Part shown: positions 1 through 64,000 of the stretch, piece by piece
How the letters are laid out: each line of letters starts with the position of its first letter
Numbering within the stretch: the first letter of the stretch is position 1
NCBI GenBank assembly: GCA_021513695.1
Contig: CP084166.1
Location: forward strand, 224,001-288,000
Reading direction: 5' to 3'
Source: Candidatus Heimdallarchaeum aukensis
GTDB taxonomy: Archaea > Asgardarchaeota > Heimdallarchaeia > Heimdallarchaeales > Heimdallarchaeaceae
DNA length: 64,000 nt
Notes under the pieces: model-generated
Told to the model about the DNA's origin: nothing
What the model saw: only the letters and a program-made list of their open reading frames with translations
Databases searched by the model: none
Translations under genes and position numbers: made by a program

Positions 1-980
1 TCTAATAATTGATTAGCAGCAACAACAACAGAAGCTGAAGCAGGTTCAATAAATAAGCCTTCTTTTTTTGCTAAAAGAAGGGCTTGATCTATCATTTTTT
101 CTCCCTCTATTTCAATTTCTTTTCCTTTAGTTTTTAGAAGAATATCGCCGATTTTTTGAGAAAGTGTCTGAGGTGTAGGAATCTTTAGAGATTCTGCATA
201 AAAGTCTAAATCTTCTTGTTTCAAAGACACAGCATAAAATGAGGGGATTTTTTCTATCCAACCAGATGCTAAAGCATCTTCAAAACCCCTATATATAGAA
301 TAGAAAAGAGAGCCAGAACCTTTTGGAATAATAATATTTTCAATTGTTTCAGATAAGTGAGCGATTTCTAAACCTATAGTTTTCTGACCTTCAACAGTCA
401 AAATATTGTCAGATGAAGCGAAAAAAACTCCACCCTTTTGTAGTTCTCTCCCCTTCTCAATTGCTTCTTCAGTAGTAGAACCATGTTCGACTACTTTACT
501 TCCATAAACTTTCATCTGTTCAATTTTTGATAATTCTAAATTCGAAGGTACAATGTTAGTGAGTTCTAAACCTGCTAATGCAGAGTAAGCTGATAAACTT
601 ATGCCTAAAGAACCAGAACTAGAGCACACCAGTTTAGAAATAGAGGAAGAAGAAAGATAAGAAGCAATAAGTGAAGATGCACGGTCTCTGAATGATCCAG
701 TTGGATTTCTAAATTCAAGTTTTAGTTTTAATCCTTTTAGTGATGAAATGTTGTTAATTAATAAAATAGGTGTATTTCCTTCAGACAATGTATAAACCTT
801 CTCTAGTGAAGGTAAAAAAGGACTGAATGACCATATATTTGATATTTTTATCTTACTTTTTTCAGGTCCTTGAATAGGGTCTATGTTTTGGATAGAACCA
901 CAAAAAGGGCAAAGAAGATCAAAATTAATAGATAATGTATCTTTCTTACATTTGATACAATACGGTTTTTTCTTCCACAT
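1..980 (-). CDS. Threonine-synthase-like PLP-dependent enzyme (fold type II), 5' partial at window edge. Has an N-terminal CxxC...CxxC zinc ribbon, and Arg at the position of the PLP Schiff-base Lys.
   Basis: Manual minus-strand translation from ATG (revcomp of 978-980): MWKKKPYCIKCKKDTLSINFDLLCPFCGS...LEFRNPTGSFRDRAS...VCSSSGSLGISLSAYSALAGLELTNIVPSN. The 'NPTGSF(K)DR' signature of ThrC/CysM-type enzymes is present, but the codon at 687-689 is AGA (Arg); I checked it is in frame with the start. Confidence 0.6.
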   Translation of the reverse strand, partial: MWKKKPYCIKCKKDTLSINFDLLCPFCGSIQNIDPIQGPEKSKIKISNIWSFSPFLPSLEKVYTLSEGNTPILLINNISSLKGLKLKLEFRNPTGSFRDRASSLIASYLSSSSISKLVCSSSGSLGISLSAYSALAGLELTNIVPSNLELSKIEQMKVYGSKVVEHGSTTEEAIEKGRELQKGGVFFASSDNILTVEGQKTIGLEIAHLSETIENIIIPKGSGSLFYSIYRGFEDALASGWIEKIPSFYAVSLKQEDLDFYAESLKIPTPQTLSQKIGDILLKTKGKEIEIEGEKMIDQALLLAKKEGLFIEPASASVVVAANQLL

Positions 981-991
981 TTTTTAGCTCC

Positions 992-1186
992 TTATTCTGT
1001 TAAAACAGGCTCTTCTTTTGGATCGATTCTAATATCGCTATTACAGAGTGCATCAAAAATTTCTTCGATCTTAAAAGAATCAGGGTCTTTAAAGTAGAGA
1101 TAAAGTTCCAAATCTCTCTTGATTAAGAAATCAAGAAGTTTTATAAGCAATTCTTTTTCTGTTTTTGAGTTAACAATAATTTGCAT
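992..1186 (-). CDS. Small hypothetical protein (64 aa) immediately upstream of, and co-oriented with, the ThrC-like gene
   Basis: ORF track. Its stop lies 12 bp from the downstream start, which suggests an operon. No recognisable motif and no C-terminal GG. Confidence 0.35.
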   Translation of the reverse strand: MQIIVNSKTEKELLIKLLDFLIKRDLELYLYFKDPDSFKIEEIFDALCNSDIRIDPKEEPVLTE

Positions 1187-1371
1187 TATATAAACATAGA
1201 TTTTCTATTCTTATATTTTTTGAATAAATATTACATTATTTTTGAATAAACAAAGTTGTCCTAAACATTCTTTAAATCAATATCTTTCATATTTTTTTGA
1301 TTTGAAAAATAATTGTTTTTAAGATAATTTTATAAATAACCTCTATCTTTTGATAAAATAAGGAGTTAAAA

Positions 1372-3081
1372 ATGCCACAGAAATTATGGAAATATATACC
1401 TTCAATACCTGATGAAATTGAAATACCAGATAAGAGTATTATTGAATTATTTAGAGAAACAGCTAGCAATTTTCAAGATTTACCACTAACTTATTTTGAA
1501 GGAAAATACAAAACCTACAAAGAAGTAGTTGATGACATTAATCGTTTAGCAAATGGTTTAAGAGATTTGGGTATAAAGAAAGGTGATAGGGTTGCAGCCT
1601 TTTTACCCAATAGCCCTCAATTTGTAGTAACTTTCTTAGCTGTACATTCATTAGGAGCTATTTTTACAGGTATTAGTGCACTCAGTTCCCAAAAAGAACT
1701 TCAATATCAACTAGAAGATAGTGGAGCAAAAGCTATAGTCACTTTTGATGTATTTTTAGACAAAGTCAGAGAAGTTAAAGGTGAAACATCACTAGAGCAT
1801 ATCATTGTCACATCTGCAGCTGATGAGTTGCCTTCAATTAAAGCATTTTTATATAGATTAATAATAGGTAGAAAGAATCCTAAAGTAAAAAATGAAATAA
1901 AATACAAGGATTTATTAAAGAAAAGTTCAAATGAACCAATTATTACAAAAGTAGATCCAAAGGAAGATATAGCAATTCTGCAATATACTGGTGGTACAAC
2001 TGGTGTAATGAAGGGTGCAATGCTTACTCACAGAAACTTAGTTGCCCAAGCGATTACTCTAGATTATTGGAAAAATTGGTTAGATAACGTGCCAGAAAAG
2101 CCATATAGAATAGTTGGAGCTTTACCGTTTTCTCATATTTTTGGACTTTCAACTTCGTTATTATGGCCTGCGATTGCTGGAGCAACAATATATCTGTTCC
2201 CTGACCCAAGAAAATTAGAAGCAATAATGAAGTCAATAGACAAATTCAAAATTCAATTTTTCATGGGTATTCCTGTAATGTTCTTGAAAATATCAGAACA
2301 TCCTAATGTGGATAAATATGATCTATCCTCTTTACTAATGTGCATTTCTGGAGGAGAATCCTTACCGCAAGTAACAGTTGAAAAATTTGAATCAAAAACA
2401 GGTAATGTTCTAGTTGAGGGATATGGTTTAACTGAATCTTCACCTGTTACACATGTCAACCCTGCAAATCGAAAATATAGGAAAATAGGAACAATCGGTA
2501 TACCAATACCTAATGTAAAAGCAATGATAGTCGATACAGATACATTAGAAGAAATAACAGAGTTTGGAAAACCAGGAGAATTATGGATTCGAGGACCTTC
2601 AGTGATGAAAGGATACTGGAACAATAAAGAAGCAACAGAAAACTCTCTAGTGAAAGGTTGGTTAAGAACAGGAGATATAGCTGTCATGGATGAAGAAGGG
2701 TTCTTTGCAATAGTAGATAGAATAAAAGATATGATTATCGTTTCAGGCTATAAAGTGTGGCCTAATGAAGTTGAGGATGTGCTATATAGTCACCCTGCAA
2801 TAAATATGGCAGCAGTAATTGGTGAAAAAGCTGAAACAAAAGAAATAGTAAAAGCATATCTAGTAAAAGAACCAGGACATGAAGAGTTGTCGCTAGAAGA
2901 AGTAAGAGAATATTGTAAGAAACACTTGGCTCCTTATAAAGTTCCAAGAAAAATAGAATACTTAGAAGAATTACCACGCACAGCTCTTGGAAAAGTTCTA
3001 AGAAAAGAACTAAGAGCATTATCAGCGGTAACATCTGCTCAATCATTACCAAAAGAAACTATTGAAAAACTAGCTAAATAG
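1372..3081 (+). CDS. AMP-binding acyl-CoA synthetase / long-chain fatty-acid--CoA ligase
   Basis: 569 aa. AMP-binding signature 'LQYTGGTTGVMKGAMLTHRNL' (YTSGTTGxPKG-like). C-terminal 'WLRTGD...VDRIKDMIIVSGYKVWPNEVE' is typical of the adenylate-forming superfamily. Confidence 0.85.
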   Translation: MPQKLWKYIPSIPDEIEIPDKSIIELFRETASNFQDLPLTYFEGKYKTYKEVVDDINRLANGLRDLGIKKGDRVAAFLPNSPQFVVTFLAVHSLGAIFTGISALSSQKELQYQLEDSGAKAIVTFDVFLDKVREVKGETSLEHIIVTSAADELPSIKAFLYRLIIGRKNPKVKNEIKYKDLLKKSSNEPIITKVDPKEDIAILQYTGGTTGVMKGAMLTHRNLVAQAITLDYWKNWLDNVPEKPYRIVGALPFSHIFGLSTSLLWPAIAGATIYLFPDPRKLEAIMKSIDKFKIQFFMGIPVMFLKISEHPNVDKYDLSSLLMCISGGESLPQVTVEKFESKTGNVLVEGYGLTESSPVTHVNPANRKYRKIGTIGIPIPNVKAMIVDTDTLEEITEFGKPGELWIRGPSVMKGYWNNKEATENSLVKGWLRTGDIAVMDEEGFFAIVDRIKDMIIVSGYKVWPNEVEDVLYSHPAINMAAVIGEKAETKEIVKAYLVKEPGHEELSLEEVREYCKKHLAPYKVPRKIEYLEELPRTALGKVLRKELRALSAVTSAQSLPKETIEKLAK

Positions 3082-3161
3082 ACTTTTTTATTTTTATTTT
3101 TGTTTTTATTTTTCTAAATTTTGGTCTTATTTTATTGGAAAATGAAGGTGATGTTAGTTTA

Positions 3162-4112
3162 TTACTTTGTTAGAAACTCAAGTTTCTCGATATTAATAAA
3201 ACCAAAACTCACTAGATTTGAAAATAAAGAGAGAAAATAGGGGAAAGAAATAATTAATTCTTCATTCTTAAAAATCTCATAAATATCGTAAATCGTATGA
3301 TTAATATTTCCACAGCATTCTTTTAGCATTTTTATGAAAAGTTTGTAAACTTTAACTGGTGTCATCGGGAAAATCTCATCAAAATTTTTTTCGAATATAT
3401 CAATATTTGTTTTGTAACTGTGTGGAATAGCGATTCTAGATTGTAATAACAAATCCAACTCTAGCAATGAAATATCATCAGGGGGATTTTCAATAATTCT
3501 ATCAATGTAAGCAGGGATAAAAGCTAGTGAAAAATTGTCTAAATAAACAAGCTGTTCTATTAAATCGTTAATTTTCTTAATCCACAGTTGAGCTATTTTA
3601 GTATTTAGTGATGAATTGATGCAGATCTTAGTTTCTATGAAGTTGAGAATAGAGTATTCAACAATTTCATTGCACTGTTTATCAGTATTATTGGAATTCT
3701 CTTCAAGATAGTATATTTCTTCTCTTAATTTGTCTATTATCTTAAGAGAGTATAGGTTTACTCCTCCGTAATCAATCGTTGGGGTTAATATTTGCTGATT
3801 ATATTTTGAAATTGATGGTATTGGAATCCCGAATTCTACATCTTGTTCTCCTATTATTGAAGGTGTTTTATCAATATCCGTACGCAAAAGAACATGAGAT
3901 CTAACTGAATTGTTAGTGTCTATAAAGAGTTTTGTAGCTCTTAATGAGCTATCTCCACACTCATGTACATCTACAAGTTCAAAGATATCTTTACCTTCGT
4001 TCAAAAAAGGTAAAATCGTCTTTGGAATGAAAATTATTCTTTGTTTTTGACATGCTGTACATAAATACTCTATTGAAACTCGAGATTCAGCTCTTATTGT
4101 CAATTTCTTCAA
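3162..4112 (-). CDS. Hypothetical protein with N-terminal Cys/His motif (CxxC...VHxC); paralog of 16127..16990
   Basis: 316 aa. 'EYLCTACQKQRIIFIP...LVDVHECGDSS...NSVRSHV...GIPIPSISK' aligns with 'EYQCNICLKQRIMGLP...IIDVHKCKGNK...NVRTQIP...GLPLPSPQK' of the second copy. Confidence 0.5.
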   Translation of the reverse strand: MKKLTIRAESRVSIEYLCTACQKQRIIFIPKTILPFLNEGKDIFELVDVHECGDSSLRATKLFIDTNNSVRSHVLLRTDIDKTPSIIGEQDVEFGIPIPSISKYNQQILTPTIDYGGVNLYSLKIIDKLREEIYYLEENSNNTDKQCNEIVEYSILNFIETKICINSSLNTKIAQLWIKKINDLIEQLVYLDNFSLAFIPAYIDRIIENPPDDISLLELDLLLQSRIAIPHSYKTNIDIFEKNFDEIFPMTPVKVYKLFIKMLKECCGNINHTIYDIYEIFKNEELIISFPYFLSLFSNLVSFGFINIEKLEFLTK

Positions 4113-4507
4113 TAAAAAGTATACTTAATTATTTATATATTTATACATACGGTTTTTCTTTCTACTCGATGTGAAGAGAAATACTTGTTGTATGTAATTT
4201 ACAGAAAATGAGAACTTAAGTTTCAATGAACATATGACCATTTTCTAGCCAAAAAAGACCTGAAAGAAAGTCAGTGTTTTGAAAATAAAAAGATAAAAAT
4301 TTATTTGAAAACAATTTTATTAAATAGAACCTTTGTCAAACAGTTTCAAAGTAAATAGAAGAATGTTTAGTATAGTTTTCTTTTTTAGTTTAAAAGATTT
4401 AAAAAGGGAGTTTATAGTTTAAGAAAAAAACATTTATTCTTTTAATTGAATATTGTTAGAGTAGATAAGTTTTAATAGAATAAAGGTGAATTATATTAAG
4501 TAAACCA

Positions 4508-5092
4508 GTGGTACAAATGAACTCATTGAATCAAAACATCTTTAAAATCGTACTCCTTGGAGAAGGAGCTGTAGGAAAAACCTCTTTAAAACGAACTTAT
4601 ATGGGTGAAGAATTCGTAGAAGGATATAAAATGACAGTAGGTGCTGATTTCGCAGTCAAGAAACTGGAGGTAGATTTCTACAAAATAACTTTGCAGATAT
4701 GGGATCTAGCAGGGCAACCTAGGTTTGATGCGGTAAGAGAGGCATACTATAGAGGAGCTAAAGGAGCTTTACTAGTTTTTGATATCTCTAGACCAGAAAC
4801 ATACGAAATACTACCTAAATGGCTAAATGAGTTAATAAAAAACAGTGGTGGACGAAAGGTACCAATAATTCTAATTGGAAATAAATCTGACTTGCGCGAA
4901 AAACATGATCAAACTGTTCCAATTAACTATGCTGAAGATTATGCTGAAAAGCTAACAATGTGGTCTGGATATCACGTGTCTTACGTTGAAACAAGTGCAA
5001 AAACGGGAGAAAATGTAGAAAAAGCCTTTAGTGAATTAGCTCTTCAACTTGTACGTAATTTAGAAAAATTAAAAGTTGAACTAGGGATATAA
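4508..5092 (+). CDS. Ras/Rab-like small GTPase (eukaryote-signature type)
   Basis: 194 aa. G1 'GEGAVGKTS', switch-II/G3 'WDLAGQPRF' (DxxGQ), G4 'GNKSDL' (NKxD), G5 'ETSAK'. This is a Rab/Ras-like layout rather than a bacterial Era/Obg one. Confidence 0.85.
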   Translation: MVQMNSLNQNIFKIVLLGEGAVGKTSLKRTYMGEEFVEGYKMTVGADFAVKKLEVDFYKITLQIWDLAGQPRFDAVREAYYRGAKGALLVFDISRPETYEILPKWLNELIKNSGGRKVPIILIGNKSDLREKHDQTVPINYAEDYAEKLTMWSGYHVSYVETSAKTGENVEKAFSELALQLVRNLEKLKVELGI

Positions 5093-5096
5093 AAAA

Positions 5097-5867
5097 TTAC
5101 TTTCTAAAATATGGTATTTTTACATAAGGTAATTTAATAATAAATTTGTCTTTTGAATAAACAATTATTCCACCAAGTCCTTTAACACAATGTTCGATAA
5201 AATCTTGTTCTATTGACTTTACTTTTTCTCTTTTACCTAAAGTTTCAACCAATTTAAACTTATCATAAAGATTAATTTTAAATACAAAATCCAGCATGTT
5301 CTGCTCATTACTGTATATAATTATAATCTCTGAATTTTTTTGTTGTTGCAATAAGGATTGAAACATAAGATATTCAAATAGGATATCGAGATTTTCATCT
5401 TTAACTATACATAAATCAGCAGAACCTTCAGGAAAAATAATGTCTGGAGATTGTTTAGTATAATGAGTGAGAAGATAGTGAGAAGTTAATTCTTTTATGA
5501 ACTCATGCAAGTTAACAAATGTCTTTTTGTACAATCTTCTAGATAATAACGTTATCAACTGTCTAGTAAATTTAATTTTAAAAATACTCTCTTCTAAAAG
5601 TAGAAGTGATTCATTATTCTCAAAACTTCCTTCTTTCATTGCTGATAAAATACTTAAATTATATACTGTATGGAGAAGATTTCCCATGTCATGGGTTAAA
5701 ATTTCAACTATTTTTGTTGTTCTTTGGTTTTCAGTCTCTATTTCTCGAGTCTTAATTTTTAGATTTTTACTTAACTGATAATTCCAAAGAAATAGAGATA
5801 TGATTAATATAAGTACTAAAGCGAATATAGAGACTACAGCGATTAGAAAAATTGCATAGCTATTCAA
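5097..5867 (-). CDS. Membrane-anchored protein with HisKA-like H-box (putative degenerate sensor histidine kinase)
   Basis: 256 aa. N-terminal TM helix (IFLIAVVSIFALVLILIISLFLW), a predicted coiled segment, then 'ILTHDMGNLLHTVYNL' resembling the H-box (sHELRtPL). The C-terminal ATPase motifs are weak ('GLGG' only). No response regulator is adjacent. Confidence 0.4.
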   Translation of the reverse strand: MNSYAIFLIAVVSIFALVLILIISLFLWNYQLSKNLKIKTREIETENQRTTKIVEILTHDMGNLLHTVYNLSILSAMKEGSFENNESLLLLEESIFKIKFTRQLITLLSRRLYKKTFVNLHEFIKELTSHYLLTHYTKQSPDIIFPEGSADLCIVKDENLDILFEYLMFQSLLQQQKNSEIIIIYSNEQNMLDFVFKINLYDKFKLVETLGKREKVKSIEQDFIEHCVKGLGGIIVYSKDKFIIKLPYVKIPYFRK

Positions 5868-5953
5868 GAATCTTCATTAATGTCTACATTTTATTACTTA
5901 TATTTTTTTTTAATTAGATAATGTGATGAAAAATAAAGAAAATAAAAAACGCT

Positions 5954-7330
5954 TTACCCTGAAACTGTAATATTGGCTATTGAAACAGCAGGAGCATCTA
6001 AAGGCCAAGGTGATTGTAGTACATCATCACCAATTGAAATAAAGTTTTCAAAGACTTGGTAATAGTTTCCTGCAATGCTTACAGATCTTAAAGGTAATGT
6101 ACGTTCTCCTTTTTCAATTAGAAAAGCGTTGTTTGAAGTTATACTGAAATCTCCTGTAATTACATTTGCTGTGAATAGTCCTATTGGTGTCTCTTCAATA
6201 TAGATTCCTTTATCTATTTCTGCTATCTGTTCTTCGAGGTTTTTCTTTACTGGTTCAACTACGAGTTTTCTAGGAGAAACACTTGGGATATTTTCGAAAG
6301 CAATTCCTCCCATCATACCTCCTCTGCTTGCATTAGCTGTTGTTTCTGTATTTGCAGCTTTAGCATACATTCTATCAAAGAGGAAAGTTTTCAAAATTCC
6401 TTTTTCGATGATTGAAGTTTTACCTACTGGGCTTCCTTCTCCGTCAATTGCTACTGTACTTTGACTTTCAGGTATTTGTCCGTCGTCAATTAAGTTGAAC
6501 CTTTCATCAGCAATCTTTTTACCTAGCTTGTCTCCTAAAGGATTCCTTTTTTCCACATATGCAGCTCCAGAGAGTGATTGCATAAATGGAACAGTAAGAA
6601 ATGCTGAAGAAGTATAAGGATGAAGTACAATAGGAAGTTTTTCACTCACATTAAAGGGTTTTGAACCTAAATGCTGAAAACCTTTTTCTACTGCTTTTTG
6701 ACCTAGTTCACTAATATCTTCATTCTTTCTACTAAGGACAAATTCAGATGCAGTTTTCCTATCTCCTTCTTTCATTACAACTGCATACGCTGATCCTCCA
6801 AAGACAGTAGATAAAGTAGAAACTAAACATCCTTCAGTAGTTCCAATAGCGTATCCTCTTACTACTTTTTCGACGTTTACAGATACACCTATGATTCTTT
6901 GATCATTTTTATCAACATTGTAAAGTAGTTCTGAAATTTTGTCTGCTAATTTCTCAGGAGTTAAATGTAAAACTTCATGGTCGAGAATACCATCTTTAGA
7001 TTGTTTACTTTCACTTACAAAACTTTCAAAAAGAGGATTTTTTGGGCTAGCTTTAGCAATAGCATAAGCTTTTCTTAAAGCTTCCTTGATTGATTTTTCA
7101 GAAAAACCAGTACAAGAGGAGAAACCTAGTTGTTTTCCTATTGCAACTCGAATTCCTACCCCCTGAACTACACCATCTCTACTGTCTACTTTACCTTTGT
7201 TTTCGCTTAAACTGGTCTCTAACGAATTATAAACAAAAGCTTCAGCAGACGGAATGTTAAGATCTCTAGCATATTTAATCGTAGTATCGGCAATATTCAA
7301 TATTTTTTCTCGTATTTCATTCAGTTCCAT
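5954..7330 (-). CDS. pmbA: PmbA/TldE-family protein (TldD/PmbA peptidase U62 family, partner subunit)
   Basis: 458 aa, adjacent to and co-oriented with TldD. The start overlaps the TldD stop at 7330. Typical PmbA length and Gly-rich C-terminal half. Confidence 0.75.
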   Translation of the reverse strand: MELNEIREKILNIADTTIKYARDLNIPSAEAFVYNSLETSLSENKGKVDSRDGVVQGVGIRVAIGKQLGFSSCTGFSEKSIKEALRKAYAIAKASPKNPLFESFVSESKQSKDGILDHEVLHLTPEKLADKISELLYNVDKNDQRIIGVSVNVEKVVRGYAIGTTEGCLVSTLSTVFGGSAYAVVMKEGDRKTASEFVLSRKNEDISELGQKAVEKGFQHLGSKPFNVSEKLPIVLHPYTSSAFLTVPFMQSLSGAAYVEKRNPLGDKLGKKIADERFNLIDDGQIPESQSTVAIDGEGSPVGKTSIIEKGILKTFLFDRMYAKAANTETTANASRGGMMGGIAFENIPSVSPRKLVVEPVKKNLEEQIAEIDKGIYIEETPIGLFTANVITGDFSITSNNAFLIEKGERTLPLRSVSIAGNYYQVFENFISIGDDVLQSPWPLDAPAVSIANITVSG

Positions 7331-8781
7331 TATTTTGCACCTCCAACTAAAACTTCATCTACAAGTAACTCTGCACCCCCAAGTCCAACAGGTAATGGAA
7401 ATTGTCCACCTTTACCACATCCACCAAAATAACCAGTCATAATGTTGAAATCTTTGGTTACTCCTTGAACTTGTTTGATTAATTCTAAGATATTTCCTGA
7501 AAGTGATGCATCTCTTACAGCATACTTTATCTCTCCATTTTCAACCCAATAACCTCTATTGCAATTGAATAGAAAGTTTCCATCTAAACCCACTTGACCA
7601 CCTGATGAAGAAACTGCATAAAAACCATCTTTAAGCTGTTCTAGAGCTTCCTCTAGACTTAAGTCTCCAGGAGCAAAGTAAGTATTTTTCATTCGTGGGA
7701 TAGGTGGATACATAAAGGTGATAGCTCTTGAATTTCCTGTTGGTTCAGCATTCATCTTTTTAGCTGTTCCTCTGTTATGTAAGTATCCTTTCAATACTCC
7801 TTTCTCTAAAAGAACAGTTTTGTCAGTTTTAATTCCTTGGTCATCATAAGGAAGCCACAGACCATTTGTTTCTCTTGGGATTGTTCCTTCATCGATAATT
7901 GTTGCCATTTCAGTACCTAAAACTTCGCCTATTTTATCAGATAATGGAGACATTCCAGTTACAACAAAATCACTTTCAGATAAATGTCCAAAGGATTCGT
8001 GAGCCAATACTCCTCCTAATCTCCATCCAATAAGGGCTTTCTGTTTTCCCGCTTTAATTGGCTTTGCTTCAGTTTGCTCTTTGCAATATTTTCCAGCATT
8101 GGTTCCAATTGTTTCAGGAAGATATTTCTCTTTTTCAAAAACTTCTAAACCAAGTGAAGAACCAATTCCATCAATACCCATAGCTCTTTTTCCTTCAATC
8201 ATGGATATAGCTTGTATTCGAAGGTCAACTATCAAAGGTTGCCAGAAGATTTCACTTTCTTCAGAATTCACAAAATATTTGTCTCCATATAGTTCTCCGT
8301 ATAACCCTGTTGTACTACTCGGTTGAATGTGATTTTCAATAGCTTTTACTCCCCGTTTTAACATGGATAATTTTTCATCAAACTCTACATTCTTAGGGTG
8401 CTTCTTTACCTCTGTAAATTGTTTATCAACAATAGGATTCTGTGTTTCAAATTCCATTTTGACTTTATTTCTAGGAGCTGTTGCTTTAGCTATCTTGACT
8501 GCATTTTCAACTGTCTGAAGAATACTTTCCCAGTTTCTCTCTGGAGTGAAAGAAAAACCAGGAGAACCATCGAAATAAGCCATTATTCCAAAACCTTTTC
8601 TTAATTTAGTAGAAGCCTCTCTAATTCTTTCGTTGAGCAGATTAACTGTCATTAAGCTCATATCATCGTATCTAGCCTCAACAAAATCTGCTCCTAAATC
8701 TAATCCTTTATTTACTGCTTTATGTAGTAAATCAAAAATATATTCGTCTATAGCCTTCATCTCGAAAACAACATTGCTCAA
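7330..8781 (-). CDS. tldD: TldD-family metalloprotease (peptidase U62)
   Basis: 483 aa. 'GGVLAHESFGHLSE' HExxxH-type metal-binding motif. Gly-rich C terminus 'GGCGKGGQFPLPVGLGGAELLV' is typical of TldD. Confidence 0.85.
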   Translation of the reverse strand: MSNVVFEMKAIDEYIFDLLHKAVNKGLDLGADFVEARYDDMSLMTVNLLNERIREASTKLRKGFGIMAYFDGSPGFSFTPERNWESILQTVENAVKIAKATAPRNKVKMEFETQNPIVDKQFTEVKKHPKNVEFDEKLSMLKRGVKAIENHIQPSSTTGLYGELYGDKYFVNSEESEIFWQPLIVDLRIQAISMIEGKRAMGIDGIGSSLGLEVFEKEKYLPETIGTNAGKYCKEQTEAKPIKAGKQKALIGWRLGGVLAHESFGHLSESDFVVTGMSPLSDKIGEVLGTEMATIIDEGTIPRETNGLWLPYDDQGIKTDKTVLLEKGVLKGYLHNRGTAKKMNAEPTGNSRAITFMYPPIPRMKNTYFAPGDLSLEEALEQLKDGFYAVSSSGGQVGLDGNFLFNCNRGYWVENGEIKYAVRDASLSGNILELIKQVQGVTKDFNIMTGYFGGCGKGGQFPLPVGLGGAELLVDEVLVGGAK

Positions 8782-8885
8782 GTATTAATAAATCTATACT
8801 TTCACTTTGAGCTAAATCATTTCACCCTTTGGTTAAAAATCTTTTTTTAACCGTTTTTCTTGATCTGATAAAGGTAAAGATAATT

Positions 8886-10922
8886 TTACTCAAAATAAAC
8901 TTCTTTGATCTTTGTATCAATATATTCTTTTATTTCTTCATATTCCAATATATCTTCATGAGGATACTCTAATAGCTTTTTTTCAATCAAGACGGCTATT
9001 TCTTCAGTCTTTTTCTTTAGTGCATACGAAAAACGGTCTACGAATAAAGCAATTGTAAATTCACTTTTTCCTAATAAAAGCATTATATATTCAGAGTGTT
9101 CCAAAATTCTTAGCTCTCCTTTCTTTAGTTTTAGAGTTTTGCTTATATTTTTTATAGCATTAATCATTCCAACAATAAGCAACTCATCAGAATGGAAAAT
9201 ATCTCCATAAGAGTAACTATAGAAAGGAACATTTTCAACAATTAATAAGAAATGAAAAAGATGGAAGTTATTTCTACTGCTTCTAATCTCTGAAGTGAGT
9301 AATCCCTTTGTAGTGTATTGTTTTATTAGATTATCTATTTCTAAAGAAAAATCCATAGAAAAGGGAGTTTGTTCGAATTCTGAGTTTGCTTTTGCCTTCT
9401 TTAGTAGTTGATAGATTTGTCTAATATTCTCTTCTTTATAATTTAAATTATGCTTTTTACATATTATTTCCACTCTTTTTAGCAAATCTTCTGAAAGGTG
9501 AAGTTTGTTTGTATATATGTAAACTGTTGCTAATAGCAACATATAATTTACTAATTGATAAAAGGCATTAAGTTCTTTCAATAGAATAATTATTTCTTGA
9601 GAATATAACTCGATTTCCTCTAATATTTTTTGCTTATTAATTTTATTAGTCTCGATTTTAAACATTACAAGATATAATTCAATCAAGTAAAGAAGAGCAT
9701 TTAATGCTTGGGGAAAAAGGTTCAATTCTCTGGCATAATTTATTCCTTTTAGTAAATAATCTCTGGATGAATAGTAATTCATTTTATAAAATTCAAAAAT
9801 GCCTTTAGTTGTAATATAGGTAGTATAATAAGCGTTAAGTTTAGGCTCATCTAATTTAAATGTCTTTGAATATTTTTCTAAATACAATCCTGCTTTATCA
9901 AAATTGTTAGATATAGCGTATGTCTCTGCTGCTAAAGGATAAATATAATCAAGAGCAATATTGTATTGTTCACTAATTTTAATAGCCTGTTCTAGAAATT
10001 TAAGGGATTCAGGAATGTTATTTAACAGTCTGTAAGCATAGATTATTTCTGCATTTATCATGGCTATATTTCTTAATTCTTTCTTTTTTTCCATAAAAAT
10101 AAGAATGTTAAATAAGTGTTTTAAACCCTCTTTGAAAAATCCTTGTTTGAGCAAAACTACTGCATAATTTGCTTTAGCAACTATTTTTCCTCTTTCAATT
10201 TTTTCAGAACTGAATAATTTAATTGCCTCTGCATAGGCAACCTTACTTTCTATTATTGATCCAGAATAAAGAAGGCAATTTCCTTGCATATTTAGTAAAT
10301 ATGCGTGCAAGTAAACATCTGAAATATCATGTTTTAGGATTTTTTGTAATGCTTTCTCTGAAATGTAAATTCCTTTAATATATTGATGTTTCATGTAGTT
10401 GAACAAGGTTTCTGTATAAAGATACATTATTTCGTAAAATCTACAAAGTTTTTTATCTTTTTCAAATTCACTAACTTGGTCCAATATCTCTAATGCTTTA
10501 TTCAAATATTCTTCTGCTTGCTCAAGTTCGTTTATAACAGAATAGTATTCTACTACATGAAGAAAAAAATCAAAAAGATAGATAATTTGAGTATTGATTT
10601 TACCTTTATCCAGTTTTTCTATTATTTCTTCGATTTTTGGATAATCTCCTTGTATTGCTACAATACGCGAAAAAGAAGCAAAAATTTCAAAAGATTTAAA
10701 CTTCAGATAAAACTCTGATAATTTTTCTCTATCATCATAAATTAATAGAATTTTAGCAATTAAAGCTTGATAATCTGAAGGAACTGAAGAAGATAGAATT
10801 TCATCCCAATACTTTAGGATTGTATTGTAGAAATCAAAATAAGTGTTAAACAACTTTGGATGCATTTTTCCATGTAAGAAATCTTCTTCTAAAAACCTCT
10901 CATATCGCTTTATTTGCATCAT
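8886..10922 (-). CDS. TPR-like helical-repeat protein with C-terminal Roadblock/LC7-like domain (paralog 1)
   Basis: 678 aa. Long helical repeat region rich in Y/L/A/E. C-terminal ~100 aa 'FLLIVENVPFYSYSYGD...LLIVGMINAIKNISKTL...ELRILEHSEYIMLLLGKSEFTIALFVDRF' fits the beta-alpha-beta-beta-alpha pattern of MglB/Roadblock. The Roadblock assignment is inference from pattern, not a search. Confidence 0.55.
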   Translation of the reverse strand: MMQIKRYERFLEEDFLHGKMHPKLFNTYFDFYNTILKYWDEILSSSVPSDYQALIAKILLIYDDREKLSEFYLKFKSFEIFASFSRIVAIQGDYPKIEEIIEKLDKGKINTQIIYLFDFFLHVVEYYSVINELEQAEEYLNKALEILDQVSEFEKDKKLCRFYEIMYLYTETLFNYMKHQYIKGIYISEKALQKILKHDISDVYLHAYLLNMQGNCLLYSGSIIESKVAYAEAIKLFSSEKIERGKIVAKANYAVVLLKQGFFKEGLKHLFNILIFMEKKKELRNIAMINAEIIYAYRLLNNIPESLKFLEQAIKISEQYNIALDYIYPLAAETYAISNNFDKAGLYLEKYSKTFKLDEPKLNAYYTTYITTKGIFEFYKMNYYSSRDYLLKGINYARELNLFPQALNALLYLIELYLVMFKIETNKINKQKILEEIELYSQEIIILLKELNAFYQLVNYMLLLATVYIYTNKLHLSEDLLKRVEIICKKHNLNYKEENIRQIYQLLKKAKANSEFEQTPFSMDFSLEIDNLIKQYTTKGLLTSEIRSSRNNFHLFHFLLIVENVPFYSYSYGDIFHSDELLIVGMINAIKNISKTLKLKKGELRILEHSEYIMLLLGKSEFTIALFVDRFSYALKKKTEEIAVLIEKKLLEYPHEDILEYEEIKEYIDTKIKEVYFE

Positions 10923-11046
10923 TTTATTTCATTATTACTTTATCATAGTATATCTCAAGAGTCGTTAAAAGTTTATCTGATTTTCAAAAATTGATTGATT
11001 CTCGGCGACTCAAAAATAATAAAATAGCTAGAGTTCAAAAGAATAA

Positions 11047-13095
11047 CTACTTTTCAAATATTTCAATTCTTAAATTATCTATTTCTTGTTTTATAGGAGT
11101 TAAAATCTTATTGGTAAAATAGTCAATCTGCAAAACTTCTGTTTGTTGCAATAAACTCTCAATTTTGTTAGCAAATTGAATCAAACGTTCTTTTACAGAA
11201 TAATAGAACTCATCAATGAAGAGAACAACTGAATATTTCTTTCGTTTTTCAATCATTACTATAAAATCAGTAAACTCGATAAGCTTAAAGATTCCATGTT
11301 TTTTTGTCAGAGAGTCACTGAACGATTCAATAGCTTTGAATAATCCAGATAGAAGAAGTTGTTTTTCTTCAATTTTTTCTCCTTTAAATTGATGTGAATA
11401 TAATGGTAAACCGTTAAAGTGAATAATTATTAGATTTATTAGGTGATCTTTGTTATATAAATTGAGGTTTACTTCTATGTTCCTAATTTCTGTAGAAGGT
11501 TTCTGTAATGTTTTTGTTATACTATTCAAACTGAATATTTGAAGAGCTTTATCATCTAACTTTTCAGGATTCTGTTCCATTTTTTTCAGTGTTTGCATTT
11601 CACGTAAAATTTCTTTAAGTTGAGTATTCATATTGTAGTTTTTACATAACTCTACAGTTAAAGAGTAAATATGGTTCGCAAGATCGAATTTCTCCTGAAG
11701 TGCATAAATCCTAGCTAAAAGTAATTGAAAATCTATTTTTAAGTAAATGTTGCTGTGTTTTCGTAATATTAGGGATATCTCTTCGCAAATTTCCTCTAAT
11801 TCACTTATAATTTCTTCAGAATACTGTATTTGTAATTTCTTAATCAAGTAAATTGAATGATATTTCAGTCCAGTTAGATAAAGGGGAAAATTTTTGATAC
11901 TTTTAGCTATTTCTATTCCTTTTTCCAGGAAAATAGATGCATTGTATAAATTTCCTCTTATTAATTCGTAATATCCCTTTAAAGAATAAAATGCACCATT
12001 ATGGAAACTGATGTTTTCTTTATCTTTTAAGATAATATTTTCAAATGTTTTCAAAAGTTTTTCAACAATATCAAATTTTTGAATTTGTATTGCGAACTCG
12101 ATTGATGATATTAATACTTCGTCGTCATAGACTAATCTTGTTTCTAAGAGTTTTATATTTTCTTTAAGATATTCTACTGCTTTTTCTGTTTTACCAATTT
12201 CTATTAGGCATTGCATAATCTCTCTATTTATTAAAGCTACATTTCTCAACTCATTGTTTTCAGAGAAAAATTCTTTGATTTTTATTAACTTAGGTAGAGC
12301 TTCTTTATGTTTTCCGAGTTTGATATCTAAAGAAGCTATATTTCCTTCTGTTACAATTTTTCCTCGATTATTATTCATTTCATTAAACAAATTAAATGAT
12401 TTATAGTAATTTGACTTCGATTGTTTAAGCAACCCTTTAAACATGTAAGCGTTACCTAGAGTGTTGTAAGTAACTGCTAAAAGAAATTCATCTGTTTTTT
12501 CAATATTTTCTAATATTTTTTTGGCTTCACTAAAGTAAAAAATAGCTTTATCTGACTCTCGATATCTAAAAACAGTGAAACCCAGAGTATAGAATAAATT
12601 TGCTTGAAGAAAAAGAAACAATTGACCTTCACTCTTATTTAAGAGAAGTTTGCATTGTGAAATTAGCTGAGAAGCTAATTCATTATTGAAAGTTGTAGCA
12701 AATATTTTTATTTCAGAGTTGTAGAAGTAAAATCTAGGAAAAATTGAAGATTTAGAAATAGATGCTAGATCAGTTTCTGCAATATATGTTTGTGCTTTAA
12801 TTAATCCTCTTTTTAATCGTAATATGTTGAGTAAAGGGCCTAAAGTTTCGATTGAATTATATTTTTTATAAAGAAATTCTAATTTATCATATTCTCCATA
12901 CATATTAAACAAATAACTAATTAAAAATTGAACATCAGGGGGTATGAAAATGTCTCTTATCTTTTTCCAATAATTTTGAACATTTCTGTAAAGATTAAAC
13001 TCTTTCACTTCTGTTATAGTTTTTAACTTTAGATATTTTTTTATCCAATTTTGATCATCAGAGTTTAATAACTGTAAATACCAATCCAAAACCAT
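11047..13095 (-). CDS. TPR-like helical-repeat protein with C-terminal Roadblock/LC7-like domain (paralog 2)
   Basis: 682 aa, same architecture as 8886..10922. C terminus 'INLIIIHFNGLPLYSHQF...LLLSGLFKAIESFSDSL...FKLIEFTDFIVMIEKRKKYSVVLFIDEF...LIQFANKIESLL' aligns position by position with the MglB/Roadblock fold pattern. Confidence 0.55.
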   Translation of the reverse strand: MVLDWYLQLLNSDDQNWIKKYLKLKTITEVKEFNLYRNVQNYWKKIRDIFIPPDVQFLISYLFNMYGEYDKLEFLYKKYNSIETLGPLLNILRLKRGLIKAQTYIAETDLASISKSSIFPRFYFYNSEIKIFATTFNNELASQLISQCKLLLNKSEGQLFLFLQANLFYTLGFTVFRYRESDKAIFYFSEAKKILENIEKTDEFLLAVTYNTLGNAYMFKGLLKQSKSNYYKSFNLFNEMNNNRGKIVTEGNIASLDIKLGKHKEALPKLIKIKEFFSENNELRNVALINREIMQCLIEIGKTEKAVEYLKENIKLLETRLVYDDEVLISSIEFAIQIQKFDIVEKLLKTFENIILKDKENISFHNGAFYSLKGYYELIRGNLYNASIFLEKGIEIAKSIKNFPLYLTGLKYHSIYLIKKLQIQYSEEIISELEEICEEISLILRKHSNIYLKIDFQLLLARIYALQEKFDLANHIYSLTVELCKNYNMNTQLKEILREMQTLKKMEQNPEKLDDKALQIFSLNSITKTLQKPSTEIRNIEVNLNLYNKDHLINLIIIHFNGLPLYSHQFKGEKIEEKQLLLSGLFKAIESFSDSLTKKHGIFKLIEFTDFIVMIEKRKKYSVVLFIDEFYYSVKERLIQFANKIESLLQQTEVLQIDYFTNKILTPIKQEIDNLRIEIFEK

Positions 13096-13104
13096 ATTTT
13101 TCCC

Positions 13105-13800
13105 CTAAGTATATCTATCTTTAGGTCTCCTTTCTGGTATCATTTCAATTTCTTGATTTTTTGTGAAATCATAATCTTTCTTAAAGAATAGAGCACAATA
13201 GCATCTTCCATATTCATTGATATCTTCTTCTGCATAATCACAAGGACAACAAATATCTCTATCAAGCTGAATATTTTCGTTTGTATCTCGACAAGGACAA
13301 TTAAAATAACCTATTCTATTATAATTATCTTTTAGTCCTTGTATTAACATGTCTAAAGTTCCATCGTTATTTGGATGTAACTTCCAATTCTTCTTTTTAG
13401 CTATATTCTGAACATATTTCTTTACTTCTTCAAAAGTTTTTGACTTTTTACTTCTTCCAATACCATGAAAGAGTTTCTCCCATTTCTTTTTGTTAAATCC
13501 CATTTCATATTTTTCTCCGTCAATAACTACGAATGGAAAAGCTATAAACTCCAAATTAAAAGCATGTCTTATTTCTTTTTTGATCTCTTTTTTTTCATTA
13601 TAGTTTATTAGATCTATATCGATAAAATAGTAAGAAATTTTATTATCTTTTAGCCAATTTTTACTTTTTTTACACCATTGACATGTAGAGATAGCAAAGA
13701 GAAAAACTTCAAAATCAGTTGTTGAATCTTCAAATAGCTCTAAATTATAGTTTGGCAAACTCTTAATTTTTTTTGCTATCTTTAAGTTTAGTTTCTCCAT
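13105..13800 (-). CDS. Glutaredoxin/thioredoxin-like domain fused to ferredoxin:thioredoxin-reductase catalytic-subunit-like domain
   Basis: 231 aa. N-terminal 'CQWC' redox CxxC in a Grx-like context. C-terminal 'NCPCRD...ICCPCD...GRCYCALF' resembles the CPC...CPC...CHC Fe-S/disulfide cluster of the FTR catalytic chain. Confidence 0.6.
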   Translation of the reverse strand: MEKLNLKIAKKIKSLPNYNLELFEDSTTDFEVFLFAISTCQWCKKSKNWLKDNKISYYFIDIDLINYNEKKEIKKEIRHAFNLEFIAFPFVVIDGEKYEMGFNKKKWEKLFHGIGRSKKSKTFEEVKKYVQNIAKKKNWKLHPNNDGTLDMLIQGLKDNYNRIGYFNCPCRDTNENIQLDRDICCPCDYAEEDINEYGRCYCALFFKKDYDFTKNQEIEMIPERRPKDRYT

Positions 13801-13875
13801 AGTATCACTTATTCGTCAATATTATACTAACTGTGTTGATTAATAATAAATGTTCTTCTACTATCAATCCAATAA

Positions 13876-14427
13876 TTATAAAGTATTTAAAAAGGCTATT
13901 TCATTGAAATTCTTTCTTGGAGGTCTATTTTTTTCAGAGTTTGCATCCTTTTCTGATAATACTTCAGTATAATTCTCATTATGTCTTCCCACTATAATTA
14001 ATGTAATAATTCTGTATTCTTGGGGAATATTCAATACATTTTTAGCTTCTTCTTCGTTAAACCCAGCTATTGGATGGGCAACAAGTCCCATTTCTGTTAA
14101 ACGTAGGATAATATTTGCTGTTGCCATTCCTGTATCAAAAAGATAGTATTCTCTTCCTTTAACTATACAATCTAAATCTGGTTTAGAGAAAACAGCAATT
14201 ACCATTGAAGCTTTTTTCGCCCAAGCATTTGCTTCAGATAAAGTAGAAAAGATTTTTTCCAGATTTTCTTTCCCGTAAACAAAGACAAATCTCCAAGGTT
14301 GTTTGTTAAAACAAGAAGGAGCTAAACTTGCTAATTCAACCAATTCCTTTATCATTTCTTCTTTTACTTCAAAGGGAAGTAATGATCTGTATGCTCTCCT
14401 TTTATTAACTATTTCATAAAAATTCAT
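13876..14427 (-). CDS. Nitroreductase-family flavoprotein
   Basis: 183 aa. 'KRRAYRSL' (RRSxRxF-type FMN-binding signature) and 'PSCFNKQPWRFVFV', typical of the NfsB/NOX family. Its stop abuts the start of the Bcp gene. Confidence 0.75.
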   Translation of the reverse strand: MNFYEIVNKRRAYRSLLPFEVKEEMIKELVELASLAPSCFNKQPWRFVFVYGKENLEKIFSTLSEANAWAKKASMVIAVFSKPDLDCIVKGREYYLFDTGMATANIILRLTEMGLVAHPIAGFNEEEAKNVLNIPQEYRIITLIIVGRHNENYTEVLSEKDANSEKNRPPRKNFNEIAFLNTL

Positions 14428-14904
14428 TTAATCACCTTTTATATTTAAAATTGTAGACAAAACATCCATAGAATGCTCTTTAACTTTTACTTTTTCCCAT
14501 ATCTTAGCAACTTTTCCTTCAGGAGAAATAAGGAAGGTCTTTCTAGCTGTACCAAAAAACTTCTTCGGTCCCATTTTCTTCTTAACCCAACAACCATAAG
14601 CTTCAATTATTTCATGGTTTTCATCGCTTAGTAAAATTACTTTTAGATCCTTTTTCTCTTCAAATTTCTTAAGTTTACTAATTGGGTCATTACTTATCCC
14701 AAAAATTATGGCATCTCTTTTCTTGAATTCTTCAATTTGTTCAGAGAATGTTTTTGCTTCAATTGTACATCCTGGAGTATTTGCTCTGGGGTAAAAATAA
14801 ACTACAACCCATTTTCCTAAATAGTCTTTTAGACAATGTTCTTTCCCATTTTGGTCCTTTAGACAAAAATCAATGGCTTTATCACCAACTTTTAAATTTG
14901 ACAT
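14428..14904 (-). CDS. bcp: Peroxiredoxin, Bcp-type (AhpC/TSA family thiol peroxidase)
   Basis: 158 aa. 'VVVYFYPRANTPGCTIEAKTF' contains the peroxidatic Cys in the T-P-G-C-T context. Confidence 0.85.
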   Translation of the reverse strand: MSNLKVGDKAIDFCLKDQNGKEHCLKDYLGKWVVVYFYPRANTPGCTIEAKTFSEQIEEFKKRDAIIFGISNDPISKLKKFEEKKDLKVILLSDENHEIIEAYGCWVKKKMGPKKFFGTARKTFLISPEGKVAKIWEKVKVKEHSMDVLSTILNIKGD

Positions 14905-15006
14905 AATATCAAAGACTAGTTGTTTTTCAAATTATTTAAAAATGATGTTCTAACAAAAAAAATTTAGAAAGTTAGTTAAGAGAAAATTGAGAAAATTAAG
15001 AATTTT

Positions 15007-16023
15007 TTATCTGTGATATCCAACACCAATATCTTCTTTTACATCTAGATCAACAAAAATACATTCTTTCTTCTGTGGTACTGGATTAAGAGAATCTGCC
15101 ATCCAAAATTGATAATTTTTGAAGTTTGCAGCAGAAGCAACGTTTCCATCTTTATCCATTACCAAAATAGACAGAGTTCCTACATTAGGTTCCAAATTTT
15201 CAATCATTTTTATGGCATAAACAGCAGCTTCTTCTACATTTTTTCCTTTAGATAATTCATATACAGCTATTCTAGCGAGAGATAATCTGATGGCTATTTC
15301 TCCTACGCCTACACAAGCAGCTGCTCCATATCTGCTATCAGCATAATTCCCAGCACCAATTAAAGGAGAATCACCCGCTCTACCAGGAAACTTGAAAGAT
15401 AAACCACTAGTTGAAACTCCTGAGCAAATATTTCCATTAATATCTCGTGCAATAACATTGACTGTTCCATGTTTCTCTTTGGCATATTTTTCATACCAGG
15501 ACATTAAATCATTATTTTCGACCATTTTCTTGAAAGATTTAAAATATCTCTCTTTAAGTTTCATAGTTTTCTCGTTGTCGTAAGGATAAGTCTCGATCTT
15601 TTTCTTTTTTAAGAAATCATTGTATATAGCTTTGGCATTTTCTGTAAGTAATTCTGATTGAGGGAATCCAATAACATCTGCGAACAAATCAGCAAATTCC
15701 CCAACTAAAAGAACATGTGGGGTTAATTCTAATACTTTTCTTGCAATTGAAATGGGATTTTTGTGTTTTCTAACTCCTGCAACCGCTCCAGCTTTTAAGG
15801 TAGTTCCATCCATTATAGAGGCATCTAGTTCCACTTCACCTAGTAAATTGGCTAATCCTCCAATACCAACTGTCCAGTCATCCAAATTGTCTTCAACAAT
15901 CTTTATTGTCTCTTCTACAGCATCTATTGCCTTATTTCCTTGTAACAAAAGCTCAATCCCTTTAGGTAAACCAACATCAGAACGAATCGTTCCTGCAATA
16001 ACAGCTCTTTCCAATTTAATCAA
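15007..16023 (-). CDS. Ntn-hydrolase, asparaginase_2 family (isoaspartyl peptidase / plant-type L-asparaginase / glycosylasparaginase-like)
   Basis: 338 aa. 'HGTVNVIARD...' places the autocleavage Thr nucleophile after 'KEKHG'. 'GVSTSGLSFKFPGRAGDSPLIGAGNYADSRYGAAACVGVGE' is typical of the family. Confidence 0.8.
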   Translation of the reverse strand: MIKLERAVIAGTIRSDVGLPKGIELLLQGNKAIDAVEETIKIVEDNLDDWTVGIGGLANLLGEVELDASIMDGTTLKAGAVAGVRKHKNPISIARKVLELTPHVLLVGEFADLFADVIGFPQSELLTENAKAIYNDFLKKKKIETYPYDNEKTMKLKERYFKSFKKMVENNDLMSWYEKYAKEKHGTVNVIARDINGNICSGVSTSGLSFKFPGRAGDSPLIGAGNYADSRYGAAACVGVGEIAIRLSLARIAVYELSKGKNVEEAAVYAIKMIENLEPNVGTLSILVMDKDGNVASAANFKNYQFWMADSLNPVPQKKECIFVDLDVKEDIGVGYHR

Positions 16024-16126
16024 TTGAGAGTTCAGCTGGAATTAAAAAGATTTACTATTTGGAATCAGAAGATGAAGTCTTAAGCTATTTAATAGTAGAA
16101 AAACATGTGGATAAAGAAAAGAAAAA

Positions 16127-16990
16127 TTATTTTTTATCTACAAAATTTATGGTTAAGATATTAATTATACCTTTTTCAACTAAATTAGCTAAGATTGCGA
16201 TATATTCACTAAAAGAAAAATTATACTTTAGTTCATTGTATATTAGTAATATGTTGTTTTTATCATTGTTTTTACACTTTTCAATAATAGAAGCTAGATT
16301 TCGACTTTCAACAGTATCAAGGTCATTAAAAATCTCTCCAAATTCAGTGTCTTCTTTTATAGTTTGAGGAATTGAGCAAATACTATTTATTATTAATTCA
16401 AGAGCAAGTTTATCGCTCAAGTTCATCTCGTTCGTTACCTTATCATCTAAAAATTTTAGTACAAGTTCTAAAGCTTTGACATCAATATAGGTTGCTTTAG
16501 AGTAAGCTTCTTCAATTCCAGTTAACCATTTTTTAACTTGTTTTTTCTGAACTTCTTTTTCTGTTAATATTTGAATTTCAAGGAATTGGTCATCAATAAT
16601 TATTTTATCTAAGTCGTTTTTTTTAGTTTGATCAAAAACAAATATCTTATTTCTAATTTTATCGTTTATTTGGAAATAATCAATGTTTCTGATTCTAATA
16701 AGATGATCAGTAATGATTTCAATTTTCGATCTCTCTACTTTTTGAGGAGAAGGAAGAGGAAGTCCAGGAATACTAGATTCATCATTTTCCTTTTTTACTG
16801 GAATCTGTGTCCTTACATTTAAATCAGAATCCACATGAAGTAGAATAGCATTTTCCTTATTACCTTTGCATTTGTGAACATCAATAATATCCATTAAACC
16901 TCTCGTATCTACATTAAAATTTATATTTTCAGGAAGACCCATTATTCTTTGTTTTAAGCAGATGTTACATTGATATTCTATCTTCTTCAT
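16127..16990 (-). CDS. Hypothetical protein with N-terminal Cys/His motif; paralog of 3162..4112
   Basis: 287 aa. The shared N-terminal motifs are listed under 3162..4112. Confidence 0.5.
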   Translation of the reverse strand: MKKIEYQCNICLKQRIMGLPENINFNVDTRGLMDIIDVHKCKGNKENAILLHVDSDLNVRTQIPVKKENDESSIPGLPLPSPQKVERSKIEIITDHLIRIRNIDYFQINDKIRNKIFVFDQTKKNDLDKIIIDDQFLEIQILTEKEVQKKQVKKWLTGIEEAYSKATYIDVKALELVLKFLDDKVTNEMNLSDKLALELIINSICSIPQTIKEDTEFGEIFNDLDTVESRNLASIIEKCKNNDKNNILLIYNELKYNFSFSEYIAILANLVEKGIINILTINFVDKK

Positions 16991-17153
16991 TCAAACTCTA
17001 CCATTAAATTATATATTTATTTTATTCATGAAGGAATTAATTAATATTTTGGTTTTTTCTTTTAAAATTTCTTAGAGATAAAATTATATTTTAAAAAGTA
17101 ATCTTAAATTATGGCTTAAAACCTTTCTAGTTTAAACTTTTTTGTAATTTAAA

Positions 17154-18062
17154 TTAAGTTGGAATTTTATCAATTATTTTTTTCATTGTTTGTGTAAATT
17201 CGTATACACCAGGTTTGATATGAAAGTAATCATATGTTGGAACAGTTAATGTTTTACAGTTTGGAATAATCTCTTCTAATTTCTTTGACTCTTGATAATT
17301 GTGATATTTATCATGTTCTGTTAATATTAAGAAAACAGGGCTTTTAATACCTTTAAAGTCGTTTGTAGCATCCCACTTCCTAACTTGATTACAGTTTTTC
17401 CACTTTTCGATATTGATTTTTTCAACTCTCTGGTAATAAACTTCTTTCTGAAAACCTTCAGACACTTTGTTCCTTAAATACATTCTACCTATTTTTTTGC
17501 CTAACCAATTTACAATATTTTTAGGAAGAATTAGTGCTAATGTGATCAAAAAACCAGGCGCTCTAGGTTTTCTAGCAGGACTTGCAAAAAAGCAACACTT
17601 TGGCTCAATTTTTTCTTGAGTTATACAATGAGCAATGTATGTTGCTCCTACACTCGAACCGAAAAATACTATGTTCTTTTCTTCAATTTGGTAATGTTTA
17701 ATGATCTCTGCTATATCTTTTGCCATTCTCTGAACAGAACATTCTGAATCTTTTTGTAAATTGATAGTGTCTTTATCTCTAGGATCAATAACAAGTAAGT
17801 TGTATACTTCAGCTATAGCATCCCAAAGATCTGTCCATGTTTCTTTTTCAGAACCAAAACCTTGAATAAAGACAAAAGTGGTTCTATTAGTATTCTTATT
17901 TTTATTAGAATAAATGCAATAAATATCTAGGTTGTCAGAAACAGTAACATATTCTTTTTTTGCTTCATTAATGAATTTCCAATCGAACTTGTATTTTGAT
18001 TCAAAGTCGTTTTTAGGCATAAAAATGATTGTGAAAAACTTGTATAAAAAGTAATCCATCAT
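17154..18062 (-). CDS. Alpha/beta-hydrolase-fold protein (putative esterase/lipase)
   Basis: 302 aa. 'IVFFGSSVGATYIA' is a GxSxG nucleophile elbow. Downstream His/Asp candidates are present. Confidence 0.55.
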   Translation of the reverse strand: MMDYFLYKFFTIIFMPKNDFESKYKFDWKFINEAKKEYVTVSDNLDIYCIYSNKNKNTNRTTFVFIQGFGSEKETWTDLWDAIAEVYNLLVIDPRDKDTINLQKDSECSVQRMAKDIAEIIKHYQIEEKNIVFFGSSVGATYIAHCITQEKIEPKCCFFASPARKPRAPGFLITLALILPKNIVNWLGKKIGRMYLRNKVSEGFQKEVYYQRVEKINIEKWKNCNQVRKWDATNDFKGIKSPVFLILTEHDKYHNYQESKKLEEIIPNCKTLTVPTYDYFHIKPGVYEFTQTMKKIIDKIPT

Positions 18063-18120
18063 AAATGGAATTTATAGGCCTTTAAACAAATAAATATACA
18101 AATTCGTGAAAATAAATTTA

Positions 18121-18219
18121 TGTTGTTTCATAGGTTAATTTCAGTTTTATTCATTGTTAATCACATACCCTCGTAACCCACTTTCTATATTTTTGTTACC
18201 TATTTTTCTTGAGTAAACA
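18121..18219. mobile_element. MITE-like / solo-end remnant related to the IS481-like element at 37789..38799, in inverted orientation
   Basis: 18165-18200 'TACCCTCGTAACCCACTTTCTATatttttGTTACC' is the reverse complement of 37808-37840 (GGTAACaaataaATAGAAAGTGGGTTACGAGGGTA) with 2-3 mismatches. The terminal 'GAGTAAACA' at 18211-18219 matches revcomp of the IRL tip 'TGTTTACTC'. 18121 starts 'TGTTGTTTCATAGG', weakly like the other IS end. No transposase ORF lies inside. Confidence 0.45.
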
Positions 18220-18259
18220 AGATAGAACAGAGCCTTAAATGTTAAAAAAAAGAGAAGGC

Positions 18260-18730
18260 TTACTCTCCAAGAATTTTTGTTTTAAGATTAGCCATTTCAA
18301 TTGCTGAAAGAGCAGCATCTACTCCTTTATTTCCCATTTTTGTTCCTGCTCGCTCTATTGCTTGTTCTAGTGTATCAGTTGTTAATATTCCGTAACTTAT
18401 TGGTACATCTAGGTTCAATGATGCTTTAGCAACTCCTTTTGATACTTCACTGGCTACGTAATCAAAATGTGGCGTTGCACCTCTAATAACTGCCCCCAGA
18501 GCTATTATTGCATCATATTTTTTCTTTTCGCCCATTATTTTGAGAGTATAAGGTATTTCAAAAGCTCCTGGAGTCCATACTACATCTATATCTTCATTCT
18601 CGACTTCATGTCGTATTAATGTATCTATGGCTCCTTTTAGCAATTTACTTGTAATTAGTTCATTAAACCTACTTACAACTATTCCGATCTTTAAATTTTT
18701 TCCTGTTTGTTTTCCTTCAAAAATTTTCAT
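18260..18730 (-). CDS. ribH: 6,7-dimethyl-8-ribityllumazine synthase
   Basis: 156 aa. '[20 protein letters not shown]...[10 protein letters not shown]...[16 protein letters not shown]' is the canonical lumazine synthase core. Confidence 0.9.
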
Positions 18731-18741
18731 TTATACTCCTC

Positions 18742-19944
18742 TCAATTATCGATAATATTCAACAAATGACCCAATTTCTCTTGTTTCGCTTTTAAGTAAG
18801 CATAATTTTGTATATTAGGATCCATTCTCAAAGGTATTCTCTGTGCTATTTTTATGTTGTATTTCTCAAGTTTTTTTATTTTATCAGGATTGTTTGTTAA
18901 TATTCTGATCTCGTTTATTCCTAAATCTTTCAAAATATCCGCAGCTATCTTATAATCTCGCAAATCTGCAGGAAAACCTAATTTTAGATTTGCATCGAAA
19001 GTATCATATCCACACTCTTGAAGTTTGTAAGCTTTCAATTTATTTAATAAACCAATTCCTCTTCCTTCTTGTCTTAAATAGAGTAGTACTCCCGTTCCTT
19101 CCTCTGCTATCATTTCCATAGATTTCTCAAGTTGCGAACCACAATCACATTTTAATGATTTTAAAACATCACCTGTAAGACATTCAGAATGTAATCGGAT
19201 CAATATTGACTGATTTTCTTTTATTTCTCCTTTAATTAAAGCAATATGTTCTAATCCATTATACTTGTCGCTATAACCTATAATCTTGAATGTTCCAAAT
19301 TTTGTAGGTATATTTGTTTCTACTACACGTTCAACAAAGCTCTCATTTTTTAATCTATATTCAATCAATGAAGATATTGTTATAATTTTCAATCCATATC
19401 TTTGAGCAAAAGAGAGTAACTCTGGAACTCTTGCCATGTGTCCATCATCTTTTATTATTTCGCAAATAACAGCTGCGGGAAAAGCATTACAGATTTTTGC
19501 TAAATCAACAGATGCTTCTGTATGTCCCTCTCTTTTTAGAACTCCTCCTTCTACAGCAATTAAAGGAAAAATGTGTCCGGGTCGTCTGAAATCTTCTGCT
19601 TTTTTAGTACGGTCTGTAATGTCACGAACAGTTTTTGCACGTTCATAAGCAGAAATTCCTGTAGTACAATCAATACTGTCAATCGATACCGTAAAAGCAG
19701 TTTGGTTGGGATCATTATTCTTTGTAACCATAAGAGACAAGTTTAACTCTCTTGCTCTTTCAGAAGTAATGGGCACACAGACCAACCCTCGAGCAAAACG
19801 GATCATAAAATTAATTGTATCTGGTGTGATTCTATCGGCTAAAGCTACAAGATCTCCCTCATTCTCTCTCTCTTCATTATCAATTACAATGATACATTTT
19901 CCTTCTTTTAAATCTTTTATGGCTTCTTCTATTGAATTAAACAT
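18742..19944 (-). CDS. ribBA: Bifunctional 3,4-dihydroxy-2-butanone-4-phosphate synthase / GTP cyclohydrolase II
   Basis: 400 aa. N-terminal '[17 protein letters not shown]' (RibB). C-terminal '[20 protein letters not shown]' zinc site and '[19 protein letters not shown]' (RibA). Confidence 0.9.
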
Positions 19945-19954
19945 TTAACCACTC

Positions 19955-20611
19955 CTAAAAACTATGTTCAAACAAAAATTCTTTTGAAAGAATGATTGAT
20001 TGCCTTTTCTCCTCATTGAACTTTTGCAGCAAATGTTCAACATATTTTGATAATATGTCGCACTCGATATTAACTACAGAACCTATCGAATATTTTCTCA
20101 TGATAGTATTTTCCAAAGTATGAGGAATAATAGAGACAGTAAAGCTACTAGAATTTTTATAGACACCGACAACAGTCAAACTTACACCATCAATAGCAAT
20201 CGAACCCTTTGGAACAATATAATTTAGAAGAAATGAACGAGTTTTTATTCTAAAAATTATTGAATTTTGTTTTGTTTCTTTCTTAACTATTTCTCCCATG
20301 GCATCAACATGCCCTTGTACAAAGTGGCCGTTTAATCGATCTTGTAACTTCAAAGCTCTCTCAAGATTAACAAATGAACCTCTCTGAAGAAATTTTAGAT
20401 TTGTTCGTTCTAATGTTTCTGGCATCATATCAGCTGTAAAGGCTGTACTAGTAAAACCAGTAACTGTTAAACATACTCCATTAACAGAAATACTTTCTCC
20501 AATACGTATATCTTGTAAAACTGTTCTAGCCTTTATCTCAATTTTACACTGGCTTCTTGACCTATTTAGATGATTAACTAAACCTATTTCTTCAATAATT
20601 CCTGTAAACAT
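19955..20611 (-). CDS. ribE: Riboflavin synthase, alpha subunit (bacterial/eukaryal type)
   Basis: 218 aa. 'MFTGIIEEIG' N terminus. Internal duplication with 'GESISVNGVCLTV' and 'GSIAIDGVSLTV' half-site repeats. Confidence 0.85.
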   Translation of the reverse strand: MFTGIIEEIGLVNHLNRSRSQCKIEIKARTVLQDIRIGESISVNGVCLTVTGFTSTAFTADMMPETLERTNLKFLQRGSFVNLERALKLQDRLNGHFVQGHVDAMGEIVKKETKQNSIIFRIKTRSFLLNYIVPKGSIAIDGVSLTVVGVYKNSSSFTVSIIPHTLENTIMRKYSIGSVVNIECDILSKYVEHLLQKFNEEKRQSIILSKEFLFEHSF

Positions 20612-20993
20612 TGGTTCGACCTACATTGTTCCATTTGTGTGAAATTACGGTAATTTGAATTTAGGAACTCTAATTGAATTAAAAACCTACTCATATATTA
20701 ACATTGTTACTCATATACTGGTAATTGCTCTATAGAGAAAACAAAGAAAAGAGTATTTTAAACGTAATTCTTTGTTATTATTCAAAAATAGGAGTACAAA
20801 ACTGTCAAAATATATAAAATACTAAACAAATTATTTTGATAAATCTGTTTTAAAATTAATTAAAAAACTTTCAAATAAAGAATAAGACCCTCAACAACCT
20901 TCTATGGCTTTACTTTTTAGTTTTGTTTTTTTATATCTGTTCTAAAAAGATGCCTTTTTGTAACAACCTCTTTCTTATTTATTACCCCCTTTA

Positions 20994-21028
20994 TTTCGAG
21001 TGGAAAGACCTTTTTTTCGAGTGGAAAA
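20994..21028. repeat. Tandem direct repeat 'TTTCGAGTGGAAA(G/A)' x2 with 21-bp spacing, ~390 bp upstream of the rib operon start
   Basis: Copies at 20994-21007 and 21015-21028. They lie in the 550-bp intergenic region between the HlyIII-like gene and ribE. Candidate operator or protein-binding site, function unknown. Confidence 0.4.
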
Positions 21029-21163
21029 AATGATAGATAAAAGATTGGAATCATTAAAGTAGGACGTTGTAATAGGTCTGAAAATTTATTTAAAATGTAA
21101 TAATTTGAAAACTTAATTTCATTACTTTCTGGTAATAAGTATTAAATGAGGAAAAAGTAGAAA

Positions 21164-21802
21164 TTAAATTCCACTAGATATTAAGATATAGTGCAAAGCT
21201 GCTCCTATTATTATGAAGATATGGAAAAATTCATGTCCTTCAATTACTCCAGGAATGAGAATAGGCTTTTTGTAATAGCTCATTATCGCACCGACAGTGT
21301 AAGCAATTCCCCCTAAAAATAAAAACATAATCTTAACAAATCCTAGATTATTTAACATGTAAGGTAGAGCAAGGACTGCTAACCAACCCATTATTATGTA
21401 CATAGTTGTATCCCATATATTTTTTTTCTTTATTTTTTTAGACAACTTGAGATAAACGCCTGCTATAGCTACAATCCACTCTATAATAATCATGGGGATA
21501 TAGTATAATTTGGGAAGGAAAAGATAAGAAATAATGGTATAAGAGCCTGCAATCATTAGGTAAATAGCTGCATGATCTATTTTTCTTGCCAACAATTTCT
21601 CGTAATTATCACCCTTTTGGGAGTGATATATGGCACTAGCACTAAACATTGCTAACATACAGATTGAATAAAGAAGAGCAATAAAGAATACTCTTAAATC
21701 ACTAAAACTGTTAATAAGAAGAAAAACTGAACCAATTAAAGCTAAAACAGCTCCTAATGCATGACTAATAGTGTTAAAGGTTTCTTGTTTATTGTAGAAC
21801 AT
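21164..21802 (-). CDS. Hemolysin-III / PAQR-family 7-TM membrane protein
   Basis: 212 aa. Seven predicted TM segments and a C-terminal 'GHEFFHIFIIIGAALHY' His motif, characteristic of the HlyIII/AdipoR family. Confidence 0.7.
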   Translation of the reverse strand: MFYNKQETFNTISHALGAVLALIGSVFLLINSFSDLRVFFIALLYSICMLAMFSASAIYHSQKGDNYEKLLARKIDHAAIYLMIAGSYTIISYLFLPKLYYIPMIIIEWIVAIAGVYLKLSKKIKKKNIWDTTMYIIMGWLAVLALPYMLNNLGFVKIMFLFLGGIAYTVGAIMSYYKKPILIPGVIEGHEFFHIFIIIGAALHYILISSGI

Positions 21803-21916
21803 AAGTAATGGTTTTCTAACTTGTATTTATTTATTTTCAAACAAAATTTTGTTAACCTAATTTTTGGAAAAAAGAAAGACTAATTAAGACAATGAATCTT
21901 TCGAAGTTAGACAAAG

Positions 21917-22798
21917 ATGGTTAGACGACCAAAAAAAGAATACTGGCTTGAAGAAGAAGCAGAAAAAATGATTTTAGAACTAGAAAATGGAGCAAAGTTA
22001 AGAATACTTTATTTTAAAGCAAAAAATAAAAGCAAAGAGACTTTAAATTTAGTGTTCTATTCTGGTTTTATTTCTTATGTTTATATCTGGGAAAAAGCTA
22101 TAGAAAAACTCCGAGAAAAGCATGATATTTACTTTATAGAAACAAGAGAAAAAGAATTTTCACGCTTTCCTAAAGATGAAGTAGTATATAACACAGAAAC
22201 TTTAGCTGAAGATTTCGTTTTGGTTCTTAAAGAATGTAAAATAATAGGGCATGATTTAGAAAATACTGTATTTATAGGTTCTTCAATAGCTTCTGTAGCT
22301 ATGCTTGAAGCAATGGGAAAATATGACATTAATCCTCTGATATCTTTCCACTCTTCTCCTCAAATGAAATATACAGCAGCTGACAGAAGAAAAAATATGC
22401 ATATAGTAGGAAGAATACCCTATTTTATTGTTCTTCTCATTAAACCACTGATTTTCTTCTTTTATGGTTTGAAATTTAGAAAGGATAGAGATTCTGCAAG
22501 AAGAAGAAAACATACATTAGCCAGATTGCTGCAACCTTCTCAACAAAAATGGATGAGAAAAGCTAAAACATTTGCAGCACCATATGAAGTAGATAAAGAA
22601 GCTCTAAAAAAGATTAAGTCCCCAGTAATAATAATTGGTGCAAAAGAAGATCCAGAACACGATGAAGAAGAAGTACAAAAACTAATAAATCTTATTCCTA
22701 GGAGCAAGTTCAGAAAAGTTAAAGAAAAAGCAGATACTCACAACGAAGTCTTAGCTGAGATAGTTTTTGAAGAATTAAGCAAATTAAGGAAAAAGTGA
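21917..22798 (+). CDS. Alpha/beta-hydrolase-like protein (putative)
   Basis: 293 aa. 'TVFIGSSIASVAMLEA' nucleophile-elbow-like motif. Lys/Glu-rich C-terminal tail. Confidence 0.45.
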   Translation: MVRRPKKEYWLEEEAEKMILELENGAKLRILYFKAKNKSKETLNLVFYSGFISYVYIWEKAIEKLREKHDIYFIETREKEFSRFPKDEVVYNTETLAEDFVLVLKECKIIGHDLENTVFIGSSIASVAMLEAMGKYDINPLISFHSSPQMKYTAADRRKNMHIVGRIPYFIVLLIKPLIFFFYGLKFRKDRDSARRRKHTLARLLQPSQQKWMRKAKTFAAPYEVDKEALKKIKSPVIIIGAKEDPEHDEEEVQKLINLIPRSKFRKVKEKADTHNEVLAEIVFEELSKLRKK

Positions 22799-22931
22799 AA
22801 AAAAGAACTTTGCCCTAAATAATCAGAATAGTGTTTAGGAAATGATTCACTTTATTTTTAGACAAATCTCGCAAATATTTTTATAATAGTCAATTTTTTT
22901 TTAAGATATAACTCTTAAAGGCGAATTTTGT

Positions 22932-23566
22932 TTGAATATGCGAGAAAATGAAGAAATAGAAATTAAAGGAAAAAGTAAAATTAGAAGAATAGCATCTCTT
23001 GATTTTCAAAGAGGATTGGCAATTTGGATGATGGTTTTTTTACACGTCTGGAATCATATTTACGACTTTAGTTGGATAGATTTAGGAACAATATTTCAAG
23101 AAGCAAACTTTCTTTTTGGAATTTGGGTAATTTTCTGTGGATTTTTCGGCGGGTGGGCTGGATATTTCCTTTAATTTCTTCAACAGTTAACGCTTTAGCT
23201 TCTGTGAAAAAAGTAAGAAAAAGTGGAAGTGCTGAAAGAGTTTTAGCAAAGCAAATTCTTACAGGAATAGGGGTTCTTATAGCTGGAAGATTGACAGAAG
23301 CTTTTGGATACTACGGTTATTTTGAAGAGTCTTTAGGTCAGGAAAATCACTTTTTTCGATAGAAACTTGGACCGATACACACTACTACTCTTTTATTTGG
23401 AGAAGAATCTTTATGGTTGAAGCTCTTCAGATTATTGGCTGGGCTATGATAATTAACGCTGTTATTCAATTTTTCTTGATCAAGAATGGAGGAGCAGAAA
23501 AAACGGTAAGAAACTTGATGATTTATGCTTCTTTAGTTGTTCTTGTTGCTACTCCTTTCATATGAG
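22932..23566 (+). pseudogene. Disrupted DUF1624/HGSNAT-like acyltransferase-family membrane protein gene (at least 2 frameshifts plus an in-frame stop)
   Basis: Three consecutive ORF fragments in different frames (22932..23174, 23072..23362, 23424..23566) read as one membrane protein. The N terminus 'RRIASLDFQRGLAIWMMVFLHVWNH' matches the R..SLD..RG.A...M...H signature. A TAG stop at 23363 is followed by a TM-like tail in a third frame. Confidence 0.5.
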
Positions 23567-23595
23567 TTGAAATTTTACTTAATTTCTTCAGGACT

Positions 23596-23766
23596 CTACC
23601 CAACCAGTCAACAAACATATCGAAAGTTGTGAGGACTGGGTTAAGAGAACATGAAAGACACAGTCTTAAGTGAGTTCTCTAAAGGGTTCATCTCCTGATC
23701 CCGGGCACTCATCACTCCCACATGGAAGACCGGGTGTCGTAGGAATGAAACCTACGTCTTTAAGCA
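23596..23766. ncRNA. Candidate structured non-coding RNA of unknown class (GC-rich, multi-hairpin, ORF-free island)
   Basis: Local GC is well above the ~30% background. Hairpins: AGAGAAC(23645-51)/GTTCTCT(23674-80); CCCGG/CCGGG around 23700-23738; CGTAGG-AATGAAA-CCTACG at 23739-23757; AACCAGTC/GACTGGGTT at 23604-23642. The minus strand carries a C-box-like GUGAUGA. There is no ORF of at least 60 aa in 23567..24043. Confidence 0.3.
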
Positions 23767-24043
23767 TATAGATCAAAACACTAGATAAATGAGAATTGAA
23801 TATATAAAGACTGCAGAAAAGTTGTGACACTTCCCAATATCGTGTATTCTTTATTAATCCAAATGTGCTTCTGGTTGTTCTTGGTCTAATAACTCCACAA
23901 ACTAAAAATTTAGTTCTTTACGTAAAAAAGTATTTCATCAAAACTAAACTTCAGAGAGATGCTAAAATAATGTGGAATGGTTAAATTATAAAGAACTTTC
24001 CAGATCCTAACTCTTTTTTTCTTTTAAAAAAATGAGAAAAAGA

Positions 24044-24856
24044 TTACTCTTTAACTGCTTTTAAGGCAAATAAAAGAGGAAAATCAATTTTTTCATCTTT
24101 GAAGTACCAATATCTGTCTTCATGTTGTACTAAAAAAGGAAATTGCTTAAATTCACTAAACGGATATTCGTTAAACAATTCAATTTTTAGTCCTTCTTTT
24201 ATCAAAGAATTGAGGATTTCACTTATAGTATGCATCCACTCGTAAGTCTTTAAATGTTCGATTTTTTTATCAGAATCAGTGTAAGTGTATTCAGAATCAA
24301 ATTCCATTGCTTCTTTTGAGAAATAACTGTATCTAATTTTTAGTTCTTTTTCATTTTCATCATCAAAGACATGTGAGAGAGGGTGCGATTCTACAATTAG
24401 AAAATTTCCACCTTTTCTTAAAAATTTGGAAATTATTTCTGCCCATTTTCTTATGTCAGGTAACCAAGGTAGAACACCATAAGTAGTGAAAACAATATCA
24501 AACTTTTCTTTTAGAAGCTTATCAAGATCATAAATGTTTGCACAAATAAATTTAGCACGAACATTAATTTGTTCACTTAATTTTTTGGCAAAGGTAATAG
24601 CTTTTTCAGAAAAGTCTACTCCAGTCACTTGAGCTCCCATTCTAGCTAAAGAAAGGGTATCCATTCCAAAGTGACATTGTAAATGGAGTATTTTTTTTCC
24701 TTTTATATTTCCAAGCAGTTCAAGCTCAACTGAGTGTAAAGAGTTTTTTCCTTTTAGAAAACCCTCTAAATCATAGCTTTTTGATTTTGAATGAATCTCA
24801 ACAAGTTCATCCCATCGCTTTTTATTTGTTTCCATAAATTCTTTGTTGCTATCCAT
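24044..24856 (-). CDS. Class I SAM-dependent methyltransferase
   Basis: 270 aa. 'KILHLQCHFGMDTLSLARMGAQVTGVDFS' is motif I (GxGxG-like) with an acidic motif II downstream. Confidence 0.75.
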   Translation of the reverse strand: MDSNKEFMETNKKRWDELVEIHSKSKSYDLEGFLKGKNSLHSVELELLGNIKGKKILHLQCHFGMDTLSLARMGAQVTGVDFSEKAITFAKKLSEQINVRAKFICANIYDLDKLLKEKFDIVFTTYGVLPWLPDIRKWAEIISKFLRKGGNFLIVESHPLSHVFDDENEKELKIRYSYFSKEAMEFDSEYTYTDSDKKIEHLKTYEWMHTISEILNSLIKEGLKIELFNEYPFSEFKQFPFLVQHEDRYWYFKDEKIDFPLLFALKAVKE

Positions 24857-24967
24857 TATGGAAAACTGAAAAGTTAGCTAATAAGAATTTCTATATATTA
24901 TCTTTTACAATATTTTAAATAGAAGTTTTTTCTAAATAGGCAAAAAGCAAATACCTACGAAGAGTAG

Positions 24968-26365
24968 ATGATCTTGAATTTTAGAAAAATATCTATCAAA
25001 GAAAATTTATTGAAAATGGTTATTCCTTTAGTACTATTCATCATTTCAATTACTGTTCGTTTACTCCTCAGAAAATGGTTTTATGCAAATTATGATGTAA
25101 CACATTATATTTCTGAAGAAGGATACTATTGGGAAACATATTTAGACGCAGATACTTACTATCAGTACTACCTTTACGCTTTTAAGCATGAAAATTGGTT
25201 AATTTACGATCCTTCCAGTCCATATCCTCTCTCAGGATATGTTTATGGCCCTTTATTCGTATACTTTTTGACTATACTATCTTATTTTGTAGGTATATTT
25301 TTTCCTAACTCCACAAAACTTGAAATAGCTTGGAAAACAGTGATTTTTGCCCCTCAATTGTTTGACTCTCTATCAACAGTTGTTATTTATTATATTATTA
25401 AAGCAATGGCAAAAGAGATATCAGAAGAAAAAGTAAAAAGCAAAGTAAGAACAGAAATAATAGCTATTTCTACTTCCATCATTTTCATTTTTATGCCTGT
25501 AGTTTTATTCTACAATAATTTTCTTTATCTTAATTCTTATATGTATACCTTCTATGCGTTACTAGCTTTCTTATTTCTGATAAAAGAAAAGTTTGATCTT
25601 TCTGCATTTTGGTTAGCTATCTCGATAATGACAAAGCAATTATCTCTTTTTCTTCTCCCACTGTGGTTTTTGTATATTTTTAGAATAGATAAGAAAAAAG
25701 CGCTGAGATATGGGATTTTAACTTTCTTACTAGGTTCACTTCTTTCTCTTCCTTGGATAGTTCTTTTTCCTGAAAGCTTTTTGGTAAGAATGTTTTTTCA
25801 AGGTACTCCTAAACTCACTTCTTTCTCTATTGAATATAGATGGATTTTATGGTCAACAACTCCTTTCCATGCTTTCCTGTATTGGGGCTGGGATAAAGCT
25901 GCTTTGTTTTACTTTAAACTGAATCAGAAATATATTCCTTTTATAATATTCAATGTTTTGAGCTATTTCTGGATTATTTTAACAGGAAAAAAACTCAACG
26001 AAAATAAAAGTAATTTATTAACATCTCAAGCTCTTTTTGCTCTAGGGATGCACATTTTTCTGTCTAGAGGATGTTACAAATATTATGACGCATTTTTTAT
26101 TCCTTTTGTAATTCTTGCTTTAGGAGGAAAAACATTATCAATAAAGAGAGATTGGTTAAAAATCCTATATCTAAGTTCCTTTAGCATATGGATTTTCTTC
26201 TTAAATTTGTGGATAGTAATTAAAATTAAGTGGTTACATCAATTTTATGTTTTCTTGATATTTCTGACGGTATTATTGTTAATTGATGAAGATCTATTTC
26301 TTTACTTATTTAAGAAAGAAGCTTACTCCTCAATTATCAAAGAAATAGATTTTAGAAGAAAATAG
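24968..26365 (+). CDS. Polytopic membrane protein, GT-C-like glycosyltransferase candidate
   Basis: 465 aa with more than 10 predicted TM segments. Aromatic-rich periplasmic loop 'YDPSSPYPLSGYVYGPLFVY'. Layout resembles PMT/ArnT/DUF2029-type transferases. Function is low-confidence. Confidence 0.4.
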   Translation: MILNFRKISIKENLLKMVIPLVLFIISITVRLLLRKWFYANYDVTHYISEEGYYWETYLDADTYYQYYLYAFKHENWLIYDPSSPYPLSGYVYGPLFVYFLTILSYFVGIFFPNSTKLEIAWKTVIFAPQLFDSLSTVVIYYIIKAMAKEISEEKVKSKVRTEIIAISTSIIFIFMPVVLFYNNFLYLNSYMYTFYALLAFLFLIKEKFDLSAFWLAISIMTKQLSLFLLPLWFLYIFRIDKKKALRYGILTFLLGSLLSLPWIVLFPESFLVRMFFQGTPKLTSFSIEYRWILWSTTPFHAFLYWGWDKAALFYFKLNQKYIPFIIFNVLSYFWIILTGKKLNENKSNLLTSQALFALGMHIFLSRGCYKYYDAFFIPFVILALGGKTLSIKRDWLKILYLSSFSIWIFFLNLWIVIKIKWLHQFYVFLIFLTVLLLIDEDLFLYLFKKEAYSSIIKEIDFRRK

Positions 26366-26428
26366 ACTTATCACTTATATTTCTATTATTATGTATGTTC
26401 TTGGAAATTTTTAAGATTAATTATTGAT

Positions 26429-27424
26429 TTGTTGTTAGTGTTAAAACAAAAAAGAAATAAAAAGATAGTTTGTGCTCTTACAATGACCTCTCTACGCGAA
26501 ATTATCAAACCAAACAAAAAGTTCAATCTAATCAATTTAGATGAAAAAAAAACTGTAGAATTTTGGATTATTTGCTTAGTTGTTGTTATAGATTTGATTT
26601 TTTCAGTTATCATAAATTTGGTTATTTATCGCTTTGGAATATTTAATTGGATTTACGATATAACAGGTTTTGTAACGCCAACAATGCTTGCTTATACAAT
26701 ATTATATTTAGTTATTATAGGTTTATTAATAATTTATTTAGGAAAGCTAAAACCTAAAGATTTAGGATTTTCAACTAGCAAACTTTGGCAAGGTGTTTTA
26801 ATTGTGTTTGTTGGTTGGTTCATTATTCAAATTGCAGGTGTAATTTATTCACTAATTATAAGTGGGACATTAACAATTGATAGTTATATGGTTCAATCTT
26901 CTGCAAAGTTAATAATTATAAAAAACGTTGTTCAATGGTTTTTTAATGCACCATTTGAAGAATTTTTATTTAGAGAATTTTTACTTACACAACTATATTT
27001 ACAGTTCAAAAATAGATTAATTGATGATCCTAAATCGGTTAAGAAGTCTCTAACTCGTTCTTTGATAATATCACAACTAATATTCTCGTTTATGCATATT
27101 CCAAATCGTATTCTATGGGTAGTGAGTTCAGAAAGTTATACTGTAAAAGAAATAATCTGGGCAGCGGTTAATCCTCTTCAATACGGAGTTTTGTTCCTAA
27201 TAGGATTAACATTTGCCATGTTGTATCACAGGACTGATAATATTTTCATTGTTATAGGAATACATGCACTTTTTAATGAACCTAACTCTTTGTTCTTTCC
27301 TAAATGGATAGGTTCAATCTTAATTTATGTTCTTGCAATAATTATAATCCTTTTCTATCCGTTTTTCTTGAGTAAATACTCTAAAGAAAAAGAAATAATT
27401 ATTGAAAAAGATAAAATCCCTTAA
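26429..27424 (+). CDS. CPBP-family intramembrane metalloprotease (CAAX protease / Abi domain)
   Basis: 331 aa. 'FEEFLFREFLL' (EExxxR), 'FSFMHIPNR' (FxxxH) and 'IHALFNEP' (HxxxN) in consecutive TM helices. Confidence 0.7.
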   Translation: MLLVLKQKRNKKIVCALTMTSLREIIKPNKKFNLINLDEKKTVEFWIICLVVVIDLIFSVIINLVIYRFGIFNWIYDITGFVTPTMLAYTILYLVIIGLLIIYLGKLKPKDLGFSTSKLWQGVLIVFVGWFIIQIAGVIYSLIISGTLTIDSYMVQSSAKLIIIKNVVQWFFNAPFEEFLFREFLLTQLYLQFKNRLIDDPKSVKKSLTRSLIISQLIFSFMHIPNRILWVVSSESYTVKEIIWAAVNPLQYGVLFLIGLTFAMLYHRTDNIFIVIGIHALFNEPNSLFFPKWIGSILIYVLAIIIILFYPFFLSKYSKEKEIIIEKDKIP

Positions 27425-27509
27425 GCTTTTTCATTTTTCATCATATATTTTAGTCGTTTGCTAAACAATTGCTTCGTTTCGCTTTATATTTAAACGTAAA
27501 AGTTTTTTA

Positions 27510-28337
27510 ATGCAAAATAAAAAGCAATTTATGAAAAATCTTTCTTCAATTGAAGACATTGAAGATGAGTATGTAAGAATCCGTCTTCAAGAATTAGCTA
27601 AAGAAGATTATGTACTAGGAATTCAGATAAATGGTAGCAGAGCAACAGGTTTTGCTCGACCAAACGCTGATTGGGATGGTTTTTTGTATGTCACAGAGGA
27701 ATATTACAGTTCATTGTCTCTTAGAGAAATTCATATTTTAGAATTTGATGAAACAGTTGAACCAAAAAGATTACTTTTTGATTTTCTCCTAATTACAGAC
27801 AAATGGATGGGAGAAAGGTTAAACTCTCCTCAAGATGTAGAGCACTATGCATTTGTTGAAGGTAAAATAATTTATGATCCTACTGGAAAACTCAAAGCAT
27901 GGACAAAAAAAATAGCTCAATATCCTGAAGAAGAGCATGAAATTAGACTAAAAGCAAAATATATGCTGTGGAGAGAATCATTAGGTTTTGGACTAATAAA
28001 TGATAAACGGGGATTTGAAACAAATAAGAATGTTAATTTGCATAGAGCAGTTCTTGCTGCTGTTCATTTATGGTTTACAATTCGAAAAAGTTGGACTCCT
28101 CCTTTGAAGTGGTGGAGTTTTCATGCAAAGAAAATGGGTATGGATAATAATACTTACAAACTTTTTGAAAAAATAATTAATAATCCTGACTTAGAAGATA
28201 TGAAAAAGATAGATGCAAAGTTCAAGGAAATGATTAAGGAAAGTGGATTTGATTTTGTAGATAATATGTATGACGTTTATATGGAATATTATAGAGCAAA
28301 TCGCGATGAAGCTTTCCATAGACACATGTTCTTGTAA
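27510..28337 (+). CDS. Nucleotidyltransferase-fold protein (Pol-beta-like minimal NTase domain plus helical C-terminal domain)
   Basis: 275 aa. 'GIQINGSRATGFARPNADWDGFLYV' matches the G[SG]x9-13Dx[DE] NTase signature. Confidence 0.5.
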   Translation: MQNKKQFMKNLSSIEDIEDEYVRIRLQELAKEDYVLGIQINGSRATGFARPNADWDGFLYVTEEYYSSLSLREIHILEFDETVEPKRLLFDFLLITDKWMGERLNSPQDVEHYAFVEGKIIYDPTGKLKAWTKKIAQYPEEEHEIRLKAKYMLWRESLGFGLINDKRGFETNKNVNLHRAVLAAVHLWFTIRKSWTPPLKWWSFHAKKMGMDNNTYKLFEKIINNPDLEDMKKIDAKFKEMIKESGFDFVDNMYDVYMEYYRANRDEAFHRHMFL

Positions 28338-28415
28338 TTTTTTTGTAAAAAAATTAAAAAGCGAATAGAGTATCTTCTATCTAGAATGTTTTTTTCCTTT
28401 GTTCTAAACTGAATA

Positions 28416-29279
28416 ATGATTTTTCTGATCTCTCTTAAAAAAATTCAAAAAAAAAATAAATATCAAGAAGAAGAAAAAAGAACCATGAGCGAAGAAAAAT
28501 CAAAAGTTAAGTCATTCTTTAATCCAATTTCTTTTGTAGTTATTTTGCTAATTTGGAATTGGTTAGGTGGTTATCTACTTGATCTTTTTTCAGTTCCGTC
28601 TCAATGGATAGGGACTTATTATCTAGCAGGAACACTTATTTGGAGTTTAGTTTTTGCTAGAGTAGTCAATAAGAAACTAGAAAATATTGGTGTTACAGTT
28701 AAAGTCAAATTTGATTTAAAGTCTTTATTACTAATTATTTTAGCTGCTTTAATAGGTTCAGTATATTTGCTTTTGTCTGCGATCTACAAGTATTCTTTAC
28801 CTTTGGTTGAAATAAACACAGAAATCATAGTCACACTTATTGTTTTACCTATCTCAATTCTAATACAAGCTTTTTTTGAAGAGATAGCTTGGGCAGGATG
28901 GCTTTATTCAAACTTGAAAATGAGAGAAGAAGTAAAGAACTTGATTATAGGTTTGGTATGGGCTGTCTGGCATGTTCCTTTCTATCTATGGGGAATCAAA
29001 TATTTCACATATACACCCTTGTTATACTCTCTTAATGTCATAGGGATAATCTTATCACGTTTTGTTATTAACTGGTTCAGAAAAGAAATGGACAATGTAT
29101 GGTGGCCAACTTTCTATCATGGAGGAATAAATTTAGGTGGATTTATAATCATAGTATTGTATCCTGGTATCGAAAAAATAGCTGAAGTTATAGTATATTC
29201 AGGGTTAATACGAACAGTTATAATCTTGATTTTACAGATTGTAATAACTTTTATTGGAAAGAAAAGAGAAAAAGTTTAA
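28416..29279 (+). CDS. CPBP-like intramembrane protease family protein (second copy, more divergent)
   Basis: 287 aa. 'FFEEIAWAGWLYSNL', 'WAVWHVPFY' and 'FYHGGINLG' are in CPBP-like positions. The true start may be the internal Met of 'MSEEKSKVKS'. Confidence 0.5.
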   Translation: MIFLISLKKIQKKNKYQEEEKRTMSEEKSKVKSFFNPISFVVILLIWNWLGGYLLDLFSVPSQWIGTYYLAGTLIWSLVFARVVNKKLENIGVTVKVKFDLKSLLLIILAALIGSVYLLLSAIYKYSLPLVEINTEIIVTLIVLPISILIQAFFEEIAWAGWLYSNLKMREEVKNLIIGLVWAVWHVPFYLWGIKYFTYTPLLYSLNVIGIILSRFVINWFRKEMDNVWWPTFYHGGINLGGFIIIVLYPGIEKIAEVIVYSGLIRTVIILILQIVITFIGKKREKV

Positions 29280-29291
29280 TTTTTCTCCTTT

Positions 29292-32099
29292 TCAATCCAA
29301 TTTTAGCATTTTTATTTCTATTGGATCAAAGCCAACTTTTAATTTGTTTTCTACTTTTTCTAATTCCTTTACAACTGTTCCATCAATCATAATTTGATTT
29401 ACTTTAGAAACAGTAGCAGGTACTTGAATCGTAGTTTCTTGTTTCTTTTCAGATAGATTGTATAATGTAACTAAAATTGCTCCATCTTTCTTTCTTAATG
29501 AAGATATTCTGATAAAAGGGTTAGAATTGGTTATTATTGGTTCAATCTTTTTATTTTCACTGTTATTACTTACAACAATAGAAATAGGTTGTAAACAAGC
29601 ATTTTCAGAAAGATTATCTGAATAAACAATGTTCTTATTTTTGGAGTGAGCTACAATTGAATACTCAAACTCGAAAGACTTGTTTTCTTCTTGTGCTCCT
29701 GGAGTGTATAAAAAGGGGCCAGCATGCATAGGTCTTTCTGGAAAATCAGAACGAGATAACCAACCTACAGATCTGAGGAGTGTAAGACATAATTTTGAAC
29801 CTTCTACAAGCTCAACTTCAGGTAAACCTTTGTTTATTAAAGTAAAAGCTTCTTCACCTTTCTCATTTCCTACTCTGATCCACCTTTTCTGTGCTTGTAT
29901 TCCAGAAGGTTTTTCTACATAATTTTCTGCTTCTTTCGGATAAGAATTTCTTTCAATATAACCAAAATGAGTAGAAGTGTAAGTTTTTTTACTTGAGAAA
30001 GGTAATGAGAAAGTAATTCTTAAACGATGGTCTTTTGCAGTATTGAATATTTTTGTTTTTATATCAATTCGTGGAGAATCTCTGAAAAAAGTAAAATGAG
30101 TAACTACATCAATTTTTGTTTTTCCTATTCTCTTTTCTCTTTTCTCATCTAATTGCCTAAATGTTTTAAAAGTGGCTTTTTCTTCGACTACTGTGAAAAC
30201 TTCACCTTTTGTTATAATTCTTCTTTTAGTTTTTGACAATTTAGTCTTTACAGGACCTACAAAACTGTAAGTGTATTCATCTCCTCTATCTCCAGTGTCT
30301 TCAAATTGATGAAGTAGAGAATATTCAGTTTTTGTTTTCTTATCATAAAGAGAAAAGGAACCATTTCTCTTAAATTTGACAATATAATAATTGTTAGAAA
30401 TAGTATTCTTTGTTACATTAAATTCTTTTTGAGTTATTGTGTTATCATTTGCTTTTATTGATGAATTAACAGTAAAGCGAGTAAAAGACCAAGGTTTAAG
30501 AGGAGCAAATGAAGCGTATTTTTGCTTAACTCCTCTAGTAGCAACAACATGAAAAAGCTTAAACTTACCACTATTGATCATCTCTTTCAATTCTTTCTTC
30601 ATTTTATCGATATTTAGTTCACCAATAGGTTTCTTTCCACATATAATTTTAATCTCACAAATAGAGTTTTCCTCATCTTTGTTAATAATTACCTCATTGA
30701 TGTAATCATCAATTATTTTTCTACCAGGAAGAAGTTTTAATCCTGATTTTAACATCAATGGTTTCATCTTTTCGTCTAAAATTTTTTCTTGCGAACTATA
30801 AAGTGGTTGAATAGTGTATCTTTGACCGTCTTCACTTATTATCGTCTTTATAGGGAAGTCTAATGGAAAATCAAATTCAAAATAAGTAGGTTCACTACTA
30901 TTTGTCGGGTTGAAAATCATAATCTCTTTAGGCTTTTCAGATTCGTCTAAAGACATTTTAGCTAAAATATTTTCTAAAATGATGTTAGCAATACTTTCAG
31001 ACCAATAAAACCTTGATTTCATTTCTTCATGAGTTTGATCAATTGAACACCCACAAATCGAGTCATGAGGGTGGTTTTTTAGTAACCATTTCCAAGCTAA
31101 ATCTAAATAGGTTTTAGGATATTCAAACGTATAATAATAAGATAAATAAGTTGAAAGTGGTTCTGCATAATGTACAAGGAGATCCTCTATTTTTTGGTTC
31201 CACTGTTTAATCCAAACCCTACTGGAATATGTGTCTTGCAAAAGAGGAGCTCTTTCTGAAGAACGAAATTCTCCTGCATAATGAGCAGGTCCATAATTTT
31301 CCTTTTTCATTTTTTCATTCAATTTTTCTATGAATTCACTAAGAGAACCTAATTTTACTTCAAGATTTTCATATTTTATTTCTTTTAACATTCTGGGGAT
31401 TTTTTCCTTTGGAAATTGGTGGTCCGTTCCATTCATAAGTAAATATAAAGGAAAAGGAGAAAAACTTTCTAGATCTTTTACACAAGTTTCTATTTGAGAT
31501 TTAAGTTCTTCTTTATTTTCGTCTGTTAAATGAGCTGCATTTCCATATCCATAAGGCATGTAAATTCCTAAAATTGATTTAGTAGAGTTTTCATTTCCTT
31601 TCCAAATGAAGGGTACTGTATTTATTTCCTCTCCTACTCCTCTCCAGATAATAGAACCAGAAAAATCAGTTAAATCTGAAACTAATTGAGGAATAGCTCT
31701 TGTATGACCAAACTGGTCAGGAAGATAAGCGAGTTTCATTAATGGAATGTTGTATTTTTTTGAAAGATTATAACTAACTTCAAGATTTCTTATCAAACTT
31801 TCTTGTCCAACTAACCATTCGTCTGGAAGAACATACCAGGGTCCTACTTCAATTTTTCCTTTTTTAATCAAATCCAGTAATTCTTCTTTATTTTCTTTTC
31901 TAATCTCAAAATAATCTTCCAAAACTATAGTTTGTCCATCTAGCATAAAGTAATAATCTTGTTTTCTATTTATCTCAATTAGCTTGTCGATTAATTTTAC
32001 TAAGTTAGCTCTAAAATATTGAAAAGGTTTATACCATTCTCTATCCCAATGTGTATGAGGAACAATAATTACTTCTTTCTGTTTATCCTTGATGTCCAT
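29292..32099 (-). CDS. Glycoside hydrolase family 38 alpha-mannosidase
   Basis: 935 aa. N-terminal 'VIIVPHTHWDREWYKPFQ' is the GH38 catalytic-domain signature. Length and domain order are typical. Confidence 0.9.
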   Translation of the reverse strand: MDIKDKQKEVIIVPHTHWDREWYKPFQYFRANLVKLIDKLIEINRKQDYYFMLDGQTIVLEDYFEIRKENKEELLDLIKKGKIEVGPWYVLPDEWLVGQESLIRNLEVSYNLSKKYNIPLMKLAYLPDQFGHTRAIPQLVSDLTDFSGSIIWRGVGEEINTVPFIWKGNENSTKSILGIYMPYGYGNAAHLTDENKEELKSQIETCVKDLESFSPFPLYLLMNGTDHQFPKEKIPRMLKEIKYENLEVKLGSLSEFIEKLNEKMKKENYGPAHYAGEFRSSERAPLLQDTYSSRVWIKQWNQKIEDLLVHYAEPLSTYLSYYYTFEYPKTYLDLAWKWLLKNHPHDSICGCSIDQTHEEMKSRFYWSESIANIILENILAKMSLDESEKPKEIMIFNPTNSSEPTYFEFDFPLDFPIKTIISEDGQRYTIQPLYSSQEKILDEKMKPLMLKSGLKLLPGRKIIDDYINEVIINKDEENSICEIKIICGKKPIGELNIDKMKKELKEMINSGKFKLFHVVATRGVKQKYASFAPLKPWSFTRFTVNSSIKANDNTITQKEFNVTKNTISNNYYIVKFKRNGSFSLYDKKTKTEYSLLHQFEDTGDRGDEYTYSFVGPVKTKLSKTKRRIITKGEVFTVVEEKATFKTFRQLDEKREKRIGKTKIDVVTHFTFFRDSPRIDIKTKIFNTAKDHRLRITFSLPFSSKKTYTSTHFGYIERNSYPKEAENYVEKPSGIQAQKRWIRVGNEKGEEAFTLINKGLPEVELVEGSKLCLTLLRSVGWLSRSDFPERPMHAGPFLYTPGAQEENKSFEFEYSIVAHSKNKNIVYSDNLSENACLQPISIVVSNNSENKKIEPIITNSNPFIRISSLRKKDGAILVTLYNLSEKKQETTIQVPATVSKVNQIMIDGTVVKELEKVENKLKVGFDPIEIKMLKLD

Positions 32100-32180
32100 A
32101 CTGATCTTTTCGAAGCTAAATAAATAAAAGTTATTCTCAAGAAAGGAGATATCTGAATATAAAAGAAAAAATATGTTTAT

Positions 32181-33065
32181 CTATTTTGTAGCAATGACAA
32201 AGTAAAATTCTTTAAAATCTTTAATTTTAACGTTTTCTTTTTCAAATACTTTGAAGAACAACTCTTCTAATTCTTCTTTTTTAAACTTCCTTAATTTTCT
32301 CTCTTTTATTGTTTTAGCAAAGTAAAAACTAAATCCCTTTGTTTCAGTTTCTATTGCGTCTACTATATAACTTTCGAAAAACTTGAATTCAAAAAATCCT
32401 GCTCTTCCTCCCTTTTTTAAGATTCTCTTTGTTTCATGAAGAAATTCTATAGAATCTTCATCATTAAGTAACCCTAAATTTAAAGTTGAAAGAAACCTGT
32501 CTAAAAGATTATCTTTTAGAGGTATTTCATCATATTTTGCCCTTATGTTTTGATAACTATCTATTGCTGTTTCATGTGCTTCTGGCATCAGGATATTATA
32601 ACGACTGAATTTCTCTTTTGGTCCAGCGTTAACACACTTTGTACATAGAGTTGGAATTAAAAATTGCTGATTACCAGAAGATATAGTACCAAAAGTTAAA
32701 TCTTTAGAACATTTCATTTGTTTTTTACAGTCATTATTTAGTTCAATTGCCATTTTCTTGCTTACTCCTTCTATCAAGGCACCTAAAGACCAATTCAGCA
32801 TAAATCCAATCTGTTTTTTTCCATACTCTGTTATAGACAAATATGATCGATACCCTTGCCCTTTTATTTGCTCATCCTTAATTAGTTTCTCTTGTTTTAA
32901 TCTTTCAAAAATAGCATAAAAAGAACTATCTGGTTTGTTTCCTAAAGAAGGGTATTTAGTTCTGATTATGTGAATAATCTCACTTTTGTATAAGGGCACG
33001 TTTGAATTTTTTAGGATAGTTAATATTTCTAGGCCTAACCAATTAATAGCGAATAAGGCATCCAT
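32181..33065 (-). CDS. PadR-like winged-helix transcriptional regulator with C-terminal extension
   Basis: 294 aa. 'GLEILTILKNSNVPLYKSEIIHII...SSFYAIFERLKQEKLIKDE...YRSYLSITEYGKKQ' follows the PadR pattern (..LYP.L.RLE..GLI...RKYY.LT..G). Confidence 0.5.
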   Translation of the reverse strand: MDALFAINWLGLEILTILKNSNVPLYKSEIIHIIRTKYPSLGNKPDSSFYAIFERLKQEKLIKDEQIKGQGYRSYLSITEYGKKQIGFMLNWSLGALIEGVSKKMAIELNNDCKKQMKCSKDLTFGTISSGNQQFLIPTLCTKCVNAGPKEKFSRYNILMPEAHETAIDSYQNIRAKYDEIPLKDNLLDRFLSTLNLGLLNDEDSIEFLHETKRILKKGGRAGFFEFKFFESYIVDAIETETKGFSFYFAKTIKERKLRKFKKEELEELFFKVFEKENVKIKDFKEFYFVIATK

Positions 33066-33237
33066 ATCTGTTGATTAAAAATGCAATTATTAAAAATTTT
33101 TCTTTTAAAAAAGTGTTTGTTCTCTTAATTTATAGTTTTTGATTATTATATAACTATCTTTAATAAACTTGAATTTATTCAGCGAATAAAAATTGACTCG
33201 GACAAATTGTTTAAATATTAATAAATATAAATGAATC

Positions 33238-33519
33238 TTGATAAGAATGGATTTAGTAGTTAAGGATCCTGAAAAAATAGTAGAAATCGCAAAAGTACTC
33301 TCAAGTACAACAAGATTCAAAATAATTCACTTATTGAAAGACAAAGAAATGACAATTAGTGATCTCGCAGATGAAATTCGTCAAACACAAGCAAATACAT
33401 CAGCTCAAATAAAAATGATAGAAAATGTAGGGTTGATGGAAAATAAGTATGAGCCTGGAGATCATGGAGTGAAAAAACTTTGTAAAACAAAGGTCAAAAG
33501 AATAATAATTGAGATATAG
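33238..33519 (+). CDS. ArsR/SmtB-family HTH transcriptional regulator
   Basis: 93 aa. 'RFKIIHLLKDKEMTISDLADEIRQTQANTSAQIKMIENVGLM' is the ArsR-type HTH with recognition helix. Confidence 0.7.
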   Translation: MIRMDLVVKDPEKIVEIAKVLSSTTRFKIIHLLKDKEMTISDLADEIRQTQANTSAQIKMIENVGLMENKYEPGDHGVKKLCKTKVKRIIIEI

Positions 33520-33552
33520 ATATCATAAGTAGAAATATTGGAAATTTCTTAA

Positions 33553-33747
33553 TTATTTCTTTTCTAAATATATTACTTTTTCAAACATATTTGTAAGTGG
33601 TAATAAAACAAAAAGATTACTCTCTTCAGGTAAATTGTCGATAGAAGTGTAGAGTATAAAAGGCGAGTCTTCAGATTCTCTAATCATAATCTTAAAGAAA
33701 GGATTCAGAGAAACAATTTTTTTAATGTCTTCAATAGATATGGTCAT
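33553..33747 (-). CDS. Small hypothetical protein (64 aa)
   Basis: ORF track only. It abuts the downstream end of the TnpB element. Confidence 0.25.
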   Translation of the reverse strand: MTISIEDIKKIVSLNPFFKIMIRESEDSPFILYTSIDNLPEESNLFVLLPLTNMFEKVIYLEKK

Positions 33748-33988
33748 GATTTACTTTTTTACGTAAAGTTTTTCACACTCTGTCTTGCAAGAGAGAAAAC
33801 TAAAGGAAGTTTAATCTCTTGAACTCAACCAAGCCATACAATGCCATGAAGGGGTTGAGACAGACATCATACACGAATCGTGGGAATCATAAAGAAGAAA
33901 AGAACTAAAAACTCTTTTCTTCACTCCACGAGAGACAAAAAAGAAAGAATTACTCCTATAATAGAGAAGGAGTTAAGTTCTTTTTTGT

Positions 33989-35443
33989 CTACTGGGGCTG
34001 CAACCAATGGCTGAGCCCTCGGCAAACAGTGAAATGGGAAGAACTGAACCTTTGACCAGTGAGGTAATCAGTGATAGTTGTTCCTCGAGGACGAAAAAGA
34101 GCACCAAGGAACTTACGAGCGATATTCATTGCTCCTGTGAGGTCAGAGTGGAAAGTGTAATTGCAAGAGGGGCAATGGACTAAACCTCTAACAGGACGGA
34201 CAACTTTCCTTCCACAACGAGTACAGTGAGAGGATGTCCCTCTTTCCTCTACGGTTAATATTCGATGAGGGTCAAAACCTCTTAATATCAATGCTCGACG
34301 GAGAAGAGTAAGAACTAGAGAAAAGTTCCACTGATGAAGTTTCCTGCGAAACTTACGCGCACTGTTCCCTTTTCCTTTATCTTTTCTCACATTTTTGGGG
34401 TAACCTACGACGACGAAAAGGTCATACCTTCGAGCATAGGTCTCTATCGTCTGCACAACCTCACTTATAAATTGGTGAATATAGGACAGTTTAACGTTTC
34501 TATATCTTCTTCGGAGAAGACTAAGAAAACGATAAACTTGGTGTTTTTTACCCGACTGGTCGTTTAAAGCTGCTTTCCTCTGAAGACGGGAAAGTTTGAG
34601 TTTATATCTATGATTGATTTTATTCCATTGTTTGGTATACCAGAATTTTATTTCTTCACTTGTTAATTTCTTTTTAGGGGTTAGTAACACTCCTGCAGCA
34701 GGAATGTTTATCCCTAGATCTATTCCCAGCACAGCTGGAGGAAGAGAAGAAGAACTTTTTTTTTTAGGAGGATAAAAAGAAGGAGGAGGAAGAACTCTTA
34801 GTTGGAAATACACCCACCACTCATGTGTAGAACGTTTATATCTTAGTTCTAAACTTTTTATTCGTCCTTTCTTTAATTCCTTCTGGTGGAAAGTGCTCAT
34901 CTCTAAAGGCAACCATAACTTCTGATGATATGGGGTATTTCTTTTCCACGTATCTAACGAGTCTCTTATCCCCACCCACCAACGAGCGAGAGTGTTATTC
35001 TTCTCTTTAGGTAAATGGACGAGAACGAACCTCTTTGCATTAATTAGTTGTCTTCTTGCTCTCTTTATTGGAGGACGAGTATTATTAGGTCTATACCCTT
35101 GTTCATATAATTGTACGGCTATATCTCTACACTCTTGAAATTCATTGTGGGAACAATAAGGGAACATTTTCTTCAGATCGTGAGGGACATTCTTTCTTCT
35201 CTCTTCTTCTTTAACTTTTGAAGTAGTTAGCGTCAACTCATCTAGTTTTCCTCTATGCACTCTTATTTTCCCTTTTTTAGTTTTAGTACATATTTTTCTT
35301 CTGTTGTGGTGTATAATTCTCACATACTTTTCTATTATCCTCGTATCTCTTCCCGTTATTCTCCTTAACCTTTCCTTCTTCCTCGTCGTCAATACCTCCT
35401 TCTTTATTCTCACTTTCAAGGTTTTGACGACGTCCTTCACCAT
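33989..35443 (-). CDS. tnpB: TnpB (OrfB) RuvC-like RNA-guided nuclease of IS200/IS605 family
   Basis: 484 aa. 'VLGIDLGINIPAAG' (RuvC-I Asp), 'RRYDLFVVVGYPKNVRKDK', Zn ribbon 'CTRCGRK...HCPSCNYTFHSD', and RuvC-III 'SDLTGAMNIARK'. Confidence 0.85.
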   Translation of the reverse strand: MVKDVVKTLKVRIKKEVLTTRKKERLRRITGRDTRIIEKYVRIIHHNRRKICTKTKKGKIRVHRGKLDELTLTTSKVKEEERRKNVPHDLKKMFPYCSHNEFQECRDIAVQLYEQGYRPNNTRPPIKRARRQLINAKRFVLVHLPKEKNNTLARWWVGIRDSLDTWKRNTPYHQKLWLPLEMSTFHQKELKKGRIKSLELRYKRSTHEWWVYFQLRVLPPPSFYPPKKKSSSSLPPAVLGIDLGINIPAAGVLLTPKKKLTSEEIKFWYTKQWNKINHRYKLKLSRLQRKAALNDQSGKKHQVYRFLSLLRRRYRNVKLSYIHQFISEVVQTIETYARRYDLFVVVGYPKNVRKDKGKGNSARKFRRKLHQWNFSLVLTLLRRALILRGFDPHRILTVEERGTSSHCTRCGRKVVRPVRGLVHCPSCNYTFHSDLTGAMNIARKFLGALFRPRGTTITDYLTGQRFSSSHFTVCRGLSHWLQPQ

Positions 35444-35580
35444 CTTTCTCTTTTCTCCTTCTTTCCTCTTTTTTTTGTTTCTTCTTCTCTTTTTTATTCT
35501 ACTTTTTTCCCTATAAAAACCCCTCTCCTTCCTCTCCTCTCCTTTCTTTTTTCTCTCTACATTTTCCTCAATAATTGTAA
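35444..35580. repeat. Long polypyrimidine (CT-rich) low-complexity tract immediately upstream of tnpB
   Basis: 35300-35580 on the plus strand is almost exclusively C/T ('cctctccttcctctcctctcctttctttttt...'). The 70-aa poly-F/L ORF 35304..35516 is a translation artefact of this tract. Confidence 0.6.
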
Positions 35581-35581
35581 A

Positions 35582-36082
35582 TTACGTAAAAAATAGACGC
35601 ATGCTAGAAGTTAATTTCTTTAGAGATTCAAGAGGTATAGCTGAAAGATTATTTAGAATTGTAAACTCTAAATTCATTTTTGTTAATATTTGACTAAAAG
35701 CAGTTATCCTCTTCCTAGCATTAGACAGATGATCTCGTATGGTTGAAGGGCTATTTTGAGTAAACTTTGCTATTTCTTCTGATTTGAAATCTAAAATATC
35801 GTGAAGATAAAAACAAAGAAATTGTTTGTCAGATAAAACGGAAGAAACAGGATTAATATCAGAAAAATAACCAAGGTTTACTAATTTAGAAACAGTTTCT
35901 AAAAAATCTAATTCTTGAACTTCTTCTTTAATACTATCTTTCCTTTTAAAAGAAAAAAGAATAACTAAGGAAGCTCTTCTAATTTCCATGTTAATGAAGA
36001 GTTTTAAATGTTTAATACTTTCAGGAATTTTGGGTAAAAATTCTTTATGATCTTCATTTTTTACTAGAATCGAAAATTTCAT
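35582..36082 (-). CDS. Hypothetical protein with sigma-70 region-4-like / LuxR-like HTH
   Basis: 166 aa. 'LSDKQFLCFYLHDILDFKSEEIAKFTQNSPSTIRDHLSNARKRI' matches the sigma70_r4_2 pattern (LxxxxRxVfxLxxxeGlSyeEIAexlgisxgTVksrlhrARkkL). Confidence 0.4.
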   Translation of the reverse strand: MKFSILVKNEDHKEFLPKIPESIKHLKLFINMEIRRASLVILFSFKRKDSIKEEVQELDFLETVSKLVNLGYFSDINPVSSVLSDKQFLCFYLHDILDFKSEEIAKFTQNSPSTIRDHLSNARKRITAFSQILTKMNLEFTILNNLSAIPLESLKKLTSSMRLFFT

Positions 36083-36168
36083 TCAATAAATCAATCTCAC
36101 TAATTATTTATAAATGAAGAAAAAAAGATTTCTCATATTTATAAAGAAATTCAATTATAAATCATTGA

Positions 36169-36801
36169 ATGAGAAAATTTCATGATTCAGAGAAAGAACA
36201 TCTATTTGAGCTAATAAGAATTATTCAAACAAGTTTAGATAGTATTCTTCAAAACAAAGATATCTATGAAAGTTCATATGTAGAAGAATTAGAAAAAAGA
36301 AATATTGCATTCATATCGTTATTAATCTATATCCAGAAAACGATTAGTGAAGTAATTTTGTGGGATTCTGAATTTGGAAAGGATTTATTTTTAGTCAATA
36401 AAGAAACTGATATTTCAAGAATTAGTAAATTAGACATTATAAAGGAAACAAATCTTATTGCTCAATCCATTACCCGACTAATTAAGCATTTAATTCAAAT
36501 TTTTTTGGATAGTAGAATGAAATATAAAATGGATATTTCTCAAGCAAATGAAACTCATCTTTTTCCTTTCCCCTTTTATTTTGAAAATGAAATGCAAATA
36601 CAGAGTTTAGCAGAAGCAGTTATAAAGATCGATAATCAATTAAGTAGATTATTTGACGAAGGATTTGTTACAAAATCTAGAAAAAGGAATATTAATTTAG
36701 ATTTGACAAATTCAATTTCTTTTGCAGATAAAGAAAATTTTAAACCTCACGAAAGACCTAATTTAGAAGATGTTCTTGATGAAATACTAATAGAAGGATA
36801 G
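36169..36801 (+). CDS. Hypothetical protein
   Basis: 210 aa, ORF track. No recognisable motif. Confidence 0.4.
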   Translation: MRKFHDSEKEHLFELIRIIQTSLDSILQNKDIYESSYVEELEKRNIAFISLLIYIQKTISEVILWDSEFGKDLFLVNKETDISRISKLDIIKETNLIAQSITRLIKHLIQIFLDSRMKYKMDISQANETHLFPFPFYFENEMQIQSLAEAVIKIDNQLSRLFDEGFVTKSRKRNINLDLTNSISFADKENFKPHERPNLEDVLDEILIEG

Positions 36802-36857
36802 CTATAGTCATTTTTTCTATTTCTTCTTTCTTTATAAAGTAATATTAAGATAAGATT

Positions 36858-37595
36858 TTGAGTAAAATGATATTAAGTCAAGTTGAAAACATCTTACAAT
36901 ATGAGCAACCAGATGAAATTTCTCCTGCTTTACCAAGAAATCATTATATTTTTATTGAAAAACTTATCAAATTCCTATCAAATTCAATCAACTATCCTTC
37001 ATTGTGTGAAACAAGAAGAGTTTTTTTCTCAAATCTTCTAGTAATTACTGCATTAAATAACGAAAGTAAGTATTTAACAAAGAATTTTCTTACCTCTGCT
37101 TTTTTAGCTTTATTACGTAATGTTTCAGGGCATATAGACGCTAAATCTCTCCAAGATTTGATAAACCAAATTTCAGGTACATTTATAGGAGTATCAAAAG
37201 GAAAGGCTTTTTCGTTATCAAGCGTAAATAAAATAACAAATGAATTAATAAATCTAGGTATAATCAAAAAGTCAACTGTAGATTTTTTTACTTATGTTGA
37301 AAAAGAGGCATTAAAGTTGGCAAAAAAAACTTGTTCTCATTTTGAAGAAATTAGAAATATGTCAAAAAGTGTTTCGATAAAGATCTCAAGTTTAGTAAAG
37401 AAAAGAATTGTTCCAAGGATGAAAGTTAAACAATCATCAACAGTCTTAGTTCTATCTATCTTATTTAATTATTTACCAAGAAAAGGATATTATAGAGATA
37501 ATGTGTTCAAATTTGTTAGTGAAAAACAAAAAGTGGATTTTCAATTATTAAAGAAAAGAGTGTATAGATTTAGATCAAAATTTAATATTTCGTAG
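36858..37595 (+). CDS. Hypothetical protein, member of the 'VYRFRS(R/K)' C-terminal HTH-like family (paralog of 44359..45690)
   Basis: 245 aa. C terminus 'YYRDNVFKFVSEKQKVDFQLLKKRVYRFRSKFNIS' aligns with 'RYRNNFWSLLSKEYAFEKEKMLKSVYRFRSRLKEV' of 44359..45690. A 'FLALL' block is also shared. Confidence 0.5.
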   Translation: MSKMILSQVENILQYEQPDEISPALPRNHYIFIEKLIKFLSNSINYPSLCETRRVFFSNLLVITALNNESKYLTKNFLTSAFLALLRNVSGHIDAKSLQDLINQISGTFIGVSKGKAFSLSSVNKITNELINLGIIKKSTVDFFTYVEKEALKLAKKTCSHFEEIRNMSKSVSIKISSLVKKRIVPRMKVKQSSTVLVLSILFNYLPRKGYYRDNVFKFVSEKQKVDFQLLKKRVYRFRSKFNIS

Positions 37596-37773
37596 CTTTT
37601 TAGTAACTCAAGTTTGCTTTCTTTTCTTCTCTAAGATTAAATACTCAAAACTCTATTATTTATTAACTCTGAAAAAGAGGAGAGTGTGAGTATAGTGTAA
37701 ATGTATTTTGCAGATATGGGTTTACACTACACTCTCCATACTAGTAGATTTTTTTTCATATTAAAATATTTTT

Positions 37774-37788
37774 TGTTTATCTCACGAC
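37774..37788. repeat. Left copy of the 15-bp target-site duplication 'TGTTTATCTCACGAC' of the IS481-like element
   Basis: The identical 15-mer recurs at 38800-38814, immediately outside the two inverted repeats. Confidence 0.55.
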
Positions 37789-38799
37789 TGTTTACTCTAT
37801 CCACGTTGGTAACAAATAAATAGAAAGTGGGTTACGAGGGTAAATGATGTATTATGAACAAACCCAAACGTAACCTAGAGAGACTAAGAAAGATTGTGGT
37901 TAAAAAAGCTTTGGAAGGAGAGAAGATAAAAGAGGTAGCTCACAGGTTTATGGTGAGTAGGAAGTTTGTTTACAAGTGGTTGAAGAGGTTCAGAGAGAAC
38001 CCTGAAGGAGAATGGTGGAAGAATAGATCATCTAGACCTAAAACTATACACAGGAAAGTGGATGAGGAGTTAAGAGAGAAGATAAGGGAGTTAAGAGTAA
38101 AGCAAGGAATGAACGTGGAGAAGATAGTTTATCTGTTGAAGAAAGAAGGAAGAGCATTATCGCGAAACACAGTAGTTAAAGTAATAGGAGAGTTAGGTCT
38201 TCCTCTGTGGAGTAATAGAAAAAAGAGAAACAGAACTCAATACAAGAGTTTTGAACGCTCTAGCCCTAACGAACTCTGGCAGATAGATGTGAAAGGACCA
38301 TTCTGGATAGAAGAACAAGGACAACACCTTTATCTCATAACCTTGATAGACGACCACTCACGATTCTGTCTGGGAGCTAAACTCCACCCTTTTGCACCGA
38401 AAAAAGAGCAGATAATAAGTTTGTTAGAAGGAGCAATAGAAAAATATGGACACCCCGAGTCTATCCTCACGGACAATGGAGCACTCTTCTACTCCGTTAG
38501 AGGAGGAACAAGTACCTTCTCCCGTTGGTGTCAAACAGAAGGAATAAAACACATCAGATCTAGAGTTTTTCACCCCGAAACATGCGGAAAAGTAGAAAGA
38601 CTACATGGAACCATCATCCGTGAGATGAAAAGACTAGGACTAACCTACTGTAACTCCGACCTCTCCTTCTACCGCTCTTACTACAATTTTAGCCGTCCTC
38701 ACCAGTCTCTTAACCTCCTTACCCCTGGAGAAAAATTTATGAATCACCCCTACGTTTCTCTAGTGCCCAAAAGTGTAACCCAGGTCTATTGAGTGAACA
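37789..38799 (+). mobile_element. IS481-family-like insertion sequence (single DDE transposase, 25-bp imperfect terminal IRs, 15-bp TSD)
   Basis: IRL 37789-37813 'TGTTTACTCTATCCACGTTGGTAAC' versus revcomp of 38775-38799 'TGTTCACTCAATAGACCTGGGTTAC' (18/25 match, both start TGTT). The transposase stop lies inside the IRR. Flanked by an identical 15-bp direct repeat. Confidence 0.7.
37854..38792 (+). CDS. DDE transposase with rve (integrase core) domain and N-terminal HTH, IS481-like
   Basis: 312 aa. N-terminal HTH ('VAHRFMVSRKFVYKWLKRF'). DDE triad candidates 'WQIDVKG', 'ILTDNGALF' and 'GKVERLHGT'. Confidence 0.85.
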   Translation: MNKPKRNLERLRKIVVKKALEGEKIKEVAHRFMVSRKFVYKWLKRFRENPEGEWWKNRSSRPKTIHRKVDEELREKIRELRVKQGMNVEKIVYLLKKEGRALSRNTVVKVIGELGLPLWSNRKKRNRTQYKSFERSSPNELWQIDVKGPFWIEEQGQHLYLITLIDDHSRFCLGAKLHPFAPKKEQIISLLEGAIEKYGHPESILTDNGALFYSVRGGTSTFSRWCQTEGIKHIRSRVFHPETCGKVERLHGTIIREMKRLGLTYCNSDLSFYRSYYNFSRPHQSLNLLTPGEKFMNHPYVSLVPKSVTQVY

Positions 38800-38814
38800 T
38801 GTTTATCTCACGAC
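38800..38814. repeat. Right copy of the 15-bp target-site duplication 'TGTTTATCTCACGAC'
   Basis: Exact match to 37774-37788. Confidence 0.55.
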
Positions 38815-38947
38815 CTTTAAAATATTTAAAAAATATTCTAATTAATCTATTATTATAAATATTTTAGTTTATATACTAGTTGTGAATTATATATCTTTTC
38901 TTTTATGTCGCTAAATCTCAATTTTTTAATGATTCTCTTCTTTATAA

Positions 38948-39349
38948 ATGAATTTCTATAATATTATAGTGATGATAGTGTCTAGTCAAAATCAACTAAT
39001 AAGTACAAGTTTGGAACAAGTACACAATAATAATTTTTTTGAAATATTTGGGGAACTAAGTGGTTTTATTCACAAAGAAATTTCTATTTCAAAGGAAGAT
39101 CTAGATAATCTTTTTTGTAAGGTAATGAGCATCTCTCAAACAACATCCTTGAACTTGATGCCCACTTTCTATTCTGCTTTGTTATTTGTATCTTCAATTT
39201 TGATTCATGAGTTAAAAGAAGAAAAAGCTGAAAAGCTATTAGATTTTATTATAGAAAAGTATAATTTGGACATTGATAAATTTAGCAATGATATATTGTT
39301 TTTGCGTGAATTAACAGGTTTAAAAGCTAAAATACAATTATTTGAGTAA
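38948..39349 (+). CDS. Hypothetical protein (133 aa)
   Basis: ORF track. N-terminal hydrophobic segment. No motif recognised. Confidence 0.35.
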   Translation: MNFYNIIVMIVSSQNQLISTSLEQVHNNNFFEIFGELSGFIHKEISISKEDLDNLFCKVMSISQTTSLNLMPTFYSALLFVSSILIHELKEEKAEKLLDFIIEKYNLDIDKFSNDILFLRELTGLKAKIQLFE

Positions 39350-39410
39350 CAAAATCCATTTTCTTTTTTTCTCTGTTTATAAACTGTTTATTTTATTATT
39401 AATTTGATAA

Positions 39411-41219
39411 ATGACAGATAATGGATATATCACTGGTTATGACAGAAAAAATAGAGAAAAATTTCCTATTTTCTTCCAAATTTTACTTTCTGAATGTTTT
39501 AAAGAAAATAATAATTCACTCCTTATTCTACCTGAAAATTTTATGGTAAATAGATTTGTTGAATATCTTTCCTTATTTCTTAGAACAAAAAACATTCAAA
39601 AAACTGCCTTTATTTTATCAGAACAAGGTGAAAAGATAAAATTTAACAATTTATTAACAGAAGAGAAACTCCCTTTTATATCTAGCACTTTAAATGTTGA
39701 AAGAAGAAAGATAAAGTATCAAACTAGTGATATTTTCTTTGTTACAGCTAAAATATTGAGAAACGATCTTTTAAGAGAAGTAATAGAAGCACACGAAATT
39801 GAATTGGCAATTTTTTTGCACGCTGATAAATCCAAAGAAGAAAATGTCTATTCTAACTTAGTACAGATTTTAAGTTCAAATTCAAAAATTAAGTTTGTTG
39901 GAATATCAAAACCTATTTTTAAAGAAAAACAAGAACTAATTTCTGTAATTGAAGCTCTAATGATAACAAATATATTCTACAAGTCATCGTATAGTTCTAT
40001 TATCCAAAGTTGTTTATATGAAAAGTCAAATAAGAAAATAGTTGTTCCTTTTACACAAGAGTTAAATCAAATCAAAGTTAACTTAAGAACTTTGGAAGGA
40101 AAAGTTAATTCAGTTTTAAGGAAGATGGGGATAAAAAATCCTTATTATTTGAGAAGAAATTTTAACAAGGAAATTCAAAATTTAAGAGATAAAAACTTTA
40201 ATGAGTCGACTGTTGAACAAATAATTAATCTTGGTATAGAAAGTATTTTTCTACAATCACTAATTGAAACTTTAGAATCTTCAAGTGTTCCTTTATGTTT
40301 AAAACTAATAGAAAACAACCTAGAAAAAATCTCTCACTACTCTTTCTCATCTTCACTGTTTGAAATATATACAGAACTTAAAGAATTGAAAGATGAAAAA
40401 CACCCGAAGATGGTAATTCTGGTTGAAGAAATATCCAAGGCTTTGAATACTCCTGTAAATAACTCTAATAAAGAAAAACCAACAGTTCTTGTATATTCTA
40501 GTCGCAGAGCAGTACTGCACGAGATAGCAGAAATTTTAATTAAGAAAGAAATAGAAAATTTTGTTATTTTGTCCACGCAGATGAAAAAGCAATTAGAAGA
40601 GTTAGAAAGATTCGATAAGAAGGAGTTTCAAATCGTTTTAGCATCTAAAAATATACCTCTAAATACAGATTTTACATTTTTGTATTCTCTCCCAAAGCAA
40701 AAAACTTTGTTTCGTGAACTAATTCAAAGACCTAATAGTAAGTGTATTATCACTCATAGGTCTATTGAAGAAAAAATATTCTATAAATGGAATGAGAGAA
40801 AAAATGGACAACTAATTAGAGAACTAGTTTCTGATAAGCAAGTAAAAGAAGCTTTGTTGTTCAATCAGCAACAGTTTTTTAATAAAAAGATGATGCAAAT
40901 GATTAATCCAAAAACCAAAGCTCTGATGACATTAAATAGATTTTTTGAGAAAAATAAGAAACAAAAAAAAGATTTAGAAAAAAGAGAATTGAAAGATAAT
41001 ATCTCTGAAAGTAGAGCACTTGATTTTTCCCTTATTCGCTTTCTTTCAGGGTGTTCTGAAGAAGAAGCACTGTTATTAACAGAAATAATTAATTTCTCAC
41101 AAATAAATGATTATGAAAAGTTAACTGTTAATGATTTAATTCCATCCTTTTCTGAAAATAGAGCCAGAGAGATTATTACCAAAATAAAGAATAGATCAAA
41201 GTTAATTTCAAAATTTTAA
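39411..41219 (+). CDS. Degenerate SF2-helicase-like protein (helicase_C-like C-terminal domain, catalytic motifs eroded)
   Basis: 602 aa. C-terminal 'KPTVLVYSSRRAVLHEIAEIL...FQIVLASKNIPLNTDFTFLYSLPKQ...ELIQRPNSK' parallels helicase motifs IV-VI ('vlVF...; vLvATdvaarGlD; QriGRtGR') with the key residues replaced. No intact GxGKT or DExH. Confidence 0.4.
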   Translation: MTDNGYITGYDRKNREKFPIFFQILLSECFKENNNSLLILPENFMVNRFVEYLSLFLRTKNIQKTAFILSEQGEKIKFNNLLTEEKLPFISSTLNVERRKIKYQTSDIFFVTAKILRNDLLREVIEAHEIELAIFLHADKSKEENVYSNLVQILSSNSKIKFVGISKPIFKEKQELISVIEALMITNIFYKSSYSSIIQSCLYEKSNKKIVVPFTQELNQIKVNLRTLEGKVNSVLRKMGIKNPYYLRRNFNKEIQNLRDKNFNESTVEQIINLGIESIFLQSLIETLESSSVPLCLKLIENNLEKISHYSFSSSLFEIYTELKELKDEKHPKMVILVEEISKALNTPVNNSNKEKPTVLVYSSRRAVLHEIAEILIKKEIENFVILSTQMKKQLEELERFDKKEFQIVLASKNIPLNTDFTFLYSLPKQKTLFRELIQRPNSKCIITHRSIEEKIFYKWNERKNGQLIRELVSDKQVKEALLFNQQQFFNKKMMQMINPKTKALMTLNRFFEKNKKQKKDLEKRELKDNISESRALDFSLIRFLSGCSEEEALLLTEIINFSQINDYEKLTVNDLIPSFSENRAREIITKIKNRSKLISKF

Positions 41220-41227
41220 CTTTTTAC

Positions 41228-41479
41228 TCACTGGAATTTCTTGTTTAGATACTTCTTTAATTTCGTGAATGTTTTACTTTCTTTATTTTCTCTATTCCAC
41301 TTTTGTATGATGTAGTCTCTAAACTCTTTAGGTAACCAATCAAATCTACTGTAAACTAGGCAATAGCCCTTTAACCTTTCATATTCACTAGTTTTTTCGA
41401 GTAGTTTAAGTGCTCTTAACAGATATCCTTTTGGTTGGTTTTCTAGAATATAAACTACTTTTTTTTCTGCTGTTACCAT
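41228..41479 (-). CDS. Small hypothetical protein (83 aa)
   Basis: ORF track only. Confidence 0.3.
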   Translation of the reverse strand: MVTAEKKVVYILENQPKGYLLRALKLLEKTSEYERLKGYCLVYSRFDWLPKEFRDYIIQKWNRENKESKTFTKLKKYLNKKFQ

Positions 41480-41577
41480 CTGAAAGACTAATTCAGAATT
41501 TTGTTTATAAACTTAGGATTATTTACAAAAATTTCCCCCTTTTTAAATAAATGAGTCAATTACTTTTTTAGATTGAA

Positions 41578-42669
41578 ATGACAACAGTTGAAGAGAAAGC
41601 AAAAATAGAAACGAGTACTAATCAATTGATGGAGTTTTTAGAAGAAGTTTCAGGTCTTTCTGCAGCACAAAAAAAGCGAGTTTACAAGACTCTCGTTGAT
41701 TTTGGGATAACTCACCCTTTAGCTTTTAAAAATCGAACAGTTAAAGAACTTACAAGAATAGATGGAATAAGTGAAAATGTAGCAGAAAAAATAGTTGAAC
41801 ACGCTAATCCTTCAAAAAAAGGTGAACTACTATTCAAGTCATTAGCTGAAGTAAAGAAAGAAGAAGATTCAACTATTATGATAAGTACTGGTTCAAAAAG
41901 ATTAGATGAATTACTAGGTGGAGGAATAAGTTTAGGAACTCTAGTAGAATTTTATGGTTCTCCCCAAAGTGGAAAAACCCAATTGTGTTATACAATTGCA
42001 GCAAATACTTTATTGGAAATTGGAGGAGTATTATGGTTAGATACAGAAGGAAGTTTTAGACCTTCAAGATTAGAACAAATATTATTTTATCTTGAAGAAA
42101 AAAAGAAAGAAAAAATAGATGAAAAGCAAAAAGAGAAAATAAATAGCCAATTTAATGTAGCTACAGTCAGAACTCTTGCACAATTAGAACTAGCTCTACA
42201 ACAAGTAGAAAAAGTAATCACTGCTTATGATGTGAAATTGTTAGTTGTAGATAGTCTAATGGATATTTTTAGAGCAGAGTATGGAGGACTAGGAGAATTG
42301 GCTGAAAGACAAAAACATCTAAATGTGGTTGTACACAAAATGATGAAACTAGCTGACGCATATAACATAGCTGTCGTATATACAAATCAAGTCATGGCTA
42401 ATCCAGATCCTTTTGCTACTGCTTTAGATAAAGTTCAGCCTGTAGGAGGTTTCGTTTTAGGTCATGCTAGTGATATACGCATCTGGTTACGAAGAGCCAC
42501 TTCAGCAACAAAAAAGAAATATGACGCTCCAAATGCAAGAAGGGCAATGATTACAGATTGTGGGTGGTTACCTATGGAAGAAACTATTTTCTCTATCGGA
42601 GCTTTTGGAATATGTGATGTTGAAGAAGAGAGTGAAATGAAAGAAGAAGCAAATATTGAAGAGAAATAA
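41578..42669 (+). CDS. radA: RadA/Rad51-family recombinase, divergent (N-terminal HhH domain plus RecA core with insertion and acidic C-terminal tail)
   Basis: 363 aa. HhH region 'KTLVDFGITHPLAFKNRTVKELTRIDGISENVAEKIVEHA'. Walker A 'FYGSPQSGKTQLC' (canonical archaeal RadA is GEFGSGKTQ). Walker B 'LLVVDSLM'. Lys/Glu-rich insert 'LEEKKKEKIDEKQKEKINSQ'. Acidic tail 'DVEEESEMKEEANIEEK'. Confidence 0.65.
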   Translation: MTTVEEKAKIETSTNQLMEFLEEVSGLSAAQKKRVYKTLVDFGITHPLAFKNRTVKELTRIDGISENVAEKIVEHANPSKKGELLFKSLAEVKKEEDSTIMISTGSKRLDELLGGGISLGTLVEFYGSPQSGKTQLCYTIAANTLLEIGGVLWLDTEGSFRPSRLEQILFYLEEKKKEKIDEKQKEKINSQFNVATVRTLAQLELALQQVEKVITAYDVKLLVVDSLMDIFRAEYGGLGELAERQKHLNVVVHKMMKLADAYNIAVVYTNQVMANPDPFATALDKVQPVGGFVLGHASDIRIWLRRATSATKKKYDAPNARRAMITDCGWLPMEETIFSIGAFGICDVEEESEMKEEANIEEK

Positions 42670-42752
42670 ATAATGTGCTGAAATAAAAACCTAATTTAAG
42701 GATTTAGACTTGATAATCTAATAAACTTTAAATATTTCAAACAAAGAATAGA

Positions 42753-43907
42753 TTGAGAATTGTGAATGAAGTAAGTTTAAGTAGTTTGATATTGTCAATA
42801 TTGTTGTTTATATTTAGTCTTACTCTCACTTATCAATCGATATTCAAGAAAAGGAAAACTTGGTTTTTTAATTTAGCTGTCTATCTAAGCTTTCTCTTAA
42901 CGCTTTCTGAAGTAGTTAGAAGTGCAGTTACTGGAAAAGACCTATCTTTAATTTTAATTACTATTGCTCTTATAATTTGGTCTTTAATCTATATCTTATT
43001 ATTCTTGTTCTTTCAACAGTTAGTTTCTAATACAATAAATCCTATTTTAACAATAGTAATCTTTCTTTTTTATTTTATTGAGATTGAATTTGGGATTCTG
43101 CAGTTCTTTGATTACCCTGGAATAATTAATTACCTTTATATCTTATTGTGGGATCTGGGTTATGACTCTCTTGGTTTTATCATTTTTATATATGGAGCGA
43201 TTGTTCATTTTCGTATTTTGAAAAGATCAAAAAATATAGAAGCAGGTATAATCACTTCTGCCTTAATTGTAATTGCTTTTGGTTTTGTTTGGGGATTCAC
43301 AATAGATTTTTTCATTTTTTTGGAGAATATTGGTGTTTTAGTAAGTAGTAATTTTTTATCTATTATTAAAAAGAGTCTGCTATCAGGAGATATCATAAAA
43401 GCACTAGGAATCCTCGTTTTTACAGGTGTATATGTATTTAGACCTAATTACATATTTAAACATCCGTTCAAGATAGATAGTCTAATAATTTATAACAGAA
43501 TAGGATTACCAATTTATGGTGCAAAATATACTAAATCAAATACAGAAGAAGAAAAAGAAATTACAGAGAAAAAATCTTATCATTTCGAACTTATCGGTGG
43601 AGCTATTAATGCTTTAAGTGAATTCATTATCACAACTGCAGGATCAAAGAAAAAACTAAATGAGATAAATACTGAAGATAAAATAATTAAAATAGTTTCA
43701 ACAGATCTTTGTTCCATAGTTGTTATGAGTGATAAAATCTCTTTTTTCCTAATTCAGAGTATGAAAAGGGTTGTTAATTTAATAACTAAAAAATATCCTA
43801 AAGAATTGGAAGAAAAACACTTGGAAGATGATATTTTTCCTGATATAAAGAAGATGATAAAAGACAGTTTTCCTTTTTTACCAAAACCTGTGTATGAATA
43901 CAGTTAG
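42753..43907 (+). CDS. Polytopic membrane protein with C-terminal cytoplasmic Roadblock/LC7-like domain
   Basis: 384 aa. About 7 TM helices in residues 1-240. The C-terminal 'IGLPIYGAKY...ELIGGAINALSEFIITTAG...KIIKIVSTDLCSIVVMSDKISFFLIQ' shares the 'GLP(I/L)Y...G..AI..F' pattern with the two TPR-Roadblock proteins. Confidence 0.45.
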   Translation: MRIVNEVSLSSLILSILLFIFSLTLTYQSIFKKRKTWFFNLAVYLSFLLTLSEVVRSAVTGKDLSLILITIALIIWSLIYILLFLFFQQLVSNTINPILTIVIFLFYFIEIEFGILQFFDYPGIINYLYILLWDLGYDSLGFIIFIYGAIVHFRILKRSKNIEAGIITSALIVIAFGFVWGFTIDFFIFLENIGVLVSSNFLSIIKKSLLSGDIIKALGILVFTGVYVFRPNYIFKHPFKIDSLIIYNRIGLPIYGAKYTKSNTEEEKEITEKKSYHFELIGGAINALSEFIITTAGSKKKLNEINTEDKIIKIVSTDLCSIVVMSDKISFFLIQSMKRVVNLITKKYPKELEEKHLEDDIFPDIKKMIKDSFPFLPKPVYEYS

Positions 43908-44358
43908 TAAGTAAAAAAAAATTTCTACATCAAAACAAAAAAAACAAAATTCATTGTTAATTTTTTCTCTTTTCGCAATGAAAATATTAAGTAAAAATTT
44001 TTTGTTCTTTAGAAGTCTATATTAATAATCTCAACAGAAAAAAACAGACAAAAATTTCTCACTTAAAAAAGTAAAAATGGAAAATATGATATTATTTGGC
44101 TTGGAAAATAGCAAATAGAAAATAACAACTCAAAAATTCTACTTAGACAGGCCCATTCTACTGATTGTTGACCACTATATAAATGCCCGTAAGACCACAA
44201 TATGCTTAATTTTGAGAATATAAGTGTTACAGCACTTAATATTAACTTATTTTGTTATTTCACGTTAAAAGCGATAATTGCAATATTACTGCAATGTGTA
44301 TAGTTATTTTTAATACAAATTACTCTTTAGTTTACTTGCAGATATGGGTGAAATGTAA

Positions 44359-45690
44359 ATGAGTATAAGTGTAAATGTAAGTGAAGCCTTTGGCAAAGTA
44401 ATCCAACCCACGTGGCTCACTGAAGACGAAGAAGATTTTGAAGCGGTGAGCCACAATTTCCAATCACCAGAAACTTATTATTCTTCTGTTTTATTGAGTG
44501 AACCTTTGGGATCATACATTAGTACATATGATGCCCAAAAAATATTATCAAAGGGATTAAGAAAAAATTCTTGGATAAAGGCTTATTATACAAATAAAGA
44601 ATTATTGAGAGAAAAATATATTTTAGATTTTGTAGATTTAATTGTAGCATCAATAGATGAAAATTTCAACTCATCAATTATTGAAGATGCAGTTTATTTG
44701 TTTAAGCTTAACCTTCCAAACTTTCTAGCTTCTTTTCAAGAAAACTATTTCACAAGTAACTTAGTAGCAATGTATTTCCTTGCATTGTTAGATCATAAAT
44801 TACAGCAAGTTGGAGGAAAATTAACAGCAAAAGACATCGAAATAATTTATTCTCTACCTAAAATTACGCCAAATGCTTTTTCTTTTTATAATATCAAAAA
44901 AATTCAAAATGACCTTTATTCGAGAGGAATATTAAAGAGAAAAAGGAGAACAGACTTTTATGAGCCATTGAGGGCGAGAATCAAGGATATATTAGGTTTA
45001 CTAGTAAAAAATTTTCCTGAATTAAATAAAAAGTTAGATGATTTGGAGCAAATTGTCTTTGATTTAATTAATATGCGTAAAGTACCAGGAACTAATTACA
45101 AAGATGCAGCAGTAATAATGATAATGAGTGTTGCAACTAATCTTTTTGAACTAAGGTATAGAAATAATTTCTGGTCACTTCTAAGTAAAGAATATGCATT
45201 TGAAAAAGAAAAAATGTTAAAATCTGTATATAGATTTAGAAGTAGGTTAAAGGAAGTAGAATTAAATAAACTAATTTTGAAATCCTACGCTCCAAAAAAA
45301 GAACAAGAAAAAGAAGAAAAGAAAGAAAAAACAATTTCTACTTTCGAAATAAAAAAAGCTATATACTTGTTTAGCGATAAAATAATGGATAAATTCTCAA
45401 GATTAGAGAAGGATCTACTAATAGTCGAACAGCAAGCCTATAGATTAATTGATAAAAATATTCATGCAAATTTGGATGTAGATAAATACACACTTCCTGT
45501 TCTTCTATTTCAAAGTCTTATCCCGAAATTAAACATCGCTGAATATGAGAAAGAGAGACTACTAGAATTTCTTAGCAAATTTATGAAAAAAAATGAACAG
45601 ATACTAAATCGTCTGAAGAAAAGAATAGAGTTAGAAGAAATTTCAAATAAGAAAAAAGAAAAAATGATTAAGGTGGGGGAGTTTGAGTAA
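44359..45690 (+). CDS. Hypothetical protein of the 'VYRFRSR' C-terminal HTH-like family; first gene of the 19-kb co-directional cluster
   Basis: 443 aa. Paralog of 36858..37595 (alignment given under that feature). Lys/Glu-rich coiled C-terminal tail. The start overlaps a DNA motif shared with the 37.7-kb locus. Confidence 0.5.
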   Translation: MSISVNVSEAFGKVIQPTWLTEDEEDFEAVSHNFQSPETYYSSVLLSEPLGSYISTYDAQKILSKGLRKNSWIKAYYTNKELLREKYILDFVDLIVASIDENFNSSIIEDAVYLFKLNLPNFLASFQENYFTSNLVAMYFLALLDHKLQQVGGKLTAKDIEIIYSLPKITPNAFSFYNIKKIQNDLYSRGILKRKRRTDFYEPLRARIKDILGLLVKNFPELNKKLDDLEQIVFDLINMRKVPGTNYKDAAVIMIMSVATNLFELRYRNNFWSLLSKEYAFEKEKMLKSVYRFRSRLKEVELNKLILKSYAPKKEQEKEEKKEKTISTFEIKKAIYLFSDKIMDKFSRLEKDLLIVEQQAYRLIDKNIHANLDVDKYTLPVLLFQSLIPKLNIAEYEKERLLEFLSKFMKKNEQILNRLKKRIELEEISNKKKEKMIKVGEFE

Positions 45691-46423
45691 TTTTTTCACT
45701 TTTATTTGGGAAACCGTGGTGGCAATTTTTACAGGAACAGCATCACTTAGTTTCTTTGTAATTTTAGTAATCTTGTTCCTACGCTTTCTAGTTGATGCTT
45801 TTATTCCAAGTAAGCTACAGATGTTATTGAATATCCTTTTTTTCCCAGGATCATTTATGCATCAAGTTATACAGACAATTGCAGTAAGAGCTTGTGGATA
45901 TGATGTTAAAGTAAATTTTCATATGGCTTTTGATCGAGATTATGCAAGTCAAAGCATAAAAGGAGATTTAACTCATGTTTCTCATGCAGCTTTTATTGGC
46001 TTAAGTCCTTTTTTGAATATAGGATTGGTTGTAGCAATATTGAAATTTAGTGATGATATATCAGGAATTTTCTTGAAATTTGGTATGCCTTTTATGGGAA
46101 CTTTCTTGAAAATTTATTTGTTATTGTGTTTTGCATTTTTTTCAATTCCTGATGTACAAGATCTAATGTTACCTTTTTACACTTTGACGGTAGCTTATTC
46201 AGAATTTATTGCCCTTTTAATGGTCAGTTTACTTTTCTTTGTCTTTGCTGTTGGAGTTTGGGGATGGCTTATTCCTTCAATTAACTTTCTACTCTTTGTA
46301 GTCTTTGTTTTATATTTGGTTAAAAAAAGACAAGATTCTAACTACAAAGCTGGTAATCTACAACCTATTAAACGAAAACAAAGTCAAAATGAGGGAGATG
46401 AAATATTGCTTTTGGAGGTTTAA
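45683..46423 (+). CDS. Membrane protein (about 6 TM), hypothetical
   Basis: 246 aa. Its start overlaps the stop of the preceding gene by 8 nt, and its stop is 2 nt from the next start. Confidence 0.45.
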   Translation: MSNFFTFIWETVVAIFTGTASLSFFVILVILFLRFLVDAFIPSKLQMLLNILFFPGSFMHQVIQTIAVRACGYDVKVNFHMAFDRDYASQSIKGDLTHVSHAAFIGLSPFLNIGLVVAILKFSDDISGIFLKFGMPFMGTFLKIYLLLCFAFFSIPDVQDLMLPFYTLTVAYSEFIALLMVSLLFFVFAVGVWGWLIPSINFLLFVVFVLYLVKKRQDSNYKAGNLQPIKRKQSQNEGDEILLLEV

Positions 46424-46425
46424 AA

Positions 46426-49400
46426 ATGAAAAAGAAGTTGAAATTCATGTTAATTATGTTTTTAGTTTTGCCATTATCATTAAATCATGTCTTAGCAGAA
46501 AATGTTATTGAACTATTAAATCTTCAATCAAGATATCCTATTAATTATAAAAGTAAAGATTCAGATGTTATTTCTATAAAATCAACAATTGGAAAAGACA
46601 ATGAATTATCTATCAGAAAAAAAGAGAATAGTGTAATAAGTTCGTTAAATAATGAGTTTGTTAGTCCTTATTCTCCTAAATTGAGTTATGGATTGTACAA
46701 AACTTTTACACAGATTTCATCTGTTCCTGAATCAATAAATAAAGGAGAAAATATTAGTGTAACTTCTTCAACAAAATTTGATTTAGGAACTTTATATCCT
46801 GTAGATCAAGGAACAATTTATTGGTATGATTTGAATTGTCTAGAAGAAGATCTGGGAGTAAGTACGAGTTTTGTAGAATCAAGTAAAATAGCTATCAGTT
46901 TTAATTTAACTTCTCCCTCTAACTATATGGGTGTTTATTTTGACATCTCAAATTTAGCAGATTTAACAGGAGATGTGTTAAACGTTTATCTTACTTCAGA
47001 TCTAGAAAACTATTCTACTGATTACCTGGCGAAAAGTGAACTGTCTTTTAAGTATTACAATTCTCAAGCTGGTGTATCTGGATTTTATGCTATTTATGAT
47101 AGTCCAACAACAACTCAAGTTGATAATTCCTTATTAGCAGGTGAAACATATTTTGTGGTTTTGGAAGGAGACAGTTCTTTGAGAATCGAAACATCACTTG
47201 ATTCAGAAGAATATGATGACAATAAAGTATATGTTTTTTCAGGGGGTTCTTGGGGTTTAGAACAAGGAATAGATGCAAAAATAAGAATATTCTCTGGTCA
47301 AAAAATTACTGAAAAAACTATTTCTTCTTCTAGCAATGGAGAAACTACAATAACTTATCAGTCATCTCAATCCTCTTTTAAATATCATACTTTAGTCGCT
47401 TTCTACTATGATACTTCTGGAATGTATGATCTTTCAAGTGATTCTTCAGATTTCAAAGTAATTGACAGCACAATTCCAGAGTATATTTCATTAAATAGTC
47501 CTTCTATAGCTGAATATACAGATTACATTGAGTTGAAAGCTTATGTTGAAAACTACTATCACCAAGAACTAGAAAATCAAACTGTATATTTCTATTACTC
47601 TGAAGATAACTCTTCATGGATAGAAATTGGTTCTTCCATTTCAGATAGTACAGGAGTGGCAAAGATAAATTTCTTAATCTCAAAAGCTTCTGGATACTAC
47701 TACTTTAAAGCAGTAACACAAAATTTAGAAACTTTTAACTATACTGAAACTACCAAAGAACAAGTAATTATTGAAACTCCTCTAGTTCAAACAATTTATG
47801 GAAATCTGAGTGGATCTGATACTTTAGAGACTTTTAGTTTGAAAGTACAAGTACATGATAATGATAATACTCCAATCTCTGGAGTAATGGTTTTCTTTTA
47901 TGTAGAAGGAAAAACTTTTGTTTACGACATTACTGATGAAAACGGTTACGCAAAAACGCATAGCTATTCAGTTAATTGGGCTGTTGGATACTATAACAAC
48001 AAATATTGGGTAAATATCGACTTAGATACTAATTTGTATTCATTTCCTGATACTCAATATGGTGACATTGAAGTACAAAAATCAAATTTACAAATATACA
48101 GTTTAGATAATAATACAATCAATGTCTGGATAAACGACTCCTATTTCTCTTTTGAAGTTAAAGACCCAGAAAATGATTCTGTAGCAAATATAGAATTTGA
48201 ATCAATTTTATATGATCCTTATTTTGATGAATATGTATCTTTAGGTTACGCATTTACAAATGATACAGGATATGGTAAAATTACCCTCCCAGCTTACTTT
48301 AAAGAACCAGGAAAGTATACTTTAATAATTCGCATTTCTGACCCTAACTACAATGTTATTGAAGAAAATCTGCAACTAGAATTATATGCTTCATCAAGTA
48401 TAATAGAGTGTAATTTACCTTCTTCAATCGAATATACATACAATTCTTCTTTACTAATTGAAGGGAATGTGACTGATATAAATGGTAAACCTCTAGCTAA
48501 CGCAAACATAACTGTAAAAATTACTGACCCAAGTATATCTAGTAATTGGGTATTATACATTTATACTACAGAGACAAATTCGCAAGGATACTTTTCTATG
48601 AATTTAACTCTAGATGTTGAAGTTGATCAGGAACTGGTTATAACTATTCATGTAGAAAATTATTATGGCTCTAATGGTGAGATTTCTTATTATGCTACAT
48701 CTTCACAAGAATACAATCTTCTATGTGTTAGGCGAGATGCTGAAATTTTAAATGTTCAAGACTTTATAACCCAGAATCAAGAAACAATAATAATATCTGG
48801 TTTGCTAATTGATTCTGGAGAACCTTTAAGTGGAAAAGAGATAAGAATAATTATTCAAGAAGAGAACTACTATATTATTACAGATACAGAAGGATGTTTT
48901 TACCTTAGTTACCAAGTAAATTTTGGTACAAATGTTAACTTTACAGTTGTTTTTGGGAGTGATAATCATTATAATGTTGTCAATTTAACAAGAACAATAT
49001 TTTCTTCTCCAATAAGTTTAAACATCGAAATTGAAGATGTTATTTGCAATCCAAACACTTTAATCTATTTATCAAGCTATGTCTATTCTGATTTAGGAAC
49101 AACACCTGAAAATGTGCAAGTAGAATTTTATTGGTATGATGAACAATGGATACTTTTAGGAATAGTTTTTACAAATGAATCAGGTATAGCTCAACTGAAT
49201 ATTACAAGTCCTGATAAGGTCGGAGAATTTAGCTGGAAAGCAATAGTTGTTCAAACTGAAGATTGGTTAGAATCATCTTCTAATTTGAAATTATTCCAAA
49301 TAGGTTATCACACCTCAATAAGTATGGAAGCACCAATACAAGGACAATATGGAAATGAAATTAGAATTAATTTCACAGTTACAGATCAATTTGGACAACC

Positions 49401-52400
49401 AATAGGTGTTAACATAAACTTCTATATTGATGGACTGTTGTTAAGTGAAATATCTACAGATTCAAATGGTTTTGGAAGCTATTATTGGACAATTGATTTA
49501 AGTTCTGGTAATTATTCCTTTAAAGCTGTGGTTTTAAATCAATCTATCTATATTTCTTCTTCTTGTATCCAGGAATTTGAAATAATAAAGGCTGACGTAT
49601 ATATTCAAAGTTCAGATTTGATTATGACCTGCAATGAAACAAAAACAATGGAATTTTATGTTTATTCTATTAATGGAGAGATAACAAATCTATCGTTAAA
49701 CATATCATTGTCTAACGGTTATTCAACAGTTTTAACCAGCAATAGCTCAGGTTATGCTGTTTGGAGTATTCCTATTCTCCCATCTGGTGTATACACAGTA
49801 AACGTTACCTTTAATGGAGATGATAAATATAATACGATATCTGTTAGCTATTCACTTGTTGTTAATAAGATTGAGACAAATGTTATTCTTTTTGCAGAAG
49901 ATAGTTTTTATTCTGAAAACTATAAGATCTGTGGATATGTTGAAAATTCAGAAGGACAAGGAATTGAGGGTATTGCTGTAAATCTATTAATTAATGAAAC
50001 ATTTACTCTTTCAACAACTACATTATCTGATGGAAGTTATTTATTCCTCGTTCTTCTACTTCCTGATTATTATAATATCGAGGTACAAATAGAAGGGAAT
50101 GATTATATTAATCCAAGTTCAAGAAGCACAAGTGTTTATATCTATAAACTTTCGTCTTCTTTGAACGGAAAAATTGAGTTTATAAATGACACAATGATAA
50201 TAACGGCTAATCTAACTAGTTCATCAGAACCTGTAGAAGGACAAATAATCTATTTCTATGTGAATAATTCACTAGTAGGGACTAATCTTACTGATGTATA
50301 TGGTCAAGCAAGAGTTGAATTGTTAAATATTACTCCTAGCTTATATTCTGTAAACATTGAGTATAAAGGTAATGAAATATATCAAGAATCTTCAACAAAT
50401 ATTCAAGCAGAGAAAGATAAAGAACAGACAGAAATCAAAGTTAGTGTTGAAGAAGGTGTTTATTCTCAATCTCCAACCAATATTTTTATTTCATTAAGTT
50501 CTAATGGAGAAGCTTTATCTAACCAATATATTAAGCTGAATTTTGATAACGATAGTTATTTAGCTTTAACCAATTCTTCAGGTGTAGCAGTTATTGCTTT
50601 AGATATAAACTACCTGCCTGGAAATTATAACGGAGAGATAGTCTATGAAGGAAGTGAAATATACTCATCAAATGCTGTTTCAGTGAATATAACTATTTAC
50701 AAGTCAAACTGTGTTTTCAGTTCTCTTGAAATTCAATACTTAGAAACTCTGACAATCCTAAATGGAAAAATAGAAGGTAAATATCCATTAGAAAATGAAA
50801 GCATATTCATTGAAATAAATGGGAGTAGTTACAATGTTCTTCAAACTGATGAAAATGGAGTTTTTTCTTCAGTTTTAATTTTAAATCCTGGTGAATATAC
50901 ATTAACTGCTATATTCTTAGGAAATGATTGCTATTTACCTGTAAATCAGTCAATTTACTTTTCTATCTCTAAAATAGCTTCAGGGTTGGAAATATATGAC
51001 TTTTCTAAAACTCTGGAATATGGAAAAGAAGAACTTGTAGAGTTCAAACTTTATTCATACAACAATGAATCAGGAATTGAAGGACAAATCTCTGTTATGA
51101 TTAATGGTTCATTAATAACTATTGTAGAAACAAGTAGCGATGGATTAGGTTCATTTCTACTTCCTAATGATTTATCAGTAGGGACTTATATTCTCCAGAT
51201 TTCTTTTGCTGGAGATGATCTATATTACTCTACTTCAGAATCAATAACAATCAAAGTGAAATATAAACTTGAAATTTCAATTACTGAATCAGACTTGAAG
51301 AACTATGGAATAGAAGCTTCTATCAGCGGTATTCTAAATATTCCTCTAGAAGGAATAAGTCTAACGCTAAATATTACTAACCTAAATTATTCAAATGTCG
51401 TAAAAACCAACAGCGATGGAGAATTCATTTTTGTTATTCCAAGCAATATTCCATCAGGAAATATGACAATTGTATTGTTTATTGAAAAAACTGAAACTAT
51501 TTTAGATACAAACTATTCGTTTGAGACAACAAGGGGTTATGGAGAATATTCTGTTTTATTTACTAACCTTGAATTTGATATAAATAGCACAGAGAGTATC
51601 ACTGGTAAAATATCTTATAATGGTGATTACAGTTCTTCAGGAAAGATATATATCAAAATAAACGATACTATTGTTCTTACACAGGAATTCAACGAACTAG
51701 GTGAATTTAACATAGCTCATTCAATATTTGATCTACTTCCTGGAGATTACAACATTAAATTCTATTTTGAGTTTGATAACGAGAATTTTAGAAGCCAAGA
51801 ATTGACAATTAAAATAGAAATATTAAAACTTGAATTAAATCTGGAAGTCACTACTAGCAGTTCTGAAATTCAAGTCTATGATGTTTTATCATTAAATATA
51901 AGCGCAAATTATCCATTAGATAAGGATAGAATAAAACTATTAGTTAACAATACTGAATATTCGAATAATGAGTTTGAAATTATAGAATATGAGAATTATC
52001 TTACCGCAAACATAGTAATTGAATTAGCAGGTAATATAAACATAACTGTGATATTTGAAGAAAATGACTTCTTTTATAGAAGCGAAAAAAGTTTAATTAT
52101 TCAAGTTCTTAAAAGAGATGTTGGCTTTGAATATAATCGAGATACATTTTATTACAATTCCAGCATTCCATTGATAATAGAACTTATTTCATTTAAGAAT
52201 GAGACAGATATTGAATTTACAGTTCTTCTGGGAGAAAGAGCCGAAACAGGAGTAAAGACAATAAGTTTCATACTCACTAATATTTTCATTGGAGACTATC
52301 AAGTGTATATGTTGTTTGAAGGAAATTCTTATTACAACTCTTTTAACTCTTCATTTGTTATCCATATTATTCCTCAACCAACAAAGATAGTTTTCAAAGA

Positions 52401-52791
52401 AAATAAATCAGATTATCTTCTAACATTACTTTTACTAGATTCAGAGAATAGAAGTATTTCTAATGCAGAAACAACGATATTCTTCTTAGATACTACTCAT
52501 CTGGTTTTAGAAAATCGTACTCTCTTCACTGATGCAAATGGTTATTTGTATTTAGATGTCAGTACATTTCCTGAAAAAACAACAATGATAAGGATTGTTT
52601 TTGATGGAGATGTGGTATATGAGGATACGATGATCGATATAGAAGTTGAAGATATTGTCAAAACTTATACCCAGAATGTAAAAATCCCGAAAATGAATAT
52701 GATACATATGCTAATCTCTATTCCTGTAAGCATTATAGGATTAATAGTATATTCAAAAAAAGACATTTTCAAGAATCTTAAAAAACATTAG
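46426..52791 (+). CDS. Giant (2121 aa) secreted/surface protein with about 20 tandem Ig-like/CarbopepD-reg-like beta-sandwich repeats and C-terminal TM anchor
   Basis: Signal peptide 'MKKKLKFMLIMFLVLPLSLNHVLA'. Recurring ~90-aa units ending in motifs such as 'D.NG.....W.....G.Y.F.A.F'. Very many N-x-S/T sequons. C-terminal TM 'MIHMLISIPVSIIGLIVY' plus 'SKKDIFKNLKKH'. Confidence 0.8.
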   Translation: MKKKLKFMLIMFLVLPLSLNHVLAENVIELLNLQSRYPINYKSKDSDVISIKSTIGKDNELSIRKKENSVISSLNNEFVSPYSPKLSYGLYKTFTQISSVPESINKGENISVTSSTKFDLGTLYPVDQGTIYWYDLNCLEEDLGVSTSFVESSKIAISFNLTSPSNYMGVYFDISNLADLTGDVLNVYLTSDLENYSTDYLAKSELSFKYYNSQAGVSGFYAIYDSPTTTQVDNSLLAGETYFVVLEGDSSLRIETSLDSEEYDDNKVYVFSGGSWGLEQGIDAKIRIFSGQKITEKTISSSSNGETTITYQSSQSSFKYHTLVAFYYDTSGMYDLSSDSSDFKVIDSTIPEYISLNSPSIAEYTDYIELKAYVENYYHQELENQTVYFYYSEDNSSWIEIGSSISDSTGVAKINFLISKASGYYYFKAVTQNLETFNYTETTKEQVIIETPLVQTIYGNLSGSDTLETFSLKVQVHDNDNTPISGVMVFFYVEGKTFVYDITDENGYAKTHSYSVNWAVGYYNNKYWVNIDLDTNLYSFPDTQYGDIEVQKSNLQIYSLDNNTINVWINDSYFSFEVKDPENDSVANIEFESILYDPYFDEYVSLGYAFTNDTGYGKITLPAYFKEPGKYTLIIRISDPNYNVIEENLQLELYASSSIIECNLPSSIEYTYNSSLLIEGNVTDINGKPLANANITVKITDPSISSNWVLYIYTTETNSQGYFSMNLTLDVEVDQELVITIHVENYYGSNGEISYYATSSQEYNLLCVRRDAEILNVQDFITQNQETIIISGLLIDSGEPLSGKEIRIIIQEENYYIITDTEGCFYLSYQVNFGTNVNFTVVFGSDNHYNVVNLTRTIFSSPISLNIEIEDVICNPNTLIYLSSYVYSDLGTTPENVQVEFYWYDEQWILLGIVFTNESGIAQLNITSPDKVGEFSWKAIVVQTEDWLESSSNLKLFQIGYHTSISMEAPIQGQYGNEIRINFTVTDQFGQPIGVNINFYIDGLLLSEISTDSNGFGSYYWTIDLSSGNYSFKAVVLNQSIYISSSCIQEFEIIKADVYIQSSDLIMTCNETKTMEFYVYSINGEITNLSLNISLSNGYSTVLTSNSSGYAVWSIPILPSGVYTVNVTFNGDDKYNTISVSYSLVVNKIETNVILFAEDSFYSENYKICGYVENSEGQGIEGIAVNLLINETFTLSTTTLSDGSYLFLVLLLPDYYNIEVQIEGNDYINPSSRSTSVYIYKLSSSLNGKIEFINDTMIITANLTSSSEPVEGQIIYFYVNNSLVGTNLTDVYGQARVELLNITPSLYSVNIEYKGNEIYQESSTNIQAEKDKEQTEIKVSVEEGVYSQSPTNIFISLSSNGEALSNQYIKLNFDNDSYLALTNSSGVAVIALDINYLPGNYNGEIVYEGSEIYSSNAVSVNITIYKSNCVFSSLEIQYLETLTILNGKIEGKYPLENESIFIEINGSSYNVLQTDENGVFSSVLILNPGEYTLTAIFLGNDCYLPVNQSIYFSISKIASGLEIYDFSKTLEYGKEELVEFKLYSYNNESGIEGQISVMINGSLITIVETSSDGLGSFLLPNDLSVGTYILQISFAGDDLYYSTSESITIKVKYKLEISITESDLKNYGIEASISGILNIPLEGISLTLNITNLNYSNVVKTNSDGEFIFVIPSNIPSGNMTIVLFIEKTETILDTNYSFETTRGYGEYSVLFTNLEFDINSTESITGKISYNGDYSSSGKIYIKINDTIVLTQEFNELGEFNIAHSIFDLLPGDYNIKFYFEFDNENFRSQELTIKIEILKLELNLEVTTSSSEIQVYDVLSLNISANYPLDKDRIKLLVNNTEYSNNEFEIIEYENYLTANIVIELAGNINITVIFEENDFFYRSEKSLIIQVLKRDVGFEYNRDTFYYNSSIPLIIELISFKNETDIEFTVLLGERAETGVKTISFILTNIFIGDYQVYMLFEGNSYYNSFNSSFVIHIIPQPTKIVFKENKSDYLLTLLLLDSENRSISNAETTIFFLDTTHLVLENRTLFTDANGYLYLDVSTFPEKTTMIRIVFDGDVVYEDTMIDIEVEDIVKTYTQNVKIPKMNMIHMLISIPVSIIGLIVYSKKDIFKNLKKH

Positions 52792-52848
52792 ACCATTTTT
52801 TCTTTCTTTATAAATAAATTACAAAATAATCCTAGTAAGGTTGAATCT

Positions 52849-54264
52849 ATGAACAACAAAGAGAAAAATCAAAAACTATCCTTTTTAAAAAATCAATATA
52901 GTAGACTACTCGATAAATTATCAAAGTCAATTGTAGTAAAAATCAGAGAACAAGGAAAACTCCCTTTCTTTTTAGTAGTTTTAATTTGGATAGTTTTCTG
53001 GGGAAGCTCCTTTTACTTTATTACAGTCTTTATGCCTGTTAATTTGTTGTGGTTAAGAGTATTCTTACCTGTATTTATTTCTCTTATTGTTGTTAATGCT
53101 TCAACAGAATTAGGAAAAAAGGTAGTGGGTTATCATAATGAAAAAGAAGAGAAAGTTGAGAAAGAAAGTTCTTCTTCTCTCTTAAGTGAAGAAAAGGACA
53201 TTTCTACAAAAGAAGGTTATTCTTTGAAATCAACTTTCATTCTTCGTGATAAGAAAGGGAAAAAAATTTTTCTTATTAATAAAGGCAAAATTATTCCTGT
53301 TTTTTTGGTTAGCATATTGAGTACAGGAAACAAAGAAAAAGGATACACATTTTCTTCTTTGTTGAATTATCCTTTAAGAAATGAAATGAAAGAAATAGAA
53401 TTTTCAGTTTTAGACACAGATAAAGGAGAATATTTGCTTTTTCTAGGAAAAGAATACAAAACTAAAAACAAAAATTATACAGAATTATTAAAGGAAAATG
53501 AACAGTTTTTCTCAAAAATAGAGATTATAGTTGCTGAATTAAAGAGAGACAATAATTTAGAATTAGAAGCTGTTGAAGATTCAATACTTAATGAGCTTTT
53601 TCCTCTTTATTCTGAAGTATTATGTTGTAAAAATGAAGACACTAACAAAAAGGAACAAAAAATAGAAGAAAAAAATCATCTACAGTTAAAGAGTGAAAAT
53701 AATAATCTAAATAATGCAAATAATGGAAAAGAATATAATCAAAATGGTGAGAGCAGTAATAGATTCAGACCTTTTTCAGTTAAAACTGAACTTACACCAT
53801 ACCAATTAACGAAGGTTGCAGAAAAAAAAGAACTACTATTATCTGAACTCACTTATTCTTTTGATAATTTCATTGATATGTCTAAAGTATTTTATAAAAA
53901 AGCTCTTGAACATCAATTGAACGCAAAGTTTCCTATCTCCGAGGATAATTTTCTTAAACTTATACAACTCTTTGTAGAAAAGAATAAGTATGAATTCTTT
54001 TATCCAAGTTTCTTTAAACTAGAGAAGTATGAATCTTTCAAAGTCTTTGAAACTCCTAGTTCAGAAGAGATAGAAGAGTTTTCTGAAGAACTAGTAAAAG
54101 AATGTATGTTTACTAATTTAGATACTGAAGTAAAGAAAGAGTTGCATTCCTTCCTTACTCAAAAAATCAAAAATAGGAAGCATAGGCAAGAAGTAAAACC
54201 TGTAGGAATTAAAGTATCTTCTACAATTCCTAGGCCATCAGTAAAATCTTTATCAGAATCTTGA
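52849..54264 (+). CDS. Membrane-anchored hypothetical protein (2 N-terminal TM helices plus ~380-aa Lys/Glu-rich cytoplasmic region)
   Basis: 471 aa, ORF track. TM segments 'LPFFLVVLIWIVFWGSSFYFITVF' and 'LRVFLPVFISLIVVNA'. Confidence 0.5.
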   Translation: MNNKEKNQKLSFLKNQYSRLLDKLSKSIVVKIREQGKLPFFLVVLIWIVFWGSSFYFITVFMPVNLLWLRVFLPVFISLIVVNASTELGKKVVGYHNEKEEKVEKESSSSLLSEEKDISTKEGYSLKSTFILRDKKGKKIFLINKGKIIPVFLVSILSTGNKEKGYTFSSLLNYPLRNEMKEIEFSVLDTDKGEYLLFLGKEYKTKNKNYTELLKENEQFFSKIEIIVAELKRDNNLELEAVEDSILNELFPLYSEVLCCKNEDTNKKEQKIEEKNHLQLKSENNNLNNANNGKEYNQNGESSNRFRPFSVKTELTPYQLTKVAEKKELLLSELTYSFDNFIDMSKVFYKKALEHQLNAKFPISEDNFLKLIQLFVEKNKYEFFYPSFFKLEKYESFKVFETPSSEEIEEFSEELVKECMFTNLDTEVKKELHSFLTQKIKNRKHRQEVKPVGIKVSSTIPRPSVKSLSES

Positions 54265-54273
54265 GGAGATTGA

Positions 54274-54909
54274 ATGATTGAAATAGTTTTTTTGAATTTC
54301 TTGAATCTCTTTGTTAAAATATGGCTATCAGCTCTTTTAATTAATATTCTACTTTCCACTCTCTTAAAACCAATTTATAAACATCTGTTGGCAATAGGCT
54401 TGGTTTTCAATTTACCAATTAAGCGACTATTTTATTGGATCTATAGAGTACCCATTGAGAATATAGATTGGGAAAACGGTCTAATTAGAACAAAGAAAGT
54501 GAATAATATGGATTGTCTAGCAACTACAGTTGTGATCATGCCTGTATTTATTTTAAGCTACTTATCTAGTTGGTTATTCTATTTTGCAGGTAAAATCTAT
54601 CCCTATGGTTACAAGTTCTTTGGAATTGTTCTTTATATTGTCGCTTCGTTAAGTCTAGCTTTCAGTATTCCTAACTTTGAGGAATTGAAATTGTTTAATA
54701 ACATTAATCTTCATTCCTCTTTGGTCTATTTACTAAAATGGGTATTTGTAGTTATAGTTGTCTTTTCAATAGTTGAGTTTACTTCTATCTCTCTTGATGT
54801 ATTAACTACAGTGATATTAGTTCTTTTAGCTACTCCATTTTATAGTTATAAAGAAGATGAAGAAAATGTAGAGAATATTAAGAAAATTATTGGTGATCCA
54901 TTTGCATAA
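54274..54909 (+). CDS. Membrane protein (5-6 TM), hypothetical
   Basis: 211 aa. Its 3' end overlaps the start of the downstream ATPase gene by 20 nt, which suggests translational coupling. Confidence 0.5.
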   Translation: MIEIVFLNFLNLFVKIWLSALLINILLSTLLKPIYKHLLAIGLVFNLPIKRLFYWIYRVPIENIDWENGLIRTKKVNNMDCLATTVVIMPVFILSYLSSWLFYFAGKIYPYGYKFFGIVLYIVASLSLAFSIPNFEELKLFNNINLHSSLVYLLKWVFVVIVVFSIVEFTSISLDVLTTVILVLLATPFYSYKEDEENVENIKKIIGDPFA

Positions 54910-55525
54910 ATGGACTCTTTCCAAAAATGAGCGAATGATACATCTTTATGGTCCCCCAGCAAGTGGTAAGACTACTTTAGCAATTCAATTATCTAGAAAA
55001 GTCTTTCCTCGCTCAACAATTTATTTCATTACTTCGCATAGAAACGCAATTACAAAAAGAGCAAAACAGATACTAAACAAGAATTATCTTAAAGAATTTT
55101 ATTTAATTAAAGTTTCTAGTTTAGATGATTTATTTGAAAAAATTCAATCTATTAATAGCTTAGGAAAAACAATAGGATTGATTGTAATAGATTATATCTC
55201 TGATTTTGTTAGAGGGAAGCTATACAAGGAAGAAGTAAAAAACAAGGTAAGGAAGATATTAGAAAAACTTTTTATTTTCTCCTCACAAAAAGATTGTTTA
55301 GTTGTGATAGTCAATAGTTTTTCAATAAAAAATGAAGCTCCTTTGAATTCTTTAGTTGAAAGTTTTTGTGACATGTCAGTTTATTTGTCGATTAAAGATG
55401 ACAAATACAATTTGGAATCAAATGGTAAAAATATAAAAAGAACTTTTGTAGTCGATGAAAAAATTATTTCCAGCTTCGTTATTGATGAAAAAGGAATTAA
55501 AGATTTAATTATTGTGTCTGAATAA
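54890..55525 (+). CDS. RadB/KaiC-like RecA-superfamily P-loop ATPase
   Basis: 211 aa. Walker A 'LYGPPASGKTTLAIQL' (archaeal RadB has YGPxxSGKTTLALQ). Walker B 'GLIVIDYISDF'. C-terminal 'EKGIKDL' resembles the RadB C terminus. The true start may be the internal Met (MIHLYG). Confidence 0.65.
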   Translation: MVIHLHKWTLSKNERMIHLYGPPASGKTTLAIQLSRKVFPRSTIYFITSHRNAITKRAKQILNKNYLKEFYLIKVSSLDDLFEKIQSINSLGKTIGLIVIDYISDFVRGKLYKEEVKNKVRKILEKLFIFSSQKDCLVVIVNSFSIKNEAPLNSLVESFCDMSVYLSIKDDKYNLESNGKNIKRTFVVDEKIISSFVIDEKGIKDLIIVSE

Positions 55526-55585
55526 ATTTTTTTCCTTTAAATAGTATTCTTTAGATTAACTAATAAAAAAGGAAGTCAATGGTTA

Positions 55586-56056
55586 ATGTATTCAGAGCAA
55601 GAAGTGATAAGAAAAATAACAGAAACTTGGAAATTTGAAAATAAAGTATGCGTGAAAGAACTACAAATTCCTTTAGTAGGCAAAAATATCAATTATCCTT
55701 TTTTAGAAAATAGAAAAAGCATTCGTATAGATCTTGCTTGCTATGATATTGTATCTGATAAAATTATTTTTGTTGAAGCAGAAAATGGTCTGTGGCTTCC
55801 TCATCCCCAAATTTATAGACCTTTTTGTGATATGTTATATGTTGCTACTCCCTATGATGATAGTTACTATAGAGAAAAGCAACTTGAGTGGGCAAAAAAT
55901 GAAGGAATAGGAGTAATTGAAGTTCTTTATGATGGTTACATTATAGAAACATTAAAACCTGTAGTTTTTCCTGATTCGATGGATATCTCTTTAAGAGAAG
56001 AAGTTCTAGCACATTTTGTTAAGAAACTCAAAAAAAACGAAAAAATAGCTGATTGA
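55586..56056 (+). CDS. Small hypothetical protein, possible restriction-endonuclease-like (PD-(D/E)xK-like) fold
   Basis: 156 aa. 'RIDLACYDIVSDKIIFVEAENG' loosely follows a D...(D/E)xK/Hjc-like core (compare Hjc 'VDLVA...LCIEVK') but lacks the Lys. Low-confidence functional call. Confidence 0.35.
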   Translation: MYSEQEVIRKITETWKFENKVCVKELQIPLVGKNINYPFLENRKSIRIDLACYDIVSDKIIFVEAENGLWLPHPQIYRPFCDMLYVATPYDDSYYREKQLEWAKNEGIGVIEVLYDGYIIETLKPVVFPDSMDISLREEVLAHFVKKLKKNEKIAD

Positions 56057-56113
56057 TTTTTTATTACTAATTTTTTCTCTCTTTTAAAAACAATTTTATT
56101 TATAATTTAGCTG

Positions 56114-64000: not shown

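What the first reader, a model, noticed from the sequence alone, without database searches (positions are those of the whole stretch)
4508..5867. Eukaryote-like Ras/Rab small GTPase convergent with a membrane HisKA-like sensor
The GTPase has complete G1-G5 motifs with a Rab/Ras-like switch II (DLAGQPRF). The convergently oriented neighbour is a single-TM protein with an H-box-like 'THDMGNLL' but a degraded ATP-binding domain, and no response regulator is nearby. Its signalling mode is therefore unclear; it may be a pseudo-kinase or a phosphatase-only sensor. The two genes' 3' ends are 5 bp apart.
Basis: partly seen in the sequence, partly recalled or inferred. Interest (0 to 1): 0.5.

Follow-up and report, generated by a model that had tools for sequence, protein, structure and literature searches.

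The report
Asgard Rab-like GTPase beside pseudo-histidine-kinase
In a Heimdallarchaeaceae (Asgard archaeon) genome, an ordinary Rab-like small GTPase lies tail-to-tail with a small membrane-anchored protein that has the fold of a histidine kinase but has lost its ATP-binding motifs; I found no evidence that the two work together.

The parts
4517..5092 (+). Rab-like small GTPase, 191 aa from ATG 4517 (194 aa if GTG 4508 is used). G1-G5 complete, catalytic Gln present in DLAGQ, no cysteine anywhere and so no prenylation site.
   Evidence: Pfam Ras E 9.9e-49. Best PDB match is Thorarchaeota Rab 7ezb, E 3.2e-40, then Rab11/Ypt31/Rab7. A 99%-identical NCBI protein is named 'Rab family GTPase [Ca. 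Heimdallarchaeaceae archaeon]'. Motif coordinates and absence of Cys. dN/dS 0.043.
5097..5867 (-). Membrane-anchored pseudo-histidine kinase ('X'), 256 aa: N-terminal TM helix, long signalling helix, DHp hairpin carrying HDMGN, and a degenerate CA (Bergerat-fold) domain.
5784..5858 (-). Single transmembrane helix of X (about residues 4-28). About 3 residues lie outside, and a Lys/Arg-rich stretch follows on the cytoplasmic side.
   Evidence: Kyte-Doolittle 19-residue windows exceed 1.6 only for windows starting at residues 1-15. In the AF2 model the helix runs continuously from residue 3 to 79.
5673..5696 (-). H-box THDMGNLL (residues 58-65). It fits the H-[E/D]-x-x-[T/N] pattern. D60, G62 and N63 are invariant in the family. 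H59 is kept in 5 of 6 members and is Asn in P0125.
   Evidence: Alignment A1. A low-confidence profile alignment (probability 9%) places H59 opposite the phospho-accepting His of P0126 and ThkA. Coordinates.
5118..5522 (-). Degenerate CA (HATPase_c-like) domain, about residues 116-250. N-box Mg-binding Asn is Gln170 (EYLMFQSLL), G1 DxGxG is deleted (KIN---LYD), G2 GxGL reads SIEQ.
5093..5096 (.). 4-nt spacer (AAAA) between the two convergent stop codons. On the minus strand it starts a T6 run directly after X's stop. A T5 run lies about 25 nt after the GTPase stop, inside X's coding region.
   Evidence: Sequence read directly. That oligo-T runs act as archaeal terminators is general knowledge and was not tested here.
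5954..8781 (-). tldD (7330..8781) and pmbA/tldE (5954..7330) metalloprotease pair directly upstream of X on the same strand (86-nt gap). This is the neighbour that stays with X in every lineage found.
   Evidence: Pfam PmbA_TldD domains. The order TldD-PmbA-X is seen in the window, L001/L012, L002 and L003/L004. A T-rich run and an A/T-rich TATA-like stretch in the gap suggest that X has its own promoter.
3162..4112 (-). 316-aa protein of unknown function with an N-terminal CxxC...HxC motif, transcribed divergently from the GTPase (395-nt shared upstream region). It travels with the GTPase in related genomes.
   Evidence: Orthologues lie beside the GTPase in L001 (82% identity) and L002 (44%). 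A paralogue is at window 16127..16990. No significant family hit. Weak CdvA match only.

Best explanation
These are two independent, separately transcribed genes that happen to abut tail-to-tail in one small clade of Heimdallarchaeaceae.

Gene 1 is a standard Asgard Rab-like small GTPase. It is a GTP/GDP switch with an intact P-loop, switch I Thr and switch II Gln. It has no lipid-anchor cysteine, so any membrane association would have to go through partner proteins. Its effectors are unknown.

Gene 2 is a lineage-specific descendant of a HisKA-type histidine kinase. It has a single-pass membrane anchor and a cytoplasmic DHp helical hairpin that probably dimerises. Its CA domain keeps the fold but has lost the residues that bind Mg-ATP, so it cannot phosphorylate itself (inferred).

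The H-D-x-x-N motif on DHp helix 1 is the part under strongest conservation. I therefore infer that the protein docks a response regulator encoded elsewhere in the genome. It would then either dephosphorylate it (phosphatase-only mode, my first choice) or exchange phosphate with it through His59 (Spo0B/ChpT-like phosphotransfer). It has no extracellular domain, so any input must come from within the membrane, from the cytoplasm or from a partner protein.

Shown: the fold, the loss of motifs, membrane anchoring by one hydrophobic helix, purifying selection, and the pattern of synteny. Inferred: dimerisation, response-regulator binding, and the phosphatase or phosphotransfer chemistry.
For: GTPase:
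- Pfam Ras E 9.9e-49.
- The top 60 PDB hits are all Rab/Ypt proteins plus Thor-Rab.
- 6743 homologues have E below 1e-20, and the best ones that carry a source name are labelled Heimdall-, Kari- or Thorarchaeota.
- It has no Cys, as reported for Thor-Rab (PMC10933270).

X, fold and motifs:
- AF2 pLDDT 79.9.
- hhalign puts the CA domains in register, with N-box Asn to Gln170, G1 deleted and G2 replaced by SIEQ.
- D60, G62 and N63 are invariant in all six family members. The His is Asn in P0125. That pattern fits a phosphatase better than an obligatory phosphotransfer role. The basis is general knowledge of the HisKA E/DxxT/N phosphatase motif and of DHp-only phosphatase activity in EnvZ.
- dN/dS is 0.086.

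Independence of the two genes:
- They are convergent, so they cannot share a transcript.
- In L003/L004, X keeps tldD-pmbA upstream, but a 995-aa secreted protein replaces the GTPase.
- GTPase homologues of 59-67% identity in three other Heimdall genomes have unrelated neighbours.
- The literature notes that Asgard GTPase genes are generally not in operons with their regulators (PMC10933270).
Against: - No response regulator was identified, in the window or elsewhere, so the proposed substrate is hypothetical.
- The structure is a prediction from only six sequences.
- DHp homology is weak at sequence level (hhalign probability 9%).
- The tail-to-tail arrangement with a 4-14 nt gap is kept in three lineages in which X itself has diverged to 36% identity. 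That leaves some room for a real link.
- The pseudo-CA domain has its own invariant residues (S218, E220, F223, G233), which hints at a function I have not explained.
Confidence: 0.55

Rival explanations
1. X is a pure pseudo-kinase or scaffold with no phosphoryl chemistry at all. It would heterodimerise through its DHp with a bona fide histidine kinase (as RetS does with GacS), or bind a phosphorylated response regulator as a readout (as DivL does with DivK~P), and so modulate another pathway at the membrane.
Against: The His is kept in all five short single-TM members, and the D-x-G-N beside it is invariant. That conservation is more than a plain docking surface would need. No partner kinase is encoded in the 64-kb window.
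Confidence: 0.22
2. X and the Rab-like GTPase form one signalling module, analogous to the actinobacterial conservon (G-protein system). There a membrane histidine-kinase-like protein controls a small Ras-like GTPase. Here the membrane pseudo-kinase would recruit or regulate the GTPase.
For: Tight convergent adjacency (gaps of 4, 6 and 14 nt) is kept in the window, Ca. H. endolithica and L002, although X has diverged to 36% identity. Linkage between histidine kinases and small GTPases has precedent in bacteria: conservons and Group 1 Rup neighbourhoods (PMC4316618, PMC13343842, PMC13621833).
Against: The genes are convergent, not co-transcribed. No roadblock/MglB or CvnC-like gene is adjacent. 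In L003/L004, X occurs without the GTPase beside it. GTPase homologues elsewhere lack X. X is found only in a handful of genomes, whereas the GTPase family is widespread in Asgard archaea. The three genomes that keep the pair are fairly close relatives (TldD 78-95% identical), so the adjacency may simply be inherited.
Confidence: 0.07
3. X is functionally tied to the upstream TldD/PmbA protease pair. It might act as a membrane anchor or regulator for the protease, or as a sensor of its peptide products, and be expressed from the same transcription unit.
For: The order TldD-PmbA-X on one strand is the only neighbourhood conserved in all four lineages that carry the short form of X.
Against: The gaps are 81-237 nt. 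In the window the gap contains a T-rich terminator-like run followed by a TATA-like A/T stretch. The lineages are related closely enough (TldD 73-95% identity) for passive synteny. I know of no link between TldD/E and two-component proteins (my own knowledge, not searched exhaustively). P0125 sits in a different context.
Confidence: 0.1

Closest known systems
Asgard Rab-like small GTPases (e.g. Thorarchaeota Thor-Rab, PDB 7EZB; Tran et al. 2024, PMC10933270)
   Same: About 44% identity to Thor-Rab over the whole G domain, including the identical switch II WDLAGQPRF. All of G1-G5 are present. Rab-family signature stretches are present (YYRGA exact; TLQIW, LVFDIS and VGADF close). The C-terminus is short and has no prenylatable cysteine.
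   Different: Nothing of note. There is a small insertion (TMWSGYH) before the last strand. It is one of many paralogues, and a 99%-identical protein is already in NCBI, named Rab family GTPase.
Eukaryotic Rab GTPases (Rab11/Ypt31-32, Rab7, Rab1)
   Same: These are the best eukaryotic matches (E about 1e-37, 35-43% identity). The catalytic residues are the same and the fold class is the same.
   Different: No C-terminal hypervariable tail and no CC/CxC geranylgeranylation motif (no Cys at all). No Rab escort protein (REP), GDP-dissociation inhibitor (GDI) or known Rab exchange-factor (GEF) context was found here.
Canonical HisKA-type sensor histidine kinases (e.g. BceS, WalK, HK853, CpxA)
   Different: N-box Asn is Gln, G1 is deleted and G2 is replaced. 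There is no Pfam HisKA or HATPase_c match. It has only one TM helix and no sensor, HAMP or PAS domain. No cognate response regulator is adjacent.
Degenerate histidine-kinase derivatives: Spo0B and ChpT (phosphotransferases with a pseudo-CA domain), DivL and RetS (pseudo-kinases)
   Same: The design principle is the same: the DHp is retained and the CA-like domain no longer works as an ATPase. DivL and RetS are among the structural hits.
Actinobacterial conservon / G-protein system (CvnA-D; PMC13343842, PMC13621833, PMC4316618)
   Same: A membrane histidine-kinase-like protein is encoded next to a small Ras-superfamily GTPase.
   Different: In conservons the four genes form one co-directional operon with a roadblock/MglB protein and CvnC. 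CvnA has an intact ATPase domain, a HAMP domain and a C-terminal LPxR motif. CvnD belongs to the MglA family. None of these features is present here.

Membership tests
Ras superfamily, Rab-like branch (Asgard Rab-like GTPases) | G1 GxxxxGK[ST], switch I Thr, G3 DxxGQ, G4 NKxD and G5 SAK all present | tested here: met
   GEGAVGKT, T43, DLAGQ, NKSD and SAK at the expected spacing. Pfam Ras 165.5 bits against a cut-off of 21.6.
Ras superfamily, Rab-like branch (Asgard Rab-like GTPases) | Closer to Rab than to Ras, Rho, Ran, Arf or MglA | tested here: met
   The top 60 PDB hits are all Rab/Ypt proteins plus Thor-Rab. BLASTP bit scores: Rab 112-138, Ran 98, Ras/Rho/Rap 77-92, Arf 42, MglA 30. In the NJ tree the nearest eukaryotic sequences are Rabs only in 86 of 100 bootstraps.
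Eukaryotic Rab family proper | C-terminal Cys motif for geranylgeranylation | tested here: not met
   The protein contains no cysteine at all and ends ...KLKVELGI.
HisKA-type histidine kinase | DHp four-helix-bundle hairpin followed by a Bergerat-fold CA domain | tested here: met
HisKA-type histidine kinase | Phospho-accepting His in an H-box on DHp helix 1 | tested here: inconclusive
   H59 lies in THDMGNLL and aligns with the H-box His of P0126 and ThkA, but the profile alignment is weak (probability 9%). The His is conserved in 5 of 6 family members and is Asn in P0125. Phosphorylation cannot be tested here.
HisKA-type histidine kinase | ATP-binding N, G1 and G2 boxes in the CA domain | tested here: not met
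   N-box Asn is Gln170 (Lys in P0124). G1 DxGxG is absent (a 3-residue deletion and no Gly). G2 GxGL reads S-[IL]-E-x.
HisKA-type histidine kinase | Match to Pfam HisKA and HATPase_c models | tested here: not met
   No such hit at E up to 10 for any of the six family members. A profile search of PDB sequences gave 0 hits.
HisKA-type histidine kinase | Cognate response regulator encoded nearby | tested here: not met
   No Response_reg hit in the window ORFs scanned, and none in the gene tables of L001-L004.
Phosphatase-competent HisKA DHp (E/DxxT/N motif) | H-[E/D]-x-x-[T/N] directly at the H-box | tested here: met
   H59-D60-M61-G62-N63. D60 and N63 are invariant in all six members. The meaning of the motif rests on general knowledge of HisKA kinases. 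The activity itself cannot be tested with these tools.
Actinobacterial conservon (CvnABCD) | Co-directional operon of an HK-like protein, a roadblock/MglB protein, CvnC and an MglA-type GTPase | tested here: not met
   The genes are convergent. No Robl_LC7 or DUF742 hit occurs among the neighbours. The GTPase is Rab-like, not MglA-like.
Spo0B/ChpT-type histidine phosphotransferases | Soluble DHp with His plus a pseudo-CA domain, acting between two receiver domains | not testable with these tools

The most novel reading that the evidence does not exclude
The membrane pseudo-kinase and the Rab-like GTPase form an archaeal counterpart of a receptor-G-protein module. The membrane-anchored DHp/pseudo-CA dimer would recruit or regulate the cysteine-less Rab-like GTPase at the membrane. 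That would replace lipid anchoring and resemble the actinobacterial conservon, but with a eukaryote-type Rab in one of the archaeal lineages reported as closest to eukaryotes. The divergently transcribed 316-aa Cys/His protein that travels with the GTPase could be a third component.
Probability: 0.06. Interest if true: 0.8.

Novelty: new variant of a known kind. Interest (0 to 1): 0.27.

Why it matters
The GTPase adds nothing new. Rab-like GTPases are abundant and already described in Asgard archaea, and a near-identical protein is already annotated.

The neighbour is a small, previously unannotated family, labelled 'hypothetical protein' in the one named NCBI record. It shows that Heimdallarchaeaceae carry stripped-down histidine-kinase derivatives: a membrane anchor, a DHp with an intact HDxxN motif, and a dead ATPase domain. 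This minimal design could serve as a model for kinase-independent DHp functions, such as phosphatase, phosphotransfer or scaffold roles, in an archaeon close to eukaryotes.

The practical lesson for genome scans is that the tail-to-tail adjacency is weak evidence here. The pseudo-kinase stays with tldD-pmbA when the GTPase is gone.

Tried and rejected
- Pfam, NCBIfam and PDB sequence searches with X and with its family profile found nothing. Sequence-level membership of HisKA or HATPase_c could not be shown.
- A single-sequence AF2 model was too poor to use (pLDDT 52). It was replaced by the model built on the alignment.
- An indexed search with the family profile added no new members.
- A scan of 185,579 species genomes found only Ca. 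Heimdallarchaeum endolithica PR6. The metagenome scan found nothing. More contexts could therefore not be obtained.
- MglA/Era-type GTPase was rejected on scores.
- A conservon-like operon was rejected on gene orientation and missing components.
- I asked whether the TPR proteins 4 kb away (8886..13095) link to the GTPase. The TPR protein near a GTPase homologue in L006 is not detectably related to them. The C-terminal domains of the window TPR proteins gave no Roadblock/LC7 hit.
- A profile of the 316-aa divergent neighbour gave only a marginal CdvA match (E 0.0099), which I treat as a lead and not a result.
- One PDB search with the full-length real kinase P0126 mostly returned its periplasmic binding domain and was of little use.

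Full report
**Setting.** The window has about 29% G+C. The proteins closest to those of the finding come from Candidatus Heimdallarchaeaceae (Asgard archaea). The GTPase is 99% identical to an NCBI protein named 'Rab family GTPase [Candidatus Heimdallarchaeaceae archaeon]'. The neighbouring gene is 84% identical to a gene in the complete genome of Ca. Heimdallarchaeum endolithica PR6, CP084167.1. No tRNA or Rfam RNA lies in the window.

**Observation.**
- The GTPase ORF can start at GTG 4508. Orthologues and the 99%-identical database protein begin at the ATG at 4517, giving 191 aa.
- G1 GEGAVGKT, switch I Thr, G3 WDLAGQPRF, G4 GNKSD and G5 ETSAK are all present.
- The two stop codons are separated by four bases, AAAA.
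- The neighbour (256 aa, here called X) has one hydrophobic helix at its extreme N-terminus. THDMGNLL lies at residues 58-65.
- Both genes are under purifying selection against the H. endolithica orthologues. dN/dS is 0.043 for the GTPase and 0.086 for X, similar to the flanking pmbA at 0.086.

**The GTPase.**
- Pfam Ras family scores 165 bits. The Era-type MMR_HSR1 model scores 20 bits.
- Against all PDB sequences the best match is the Thorarchaeota Rab 7EZB (E 3.2e-40), which has the identical switch II WDLAGQPRF. The next 59 matches are all eukaryotic Rab/Ypt proteins: Rab11, Ypt31/32, Rab14, Rab7, Rab1, Rab43, Rab2 and others.
- I ran a rough BLASTP comparison and a neighbour-joining tree.
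  - Bit scores were Rab 112-138, Ran 98, Ras/Rho/Rap 77-92, Arf 42 and MglA 30.
  - The protein sits in an Asgard clade with Thor-Rab next to the eukaryotic Rabs.
  - In 86 of 100 bootstraps the nearest eukaryotic sequences were Rabs only.
- The protein has no cysteine, so it lacks the prenylation motif that defines eukaryotic Rabs. The same was reported for Thor-Rab. Rab-like GTPases are described as the major small-GTPase class in Asgard archaea (PMC10933270).
- This gene is therefore a member of an already known kind.

**The neighbour X.**
- Sequence searches fail. There is no Pfam or NCBIfam family for X or its relatives, even at E up to 10. A family profile found no PDB sequence hit.
- An exhaustive HMMER search of 1.84 billion representative proteins found only five relatives. 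An indexed search added one close homologue. The family is as follows.

| Member | Identity to X | Notes |
|---|---|---|
| P0001 | 96% | short single-TM form |
| P0002 | 84% | H. endolithica lineage |
| P0123 | 36% | named 'hypothetical protein' in NCBI |
| P0124 | 31% | short single-TM form |
| P0125 | 26% | periplasmic SBP_bac_3 domain, one TM helix, then the X-like region |
| P0126 | weak match | genuine SBP_bac_3-PAS-histidine kinase |

- With the six-sequence alignment A1, AlphaFold gave a usable model (pLDDT 79.9, pTM 0.72). Its parts are:
  - a continuous helix from the membrane to residue 79;
  - a turn and a second helix (86-108);
  - an alpha/beta sandwich.
- Profile-profile comparison aligns residues 153-247 with the HATPase_c domain of P0126 (probability 79%, E 1.6e-5). 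It aligns residues 141-249 with a small profile of real kinases (probability 47%, E 1.9e-4), in the same register.
- In that register the ATP-binding boxes are lost:
  - the Mg-binding Asn of the N box is Gln170 (Lys in P0124);
  - the G1 box DxGxG falls in a three-residue deletion with no glycine;
  - the G2 box GxGL reads S-[IL]-E-x.
- The H-box is of the H-[E/D]-x-x-[T/N] type. D60, G62 and N63 are invariant in all six members. H59 is kept in the five short members but is Asn in P0125.
- A restricted profile alignment places H59 opposite the phospho-accepting His of P0126 and ThkA, but its probability is low at 9%.
- X is thus a histidine-kinase derivative that keeps the fold and the DHp motif and has lost the ATP site.
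- It has essentially no extracellular part, about 3 residues, so 'sensor' overstates it.

**Context and coupling.**
- No Response_reg, HisKA or HATPase_c domain was found in the window ORFs scanned.
- The order tldD-pmbA-X on one strand is present in every lineage that carries the short form of X: the window, L001/L012, L002 and L003/L004. The gaps are 81-237 nt. In the window the gap holds a T-rich run and a TATA-like A/T stretch, which suggests that X has its own promoter.
- The convergent GTPase, together with a divergently transcribed 316-aa Cys/His protein, follows X in the window, L001 and L002, with gaps of 4, 6 and 14 nt.
- In L003/L004 a 995-aa secreted protein follows X instead. After it comes a GH38/PadR-like block that lies 24 kb away in the window.
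- GTPase homologues of 59-67% identity in three other Heimdall genomes have unrelated neighbours and no X.
- X evolves much faster than its neighbours. It is 31-36% identical between lineages, against 73-78% for TldD, 61-67% for PmbA and 74% for the GTPase.
- The lineages are close enough for adjacency to be inherited passively. The one rearrangement observed separates X from the GTPase, not from tldD-pmbA.
- The literature on Asgard GTPases likewise notes that their genes are generally not arranged in operons with regulators (PMC10933270).

**Mechanism.**
- I commit to two independent genes.
- The GTPase is a conventional nucleotide switch without a lipid anchor.
- X is most likely a membrane-tethered, probably dimeric DHp/pseudo-CA protein that cannot autophosphorylate. 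It would act on a response regulator encoded elsewhere.
- The conservation pattern (D-x-G-N invariant, His dispensable in one member) fits a phosphatase-only mode best. This rests on established knowledge of the HisKA E/DxxT/N phosphatase motif and of DHp-only phosphatase activity.
- Spo0B/ChpT-like phosphotransfer through His59 is the second option.

| Rival | Probability |
|---|---|
| Chemistry-free pseudo-kinase or scaffold (DivL/RetS-like) | 0.22 |
| Functional tie to TldD/PmbA | 0.10 |
| Conservon-like pseudo-kinase-GTPase module | 0.07 |

- Bacterial precedents for linkage between histidine kinases and small GTPases exist: conservons and Group 1 Rup neighbourhoods (PMC4316618, PMC13343842, PMC13621833). 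The defining features of those systems are absent here:
  - a co-directional operon;
  - a roadblock/MglB protein;
  - CvnC;
  - an intact ATPase domain;
  - an MglA-type GTPase.

**Verdict.** The GTPase is already known. X is a new, very narrowly distributed variant of the known class of degenerate histidine kinases. The adjacency is probably incidental, and interest is modest.

Noticed in passing
window 3162..4112 (-); paralogue 16127..16990 (-); L001 11748..12689; L002 5150..6040: A 290-316-aa protein family with an N-terminal CxxC...HxC motif and no Pfam or NCBIfam match. One copy is transcribed divergently from the Rab-like GTPase and stays beside it in two other genomes (82% and 44% identity). 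It is absent downstream of X in L003, where the GTPase is also missing. A family profile gave only a marginal match to the archaeal division protein CdvA (9s9g, E 0.0099). It could be a GTPase partner, but this is untested.
   Followed up: partly
window 8886..10922 (-) and 11047..13095 (-): Two tandem paralogous 678- and 682-aa TPR proteins (25% identical), each ending in a roughly 130-aa domain with no family match. They are conserved in Ca. H. endolithica. The C-terminal domain shows weak similarity (E 0.002) to a 367-aa protein encoded next to a GTPase homologue in L006. No Roadblock/LC7 hit was obtained.
   Followed up: partly
window 26429..27424 (+) and 28416..29279 (+): Two Rce1-like (CAAX prenyl-protease family) membrane proteins are encoded in the same window, although the Rab-like GTPase has no cysteine and so no CAAX box.
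   Followed up: no
window 33989..35443 (-), 37854..38792 (+): A TnpB/Cas12f-like protein (TNB domain) and an rve-family integrase with HTH domains. They coincide with a local G+C rise to 0.36 at 34-36 kb, so this is probably a mobile-element island.
   Followed up: no
window 46426..52791 (+): A 2121-aa secreted protein with Big_1, Big_3_5, CarboxypepD_reg, MG4 and A2M domains (alpha-2-macroglobulin-like). It is followed by several membrane and ATPase genes that have no family assignment.
   Followed up: no
window 29292..33065 (-) compared with L003 7347..11573: The GH38 alpha-mannosidase plus PadR-like gene block lies 24 kb from X in the window. In L003/L004 it lies almost directly downstream of the X homologue. 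This marks a rearrangement breakpoint exactly between X and the GTPase.
   Followed up: partly
P0125 / L005 399..1964: A 521-aa relative of X carries a periplasmic SBP_bac_3 solute-binding domain in front of the TM helix and has Asn in place of the H-box His. Its architecture parallels the genuine kinase P0126 (SBP_bac_3-TM-PAS-HK). This suggests that the pseudo-kinase family arose from solute-sensing kinases of this type.
   Followed up: partly
window 5497..5778 (+): A 93-aa ORF lies antisense inside X. It is most likely a shadow ORF of the AT-rich coding strand and not a gene.
   Followed up: no

What the first reader, a model, noticed from the sequence alone, without database searches (positions are those of the whole stretch)
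8886..13095. Tandem paralogous TPR-like::Roadblock/LC7 fusion proteins about 4 kb from a Ras/Rab-like small GTPase
Two adjacent ~680-aa minus-strand proteins share an architecture: about 550 aa of helical repeats, then a ~100-aa C-terminal domain whose hydrophobic pattern aligns with MglB/Roadblock. For example 'INLIIIHFNGLPLYS...LLLSGLFKAIESF...FKLIEFTDFIVMIEKRKKYSVVLFIDE' aligns with 'VKGAALVDKDGLVIAS...AAMASAILSLAER...LEQVVIEGEKGVIVITRVGDAILVVLAD'.

Roadblock proteins act as GAP or GEF platforms for small GTPases (MglA/MglB; Ragulator). Asgard genomes are known for expanded GTPase/Roadblock/longin repertoires. A TPR-scaffold-Roadblock fusion in duplicate suggests a regulatory hub for the nearby GTPase.
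Basis: partly seen in the sequence, partly recalled or inferred. Interest (0 to 1): 0.65.

Follow-up and report, generated by a model that had tools for sequence, protein, structure and literature searches.

The report
Paired TPR–longin proteins in Heimdallarchaeon
Two neighbouring genes in an Asgard archaeon encode sister proteins with a TPR scaffold and a C-terminal longin domain (a relative of Roadblock, closest in sequence to eukaryotic Mon1/Fuzzy), but nothing ties them to the Rab-like GTPase 4 kb away.

Summary
ORFs 8886..10922 (A, 678 aa) and 11047..13095 (B, 682 aa) are full-length paralogues (25% identity, E=3e-46). Each has a genuine TPR array and a C-terminal α/β domain of about 130 aa. 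A Rab-like GTPase lies at 4508..5092.

The domain defines a family with no Pfam or NCBIfam model and 140 representatives. Every named member is Asgard. It occurs fused to TPR, fused to transmembrane segments, duplicated, or alone.

The B→A pair is ancient: a distant genome keeps both types adjacent at 35% identity. This suggests a heterodimeric longin platform.

GTPase linkage is not supported. Eighteen independent loci (260 kb) contain no Ras-like GTPase.

This is a new architectural variant within the known Asgard longin/Roadblock expansion. Its function is inferred, not shown.

The parts
11047..13095 (-). Gene B: 682-aa TPR–longin protein, the upstream member of the pair. It starts 9 bp after the end of the glutaredoxin–FTR fusion gene (13105..13800).
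   Evidence: The ORF is. It is a paralogue of A. Its 99%-identical database entry is a hypothetical protein from a Heimdallarchaeaceae MAG. A B-type orthologue, P0004 (35% identity), has the same position relative to an A-type gene in L011.
12136..12603 (-). Recognisable TPR array of B (about residues 165-320).
   Evidence: Pfam TPR_12 scores E=5.6e-9, 36.5 bits, above the 30.1 cut-off. The profile hit to kinesin light chain TPR, E=8e-8, covers profile positions about 169-326.
11050..11442 (-). Longin domain of B (about residues 552-682): β1 β2 α1 β3 β4 β5 α2 α3.
8886..10922 (-). Gene A: 678-aa TPR–longin protein, the downstream member of the pair, 124 bp after B.
   Evidence: The ORF is. It is 25% identical to B over the full length. 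It belongs to the broad Heimdall 'A-type' clade. The A-type gene in L011 is 35% identical, E=1e-111.
9957..10364 (-). TPR-like region of A (about residues 187-322).
   Evidence: Pfam TPR_12 (E=1.6e-5) and TPR_MalT (E=1.1e-4) both score below their cut-offs. The region aligns with the TPR region of B.
8889..9269 (-). Longin domain of A (about residues 552-678). This is a degenerate copy: the loop glycine is lost (ENVP instead of SGLP), and the β4-β5 loop reads G-K-S instead of E-x-R.
   Evidence: The family HMM hit scores E=1.5e-30, residues 552-670.
4508..5092 (+). Rab-like small GTPase (194 aa, no C-terminal Cys). It is nearby but not shown to be functionally linked to the pair.
   Evidence: Pfam Ras scores E=1e-48. 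The Thorarchaeota Rab hit is E=3e-40. Linkage is absent outside the close relative L001.
42753..43907 (+). Third member of the same longin-domain family in the window: 384 aa, with several N-terminal transmembrane helices and the longin domain at about residues 236-368.
   Evidence: hmmsearch with the family profile gives E=1.6e-13.

Best explanation
A and B are an anciently duplicated pair of scaffold proteins. Each is built from an N-terminal region of about 540 aa that contains a KLC/LGN-type TPR array, followed by a single C-terminal longin domain.

The longin domain belongs to a large family with no Pfam or NCBIfam model. All named members are Asgard. Its closest sequence relatives are the first longin domains of the eukaryotic Mon1/Fuzzy/HPS1 and Ccz1/Inturned/HPS4 Rab-GEF subunits.

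Most likely mechanism (inferred, not shown): the two longin domains pair edge to edge into an A/B heterodimer, as in Mon1–Ccz1, Bet5–Trs23 or σ–μ adaptin. Single-copy relatives would form homodimers. The dimer would form a flat platform that docks a small GTPase or another partner, while the TPR arrays recruit further proteins.

The partner is unknown. It is not indicated to be the Rab-like GTPase 4 kb away.
For: Shown:
- Paralogy over the full length.
- TPR identity.
- A confident longin-topology model.
- The family profile's best PDB sequence hits are MON1A longin domain 1 (E=0.006-0.009), sharing the 'sGxPxYS' loop.
- Pfam Fuz_longin_1 hits 26/55 family members (best E=9.6e-7), and Intu_longin_1 hits 10/55. 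The family consensus hits Fuz_longin_1 at E=1.2e-4.
- The family has 140 representatives at 50% identity. Architectures are TPR-fused, TM-fused, double and standalone.
- All named members are Asgard.
- The B→A order, strand and adjacency are conserved in L011 at only 35% identity, with each gene closest to its own type.
- An independent tandem pair exists in L002.
- A split TPR gene plus a longin gene sit adjacent in L017, and the TPR gene is homologous to the fused N-termini.

From established knowledge: longin and Roadblock domains typically act as homo- or heterodimeric platforms for small GTPases (Levine et al. 2013, as summarised in PMC10933270).
Against: - Dimerisation, GTPase binding and any catalytic activity are untested.
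- Sequence similarity to Fuz_longin_1 is below Pfam's curated threshold for the consensus (22.8 against 26.1 bits), and is undetectable for the window proteins themselves.
- Most Heimdall relatives carry only one copy within ±8-10 kb, so a heterodimer is not obligatory.
- No family member examined is next to a small GTPase.
- Some longins (SNARE longins, σ/μ adaptins, sedlin) do not act on GTPases.
- The full-length structure was not modelled.
Confidence: 0.55

Rival explanations
1. The C-terminal domains are Roadblock/LC7 (MglB-like) domains, and the pair is a GAP/GEF hub dedicated to the Rab-like GTPase at 4508..5092.
For: - 10/55 family members give weak Robl_LC7 hits.
- The GTPase is 3.8 kb away, and this arrangement is kept in L001.
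Against: - The topology is longin, not Roadblock.
- The window proteins give no Robl_LC7 hit even at E≤10.
- L001 is only 82-87% identical, so its synteny carries little information.
- There are 0 Ras-like GTPases in 18 independent loci (260 kb).
- Three genes lie in between (a PmbA/TldD pair and an unassigned membrane protein), and the GTPase is on the opposite strand.
- PMC10933270 reports that Asgard GTPase genes are generally not in operons with Roadblock or longin genes.
Confidence: 0.08
2. The longin domains have no GTPase role. The proteins are TPR adaptors whose longin domain acts as a dimerisation, autoinhibition or membrane-proximal interaction module, as in SNARE longins, sedlin or σ-adaptin. 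Possibly they work with the membrane-anchored (TM–longin) family members.
For: - Foldseek's top hits are AP σ subunits and ζ-COP.
- The family includes about 25 representatives fused to 4-7 TM helices and 3 fused to 9-12 TM helices, one of them in this window.
- There is no GTPase linkage anywhere.
- No GAP-type signature is present: no contiguous GP, and no invariant arginine.
Against: - Sequence-level affinity is to the GEF longins Mon1/Fuz and Ccz1/Intu and to TRAPP Bet5.
- Asgard genomes encode many small GTPases whose regulators are unknown (PMC10933270).
Confidence: 0.27
3. The pair is a GAP-type longin complex (FLCN–FNIP, NPRL2–NPRL3 or SMCR8–C9orf72-like). B would be the catalytic subunit and the degenerate A the non-catalytic one.
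For: - B and most clade members have G-x-P before β2 and an arginine in the adjacent β4-β5 loop (E-x-R). A has lost both. That asymmetry recalls catalytic and non-catalytic longin pairs.
- PMC12290439 reports GAP-like longins in Heimdallarchaeia.
Against: - The motif is G-[LIV]-P, as in Mon1, not the contiguous GP that defines GAP longins.
- The arginine is missing in L003 and L009.
- There is no DENN domain.
- No Pfam hit to folliculin- or NPRL-type longins was among the top families.
- The spatial position of the arginine relative to a bound nucleotide was not examined.
Confidence: 0.07

Closest known systems
Mon1–Ccz1, Fuzzy–Inturned and HPS1–HPS4 (tri-longin-domain Rab GEFs), specifically their first longin domains (Pfam Fuz_longin_1 PF19036 and Intu_longin_1 PF19031)
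   Same: - The longin fold.
- The conserved β1-β2 loop 'sG-x-P-x-Y-S' and the overall hydrophobic pattern.
- These give the best sequence-profile matches.
- Both involve two paralogous subunits; here they are encoded side by side and conserved as a pair.
   Different: - There is one longin domain per protein instead of three.
- The longin domain is C-terminal to a TPR array, which no TLD GEF has.
- Similarity is below Pfam's threshold for the window proteins.
- GEF activity and heterodimerisation are untested.
TRAPP core longins Bet5/TRAPPC1 and Trs23/TRAPPC4 (Pfam Sybindin)
   Same: - The sub-family consensus hits Sybindin weakly (E=0.03).
- In TRAPP these longins form a heterodimeric longin platform for a Rab.
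   Different: - TRAPP longins are small standalone subunits flanked by Bet3-family proteins.
- No TRAPPC3/Bet3-like gene was noted among the window proteins scanned or in the called genes of the loci.
Roadblock/LC7 proteins (MglB, LAMTOR2/3, dynein LC7, Asgard Roadblocks such as 9jue and 7f8f)
   Different: - Roadblock has an N-terminal helix and at most one C-terminal helix. This domain has none at the N-terminus and two at the C-terminus.
- Aligned length is only 74-105 residues.
- The window proteins give no Robl_LC7 HMM hit.
The Asgard longin/Roadblock expansion catalogued by Liu et al. (10.1101/2020.10.19.343400) and studied structurally by Tran et al. (PMC10933270)
   Same: - An Asgard-wide, patchy, multi-architecture family of Roadblock/longin-superfamily proteins.
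- Lineage-specific fusions not found in eukaryotes.
- No operon linkage to GTPases.
   Different: The papers read here describe longin fused to GTPase, TRAPPC3, DENN or two-component domains. I did not find a TPR–longin or TM–longin family, or a conserved tandem pair, described in the text searched. Supplementary asCOG tables were not checked.

Membership tests
Roadblock/LC7 (Pfam PF03259; MglB-type) | α-β-β-α-β-β-β topology with an N-terminal helix packing on the sheet | tested here: not met
   The AF2 model (pLDDT 88.5) starts with β1 and ends with two helices, α2 and α3. The low-confidence model that began 5 residues further upstream also showed no long N-terminal helix.
Roadblock/LC7 (Pfam PF03259; MglB-type) | Match to the Robl_LC7 profile | tested here: not met
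   The C-terminal domains of A and B give no hit at E≤10. Only 10/55 family members hit weakly, best E=2.8e-4.
Roadblock/longin superfamily (shared core fold) | Five-stranded antiparallel sheet with a long central helix; significant structural similarity to solved members | tested here: met
   [not shown]
Longin domain | β-β-α-β-β-β-α-α order, with the C-terminal helices replacing Roadblock's N-terminal helix | tested here: met
   The secondary-structure elements are E8-15, E20-25, H32-52, E61-63, E68-73, E77-83, H88-108 and H118-137. Longins align over 119-125 residues, against 74-105 for Roadblocks.
Fuz/Mon1/HPS1 first longin domain (Pfam PF19036) | Score above Pfam's gathering threshold (26.1 bits) | tested here: inconclusive
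   The window domains give no hit. The family consensus scores 22.8 bits, E=1.2e-4. 26/55 members hit, best E=9.6e-7. The MON1A PDB hit is E=0.006.
Tri-longin-domain Rab GEFs (Mon1–Ccz1 type) | Three consecutive longin domains per subunit | tested here: not met
   There is a single longin domain at the C-terminus, and residues about 165-330 are TPR.
Tri-longin-domain Rab GEFs (Mon1–Ccz1 type) | Heterodimer of two paralogous subunits with Rab GEF activity | not testable with these tools
   Only indirect evidence exists: conserved B→A adjacency at 35% identity. No multimer prediction or assay was available.
GAP-type longins (FLCN, NPRL2, SMCR8/C9orf72) | Contiguous GP motif before β2, plus a conserved arginine finger (PMC12290439) | tested here: not met
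   The loop is [PS][SN]G[LIY]P, that is G-x-P. The arginine in the β4-β5 loop is absent in A, L003 and L009.
TPR proteins (TPR_12 / kinesin-light-chain / LGN type) | Match to TPR profiles above threshold | tested here: met
   B scores 36.5 bits on TPR_12, above the 30.1 cut-off. A scores 25.4 bits, below the threshold. The 17-sequence profile hits KLC1 TPR at E=8e-8.
Rab-like small GTPase (for ORF 4508..5092) | Ras-family G domain most similar to Rabs | tested here: met
   PF00071 scores 165.5 bits. Thorarchaeota Rab hits at E=3e-40, followed by Rab11, Ypt31/32 and Rab7. There is no C-terminal cysteine for prenylation; this is read directly from the sequence.

The most novel reading that the evidence does not exclude
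The conserved B/A pair is an archaeal heterodimeric longin GEF platform that shares ancestry with the Mon1–Ccz1, Fuzzy–Inturned and BLOC-3 family. It would be a pre-eukaryotic 'proto-TLD' Rab GEF in which TPR arrays, rather than extra longin domains, supply the scaffold. The wider family (TM-anchored, standalone and double forms) would then be the missing GEF repertoire for Asgard Rab-like GTPases.
Probability: 0.12. Interest if true: 0.8.

Novelty: new variant of a known kind. Interest (0 to 1): 0.45.

Why it matters
Asgard archaea encode dozens of Rab-, Arf- and Rag-like GTPases. Almost nothing is known about their exchange factors or GAPs, and gene order rarely helps.

This work defines a family with no Pfam or NCBIfam model, in which every named member is Asgard. 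Its longin domain is closest in sequence to the catalytic longin domains of eukaryotic Rab GEFs. It occurs fused to TPR scaffolds or membrane anchors, and at least one paralogous pair has been kept adjacent through deep divergence.

That gives concrete candidates for biochemical screening. One is a homologue in the cultured Ca. Lokiarchaeum ossiferum (WP_371804681.1).

If the pair proves to be a GEF, the origin of the Mon1–Ccz1-type mechanism would move to before eukaryogenesis. If it does not, it is another example of the known, lineage-specific shuffling of longin and Roadblock domains in Asgards.

Tried and rejected
- **Direct domain searches:** Pfam on the C-terminal 150 aa at E≤10 gave nothing. 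A word-index homologue search with the C-terminal domain gave nothing, and with full-length B it gave only the same protein and one 82% orthologue. A two-sequence profile against PDB gave nothing.
- **First AF2 run:** with 4 sequences it reached pLDDT 50 and was unusable for fold search. Only the exhaustive HMM search opened up the family.
- **Locus searches:** The search for related loci with the 55-sequence alignment failed because no stretch was conserved enough. With the 13-sequence alignment it gave 7 genome loci and only 2 metagenome loci.
- **Fold library:** afdb50 was unavailable.
- **Adaptin/COPI idea:** I considered the N-terminal region as an adaptin/COPI-like solenoid paired with a σ-like longin. 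I rejected it because the profile matches are classical TPRs (KLC, OGT, Rap, LGN), not HEAT or adaptin.
- **GAP-type longin:** the signature is not met.
- **Conserved operon:** there is no conserved neighbour across loci.
- **Shared L002 pair:** I considered whether the L002 pair is the same duplication as A/B. The rough NJ tree places both L002 copies in the A-type clade, so that pair is likely independent.
- **GTPase neighbour:** I tested the 316-aa neighbour of the GTPase as a DENN/Roadblock partner. It has no Pfam, NCBIfam or PDB similarity.


Full report
**Observation**

The window has two minus-strand ORFs exactly where stated: A at 8886..10922 (678 aa) and B at 11047..13095 (682 aa). 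They are separated by 124 bp, and B starts 9 bp after a glutaredoxin–ferredoxin:thioredoxin-reductase fusion gene. A and B align end to end at 25% identity (E=3e-46), so they are genuine, old paralogues.

Pfam sees only TPR signal in the full-length proteins. TPR_12 scores 36.5 bits in B, above its cut-off, and 25.4 bits in A, below it. A 17-sequence profile of the N-terminal ~545 aa hits kinesin-light-chain TPRs (E=8e-8), then OGT, Rap phosphatases, Pins/LGN and γ-SNAP. So the scaffold contains a classical TPR array at about residues 165-330, flanked by unassigned sequence that is presumed helical.

The ORF at 4508..5092 is a Rab-like GTPase. Pfam Ras scores E=1e-48, and its best solved relative is Thorarchaeota Rab at E=3e-40. 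The organism is a Candidatus Heimdallarchaeaceae archaeon.

**What the C-terminal domain is**

Direct searches with the last ~150 aa found nothing in Pfam even at E≤10, nothing in the word-indexed protein database, and nothing in PDB sequences. An exhaustive HMM search of 1.84 billion representatives with a profile of the two window domains found 140 representatives at E≤1e-3.

They share a clear motif set: lyIi..sG[LIV]PxYS, LiSGllsAI.sF, l..i.h.dy.illE, and f.valv.d.es…r.kl..F.

With a 55-sequence alignment of this family (A3), AlphaFold2 gave a confident model of B's domain (pLDDT 88.5, pTM 0.82). Its element order is β1 β2 α1 β3 β4 β5 α2 α3. That is the longin order. Roadblock is α-β-β-α-β-β-β(-α), and Tran et al. 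(PMC10933270) describe this very difference.

- **Foldseek:** AP σ subunits, ζ-COP, TRAPPC1, Fuzzy and MON1A align over 127-145 columns. Roadblocks mostly align over about 80-97 columns.
- **PDB sequences:** the family profile's best hits are MON1A longin domain 1 (E=0.006 and 0.009), aligned through the shared 'SeaGkPvYS' loop. Next come Bet5 (0.02-0.05) and an Odinarchaeota Roadblock (0.07).
- **Pfam, member by member:** Fuz_longin_1 hits 26/55 (best 9.6e-7), Intu_longin_1 10/55, Robl_LC7 10/55 and Sybindin 5/55.
- **Family consensus:** it hits Fuz_longin_1 at E=1.2e-4 (22.8 bits, cut-off 26.1) and Intu_longin_1 at E=0.003.

Its nearest sequence relatives are the first longin domains of the tri-longin Rab GEF subunits. 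That affinity is sub-threshold, and structure alone does not separate Mon1/Ccz1 from TRAPP, adaptin or SNARE longins.

**The family**

Neither Pfam nor NCBIfam has a model that recognises the window proteins. Every source name recovered is Asgard: Heimdallarchaeaceae, Heimdallarchaeota, Hodarchaeales/Hodarchaeota, Odinarchaeota, Hermodarchaeota, Baldrarchaeia, Promethearchaeota, and the cultured Ca. Lokiarchaeum ossiferum.

Five architecture classes appear:
- soluble helical/TPR plus longin (470-850 aa, about 75 representatives);
- 4-7 transmembrane helices plus longin (335-430 aa, about 25);
- 9-12 TM helices plus longin (3);
- two longin copies (about 630 aa, 4);
- standalone longin (120-200 aa, about 19).

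The window contains a third member of the TM–longin type at 42753..43907 (E=1.6e-13).

In L017 a standalone longin gene lies directly downstream of a separate 452-aa TPR gene. That TPR gene matches the N-terminal regions of fused members (E=1.4e-13). Split and fused forms of the same two modules therefore coexist, which supports a functional TPR–longin unit.

**The pair**

L001 (82-87% identical proteins) is fully syntenic with the window, but it is too close a relative to be informative.

In a rough NJ tree, B groups only with P0004 (35% identity). A falls in a broad Heimdall clade (28-34% identity). On P0004's contig (L011), the B-type gene is followed 122 bp downstream, on the same strand, by a gene that is 35% identical to A (E=1e-111) but only 24% identical to B. 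So the B→A arrangement predates a divergence down to 35% identity and has been kept.

A second tandem pair, in L002, consists of two A-clade copies and is probably an independent duplication. Other Heimdall genomes show a single A-type gene within ±8-10 kb.

Window A is degenerate at family motifs. The loop glycine is lost, and the β4-β5 loop reads G-K-S instead of E-x-R, whereas B keeps both. This asymmetry is reminiscent of heterodimeric longin pairs.

**Link to the GTPase**

The Rab-like GTPase is on the opposite strand, 3.8 kb from A. Three genes lie in between: a 256-aa membrane protein with no family assignment, and a PmbA/TldD pair.

Across 18 independent loci (260 kb) around family members of all architectures, phmmer with the window GTPase found no Ras-like GTPase at E≤0.01. 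The precomputed Pfam annotations list none either. No other neighbour is conserved.

This fits the published remark that Asgard GTPase genes are generally not in operons with Roadblock or longin genes (PMC10933270). It also means gene order gives no support for the 'hub for the nearby GTPase' idea.

**Mechanism**

Shown: the architecture, the fold, the family, and the conservation of the pair.

Inferred from what longin dimers do elsewhere (Mon1–Ccz1, Bet5–Trs23, Fuzzy–Inturned, σ–μ adaptin; Levine 2013 as cited in PMC10933270):
- The A and B longin domains pair into a heterodimeric platform.
- Homodimers form where only one copy exists.
- The platform most likely serves an Asgard small GTPase, with the TPR arrays recruiting further partners.

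GEF versus GAP cannot be decided. The GAP-longin signature of PMC12290439, a contiguous GP plus an arginine finger, is not met. The loop is G-x-P as in Mon1, and the candidate arginine is not invariant. A non-GTPase role as an adaptor or membrane-proximal interaction module remains a serious rival.

**Novelty**

Asgard expansions of Roadblock/longin proteins, and their lineage-specific fusions, are well documented. Liu et al. report 130 asCOGs, and Tran et al. and the Traffic 2025 paper cover related ground.

I found no description of a TPR–longin or TM–longin family, of its Mon1/Fuz-like affinity, or of a conserved tandem pair in the papers searched. I did not check the supplementary asCOG tables, which may contain it.

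I therefore rate this a new architectural variant of a known kind, of moderate interest. It offers concrete, testable candidates for the missing regulators of Asgard GTPases, but no functional evidence yet.

**Limits**

- Both structure-prediction jobs went on the C-terminal domain, so there is no full-length or multimer model.
- The tree is a quick NJ tree on BLOSUM distances.
- Taxon names were available for only about 20 of the 140 representatives.
- TM helices were called with a simple hydropathy window.

Noticed in passing
window 42753..43907 (+): A 384-aa protein with several N-terminal transmembrane helices and a C-terminal copy of the same longin domain (family HMM E=1.6e-13). It lies just downstream of a RadA/Rad51 gene (41578..42669). 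It represents the TM–longin architecture class of the family, which has about 25 representatives.
   Followed up: partly
window 3162..4112 (-) and 16127..16990 (-): Two paralogous proteins of 316 and 287 aa (25% identity, E=6e-23) with an invariant N-terminal CxxC…HxC motif. They have no Pfam, NCBIfam or PDB-sequence match. The first is the divergent neighbour of the Rab-like GTPase, and both are conserved in L001. Their function is unknown.
   Followed up: partly
window 5097..5867 (-): A 256-aa protein with an N-terminal TM helix and an H-box-like 'THDMGNLLH' segment, convergent with the GTPase gene (4 bp apart). It has no significant Pfam or NCBIfam hit. It may be a degenerate sensor-kinase-like protein.
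   Followed up: no
window 26429..27424 (+) and 28416..29279 (+): Two Rce1-like CPBP/CAAX-protease family paralogues (PF02517, E=2e-15 and 4e-10). The window's Rab-like GTPase has no C-terminal cysteine (it ends …KVELGI), so it is not an obvious CAAX substrate.
   Followed up: no
window 13105..14904 (-): A redox gene run lies immediately upstream of B on the same strand: AhpC/Redoxin (14428..14904, Pfam-assigned from the syntenic L001 genes), nitroreductase (13876..14427, likewise) and a glutaredoxin–FTR-catalytic-subunit fusion (13105..13800, Pfam). The last ends 9 bp before B starts, so co-transcription with B/A is possible. This linkage is seen only in the window and L001. L011 has asparaginase directly upstream instead.
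   Followed up: partly
L017 2101..4036 (+): A split form: a 452-aa TPR gene is followed 172 bp later by a standalone 134-aa longin gene (P0050). The TPR gene is homologous to the N-terminal regions of fused TPR–longin proteins (E=1.4e-13).
   Followed up: yes
L014 3174..3938 (+): A 254-aa family member with two tandem longin-like copies (the precomputed Pfam annotation shows a faint Robl_LC7 hit). It sits next to a NOG1-type ribosome-biogenesis GTPase, not a Ras-like one. This is probably coincidental.
   Followed up: no
window 37854..38792 (+): An rve-family integrase with N-terminal HTH domains (IS element transposase). A similar rve gene lies near the TM–longin gene in the Odinarchaeota locus L015.
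   Followed up: no

What the first reader, a model, noticed from the sequence alone, without database searches (positions are those of the whole stretch)
23596..23766. GC-rich, hairpin-dense ~170-nt ORF-free segment: candidate novel structured RNA
The segment lies in a 480-bp stretch with no ORF of at least 60 aa, directly after a decayed membrane-protein pseudogene. Its GC content clearly exceeds both flanks.

It contains at least four nested or adjacent helices of 6-7 bp:
- AGAGAAC/GTTCTCT
- CCCGG/CCGGG enclosing ~25 nt
- CGTAGG/CCTACG with a 7-nt loop
- AACCAGTC/GACTGGGTT

The minus strand has a C-box-like GUGAUGA next to GUGCCCGGGAUCAGGAG, which faintly recalls the 3' strand of SRP-RNA domain IV. 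However, I cannot find the conserved GGAA/AGCAGC partner strand, the tRNA T-loop, or RNase P CR-I/IV/V motifs. I therefore leave the class unknown.
Basis: seen in the sequence. Interest (0 to 1): 0.55.

Follow-up and report, generated by a model that had tools for sequence, protein, structure and literature searches.

The report
Small gene-less transposon in Asgard archaeon
The GC-rich, hairpin-rich stretch is the core of a 375-base gene-less "hitch-hiker" transposon that shares its ends with a TnpB-encoding insertion sequence 10 kb away in this Heimdallarchaeum genome, so it is a fairly ordinary mobile element rather than a new cellular RNA gene.

Summary
Window 23596-23766 is one of the most GC-rich spots in a 29% GC genome. 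It has no ORF of 60 aa or more, and all four helices are present.

It is not a stand-alone RNA gene, and it is not the tail of the neighbouring pseudogene. It is the interior of a discrete 375-nt insertion, 23564-23938 (boundaries ambiguous by 2 nt).
- The insertion is exactly absent from the same site in the complete genome of Ca. Heimdallarchaeum endolithica PR6.
- A metagenome contig carries it at the same locus (96% identity).
- Another contig carries it between unrelated genes (85% identity), with identity starting and stopping at the same two ends.
- Its last 23 nt match the right end of a TnpB-encoding insertion sequence in the same window (33746-35600). Its left end carries the same TTTTACnTAATTT motif.

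No reading frame resembles any protein. The 33-codon minus-strand ORF has a premature stop in one copy. The C-box-like GUGAUGA is not conserved.

Best reading: a non-autonomous, PATE/MITE-like derivative of an IS200/IS605-type element. Whether the core acts as RNA is open. The plus strand folds better than shuffles (z -2.7) and substitutions avoid the helices (P = 0.007), but there is no covariation. It is a new member of a known kind, of modest interest.

The parts
23564..23938 (+). The whole 375-nt non-autonomous element (PATE/MITE-like). It could equally be 23562-23936, because AT occurs at both junctions.
   Evidence: It is absent from Ca. H. endolithica PR6, where window 23563 abuts 23937/9. 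Identity to the second copy, L085, begins at TATGAGTTG and ends at TTTCAT, with unrelated flanks. A profile search recovers the full length in the window, L087 and L085.
23556..23563 (+). Left flank and presumed target motif (TTTCATAT). The other left flanks are ATTCATTAT in L085 and TAGCAT for the TnpB IS.
   Evidence: The motif itself is inferred from only three junctions.
23569..23586 (+). Left-end hairpin GAAATT-TTACTT-AATTTC. It contains the motif ATTTTACTTAATTT, which resembles TTTTTACGTAATTT at the presumed left end of the TnpB IS (about 35580-35593).
   Evidence: Read from the sequence. It is predicted in every fold and is invariant in the three copies.
23596..23766 (+). It holds four helices (23604-42, 23645-80, 23700-34, 23738-56).
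   Evidence: It is 94.7-95.9% identical among copies. There are 13 variable positions and none falls in the 52 helix positions (P = 0.007).
23666..23767 (-). A 33-codon ORF (MLKDVGFIPTTPGLPCGSDECPGSGDEPFRELT), judged not to be a gene.
   Evidence: L087 has a premature stop (TCA to TAA) and the changes in L085 are mostly non-synonymous (read). No protein match was found and no gene with this product is on record.
23801..23808 (.). TATA-box-like octamer, TATATAAA on the plus strand and TTTATATA on the minus strand. It is identical in all three copies and is a possible internal promoter.
   Evidence: Any promoter role is inference only.
23831..23847 (+). Block TTCCCAATATCGTGTAT, similar to TTCCCACGATTCGTGTAT at the 5' edge of the conserved right-end module of the TnpB IS (33886-33869, minus strand).
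   Evidence: Found by eye. A profile search did not pick it up, so this is weak.
23916..23938 (+). Right-end terminal motif CTTTACGTAAAAAAGTATTTCAT, containing the palindrome TTTACGTAAA.
   Evidence: 21 of 23 nt are identical to the terminus of the TnpB IS at 33768-33746 (BLAST E = 0.002 within the window). In seven metagenome contigs the similarity stops right after TCAT.
33746..35600 (-). Related TnpB-encoding insertion sequence. The tnpB ORF is 33989-35443, the right end is at 33746, and the left end near 35600 is tentative.
   Evidence: Pfam Cas12f1-like_TNB, E = 1.6e-9. The right end is fixed by five metagenome copies with different right flanks. The left end is inferred from the shared motif.
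22932..23563 (+). Upstream part of the broken HGSNAT_cat/DUF1624-like membrane-protein pseudogene, into whose remains the element is inserted.
23966..24009 (+). Short downstream remnant of the same pseudogene (MWNG*IIKNFP against homologue FMWNWIDNLTWTNLP).
   Evidence: Frameshift-tolerant alignment scores 28 against shuffles at 19.2 +/- 3.0, with 1 of 100 as good.

Best explanation
The segment is the internal, GC-rich part of a 375-nt gene-less transposable element. The element is a non-autonomous (PATE/MITE-like) relative of the TnpB-encoding IS200/IS605-type insertion sequences in this Heimdallarchaeum genome.

**Shown**
- It is a discrete unit with fixed ends.
- It is present or absent between close relatives, leaving a clean empty site.
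- It occurs in at least two unrelated genomic contexts.
- It shares its right terminus, and a left-end motif, with a TnpB IS in the same window.
- It encodes no recognisable protein.

**Inferred**
- It is moved in trans by a transposase encoded elsewhere. For this family that would be a Y1 TnpA acting on single-stranded DNA by 'peel-and-paste', recognising the palindromic TTTAC(G)TAA motifs near both ends and inserting next to a ...CAT/AT motif.
- The GC-rich core is passenger or scaffold sequence inherited from the parent element. Its hairpins are mildly constrained.
- If the core has a function, the likeliest is a plus-strand transcript running towards the right end. That would be an omega-RNA-like guide scaffold used in trans by TnpB, as described for other PATEs.
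- It may equally be functionless relic sequence whose high GC simply reflects mobile-DNA composition.
For: 1. **Empty site.** Against the complete PR6 genome (CP084167.1, about 90% nt identity on both sides), the window alignment breaks at 23563 and resumes at 23937 with nothing in between. PR6 reads TTTCATAT|CAAGAC.
2. **Second copy.** L085 carries the element between a membrane-protein ORF and a DNA methylase ORF. It is 85% identical over 377 nt, and its flanks are unrelated from the first base outside TATGAGTTG...TTTCAT.
3. **Orthologous copy.** L087 has the element at the same locus at 96% identity.
4. **Shared ends.** The last 23 nt match the right end of the TnpB IS at 33746-33768. Five further copies of that IS in metagenomes all end at ...TCAT and then have different flanks. 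The left-end motif is similar. TnpB identity comes from Pfam.
5. **No coding capacity.** All six frames were searched against 5.8 billion proteins with no hit at E <= 10, and Pfam found nothing.
6. **Assembly behaviour.** Contigs of two other assemblies (a Logan assembly and an NCBI MAG) stop inside the element. Logan contigs end at 23580 and 23910, the latter 29 nt inside the right end, and a MAG contig ends at 23674. Repeats or polymorphic insertions behave this way.
7. **Structure.** The plus-strand fold of the whole element has z = -2.70, against -0.92 for the minus strand. None of the 13 variable core positions falls in a helix (P = 0.007).
8. **Literature.**
   - PATEs that lack genes and often encode omega RNAs used in trans are described for IS200/IS605 elements (PMC10055086).
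   - IS200/IS605 is the commonest IS family in archaea and is present in more than 65% of Asgard genomes (PMC13343696).
Against: - No Y1 tnpA was found in the window, so the mobilising enzyme is unknown.
- IS605-type and IS607-type mobilisation are not distinguished.
- Because AT sits at both junctions, a 2-bp AT target duplication with imperfect terminal inverted repeats cannot be excluded.
- Only two insertion sites are documented, both known only through metagenome or MAG data. Copy number in this genome could not be measured.
- Outside the termini the element shows no significant similarity to the TnpB IS (profile search). An omega-RNA role with that particular TnpB is therefore unsupported, and no parent element was found.
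- No compensatory base changes were seen.
- The core is no more conserved than the right-end module.
Confidence: 0.85

Rival explanations
1. A free-standing, chromosomally encoded structured non-coding RNA gene, such as a novel archaeal sRNA, a C/D-box or H/ACA-like guide RNA, or an SRP-like RNA.
For: It is a GC-rich island in an AT-rich archaeal genome with four helices. A TATA-like box lies about 35 nt from the minus-strand 5' edge of the segment. Substitutions avoid the helices.
Against: - It is absent from the orthologous site of PR6.
- It is embedded in a unit with transposon ends that also occurs elsewhere.
- Rfam found nothing at gathering scores. The best sub-threshold match is a 17-nt sequence-only match to Ocean-VII at 15.8 bits against a threshold of 53.5.
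- GUGAUGA is not conserved.
- The core fold z-scores are -1.3 and -0.9, and there is no covariation.
Confidence: 0.04
2. The decayed, untranslated 3' tail of the neighbouring membrane-protein pseudogene.
For: It follows the pseudogene directly on the same strand. The intact homologues are more than 120 residues longer than the part preserved here.
Against: - A frameshift-tolerant alignment of the homologue's C-terminal part to 23564-23938 scores below the shuffle mean (22 against 24.2).
- The stretch after the insertion scores 28 against 19.2 +/- 3.0.
- tblastn shows no collinear hit past residue 212.
- PR6 keeps both pseudogene parts but lacks the segment.
- The same segment lies in an unrelated locus in L085.
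Confidence: 0.02
3. A small protein gene on the minus strand: the 33-aa ORF 23767-23666, possibly leaderless and downstream of the TTTATATA box.
For: The open frame has an ATG about 35 nt downstream of a TATA-like box. The ORF is intact in the window and in L085.
Against: - L087 has an in-frame stop after codon 23.
- The window and L085 differ by about 4 non-synonymous and 2 synonymous changes (read).
- No homologue was found among 5.8 billion proteins or in Pfam.
- No gene with this exact product is on record in the public assembly collection searched.
Confidence: 0.03
4. The element is a conventional cut-and-paste MITE with terminal inverted repeats and a 2-bp AT target duplication, mobilised by a DDE transposase rather than an IS200/IS605-type Y1 enzyme.
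For: AT flanks the unit on both sides in all three cases where both junctions are known, including the tentative left junction of the TnpB IS. The two ends are 13 of 23 identical as inverted repeats, because the TTTACGTAAA motif is palindromic (I19, and own reading). DDE-type (rve) transposase genes exist in the window.
Against: - The termini are shared with an IS whose only gene is tnpB. That architecture is typical of IS200/IS605 (IS1341-type) elements.
- The rve IS in the window has different ends.
- The inverted-repeat similarity is poor outside the palindrome.
Confidence: 0.08

Closest known systems
PATEs (palindrome-associated transposable elements): gene-less derivatives of IS200/IS605 / IS1341-type elements, described in Haloquadratum walsbyi (PMC3119063) and Geobacillus stearothermophilus (PMC10055086)
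   Same: - A few hundred nucleotides long with no gene.
- Ends shared with TnpB-only insertion sequences in the same genome.
- Palindromic or hairpin motifs near both ends.
- A clean empty site in a relative.
- Insertion next to a short conserved flank motif.
   Different: - The host is an Asgard (Heimdallarchaeum) archaeon.
- The interior (the GC-rich core) has no detectable similarity to the local TnpB IS.
- No omega-RNA homology or transcript has been shown.
- The mobilising TnpA has not been identified.
TnpB omega RNA (reRNA) of IS200/IS605 elements
   Same: - It would lie on the same strand as the element's left-to-right orientation and end at the right terminus.
- The plus strand folds better than shuffles.
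- The last 23 nt, next to where a guide would start, are shared with the TnpB IS.
   Different: - The conserved right-end module of the local TnpB IS (about 145 nt) is not significantly similar to this element, apart from the terminus and one short block.
- Part of the corresponding region is deleted in copy L085 (33 nt).
- The GC-rich core sits nearer the left end than an omega-RNA scaffold normally does.
Archaeal MITEs with terminal inverted repeats (e.g. Sulfolobus SM1-SM4; from my own knowledge, and cited as a class in PMC13343696)
   Same: Small, non-coding, multi-context mobile DNA derived from insertion sequences.
   Different: Those have clear terminal inverted repeats and target-site duplications matching a DDE transposase IS. 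Here the ends match a tnpB-only IS, and any duplication is at most the ambiguous dinucleotide AT.
GC-rich islands as ncRNA genes in AT-rich archaea (the screen of Klein, Misulovin and Eddy 2002; from my own knowledge)
   Same: The same signal brought the segment to attention: a local GC peak in an AT-rich archaeal genome.
   Different: Here the GC peak marks mobile DNA. Of the roughly five GC islands at or above 0.45 in the window, three lie in transposable elements.

Membership tests
IS200/IS605-derived non-autonomous element (PATE) | Termini shared with a tnpB- or tnpA-encoding IS of the family in the same genome | tested here: met
   The right-end 23-mer is 21/23 identical to the terminus of the TnpB IS at 33746-33768. 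The left-end motif ATTTTACTTAATTT resembles TTTTTACGTAATTT (weaker, read by eye).
IS200/IS605-derived non-autonomous element (PATE) | No protein-coding capacity | tested here: met
   No hit for any of six frames. The only ORF is 33-54 codons and is broken in L087.
IS200/IS605-derived non-autonomous element (PATE) | Discrete mobile unit: the same sequence in different genomic contexts, and an empty site in a relative | tested here: met
   PR6 has the empty site. L085 is a second context.
IS200/IS605-derived non-autonomous element (PATE) | Subterminal palindromes or hairpins at both ends | tested here: met
   GAAATT-TTACTT-AATTTC at 23569-23586 and the TTTACGTAAA palindrome at 23917-23926.
IS200/IS605-derived non-autonomous element (PATE) | Insertion without target-site duplication, 3' of a conserved short target motif (TAM) | tested here: inconclusive
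   The left flanks are TTTCATAT, ATTCATTAT and TAGCAT, and the element ends in TCAT. AT at both junctions makes a 2-bp duplication impossible to exclude, and only three left junctions are known, one of them tentative.
IS200/IS605-derived non-autonomous element (PATE) | A cognate Y1 (HUH) TnpA transposase encoded elsewhere in the genome | not testable with these tools
   None of the window ORFs scanned with Pfam matched a Y1 transposase.
TnpB omega RNA | Sequence and structure homology to the scaffold encoded at the 3' end of a tnpB gene, ending at the right end | tested here: not met
   A profile of the 300-nt 3' region of five TnpB IS copies matches only the terminal 21 nt of the element (E = 0.07). 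No frame matches a TnpB C-terminus.
TnpB omega RNA | A transcript reading through the right end into the flanking guide | not testable with these tools
   No expression data are available.
Known RNA families (Rfam 15), tRNA, tmRNA | Covariance-model match at the gathering score, or an ARAGORN call | tested here: not met
   There are 0 Rfam matches in the 64-kb window. The best sub-threshold match is Ocean-VII at 15.8 bits against 53.5. ARAGORN found 0 tRNA or tmRNA genes.
C/D-box sRNA | Conserved C (RUGAUGA) and D (CUGA) boxes | tested here: not met
   GUGAUGA in the window reads GUUAUGA in L087 and L085. No properly spaced D box was found by eye.

The most novel reading that the evidence does not exclude
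The GC-rich core is a functional structured RNA carried as cargo by the mini-transposon. It could be an unusually long or divergent omega-RNA-type guide scaffold that recruits a TnpB made elsewhere, letting a gene-less element defend its own insertion sites in an Asgard archaeon. Or it could be a new RNA class that spreads by hitch-hiking on IS200/IS605 ends.
Probability: 0.1. Interest if true: 0.6.

Novelty: new member of a known kind. Interest (0 to 1): 0.3.

Why it matters
- **For annotation:** in this AT-rich Asgard genome a GC-rich, hairpin-rich, ORF-free island does not signal a cellular RNA gene. Three of the roughly five GC islands in the window are transposable elements.
- **For Heimdallarchaeum biology:** the result adds a gene-less, TnpB-IS-related element to the mobile-element inventory. 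The genome paper discusses transposase families, CRISPR-targeted elements and aloposons, and the terms MITE, miniature, non-coding and ncRNA do not occur in its text (PMC8813620).
- **For strain comparison:** presence or absence of the element among close strains gives a handy marker.
- **For mechanism:** the element offers a natural test of whether TnpB and its guide RNA work in trans on gene-less elements in archaea.

Tried and rejected
- **Known RNA classes.** Rfam at gathering scores on the whole window and at E <= 10 on 23300-24100, plus ARAGORN, gave nothing usable.
- **Phage or plasmid origin.** blastn of 23560-23900 against the phage and plasmid collections gave no match. Two exact-pattern scans of IMG/VR with GC-core 23-24-mers gave none.
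- **Alternative genetic code.** I considered that the 'pseudogene' might be an intact gene read in another code. I rejected this because the window is densely coding in code 11 and the breaks are frameshifts as well as TAA, TAG and TGA stops.
- **Pseudogene tail.** By eye I saw collinear-looking matches (I216, L224-P225, D-W, VL-SE-SF). A frameshift-aware alignment with shuffles showed these are chance.
- **Relic of a tnpB or tnpA coding region.**
  - tblastn of the local TnpB against the element gave E > 1.
  - The six-frame search of the 5.8-billion-protein set and Pfam gave nothing.
  - An HUH-like 'VHLLI' and an 'LKGSS' seen by eye lie in overlapping frames of the same DNA, so they cannot both be real.
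- **Small protein.** Rejected because of the stop codon in L087 and the substitution pattern.
- **H/ACA, C/D or K-turn readings by eye.** No consistent box arrangement was found, and the key motif is not conserved.
- **Other copies inside the window or in the 91 fetched loci.** BLAST and nhmmer found only the shared right terminus.
- **Exact-protein look-ups of the small ORFs.** Nothing is on record.
- **Terminal inverted repeats or a tandem duplication around the indel.** Only a weak 10-nt inverted repeat was found, caused by the palindromic end motif.

Full report
**1. What the window is**

The window is 29.3% GC and densely coding in the standard code. Homologues of the broken membrane-protein gene next to the finding all come from Heimdallarchaeota MAGs. 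The methyltransferase gene just downstream (24044-24856, minus strand) is 93% identical at protein level to one in the complete genome of Candidatus Heimdallarchaeum endolithica PR6, CP084167.1. The window therefore comes from a close relative of that Asgard archaeon. A MAG (GCA_054381415.1, locus L003) and Logan contigs of run SRR15988954 (L001, L002) are essentially identical to the window where they overlap it.

**2. The observation**

- GC content rises to 0.41-0.50 across 23600-23750, against 0.23-0.37 on both sides. The peak lies above the 99.9th percentile of 100-nt windows.
- Between 23565 and 24044 there is no ORF of 60 aa or more.
- 22932-23565 is a frameshifted, truncated HGSNAT_cat/DUF1624-like gene.
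- The four helices and the minus-strand GUGAUGA...GGGAUCAGGAG motif are at the stated places.
- The 186-nt core does not fold better than dinucleotide shuffles: z = -1.29 on the plus strand and -0.86 on the minus strand.
- Rfam gives nothing at gathering scores anywhere in the 64 kb. At E <= 10 it gives only a 17-nt, structure-free resemblance to Ocean-VII, at 15.8 bits against a threshold of 53.5.
- ARAGORN finds no tRNA or tmRNA.

**3. The decisive comparison**

I aligned 9 kb around the finding to the PR6 chromosome.
- The region is about 90% identical on both sides. The alignment stops at window 23563 and resumes at 23937 with nothing in between in PR6.
- PR6 reads ...CTCCTTTCATAT|CAAGACTAAAC.... 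The window reads ...CTCCTTTCATAT[GAGTTG ... GTATTTCAT]CAAAACTAAAC....
- The finding therefore lies inside a 375-nt insertion/deletion, 23564-23938. Because AT sits at both junctions, 23562-23936 is equally possible.
- Contigs of two other assemblies (the Logan assembly and the MAG) end inside this stretch. The two Logan contigs stop at 23580 and 23910, the latter 29 nt inside the right end, and the MAG contig stops at 23674. This is the usual behaviour of repeated or polymorphic DNA.

**4. The unit has transposon ends**

- A BLAST of the insertion against the window found one significant match. Its last 23 nt, CTTTACGTAAAAAAGTATTTCAT, recur as CTTTACGTAAAAAAGTAAATCAT at 33768-33746 on the minus strand.
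- That site lies 243 nt downstream of a 484-aa minus-strand ORF (33989-35443) with a Cas12f1-like TNB domain, that is, a TnpB. The match is in the same orientation as the gene.
- A scan of JGI metagenome contigs with this 23-mer returned seven contigs.
- Five of them are copies of the TnpB insertion sequence or its right end. All end at ...TCAT and then have five different flanks, which fixes that terminus to the base.
- Near the presumed left end of the TnpB IS, TTTTTACGTAATTT sits about 9 nt inside a ...AGCAT flank. The insertion has ATTTTACTTAATTT at the corresponding place, inside a perfect 6-bp hairpin at 23569-23586.

**5. It moves**

- L087 is the same locus in another strain. The pseudogene flank is on the left and a PR6-like flank on the right, and it carries the element at 96% identity.
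- L085 carries the element at 85% identity over 377 nt (342 nt long, with a 33-nt internal deletion). It lies between a membrane-protein ORF and a DNA-methylase/restriction gene pair.
- The L085 alignment to the window starts at TATGAGTTG and stops at TTTCAT, and the flanks are unrelated.
- Taken together, the clean empty site, a second genomic context with the same two boundaries, and ends shared with a TnpB IS identify a non-autonomous derivative of an IS200/IS605-type element. The literature calls this a PATE, or more loosely a MITE.
- Such gene-less elements are described alongside TnpB-only insertion sequences. They are said often to encode omega RNAs that must be used in trans (PMC10055086; PMC3119063 listed).
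- IS200/IS605 is the most common IS family in archaea and occurs in more than 65% of Asgard genomes (PMC13343696).
- In the Heimdallarchaeum genome paper the terms MITE, miniature, non-coding and ncRNA do not occur. It reports that non-tandem repeats make up 3% of the genome and that there are 11 transposase or integrase families (PMC8813620).

**6. What the GC-rich core is not**

- **Not the pseudogene's tail.**
  - tblastn homology to intact relatives ends at residue 212, which is window 23562.
  - A frameshift-tolerant protein-to-DNA alignment of the next 54 residues scores 22 on the element, against a shuffle mean of 24.2.
  - The same alignment scores 28 on the 105 nt after the element, against shuffles at 19.2 +/- 3.0 with 1 of 100 as good. 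There MWNG*IIKNFP echoes FMWNWIDNLTWTNLP.
  - The element therefore sits within the remains of the gene.
- **Not coding.**
  - A concatenated six-frame translation found nothing at E <= 10 among 5.8 billion proteins.
  - Pfam found nothing.
  - The local TnpB has no similarity to it.
  - The 33-codon minus-strand ORF has a premature stop in L087 and mostly non-synonymous changes in L085.
- **Not a C/D-box RNA.** GUGAUGA reads GUUAUGA in both other copies.

**7. Is the core a structured nucleic acid?**

The evidence is mixed.
- **For:**
  - The whole element on the plus strand (the left-end to right-end sense, the same sense as tnpB and its guide RNA in the related IS) folds at -89.2 kcal/mol against -75.4 +/- 5.1 for shuffles (z = -2.70). 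The minus strand gives z = -0.92, and plus-strand DNA parameters give z = -1.50.
- Among the three copies, 13 positions of the 171-nt core vary. The one three-state position, 23640, is the bulged G of the first helix.
- **Against:**
  - No compensatory change exists on either strand. With three near-identical copies, that test has almost no power.
  - The long-range plus-strand helix TCAGGA/TCCTGA is broken in both other copies.
  - The core (94.7-95.9% identity) is no better conserved than the right-end module.
  - A profile of the TnpB IS 3' region matches only the terminal 21 nt of the element.
- One short block, TTCCCAnnATnTCGTGTAT, is also shared by eye.
- The right-end module of the TnpB IS shows a little covariation of its own, at 2 pairs.
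- A TATA-like octamer at 23801-23808 is identical in all copies and reads as a TATA box on both strands. This is only a lead.

**8. Mechanism**

- **Shown:** the element is a mobile, gene-less unit with IS ends.
- **Inferred from what is established for IS200/IS605 elements:** it is excised and inserted as single-stranded DNA by a transposase supplied in trans. That enzyme recognises the subterminal palindromes, leaves a scarless donor site as in PR6, and inserts next to a short motif (here ...CAT/AT).
- **Speculative:** a plus-strand transcript running through the right end could serve as a guide RNA for a TnpB made elsewhere. The core may equally be relic sequence from an unidentified parent.
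- GC-richness fits mobile DNA in this genome. The TnpB gene and the rve-integrase gene are the other main GC islands.

**9. Limits**

- IS605-type and IS607-type mobilisation, and a possible 2-bp AT duplication, remain unresolved.

**10. Verdict**

- The interpretation as a novel RNA gene is only partly supported.
- The best explanation is a PATE/MITE-like non-autonomous transposon, with confidence about 0.85 for that identity and about 0.1 for a genuine RNA function of the core.
- It is a new member of a known kind, with interest 0.3.

Noticed in passing
window 33746-35600 (minus strand): A TnpB-only insertion sequence of about 1.86 kb. The tnpB ORF (33989-35443, 484 aa) has a Cas12f1-like TNB domain. 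Its GC-rich 3' part and 243-nt downstream region probably encode its guide (omega) RNA. Its left end appears to run into the 3' end of the HTH-protein ORF 35582-36082. Metagenome copies are 82-90% identical (99% for the short right-end fragment L089).
   Followed up: partly
L086 about 838-1000 (minus strand): A roughly 160-nt mini-derivative of the TnpB IS. It keeps only the last 145 nt (the right-end module starting ATGATTCCCACGATTCGTG), preceded by ATTTTTTAC, which resembles the left-end motif. It looks like a second, even smaller gene-less element of the same family.
   Followed up: no
window 18131-18219 and 37789-37877: An 89-nt inverted repeat at 76% identity. One arm overlaps the start of an rve-family (DDE) integrase/transposase gene (37854-38792, GC-rich). 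The other arm lies alone in the intergenic region downstream of the DMRL synthase (ribH-like) gene 18260-18730. It is probably a solo end or remnant of that IS.
   Followed up: partly
L005 1185-4952 (PR6), corresponding to window about 24896-24905: PR6 has a 3.77-kb insertion between the methyltransferase gene and its neighbour. It is bounded by about 15-nt terminal inverted repeats (GTAGTGTCTAGTTTT / AAAACTAGACACTAC) and holds a 369-aa ORF, so it is probably another IS absent from the window.
   Followed up: no
L005 7644-9447 (PR6), corresponding to window about 21835-21846: PR6 carries about 1.8 kb with four small ORFs between the alpha/beta-hydrolase-like gene and the HlyIII gene. The window lacks this stretch.
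   Followed up: no
window 23165 and 23290-23350: The pseudogene has one frameshift shared with the MAG GCA_054381415.1 (near 23165). A second, near 23290-23350, seems absent from the MAG's gene call P0005. This could be real strain variation or a homopolymer sequencing error.
   Followed up: no
window 23564-23969 vs PR6: Even in PR6, 35 nt of unrelated sequence (ATATCAAGACTAAACTTCAAAGAGATGCTAAAATA) separate the pseudogene's ...ATPF codons from the MWN... remnant. An older rearrangement or footprint therefore predates the element's insertion.
   Followed up: no
window 18260-20611 and 20612-21163: A riboflavin biosynthesis gene cluster (lumazine-binding protein, DHBP synthase/GTP cyclohydrolase II, DMRL synthase) has no FMN riboswitch hit upstream. 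From my own knowledge this is usual for archaea.
   Followed up: no
window 4508-5092 and 46426-52791: A Ras/Roc/Arf-family small GTPase gene, which from my own knowledge is a typical Asgard 'eukaryotic signature' protein, and a 2121-aa ORF of unexamined function.
   Followed up: no

What the first reader, a model, noticed from the sequence alone, without database searches (positions are those of the whole stretch)
33780..35580. Compositionally foreign TnpB-only IS200/IS605 element with structured 3' flank (candidate omegaRNA scaffold) and a 280-bp CT-rich tract at its 5' side
TnpB has RuvC-I/II/III and a Zn ribbon. It is Arg-rich and visibly GC-richer than every host gene in the window, which suggests recent acquisition.

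The ~200 bp beyond its stop (33780-33988 on the plus strand) contain several stable hairpins where the omegaRNA and right end would be encoded. The element's 5' side is a striking polypyrimidine run (35300-35580).

An intact TnpB with its guide scaffold would be a potentially active RNA-guided nuclease.
Basis: partly seen in the sequence, partly recalled or inferred. Interest (0 to 1): 0.5.

Follow-up and report, generated by a model that had tools for sequence, protein, structure and literature searches.

The report
Asgard TnpB guide-RNA transposon, inverted-repeat ends
This is one copy of a multi-copy, transposase-less mobile element of Heimdallarchaeum that carries a TnpB RNA-guided nuclease gene and its probable guide-RNA scaffold; it is a fairly ordinary member of a known class, except that its ends are inverted repeats flanked by CATG rather than the ends expected of IS200/IS605.

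Summary
A 484-aa TnpB-like ORF (33989-35443, minus) lies in a 1,859-bp element (33745-35603). I defined the ends from 12 full and 2 partial copies in Ca. Heimdallarchaeum endolithica plus metagenome copies.

The window is from Ca. H. aukensis, and the protein is already deposited as UJG41058.1, "transposase".

**Supported**
- The 3' flank folds strongly (z = -6.8) into a conserved multi-helix RNA with six compensatory pairs. It runs from the last ~40 nt of the ORF to the right end, which fits an omegaRNA scaffold.
- Both the 3' flank and the polypyrimidine tract lie inside the element. The tract is the Lys/Arg/Glu-rich N-terminal coding region plus a purine-rich 5' UTR with a conserved TATA box.

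**Corrected**
- The canonical RuvC-II glutamate is an invariant glycine (G347). An invariant E400, six residues before CxxC, is the known "alternative Glu" arrangement.
- The ends are 22-31-nt terminal inverted repeats flanked by CAT(G), with no subterminal hairpins and no TnpA. This is not IS200/IS605 architecture.
- The insertion splits an HTH gene at a single CATG.
- The family is long resident and diversified (copies 79-97% identical), so recent acquisition is not supported.

The mobilising enzyme is unknown. Verdict: new member of a known kind, modest interest.

The parts
33745..35603 (-). Whole element, 1,859 bp, counting the CATG at each end
   Evidence: Homology to 12 full and 2 partial H. 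endolithica copies starts and stops here (blastn; MAFFT of both ends).
35573..35603 (-). Left end: CATG followed by the left arm of the terminal inverted repeat (CATGCGTCTATTTTTTACGTAATTTACAATT)
   Evidence: The pattern CATG-N6-TTTTTTACGTAA matches with zero mismatches only at the two termini. Subfamily 2 shows a 31-nt, 84% complementary TIR. A 43%-identical relative, L016, has a different 31-nt TIR that also starts with CATG.
35512..35519 (-). Conserved TTTTTATA, a candidate archaeal TATA box about 70 nt upstream of the ATG
   Evidence: Conserved in all copies of both subfamilies and in L016. Its promoter function is inferred.
35444..35580 (-).
   Evidence: 87% pyrimidine on the + strand. It is present in every copy but variable in length, and is the least conserved part between subfamilies (0.58 identity).
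33989..35443 (-). TnpB-like ORF, 484 aa, identical to UJG41058.1. Key codons: D242 at 34718-34720, G347 at 34403-34405, E400 at 34244-34246, D434 at 34142-34144. Zinc-ribbon cysteines are C407, C410, C424 and C427.
33745..34027 (-). Candidate omegaRNA scaffold: 12 helices, overlapping the last 39 nt of the ORF and ending at the right end
   Evidence: z = -6.8. 78 pairs are 98.8% paired, against 40-52% when the partners are slid. Six pairs carry compensatory changes. Rfam has no matching family.
33745..33775 (-). Right arm of the inverted repeat, ending ...AAAAAGTAAATCATG. In the RNA model it pairs with upstream GUGGAGU and with GUUUGC inside the ORF.
   Evidence: It is the most conserved non-coding part (0.875 identity between subfamilies).
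33725..33744 (-). Predicted guide-encoding flank (ACCATATCTATTGAAGACAT). This is host DNA immediately 3' of the right end.
   Evidence: Inferred from the position of guides in characterised TnpB and Fanzor systems. Homology between copies ends at 33745. Not tested.
35600..35604 (-). Left-flank G plus CATG: the target site and candidate TAM (VCATG)
   Evidence: In 19 independent left junctions the base before CAT is C in 10, A in 5, G in 4 and T in 0. The right end always reads TCAT.
35585..36082 (-). N-terminal fragment of the interrupted host HTH (Sigma70_r4_2-like) gene. Its last 5 codons (plus the stop at 35582-35584) come from the element's left end.
33553..33747 (-). C-terminal fragment of the same host gene
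   Evidence: The uninterrupted 223-aa homologue P0122 (75% identity) spans both fragments, with a single Met (ATG) at the junction.

Best explanation
The feature is a non-autonomous transposable element of Ca. Heimdallarchaeum aukensis.

**What it carries**
- One gene, a divergent TnpB-family RNA-guided nuclease of the "alternative glutamate" type. The putative catalytic residues are D242, E400 (relocated) and D434, with a CxxC...CxxC zinc ribbon.
- Its own TATA-type promoter.
- A ~280-nt structured RNA scaffold that overlaps the 3' end of the gene and runs to the right end.

**Ends and insertion**
- The element is bounded by 22-31-nt terminal inverted repeats.
- It sits at a CATG, with CAT(G) on both sides and a single CATG in the empty site.
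- Here it splits a 224-aa HTH protein gene.

**Inferred mechanism**
1. An enzyme encoded elsewhere binds the inverted repeats and moves the element. Symmetric ends point to a DDE-type or other double-strand transposase rather than the hairpin-dependent Y1 TnpA of IS200/IS605.
2. Transcription through the right end yields an omegaRNA whose last ~16-20 nt are copied from the flanking host DNA.
3. TnpB with this RNA cuts alleles that have lost the element. In those alleles the guide match lies next to a left-flank motif VCATG.
4. Repair from an occupied chromosome copy restores the element.
5. The occupied site reads TCATG and is spared.

**Shown:** the boundaries, the inverted repeats, the single CATG in the empty site, multi-copy mobility, the conserved RNA structure and the catalytic-residue pattern.

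**Inferred:** RNA expression, the guide position, the TAM, nuclease activity and the nature of the transposase.
For: **Boundaries and copy number**
- 14 loci in H. endolithica, 9 metagenome loci, and other H. aukensis paralogues in the same 90% protein cluster.
- 9 of 13 full copies keep an intact ORF.

**Inverted repeats**
-.
- A relative at 43% aa identity in another Heimdall MAG has the same layout: CATG, a 31-nt TIR of different sequence, a TATA box, a TnpB gene, a ~220-nt 3' region, a TIR and TCATG.

**Empty site**
- The uninterrupted homologue P0122/L015 has one ATG at the junction.
- A one-CATG model restores long ORFs across the junction at the window copy and at L004, L007, L008 and L010. 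Models with zero or two CATG do not.

**Protein**
- Pfam TNB, NCBIfam guided_TnpB E = 9e-25, and a profile hit to Cas12f/TnpB structures at E = 1e-19.
- That alignment places G347 on the canonical QMEDL glutamate.
- D242, G347, E400, D434 and three of the four zinc-ribbon cysteines (C407, C410, C424) are invariant across 33 relatives; C427 is nearly invariant.
- 110 of 112 full-length relatives match the published Ealt expression D{P}G...E-x6-CxxC...CxxC...D when its D-to-E spacing is relaxed to 120-190 residues, and all 112 have E-x6-CxxC.
- The fold matches TnpB, Cas12f and Fanzor2.

**RNA**
-.
- Third codon positions in the last 60 nt of the ORF are more conserved than the ORF average, 0.79 against 0.70.

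**TAM-like asymmetry**
- 0 of 19 left junctions have T before CAT, while the right end always has T.

**Precedents**
- TnpBs with symmetric ends, and solo TnpBs apparently mobilised in trans (PMC10691335).
- Fanzor elements in which the TIR and TSD are folded into the guide-RNA scaffold (PMC10711439).
Against: - No transposase was found in the element, beside any of the ~25 related loci, or linked to the same repeats. The mobilising step is therefore unproven.
- The target preference is asymmetric. This fits a strand-specific IS200/IS605-like enzyme at least as well as a symmetric double-strand transposase.
- The register of any duplication (AT, CAT, CATG or none) cannot be read from the sequence.
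- The protein scores below NCBIfam's curated TnpB cut-off (87.7 against 100 bits) and lacks the canonical RuvC-II Glu. The spatial position of E400 could not be measured.
- No RNA expression data are available.
- Covariation is modest, because the copies are closely related.
Confidence: 0.6

Rival explanations
1. It is a TnpB-only (IS1341-type) member of IS200/IS605. A Y1 HUH TnpA encoded elsewhere would move it as single-stranded DNA. It would insert 3' of a short motif (VCAT or VCATG) without duplication, and the right end would simply finish with a similar motif (TCATG).
For: - The target is asymmetric: the base before the left CAT is never T (0 of 19), while the mirror position after the right CATG is unconstrained.
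- One CATG in the empty site is what target-adjacent insertion without duplication would give.
- TnpB is most often linked to Y1 or serine TnpA (PMC10691335).
- The fourth base differs between the two sides in L006, L008, L009 and L034.
Against: - The ends are 22-31-nt inverted repeats, and they co-vary as inverted repeats in a 43%-identical relative.
- The terminal 60 nt form no hairpin on either strand in the window copy or in L011 (z about 0).
- No Y1 gene lies beside any relative examined.
Confidence: 0.25
2. It is a domesticated or decaying TnpB remnant that no longer moves or cuts. The structured 3' region would be only a transcription terminator, or protein-binding repeats, rather than a guide RNA.
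For: - The canonical RuvC-II Glu is lost and the NCBIfam score is below cut-off.
- No transposase is present.
- The closest copies are only 97% identical, so there has been no very recent burst.
- Some relatives (P0077, P0087, P0104) sit at fixed, syntenic loci.
Against: - Insertions lie at many unrelated sites, in both orientations, and interrupt genes that are otherwise intact.
- The window site is empty in a relative.
- 9 of 13 full copies keep an intact ORF, and codon positions 1+2 are far more conserved than position 3, 0.89 against 0.70.
- E400 and the other putative catalytic residues are invariant, matching a rearrangement that is active in Fanzors.
- The RNA shows compensatory changes in internal helices that a terminator would not need.
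Confidence: 0.1

Closest known systems
ISDra2 / IS608-type TnpB-omegaRNA (OMEGA) elements of IS200/IS605
   Same: - A single compact RuvC plus zinc-ribbon nuclease with the TnpB fold.
- A structured RNA that overlaps the 3' end of the gene and reaches the right end, with the guide expected in the adjacent flank.
- A short conserved motif on the left flank.
   Different: - The ends are inverted repeats without hairpins.
- There is no Y1 TnpA.
- The canonical RuvC-II Glu is replaced by Gly, with a relocated Glu.
- The right end carries the same CAT(G) as the target.
- Sequence identity to solved TnpBs is only ~13-15%.
TnpBs with a rearranged RuvC-II site (the RIIr branches of Altae-Tran et al. 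2023; the Ealt clade of Yoon et al. 2023) and Fanzors
   Same: - Glu to Gly at the canonical position, with a Glu exactly six residues before the first CxxC. This places it at the end of beta-5 rather than beta-4.
   Different: - RuvC-I is D-L-G, not the D-P-G fingerprint of Fanzors and cyanobacterial "pro-Fanzors". None of 112 relatives has DPG.
- The host is archaeal.
- There is no IS607 serine recombinase.
DDE-transposase-associated TnpBs with symmetric ends, and solo TnpBs carrying the same ends (Altae-Tran et al. 2023, PNAS)
   Same: - Inverted terminal repeats.
- The 3' end of the TnpB gene lies within ~250 bp of the transposon end.
- The TnpB-only form is presumably mobilised in trans.
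   Different: - No DDE partner has been identified for this family.
- The target is CATG rather than, for example, the TA of IS630.
- The lineage is restricted to Asgard archaea.
Non-autonomous Fanzor1 / Fanzor2* elements in eukaryotic TIR+TSD transposons (for example Spodoptera frugiperda ascovirus 1a; Yoon et al. 2023)
   Same: - A nuclease-only element with TIRs and a short flanking repeat, moved by an unknown transposase.
- The TIR is predicted to be part of the guide-RNA scaffold.
- An Ealt active site.
   Different: - The host is prokaryotic, the protein is not a Fanzor by its fingerprint, and there is no evidence of direct descent.
- Foldseek ranks Cas12f and TnpB above Fanzor2.
aCas1-associated TnpBs of Asgard archaea (the Cas1H-Asgard groups of Altae-Tran et al. 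2023)
   Same: - An Asgard-specific TnpB lineage flanked by repeats.
- A Thorarchaeota relative at 35% identity (L019) carries the reported GTTCACTCA motif as the tip of its inverted repeat.
   Different: - This element has neither that motif nor a hypervariable internal region.
- No Cas1 gene was seen beside any relative. The large neighbouring genes in Thorarchaeota have no Cas1 domain.

Membership tests
TnpB superfamily (RNA-guided RuvC nucleases) | RuvC-I Asp, RuvC-III Asp and the C4 zinc ribbon between RuvC-II and RuvC-III | tested here: met
   D242, D434, C407, C410 and C424 are invariant and C427 nearly invariant in 33 relatives. They align to the catalytic motifs of Cas12f and TnpB. 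Pfam PF07282 scores 38.2 bits against a cut-off of 26.3.
TnpB superfamily (RNA-guided RuvC nucleases) | Canonical RuvC-II glutamate, about 50 residues before the zinc finger | tested here: not met
   Invariant G347 aligns to the Glu of AsCas12f QMEDL. An invariant Glu sits six residues before CxxC instead, which is the known alternative arrangement.
TnpB superfamily (RNA-guided RuvC nucleases) | Overall WED-REC-RuvC-TNB fold | tested here: met
   The AF2 model has pLDDT 83.6. The top 14 Foldseek PDB hits are all Cas12f, TnpB or Fanzor2, with probability 1.00.
TnpB superfamily (RNA-guided RuvC nucleases) | Curated family score (NCBIfam NF040570 guided_TnpB) | tested here: not met
   87.7 bits against a cut-off of 100, with E = 9e-25. 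The protein is a divergent member, which explains its GenBank name "transposase".
TnpB superfamily (RNA-guided RuvC nucleases) | Cognate omegaRNA encoded at the 3' end, and RNA-guided, TAM-dependent DNA cleavage | not testable with these tools
   Only the conserved structure could be shown. Expression and cleavage need experiments.
IS200/IS605 insertion sequences | Y1 HUH transposase TnpA, in the element or in sibling copies | tested here: not met
   The element holds one ORF. No transposase gene lies beside the ~25 related loci. Whole genomes could not be scanned.
IS200/IS605 insertion sequences | No terminal inverted repeats; subterminal hairpins at both ends on one strand | tested here: not met
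   A 22-31-nt TIR is present. ssDNA folds of the terminal 60 nt on both strands give z between -0.1 and +1.1.
IS200/IS605 insertion sequences | Insertion 3' of a specific tetra- or pentanucleotide without target duplication | tested here: inconclusive
   One CATG in the empty site and an asymmetric V before CAT fit this. A 2-4-bp duplication fits equally well.
IS607 insertion sequences | Serine recombinase TnpA; no terminal inverted repeats | tested here: not met
   No such gene was seen, and TIRs are present.
Fanzor / pro-Fanzor lineage | DPG in RuvC-I together with Ealt in RuvC-II | tested here: not met
   Ealt is present, but RuvC-I is DLG. None of 112 relatives has DPG. The fingerprint is defined in PMC10711439.
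TIR-bounded (DDE-type) transposons carrying TnpB as passenger | Terminal inverted repeats conserved as repeats across diverged members | tested here: met
   Subfamily 1, subfamily 2 and L016 have different repeat sequences, each inverted at both ends.
TIR-bounded (DDE-type) transposons carrying TnpB as passenger | A partner transposase bounded by the same repeats, and a true target-site duplication | tested here: inconclusive
   No partner was found in the DNA held. CAT(G) on both sides is compatible with a duplication but does not prove one.

The most novel reading that the evidence does not exclude
Heimdallarchaeia, among the closest archaeal relatives of eukaryotes, may host a previously undescribed class of double-strand, TIR-bounded, CATG-specific transposons. 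Their only cargo would be an alternative-glutamate TnpB whose guide RNA has absorbed the inverted repeat. This would be a prokaryotic counterpart of the Fanzor1-type arrangement. They would be moved either by a transposase class not yet linked to TnpB or, more radically, without a dedicated transposase.
Probability: 0.12. Interest if true: 0.7.

Novelty: new member of a known kind. Interest (0 to 1): 0.3.

Why it matters
If active, this is a compact (484 aa) archaeal RNA-guided nuclease with a Fanzor-like relocated catalytic glutamate and a probable 5-nt TAM (VCATG). That gives it some value for comparative study of TnpB and Fanzor, and as an editing scaffold.

The element also shows that "TnpB-only" copies should not be filed under IS200/IS605 by default. 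Here the ends point to a different, still unidentified, mobilising enzyme in Asgard archaea.

For annotation of the H. aukensis genome, it explains a truncated 166-aa "sigma-70 region 4" ORF and a 64-aa orphan ORF: they are the two halves of one interrupted gene.

Tried and rejected
**Searches that found nothing useful**
- Rfam at gathering and at permissive thresholds gave no family for the 3' RNA.
- A single-sequence search of the PDB matched only the zinc ribbon; a profile was needed.
- I looked for a partner transposase among the neighbours of 7 relatives fetched through the look-up of encoding contigs, in the 14 genome loci and in the 9 metagenome loci. None was found.
- The ~1,600-aa genes beside the Thorarchaeota relatives have no Cas1 or any other Pfam domain.
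- The TIR pattern hit IMG/VR 16 times as single matches with no extension, consistent with chance. TnpB relatives in IMG/VR and in plasmids are only 21-35% identical over substantial alignments.
- No right-end-to-left-end circle or tandem junction occurs in any DNA held.

**Tests that could not be completed**
- To fix the register of the duplication, I searched for an uninterrupted allele of the L008 site. Only the two split halves exist in the database.
- H. aukensis paralogues could not be fetched because they are not indexed.
- The supplements of the PNAS classification paper and Makarova et al. 2020 are not held, so I could not assign the protein to a named branch.

**Ideas considered and dropped**
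- A hypervariable internal guide, as reported for aCas1-TnpB loci. The variable stretches in the 3' region are hairpin loops and stems with compensatory changes, not spacer-like.
- A left-end/right-end "panhandle" pairing as the reason for the repeats. The mismatches between the arms show no G-T wobble bias.
- I did not attempt a covariance model of the RNA, because calibrating a ~300-position model would exceed the time limit.
Full report
**What is there**

The window is AT-rich (GC 0.29). It comes from Ca. Heimdallarchaeum aukensis: the truncated ORF at 35585-36082 is 100% identical to a deposited H. aukensis protein, and the TnpB-like protein is exactly UJG41058.1, "MAG: transposase".

The ORF 33989..35443 (-) encodes 484 aa. 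It passes Pfam's gathering score for the Cas12f1-like TNB zinc ribbon. It hits NCBIfam guided_TnpB at E = 9e-25, but at 87.7 bits it is below the curated 100-bit cut-off.

A profile of 33 relatives reaches solved Cas12f and TnpB structures at E = 1e-19. The AlphaFold model (pLDDT 83.6) has Cas12f, TnpB and Fanzor2 as its best structural matches over the full length.

The composition claim holds. The ORF has GC 0.397 and GC3 0.353, against GC3 0.16-0.25 for host ORFs. Only the neighbouring rve-type transposase gene is GC-richer.

**Boundaries**

blastn and MAFFT against 12 full and 2 partial copies in Ca. H. endolithica show that homology begins at 35603 and ends at 33745. Two consequences follow:

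- The 244 nt after the stop codon are part of the element.
- So is the "CT-rich tract". 35300-35443 is the Lys/Arg/Glu-rich N-terminal coding region. 35444-35580 is a purine-rich (on the gene strand) 5' untranslated region containing a TTTTTATA box that is conserved in every copy.

**Ends**

Each end carries CATG.

- The left end reads CATG-CGTCTA-TTTTTTACGTAA.
- The reverse complement of the right end reads CATG-ATTTAC-TTTTTTACGTAA.
- In the second subfamily the inverted repeat is 31 nt at 84% complementarity.
- A relative with only 43% protein identity, from another Heimdall MAG (L016), has a 31-nt inverted repeat of quite different sequence. It also starts with CATG, is followed by a TATA box, and its right end also reads TCATG.

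The inverted repeats are therefore a family feature that evolves in concert. The terminal 60 nt form no single-strand hairpins in the window copy or in L011 (z about 0). These are not IS200/IS605 or IS607 ends.

**Insertion site**

The two minus-strand ORFs flanking the element are halves of one gene: 166 aa with a Sigma70_r4_2-like HTH domain, and 64 aa.

- A 223-aa uninterrupted homologue (P0122, 75% identity) spans both halves, with a single Met at the junction. Its DNA reads AAT-ATG-ACT there.
- Joining the flanks with exactly one CATG restores long reading frames at five insertions: the window copy, L004, L007, L008 and L010. Zero or two CATG do not.

So the empty site holds one CATG. Only CAT is invariant on both sides. 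The fourth base is G in 18 of 19 left junctions, and G in 15, A in 2 and T in 1 of the right junctions.

For that reason I cannot tell the following apart from sequence alone: a duplication of AT, of CAT or of CATG, or insertion 3' of CAT without duplication. A search for an uninterrupted allele that would have settled this found none.

**Target asymmetry**

In 19 independent left junctions the base before CAT is C in 10, A in 5, G in 4 and T in 0. The expected T frequency is about 0.35, so the uncorrected probability of no T is about 3e-4. The right end always reads TCAT. The mirror position after the right CATG is A in 8 of 18.

A TAM of the form VCATG would let TnpB cut the restored empty site while sparing the occupied one. 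This is an inference. A strand-specific transposase would give the same pattern.

**Catalytic site**

D242 (G-I-D-L-G), D434 and three of the four zinc-ribbon cysteines are invariant; the fourth (C427) is nearly invariant. The canonical RuvC-II position, the Glu of AsCas12f QMEDL, is an invariant Gly (G347). An invariant Glu (E400) lies six residues before the first CxxC, at the end of the next beta-strand.

This matches two published descriptions:

- the "Ealt" arrangement that Yoon et al. describe for Fanzors and a TnpB clade (E-x6-CxxC);
- the Glu-to-Gly "RIIr" rearrangement of Altae-Tran et al..

110 of 112 full-length relatives match the published regular expression with its D-to-E spacing relaxed to 120-190 residues. 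All of these have D-Phi-G and none has the Fanzor D-P-G.

It is not met in spirit, because this is a conserved and known functional rearrangement.

**RNA**

The strand 34035-33745 folds with z = -6.8. On 15 copies the consensus has 78 pairs in 12 helices.

- 98.8% of cells are paired, against 40-52% when the partners are slid by 1-3 columns.
- Six pairs carry compensatory changes.
- The right inverted repeat is part of the fold. ACUUUAC pairs with GUGGAGU, and GUAAAU pairs with GUUUGC inside the ORF.

This recalls Fanzor elements, in which the TIR and TSD are absorbed into the scaffold.

Between subfamilies the right repeat (0.875 identity) and the 3' UTR (0.735) are more conserved than third codon positions (0.695). 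The last 60 nt of the ORF have unusually conserved third positions (0.79). Rfam has no matching family.

**Mobility and age**

Copies are 79-97% identical and fall into two subfamilies with mosaic members (L003, L033). 9 of 13 keep intact ORFs.

The lineage is narrow. Only 30 of 1.84 billion 50%-identity cluster representatives reach E <= 1e-30. Named relatives are Heimdall- and Thorarchaeota.

The element is long resident, not recently acquired. Its higher GC is a standing property shared with the other IS in the window.

**What moves it**

No transposase lies in the element or beside any relative examined. The repeat pattern occurs nowhere else in the DNA I hold, except for a right-end-like sequence at 23918-23939.

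The literature already reports TnpBs with symmetric ends linked to DDE transposases, solo TnpBs with the same ends, and Asgard aCas1-linked TnpBs. A Thorarchaeota relative carries the GTTCACTCA motif reported for the aCas1 group.

I therefore read this element as a trans-mobilised, TIR-bounded TnpB/omegaRNA element. The main rival is an IS200/IS605-like single-strand mechanism.

**Verdict**

This is a real, probably functional TnpB element. It is already annotated generically as "transposase" and belongs to known categories. Its noteworthy but modest peculiarity is its non-IS605 ends.

Noticed in passing
window 23563-23941 (+): A GC-richer, non-coding stretch of ~380 bp. It starts with a left-end-like sequence (CATATGAGTTGAAATTTTACTTAATTTC) and ends with ...TTTACGTAAAAAAGTATTTCATC, which closely resembles the right end of the TnpB element. 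It has CAT on both sides and no TnpB remnant. It may be a miniature relative without the nuclease gene. Its first ~65 nt recur at L002:7236-7302 in H. endolithica, next to what looks like the 3' end of a tRNA gene.
   Followed up: partly
window 37774-38814: A second mobile element. An rve/DDE integrase with N-terminal HTH domains occupies 37854-38792 (+), with GC3 0.42. It is bracketed by a 15-nt direct repeat, TGTTTATCTCACGAC, at 37774-37788 and 38800-38814. Its ends are unrelated to those of the TnpB element.
   Followed up: partly
L019:1-4734, L028:1-3748 (Thorarchaeota contigs): TnpB relatives at ~35% identity sit next to a divergently oriented gene of ~1,600 aa with no Pfam domain. The neighbourhood recurs with two different TnpBs (P0087, P0104) and is syntenic across MAGs. 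In L019 the TnpB is flanked by the inverted repeat GAGTGAAC.../...GTTCACTCA, the motif reported for aCas1-linked Asgard TnpBs.
   Followed up: partly
L046 vs L047, right end (about L047:1955-2005): The same insertion, beside a tRNA gene and upstream of an RNA polymerase subunit gene, appears in two samples. One strain lacks the last ~50 nt of the right end, including the inverted repeat. The deletion runs from 'tctc' to the terminal ATG.
   Followed up: no
L003, L033: Mosaic copies. The left repeat and 5' part resemble subfamily 1, and the 3' third and right repeat resemble subfamily 2. This indicates recombination between copies.
   Followed up: partly
L037:1077-2733: A copy with an apparently complete TnpB gene (82% identity across residues 2-484 of the query). 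It lacks both inverted repeats and the last ~180 nt of the 3' region. It is probably an immobilised or truncated copy.
   Followed up: no
L002 and L011 right junctions: At these two insertions the ATG of the right-hand CATG is followed by a long open frame (265-267 codons), with only a short frame upstream. The element may therefore sit exactly on a host start codon and regenerate it.
   Followed up: no
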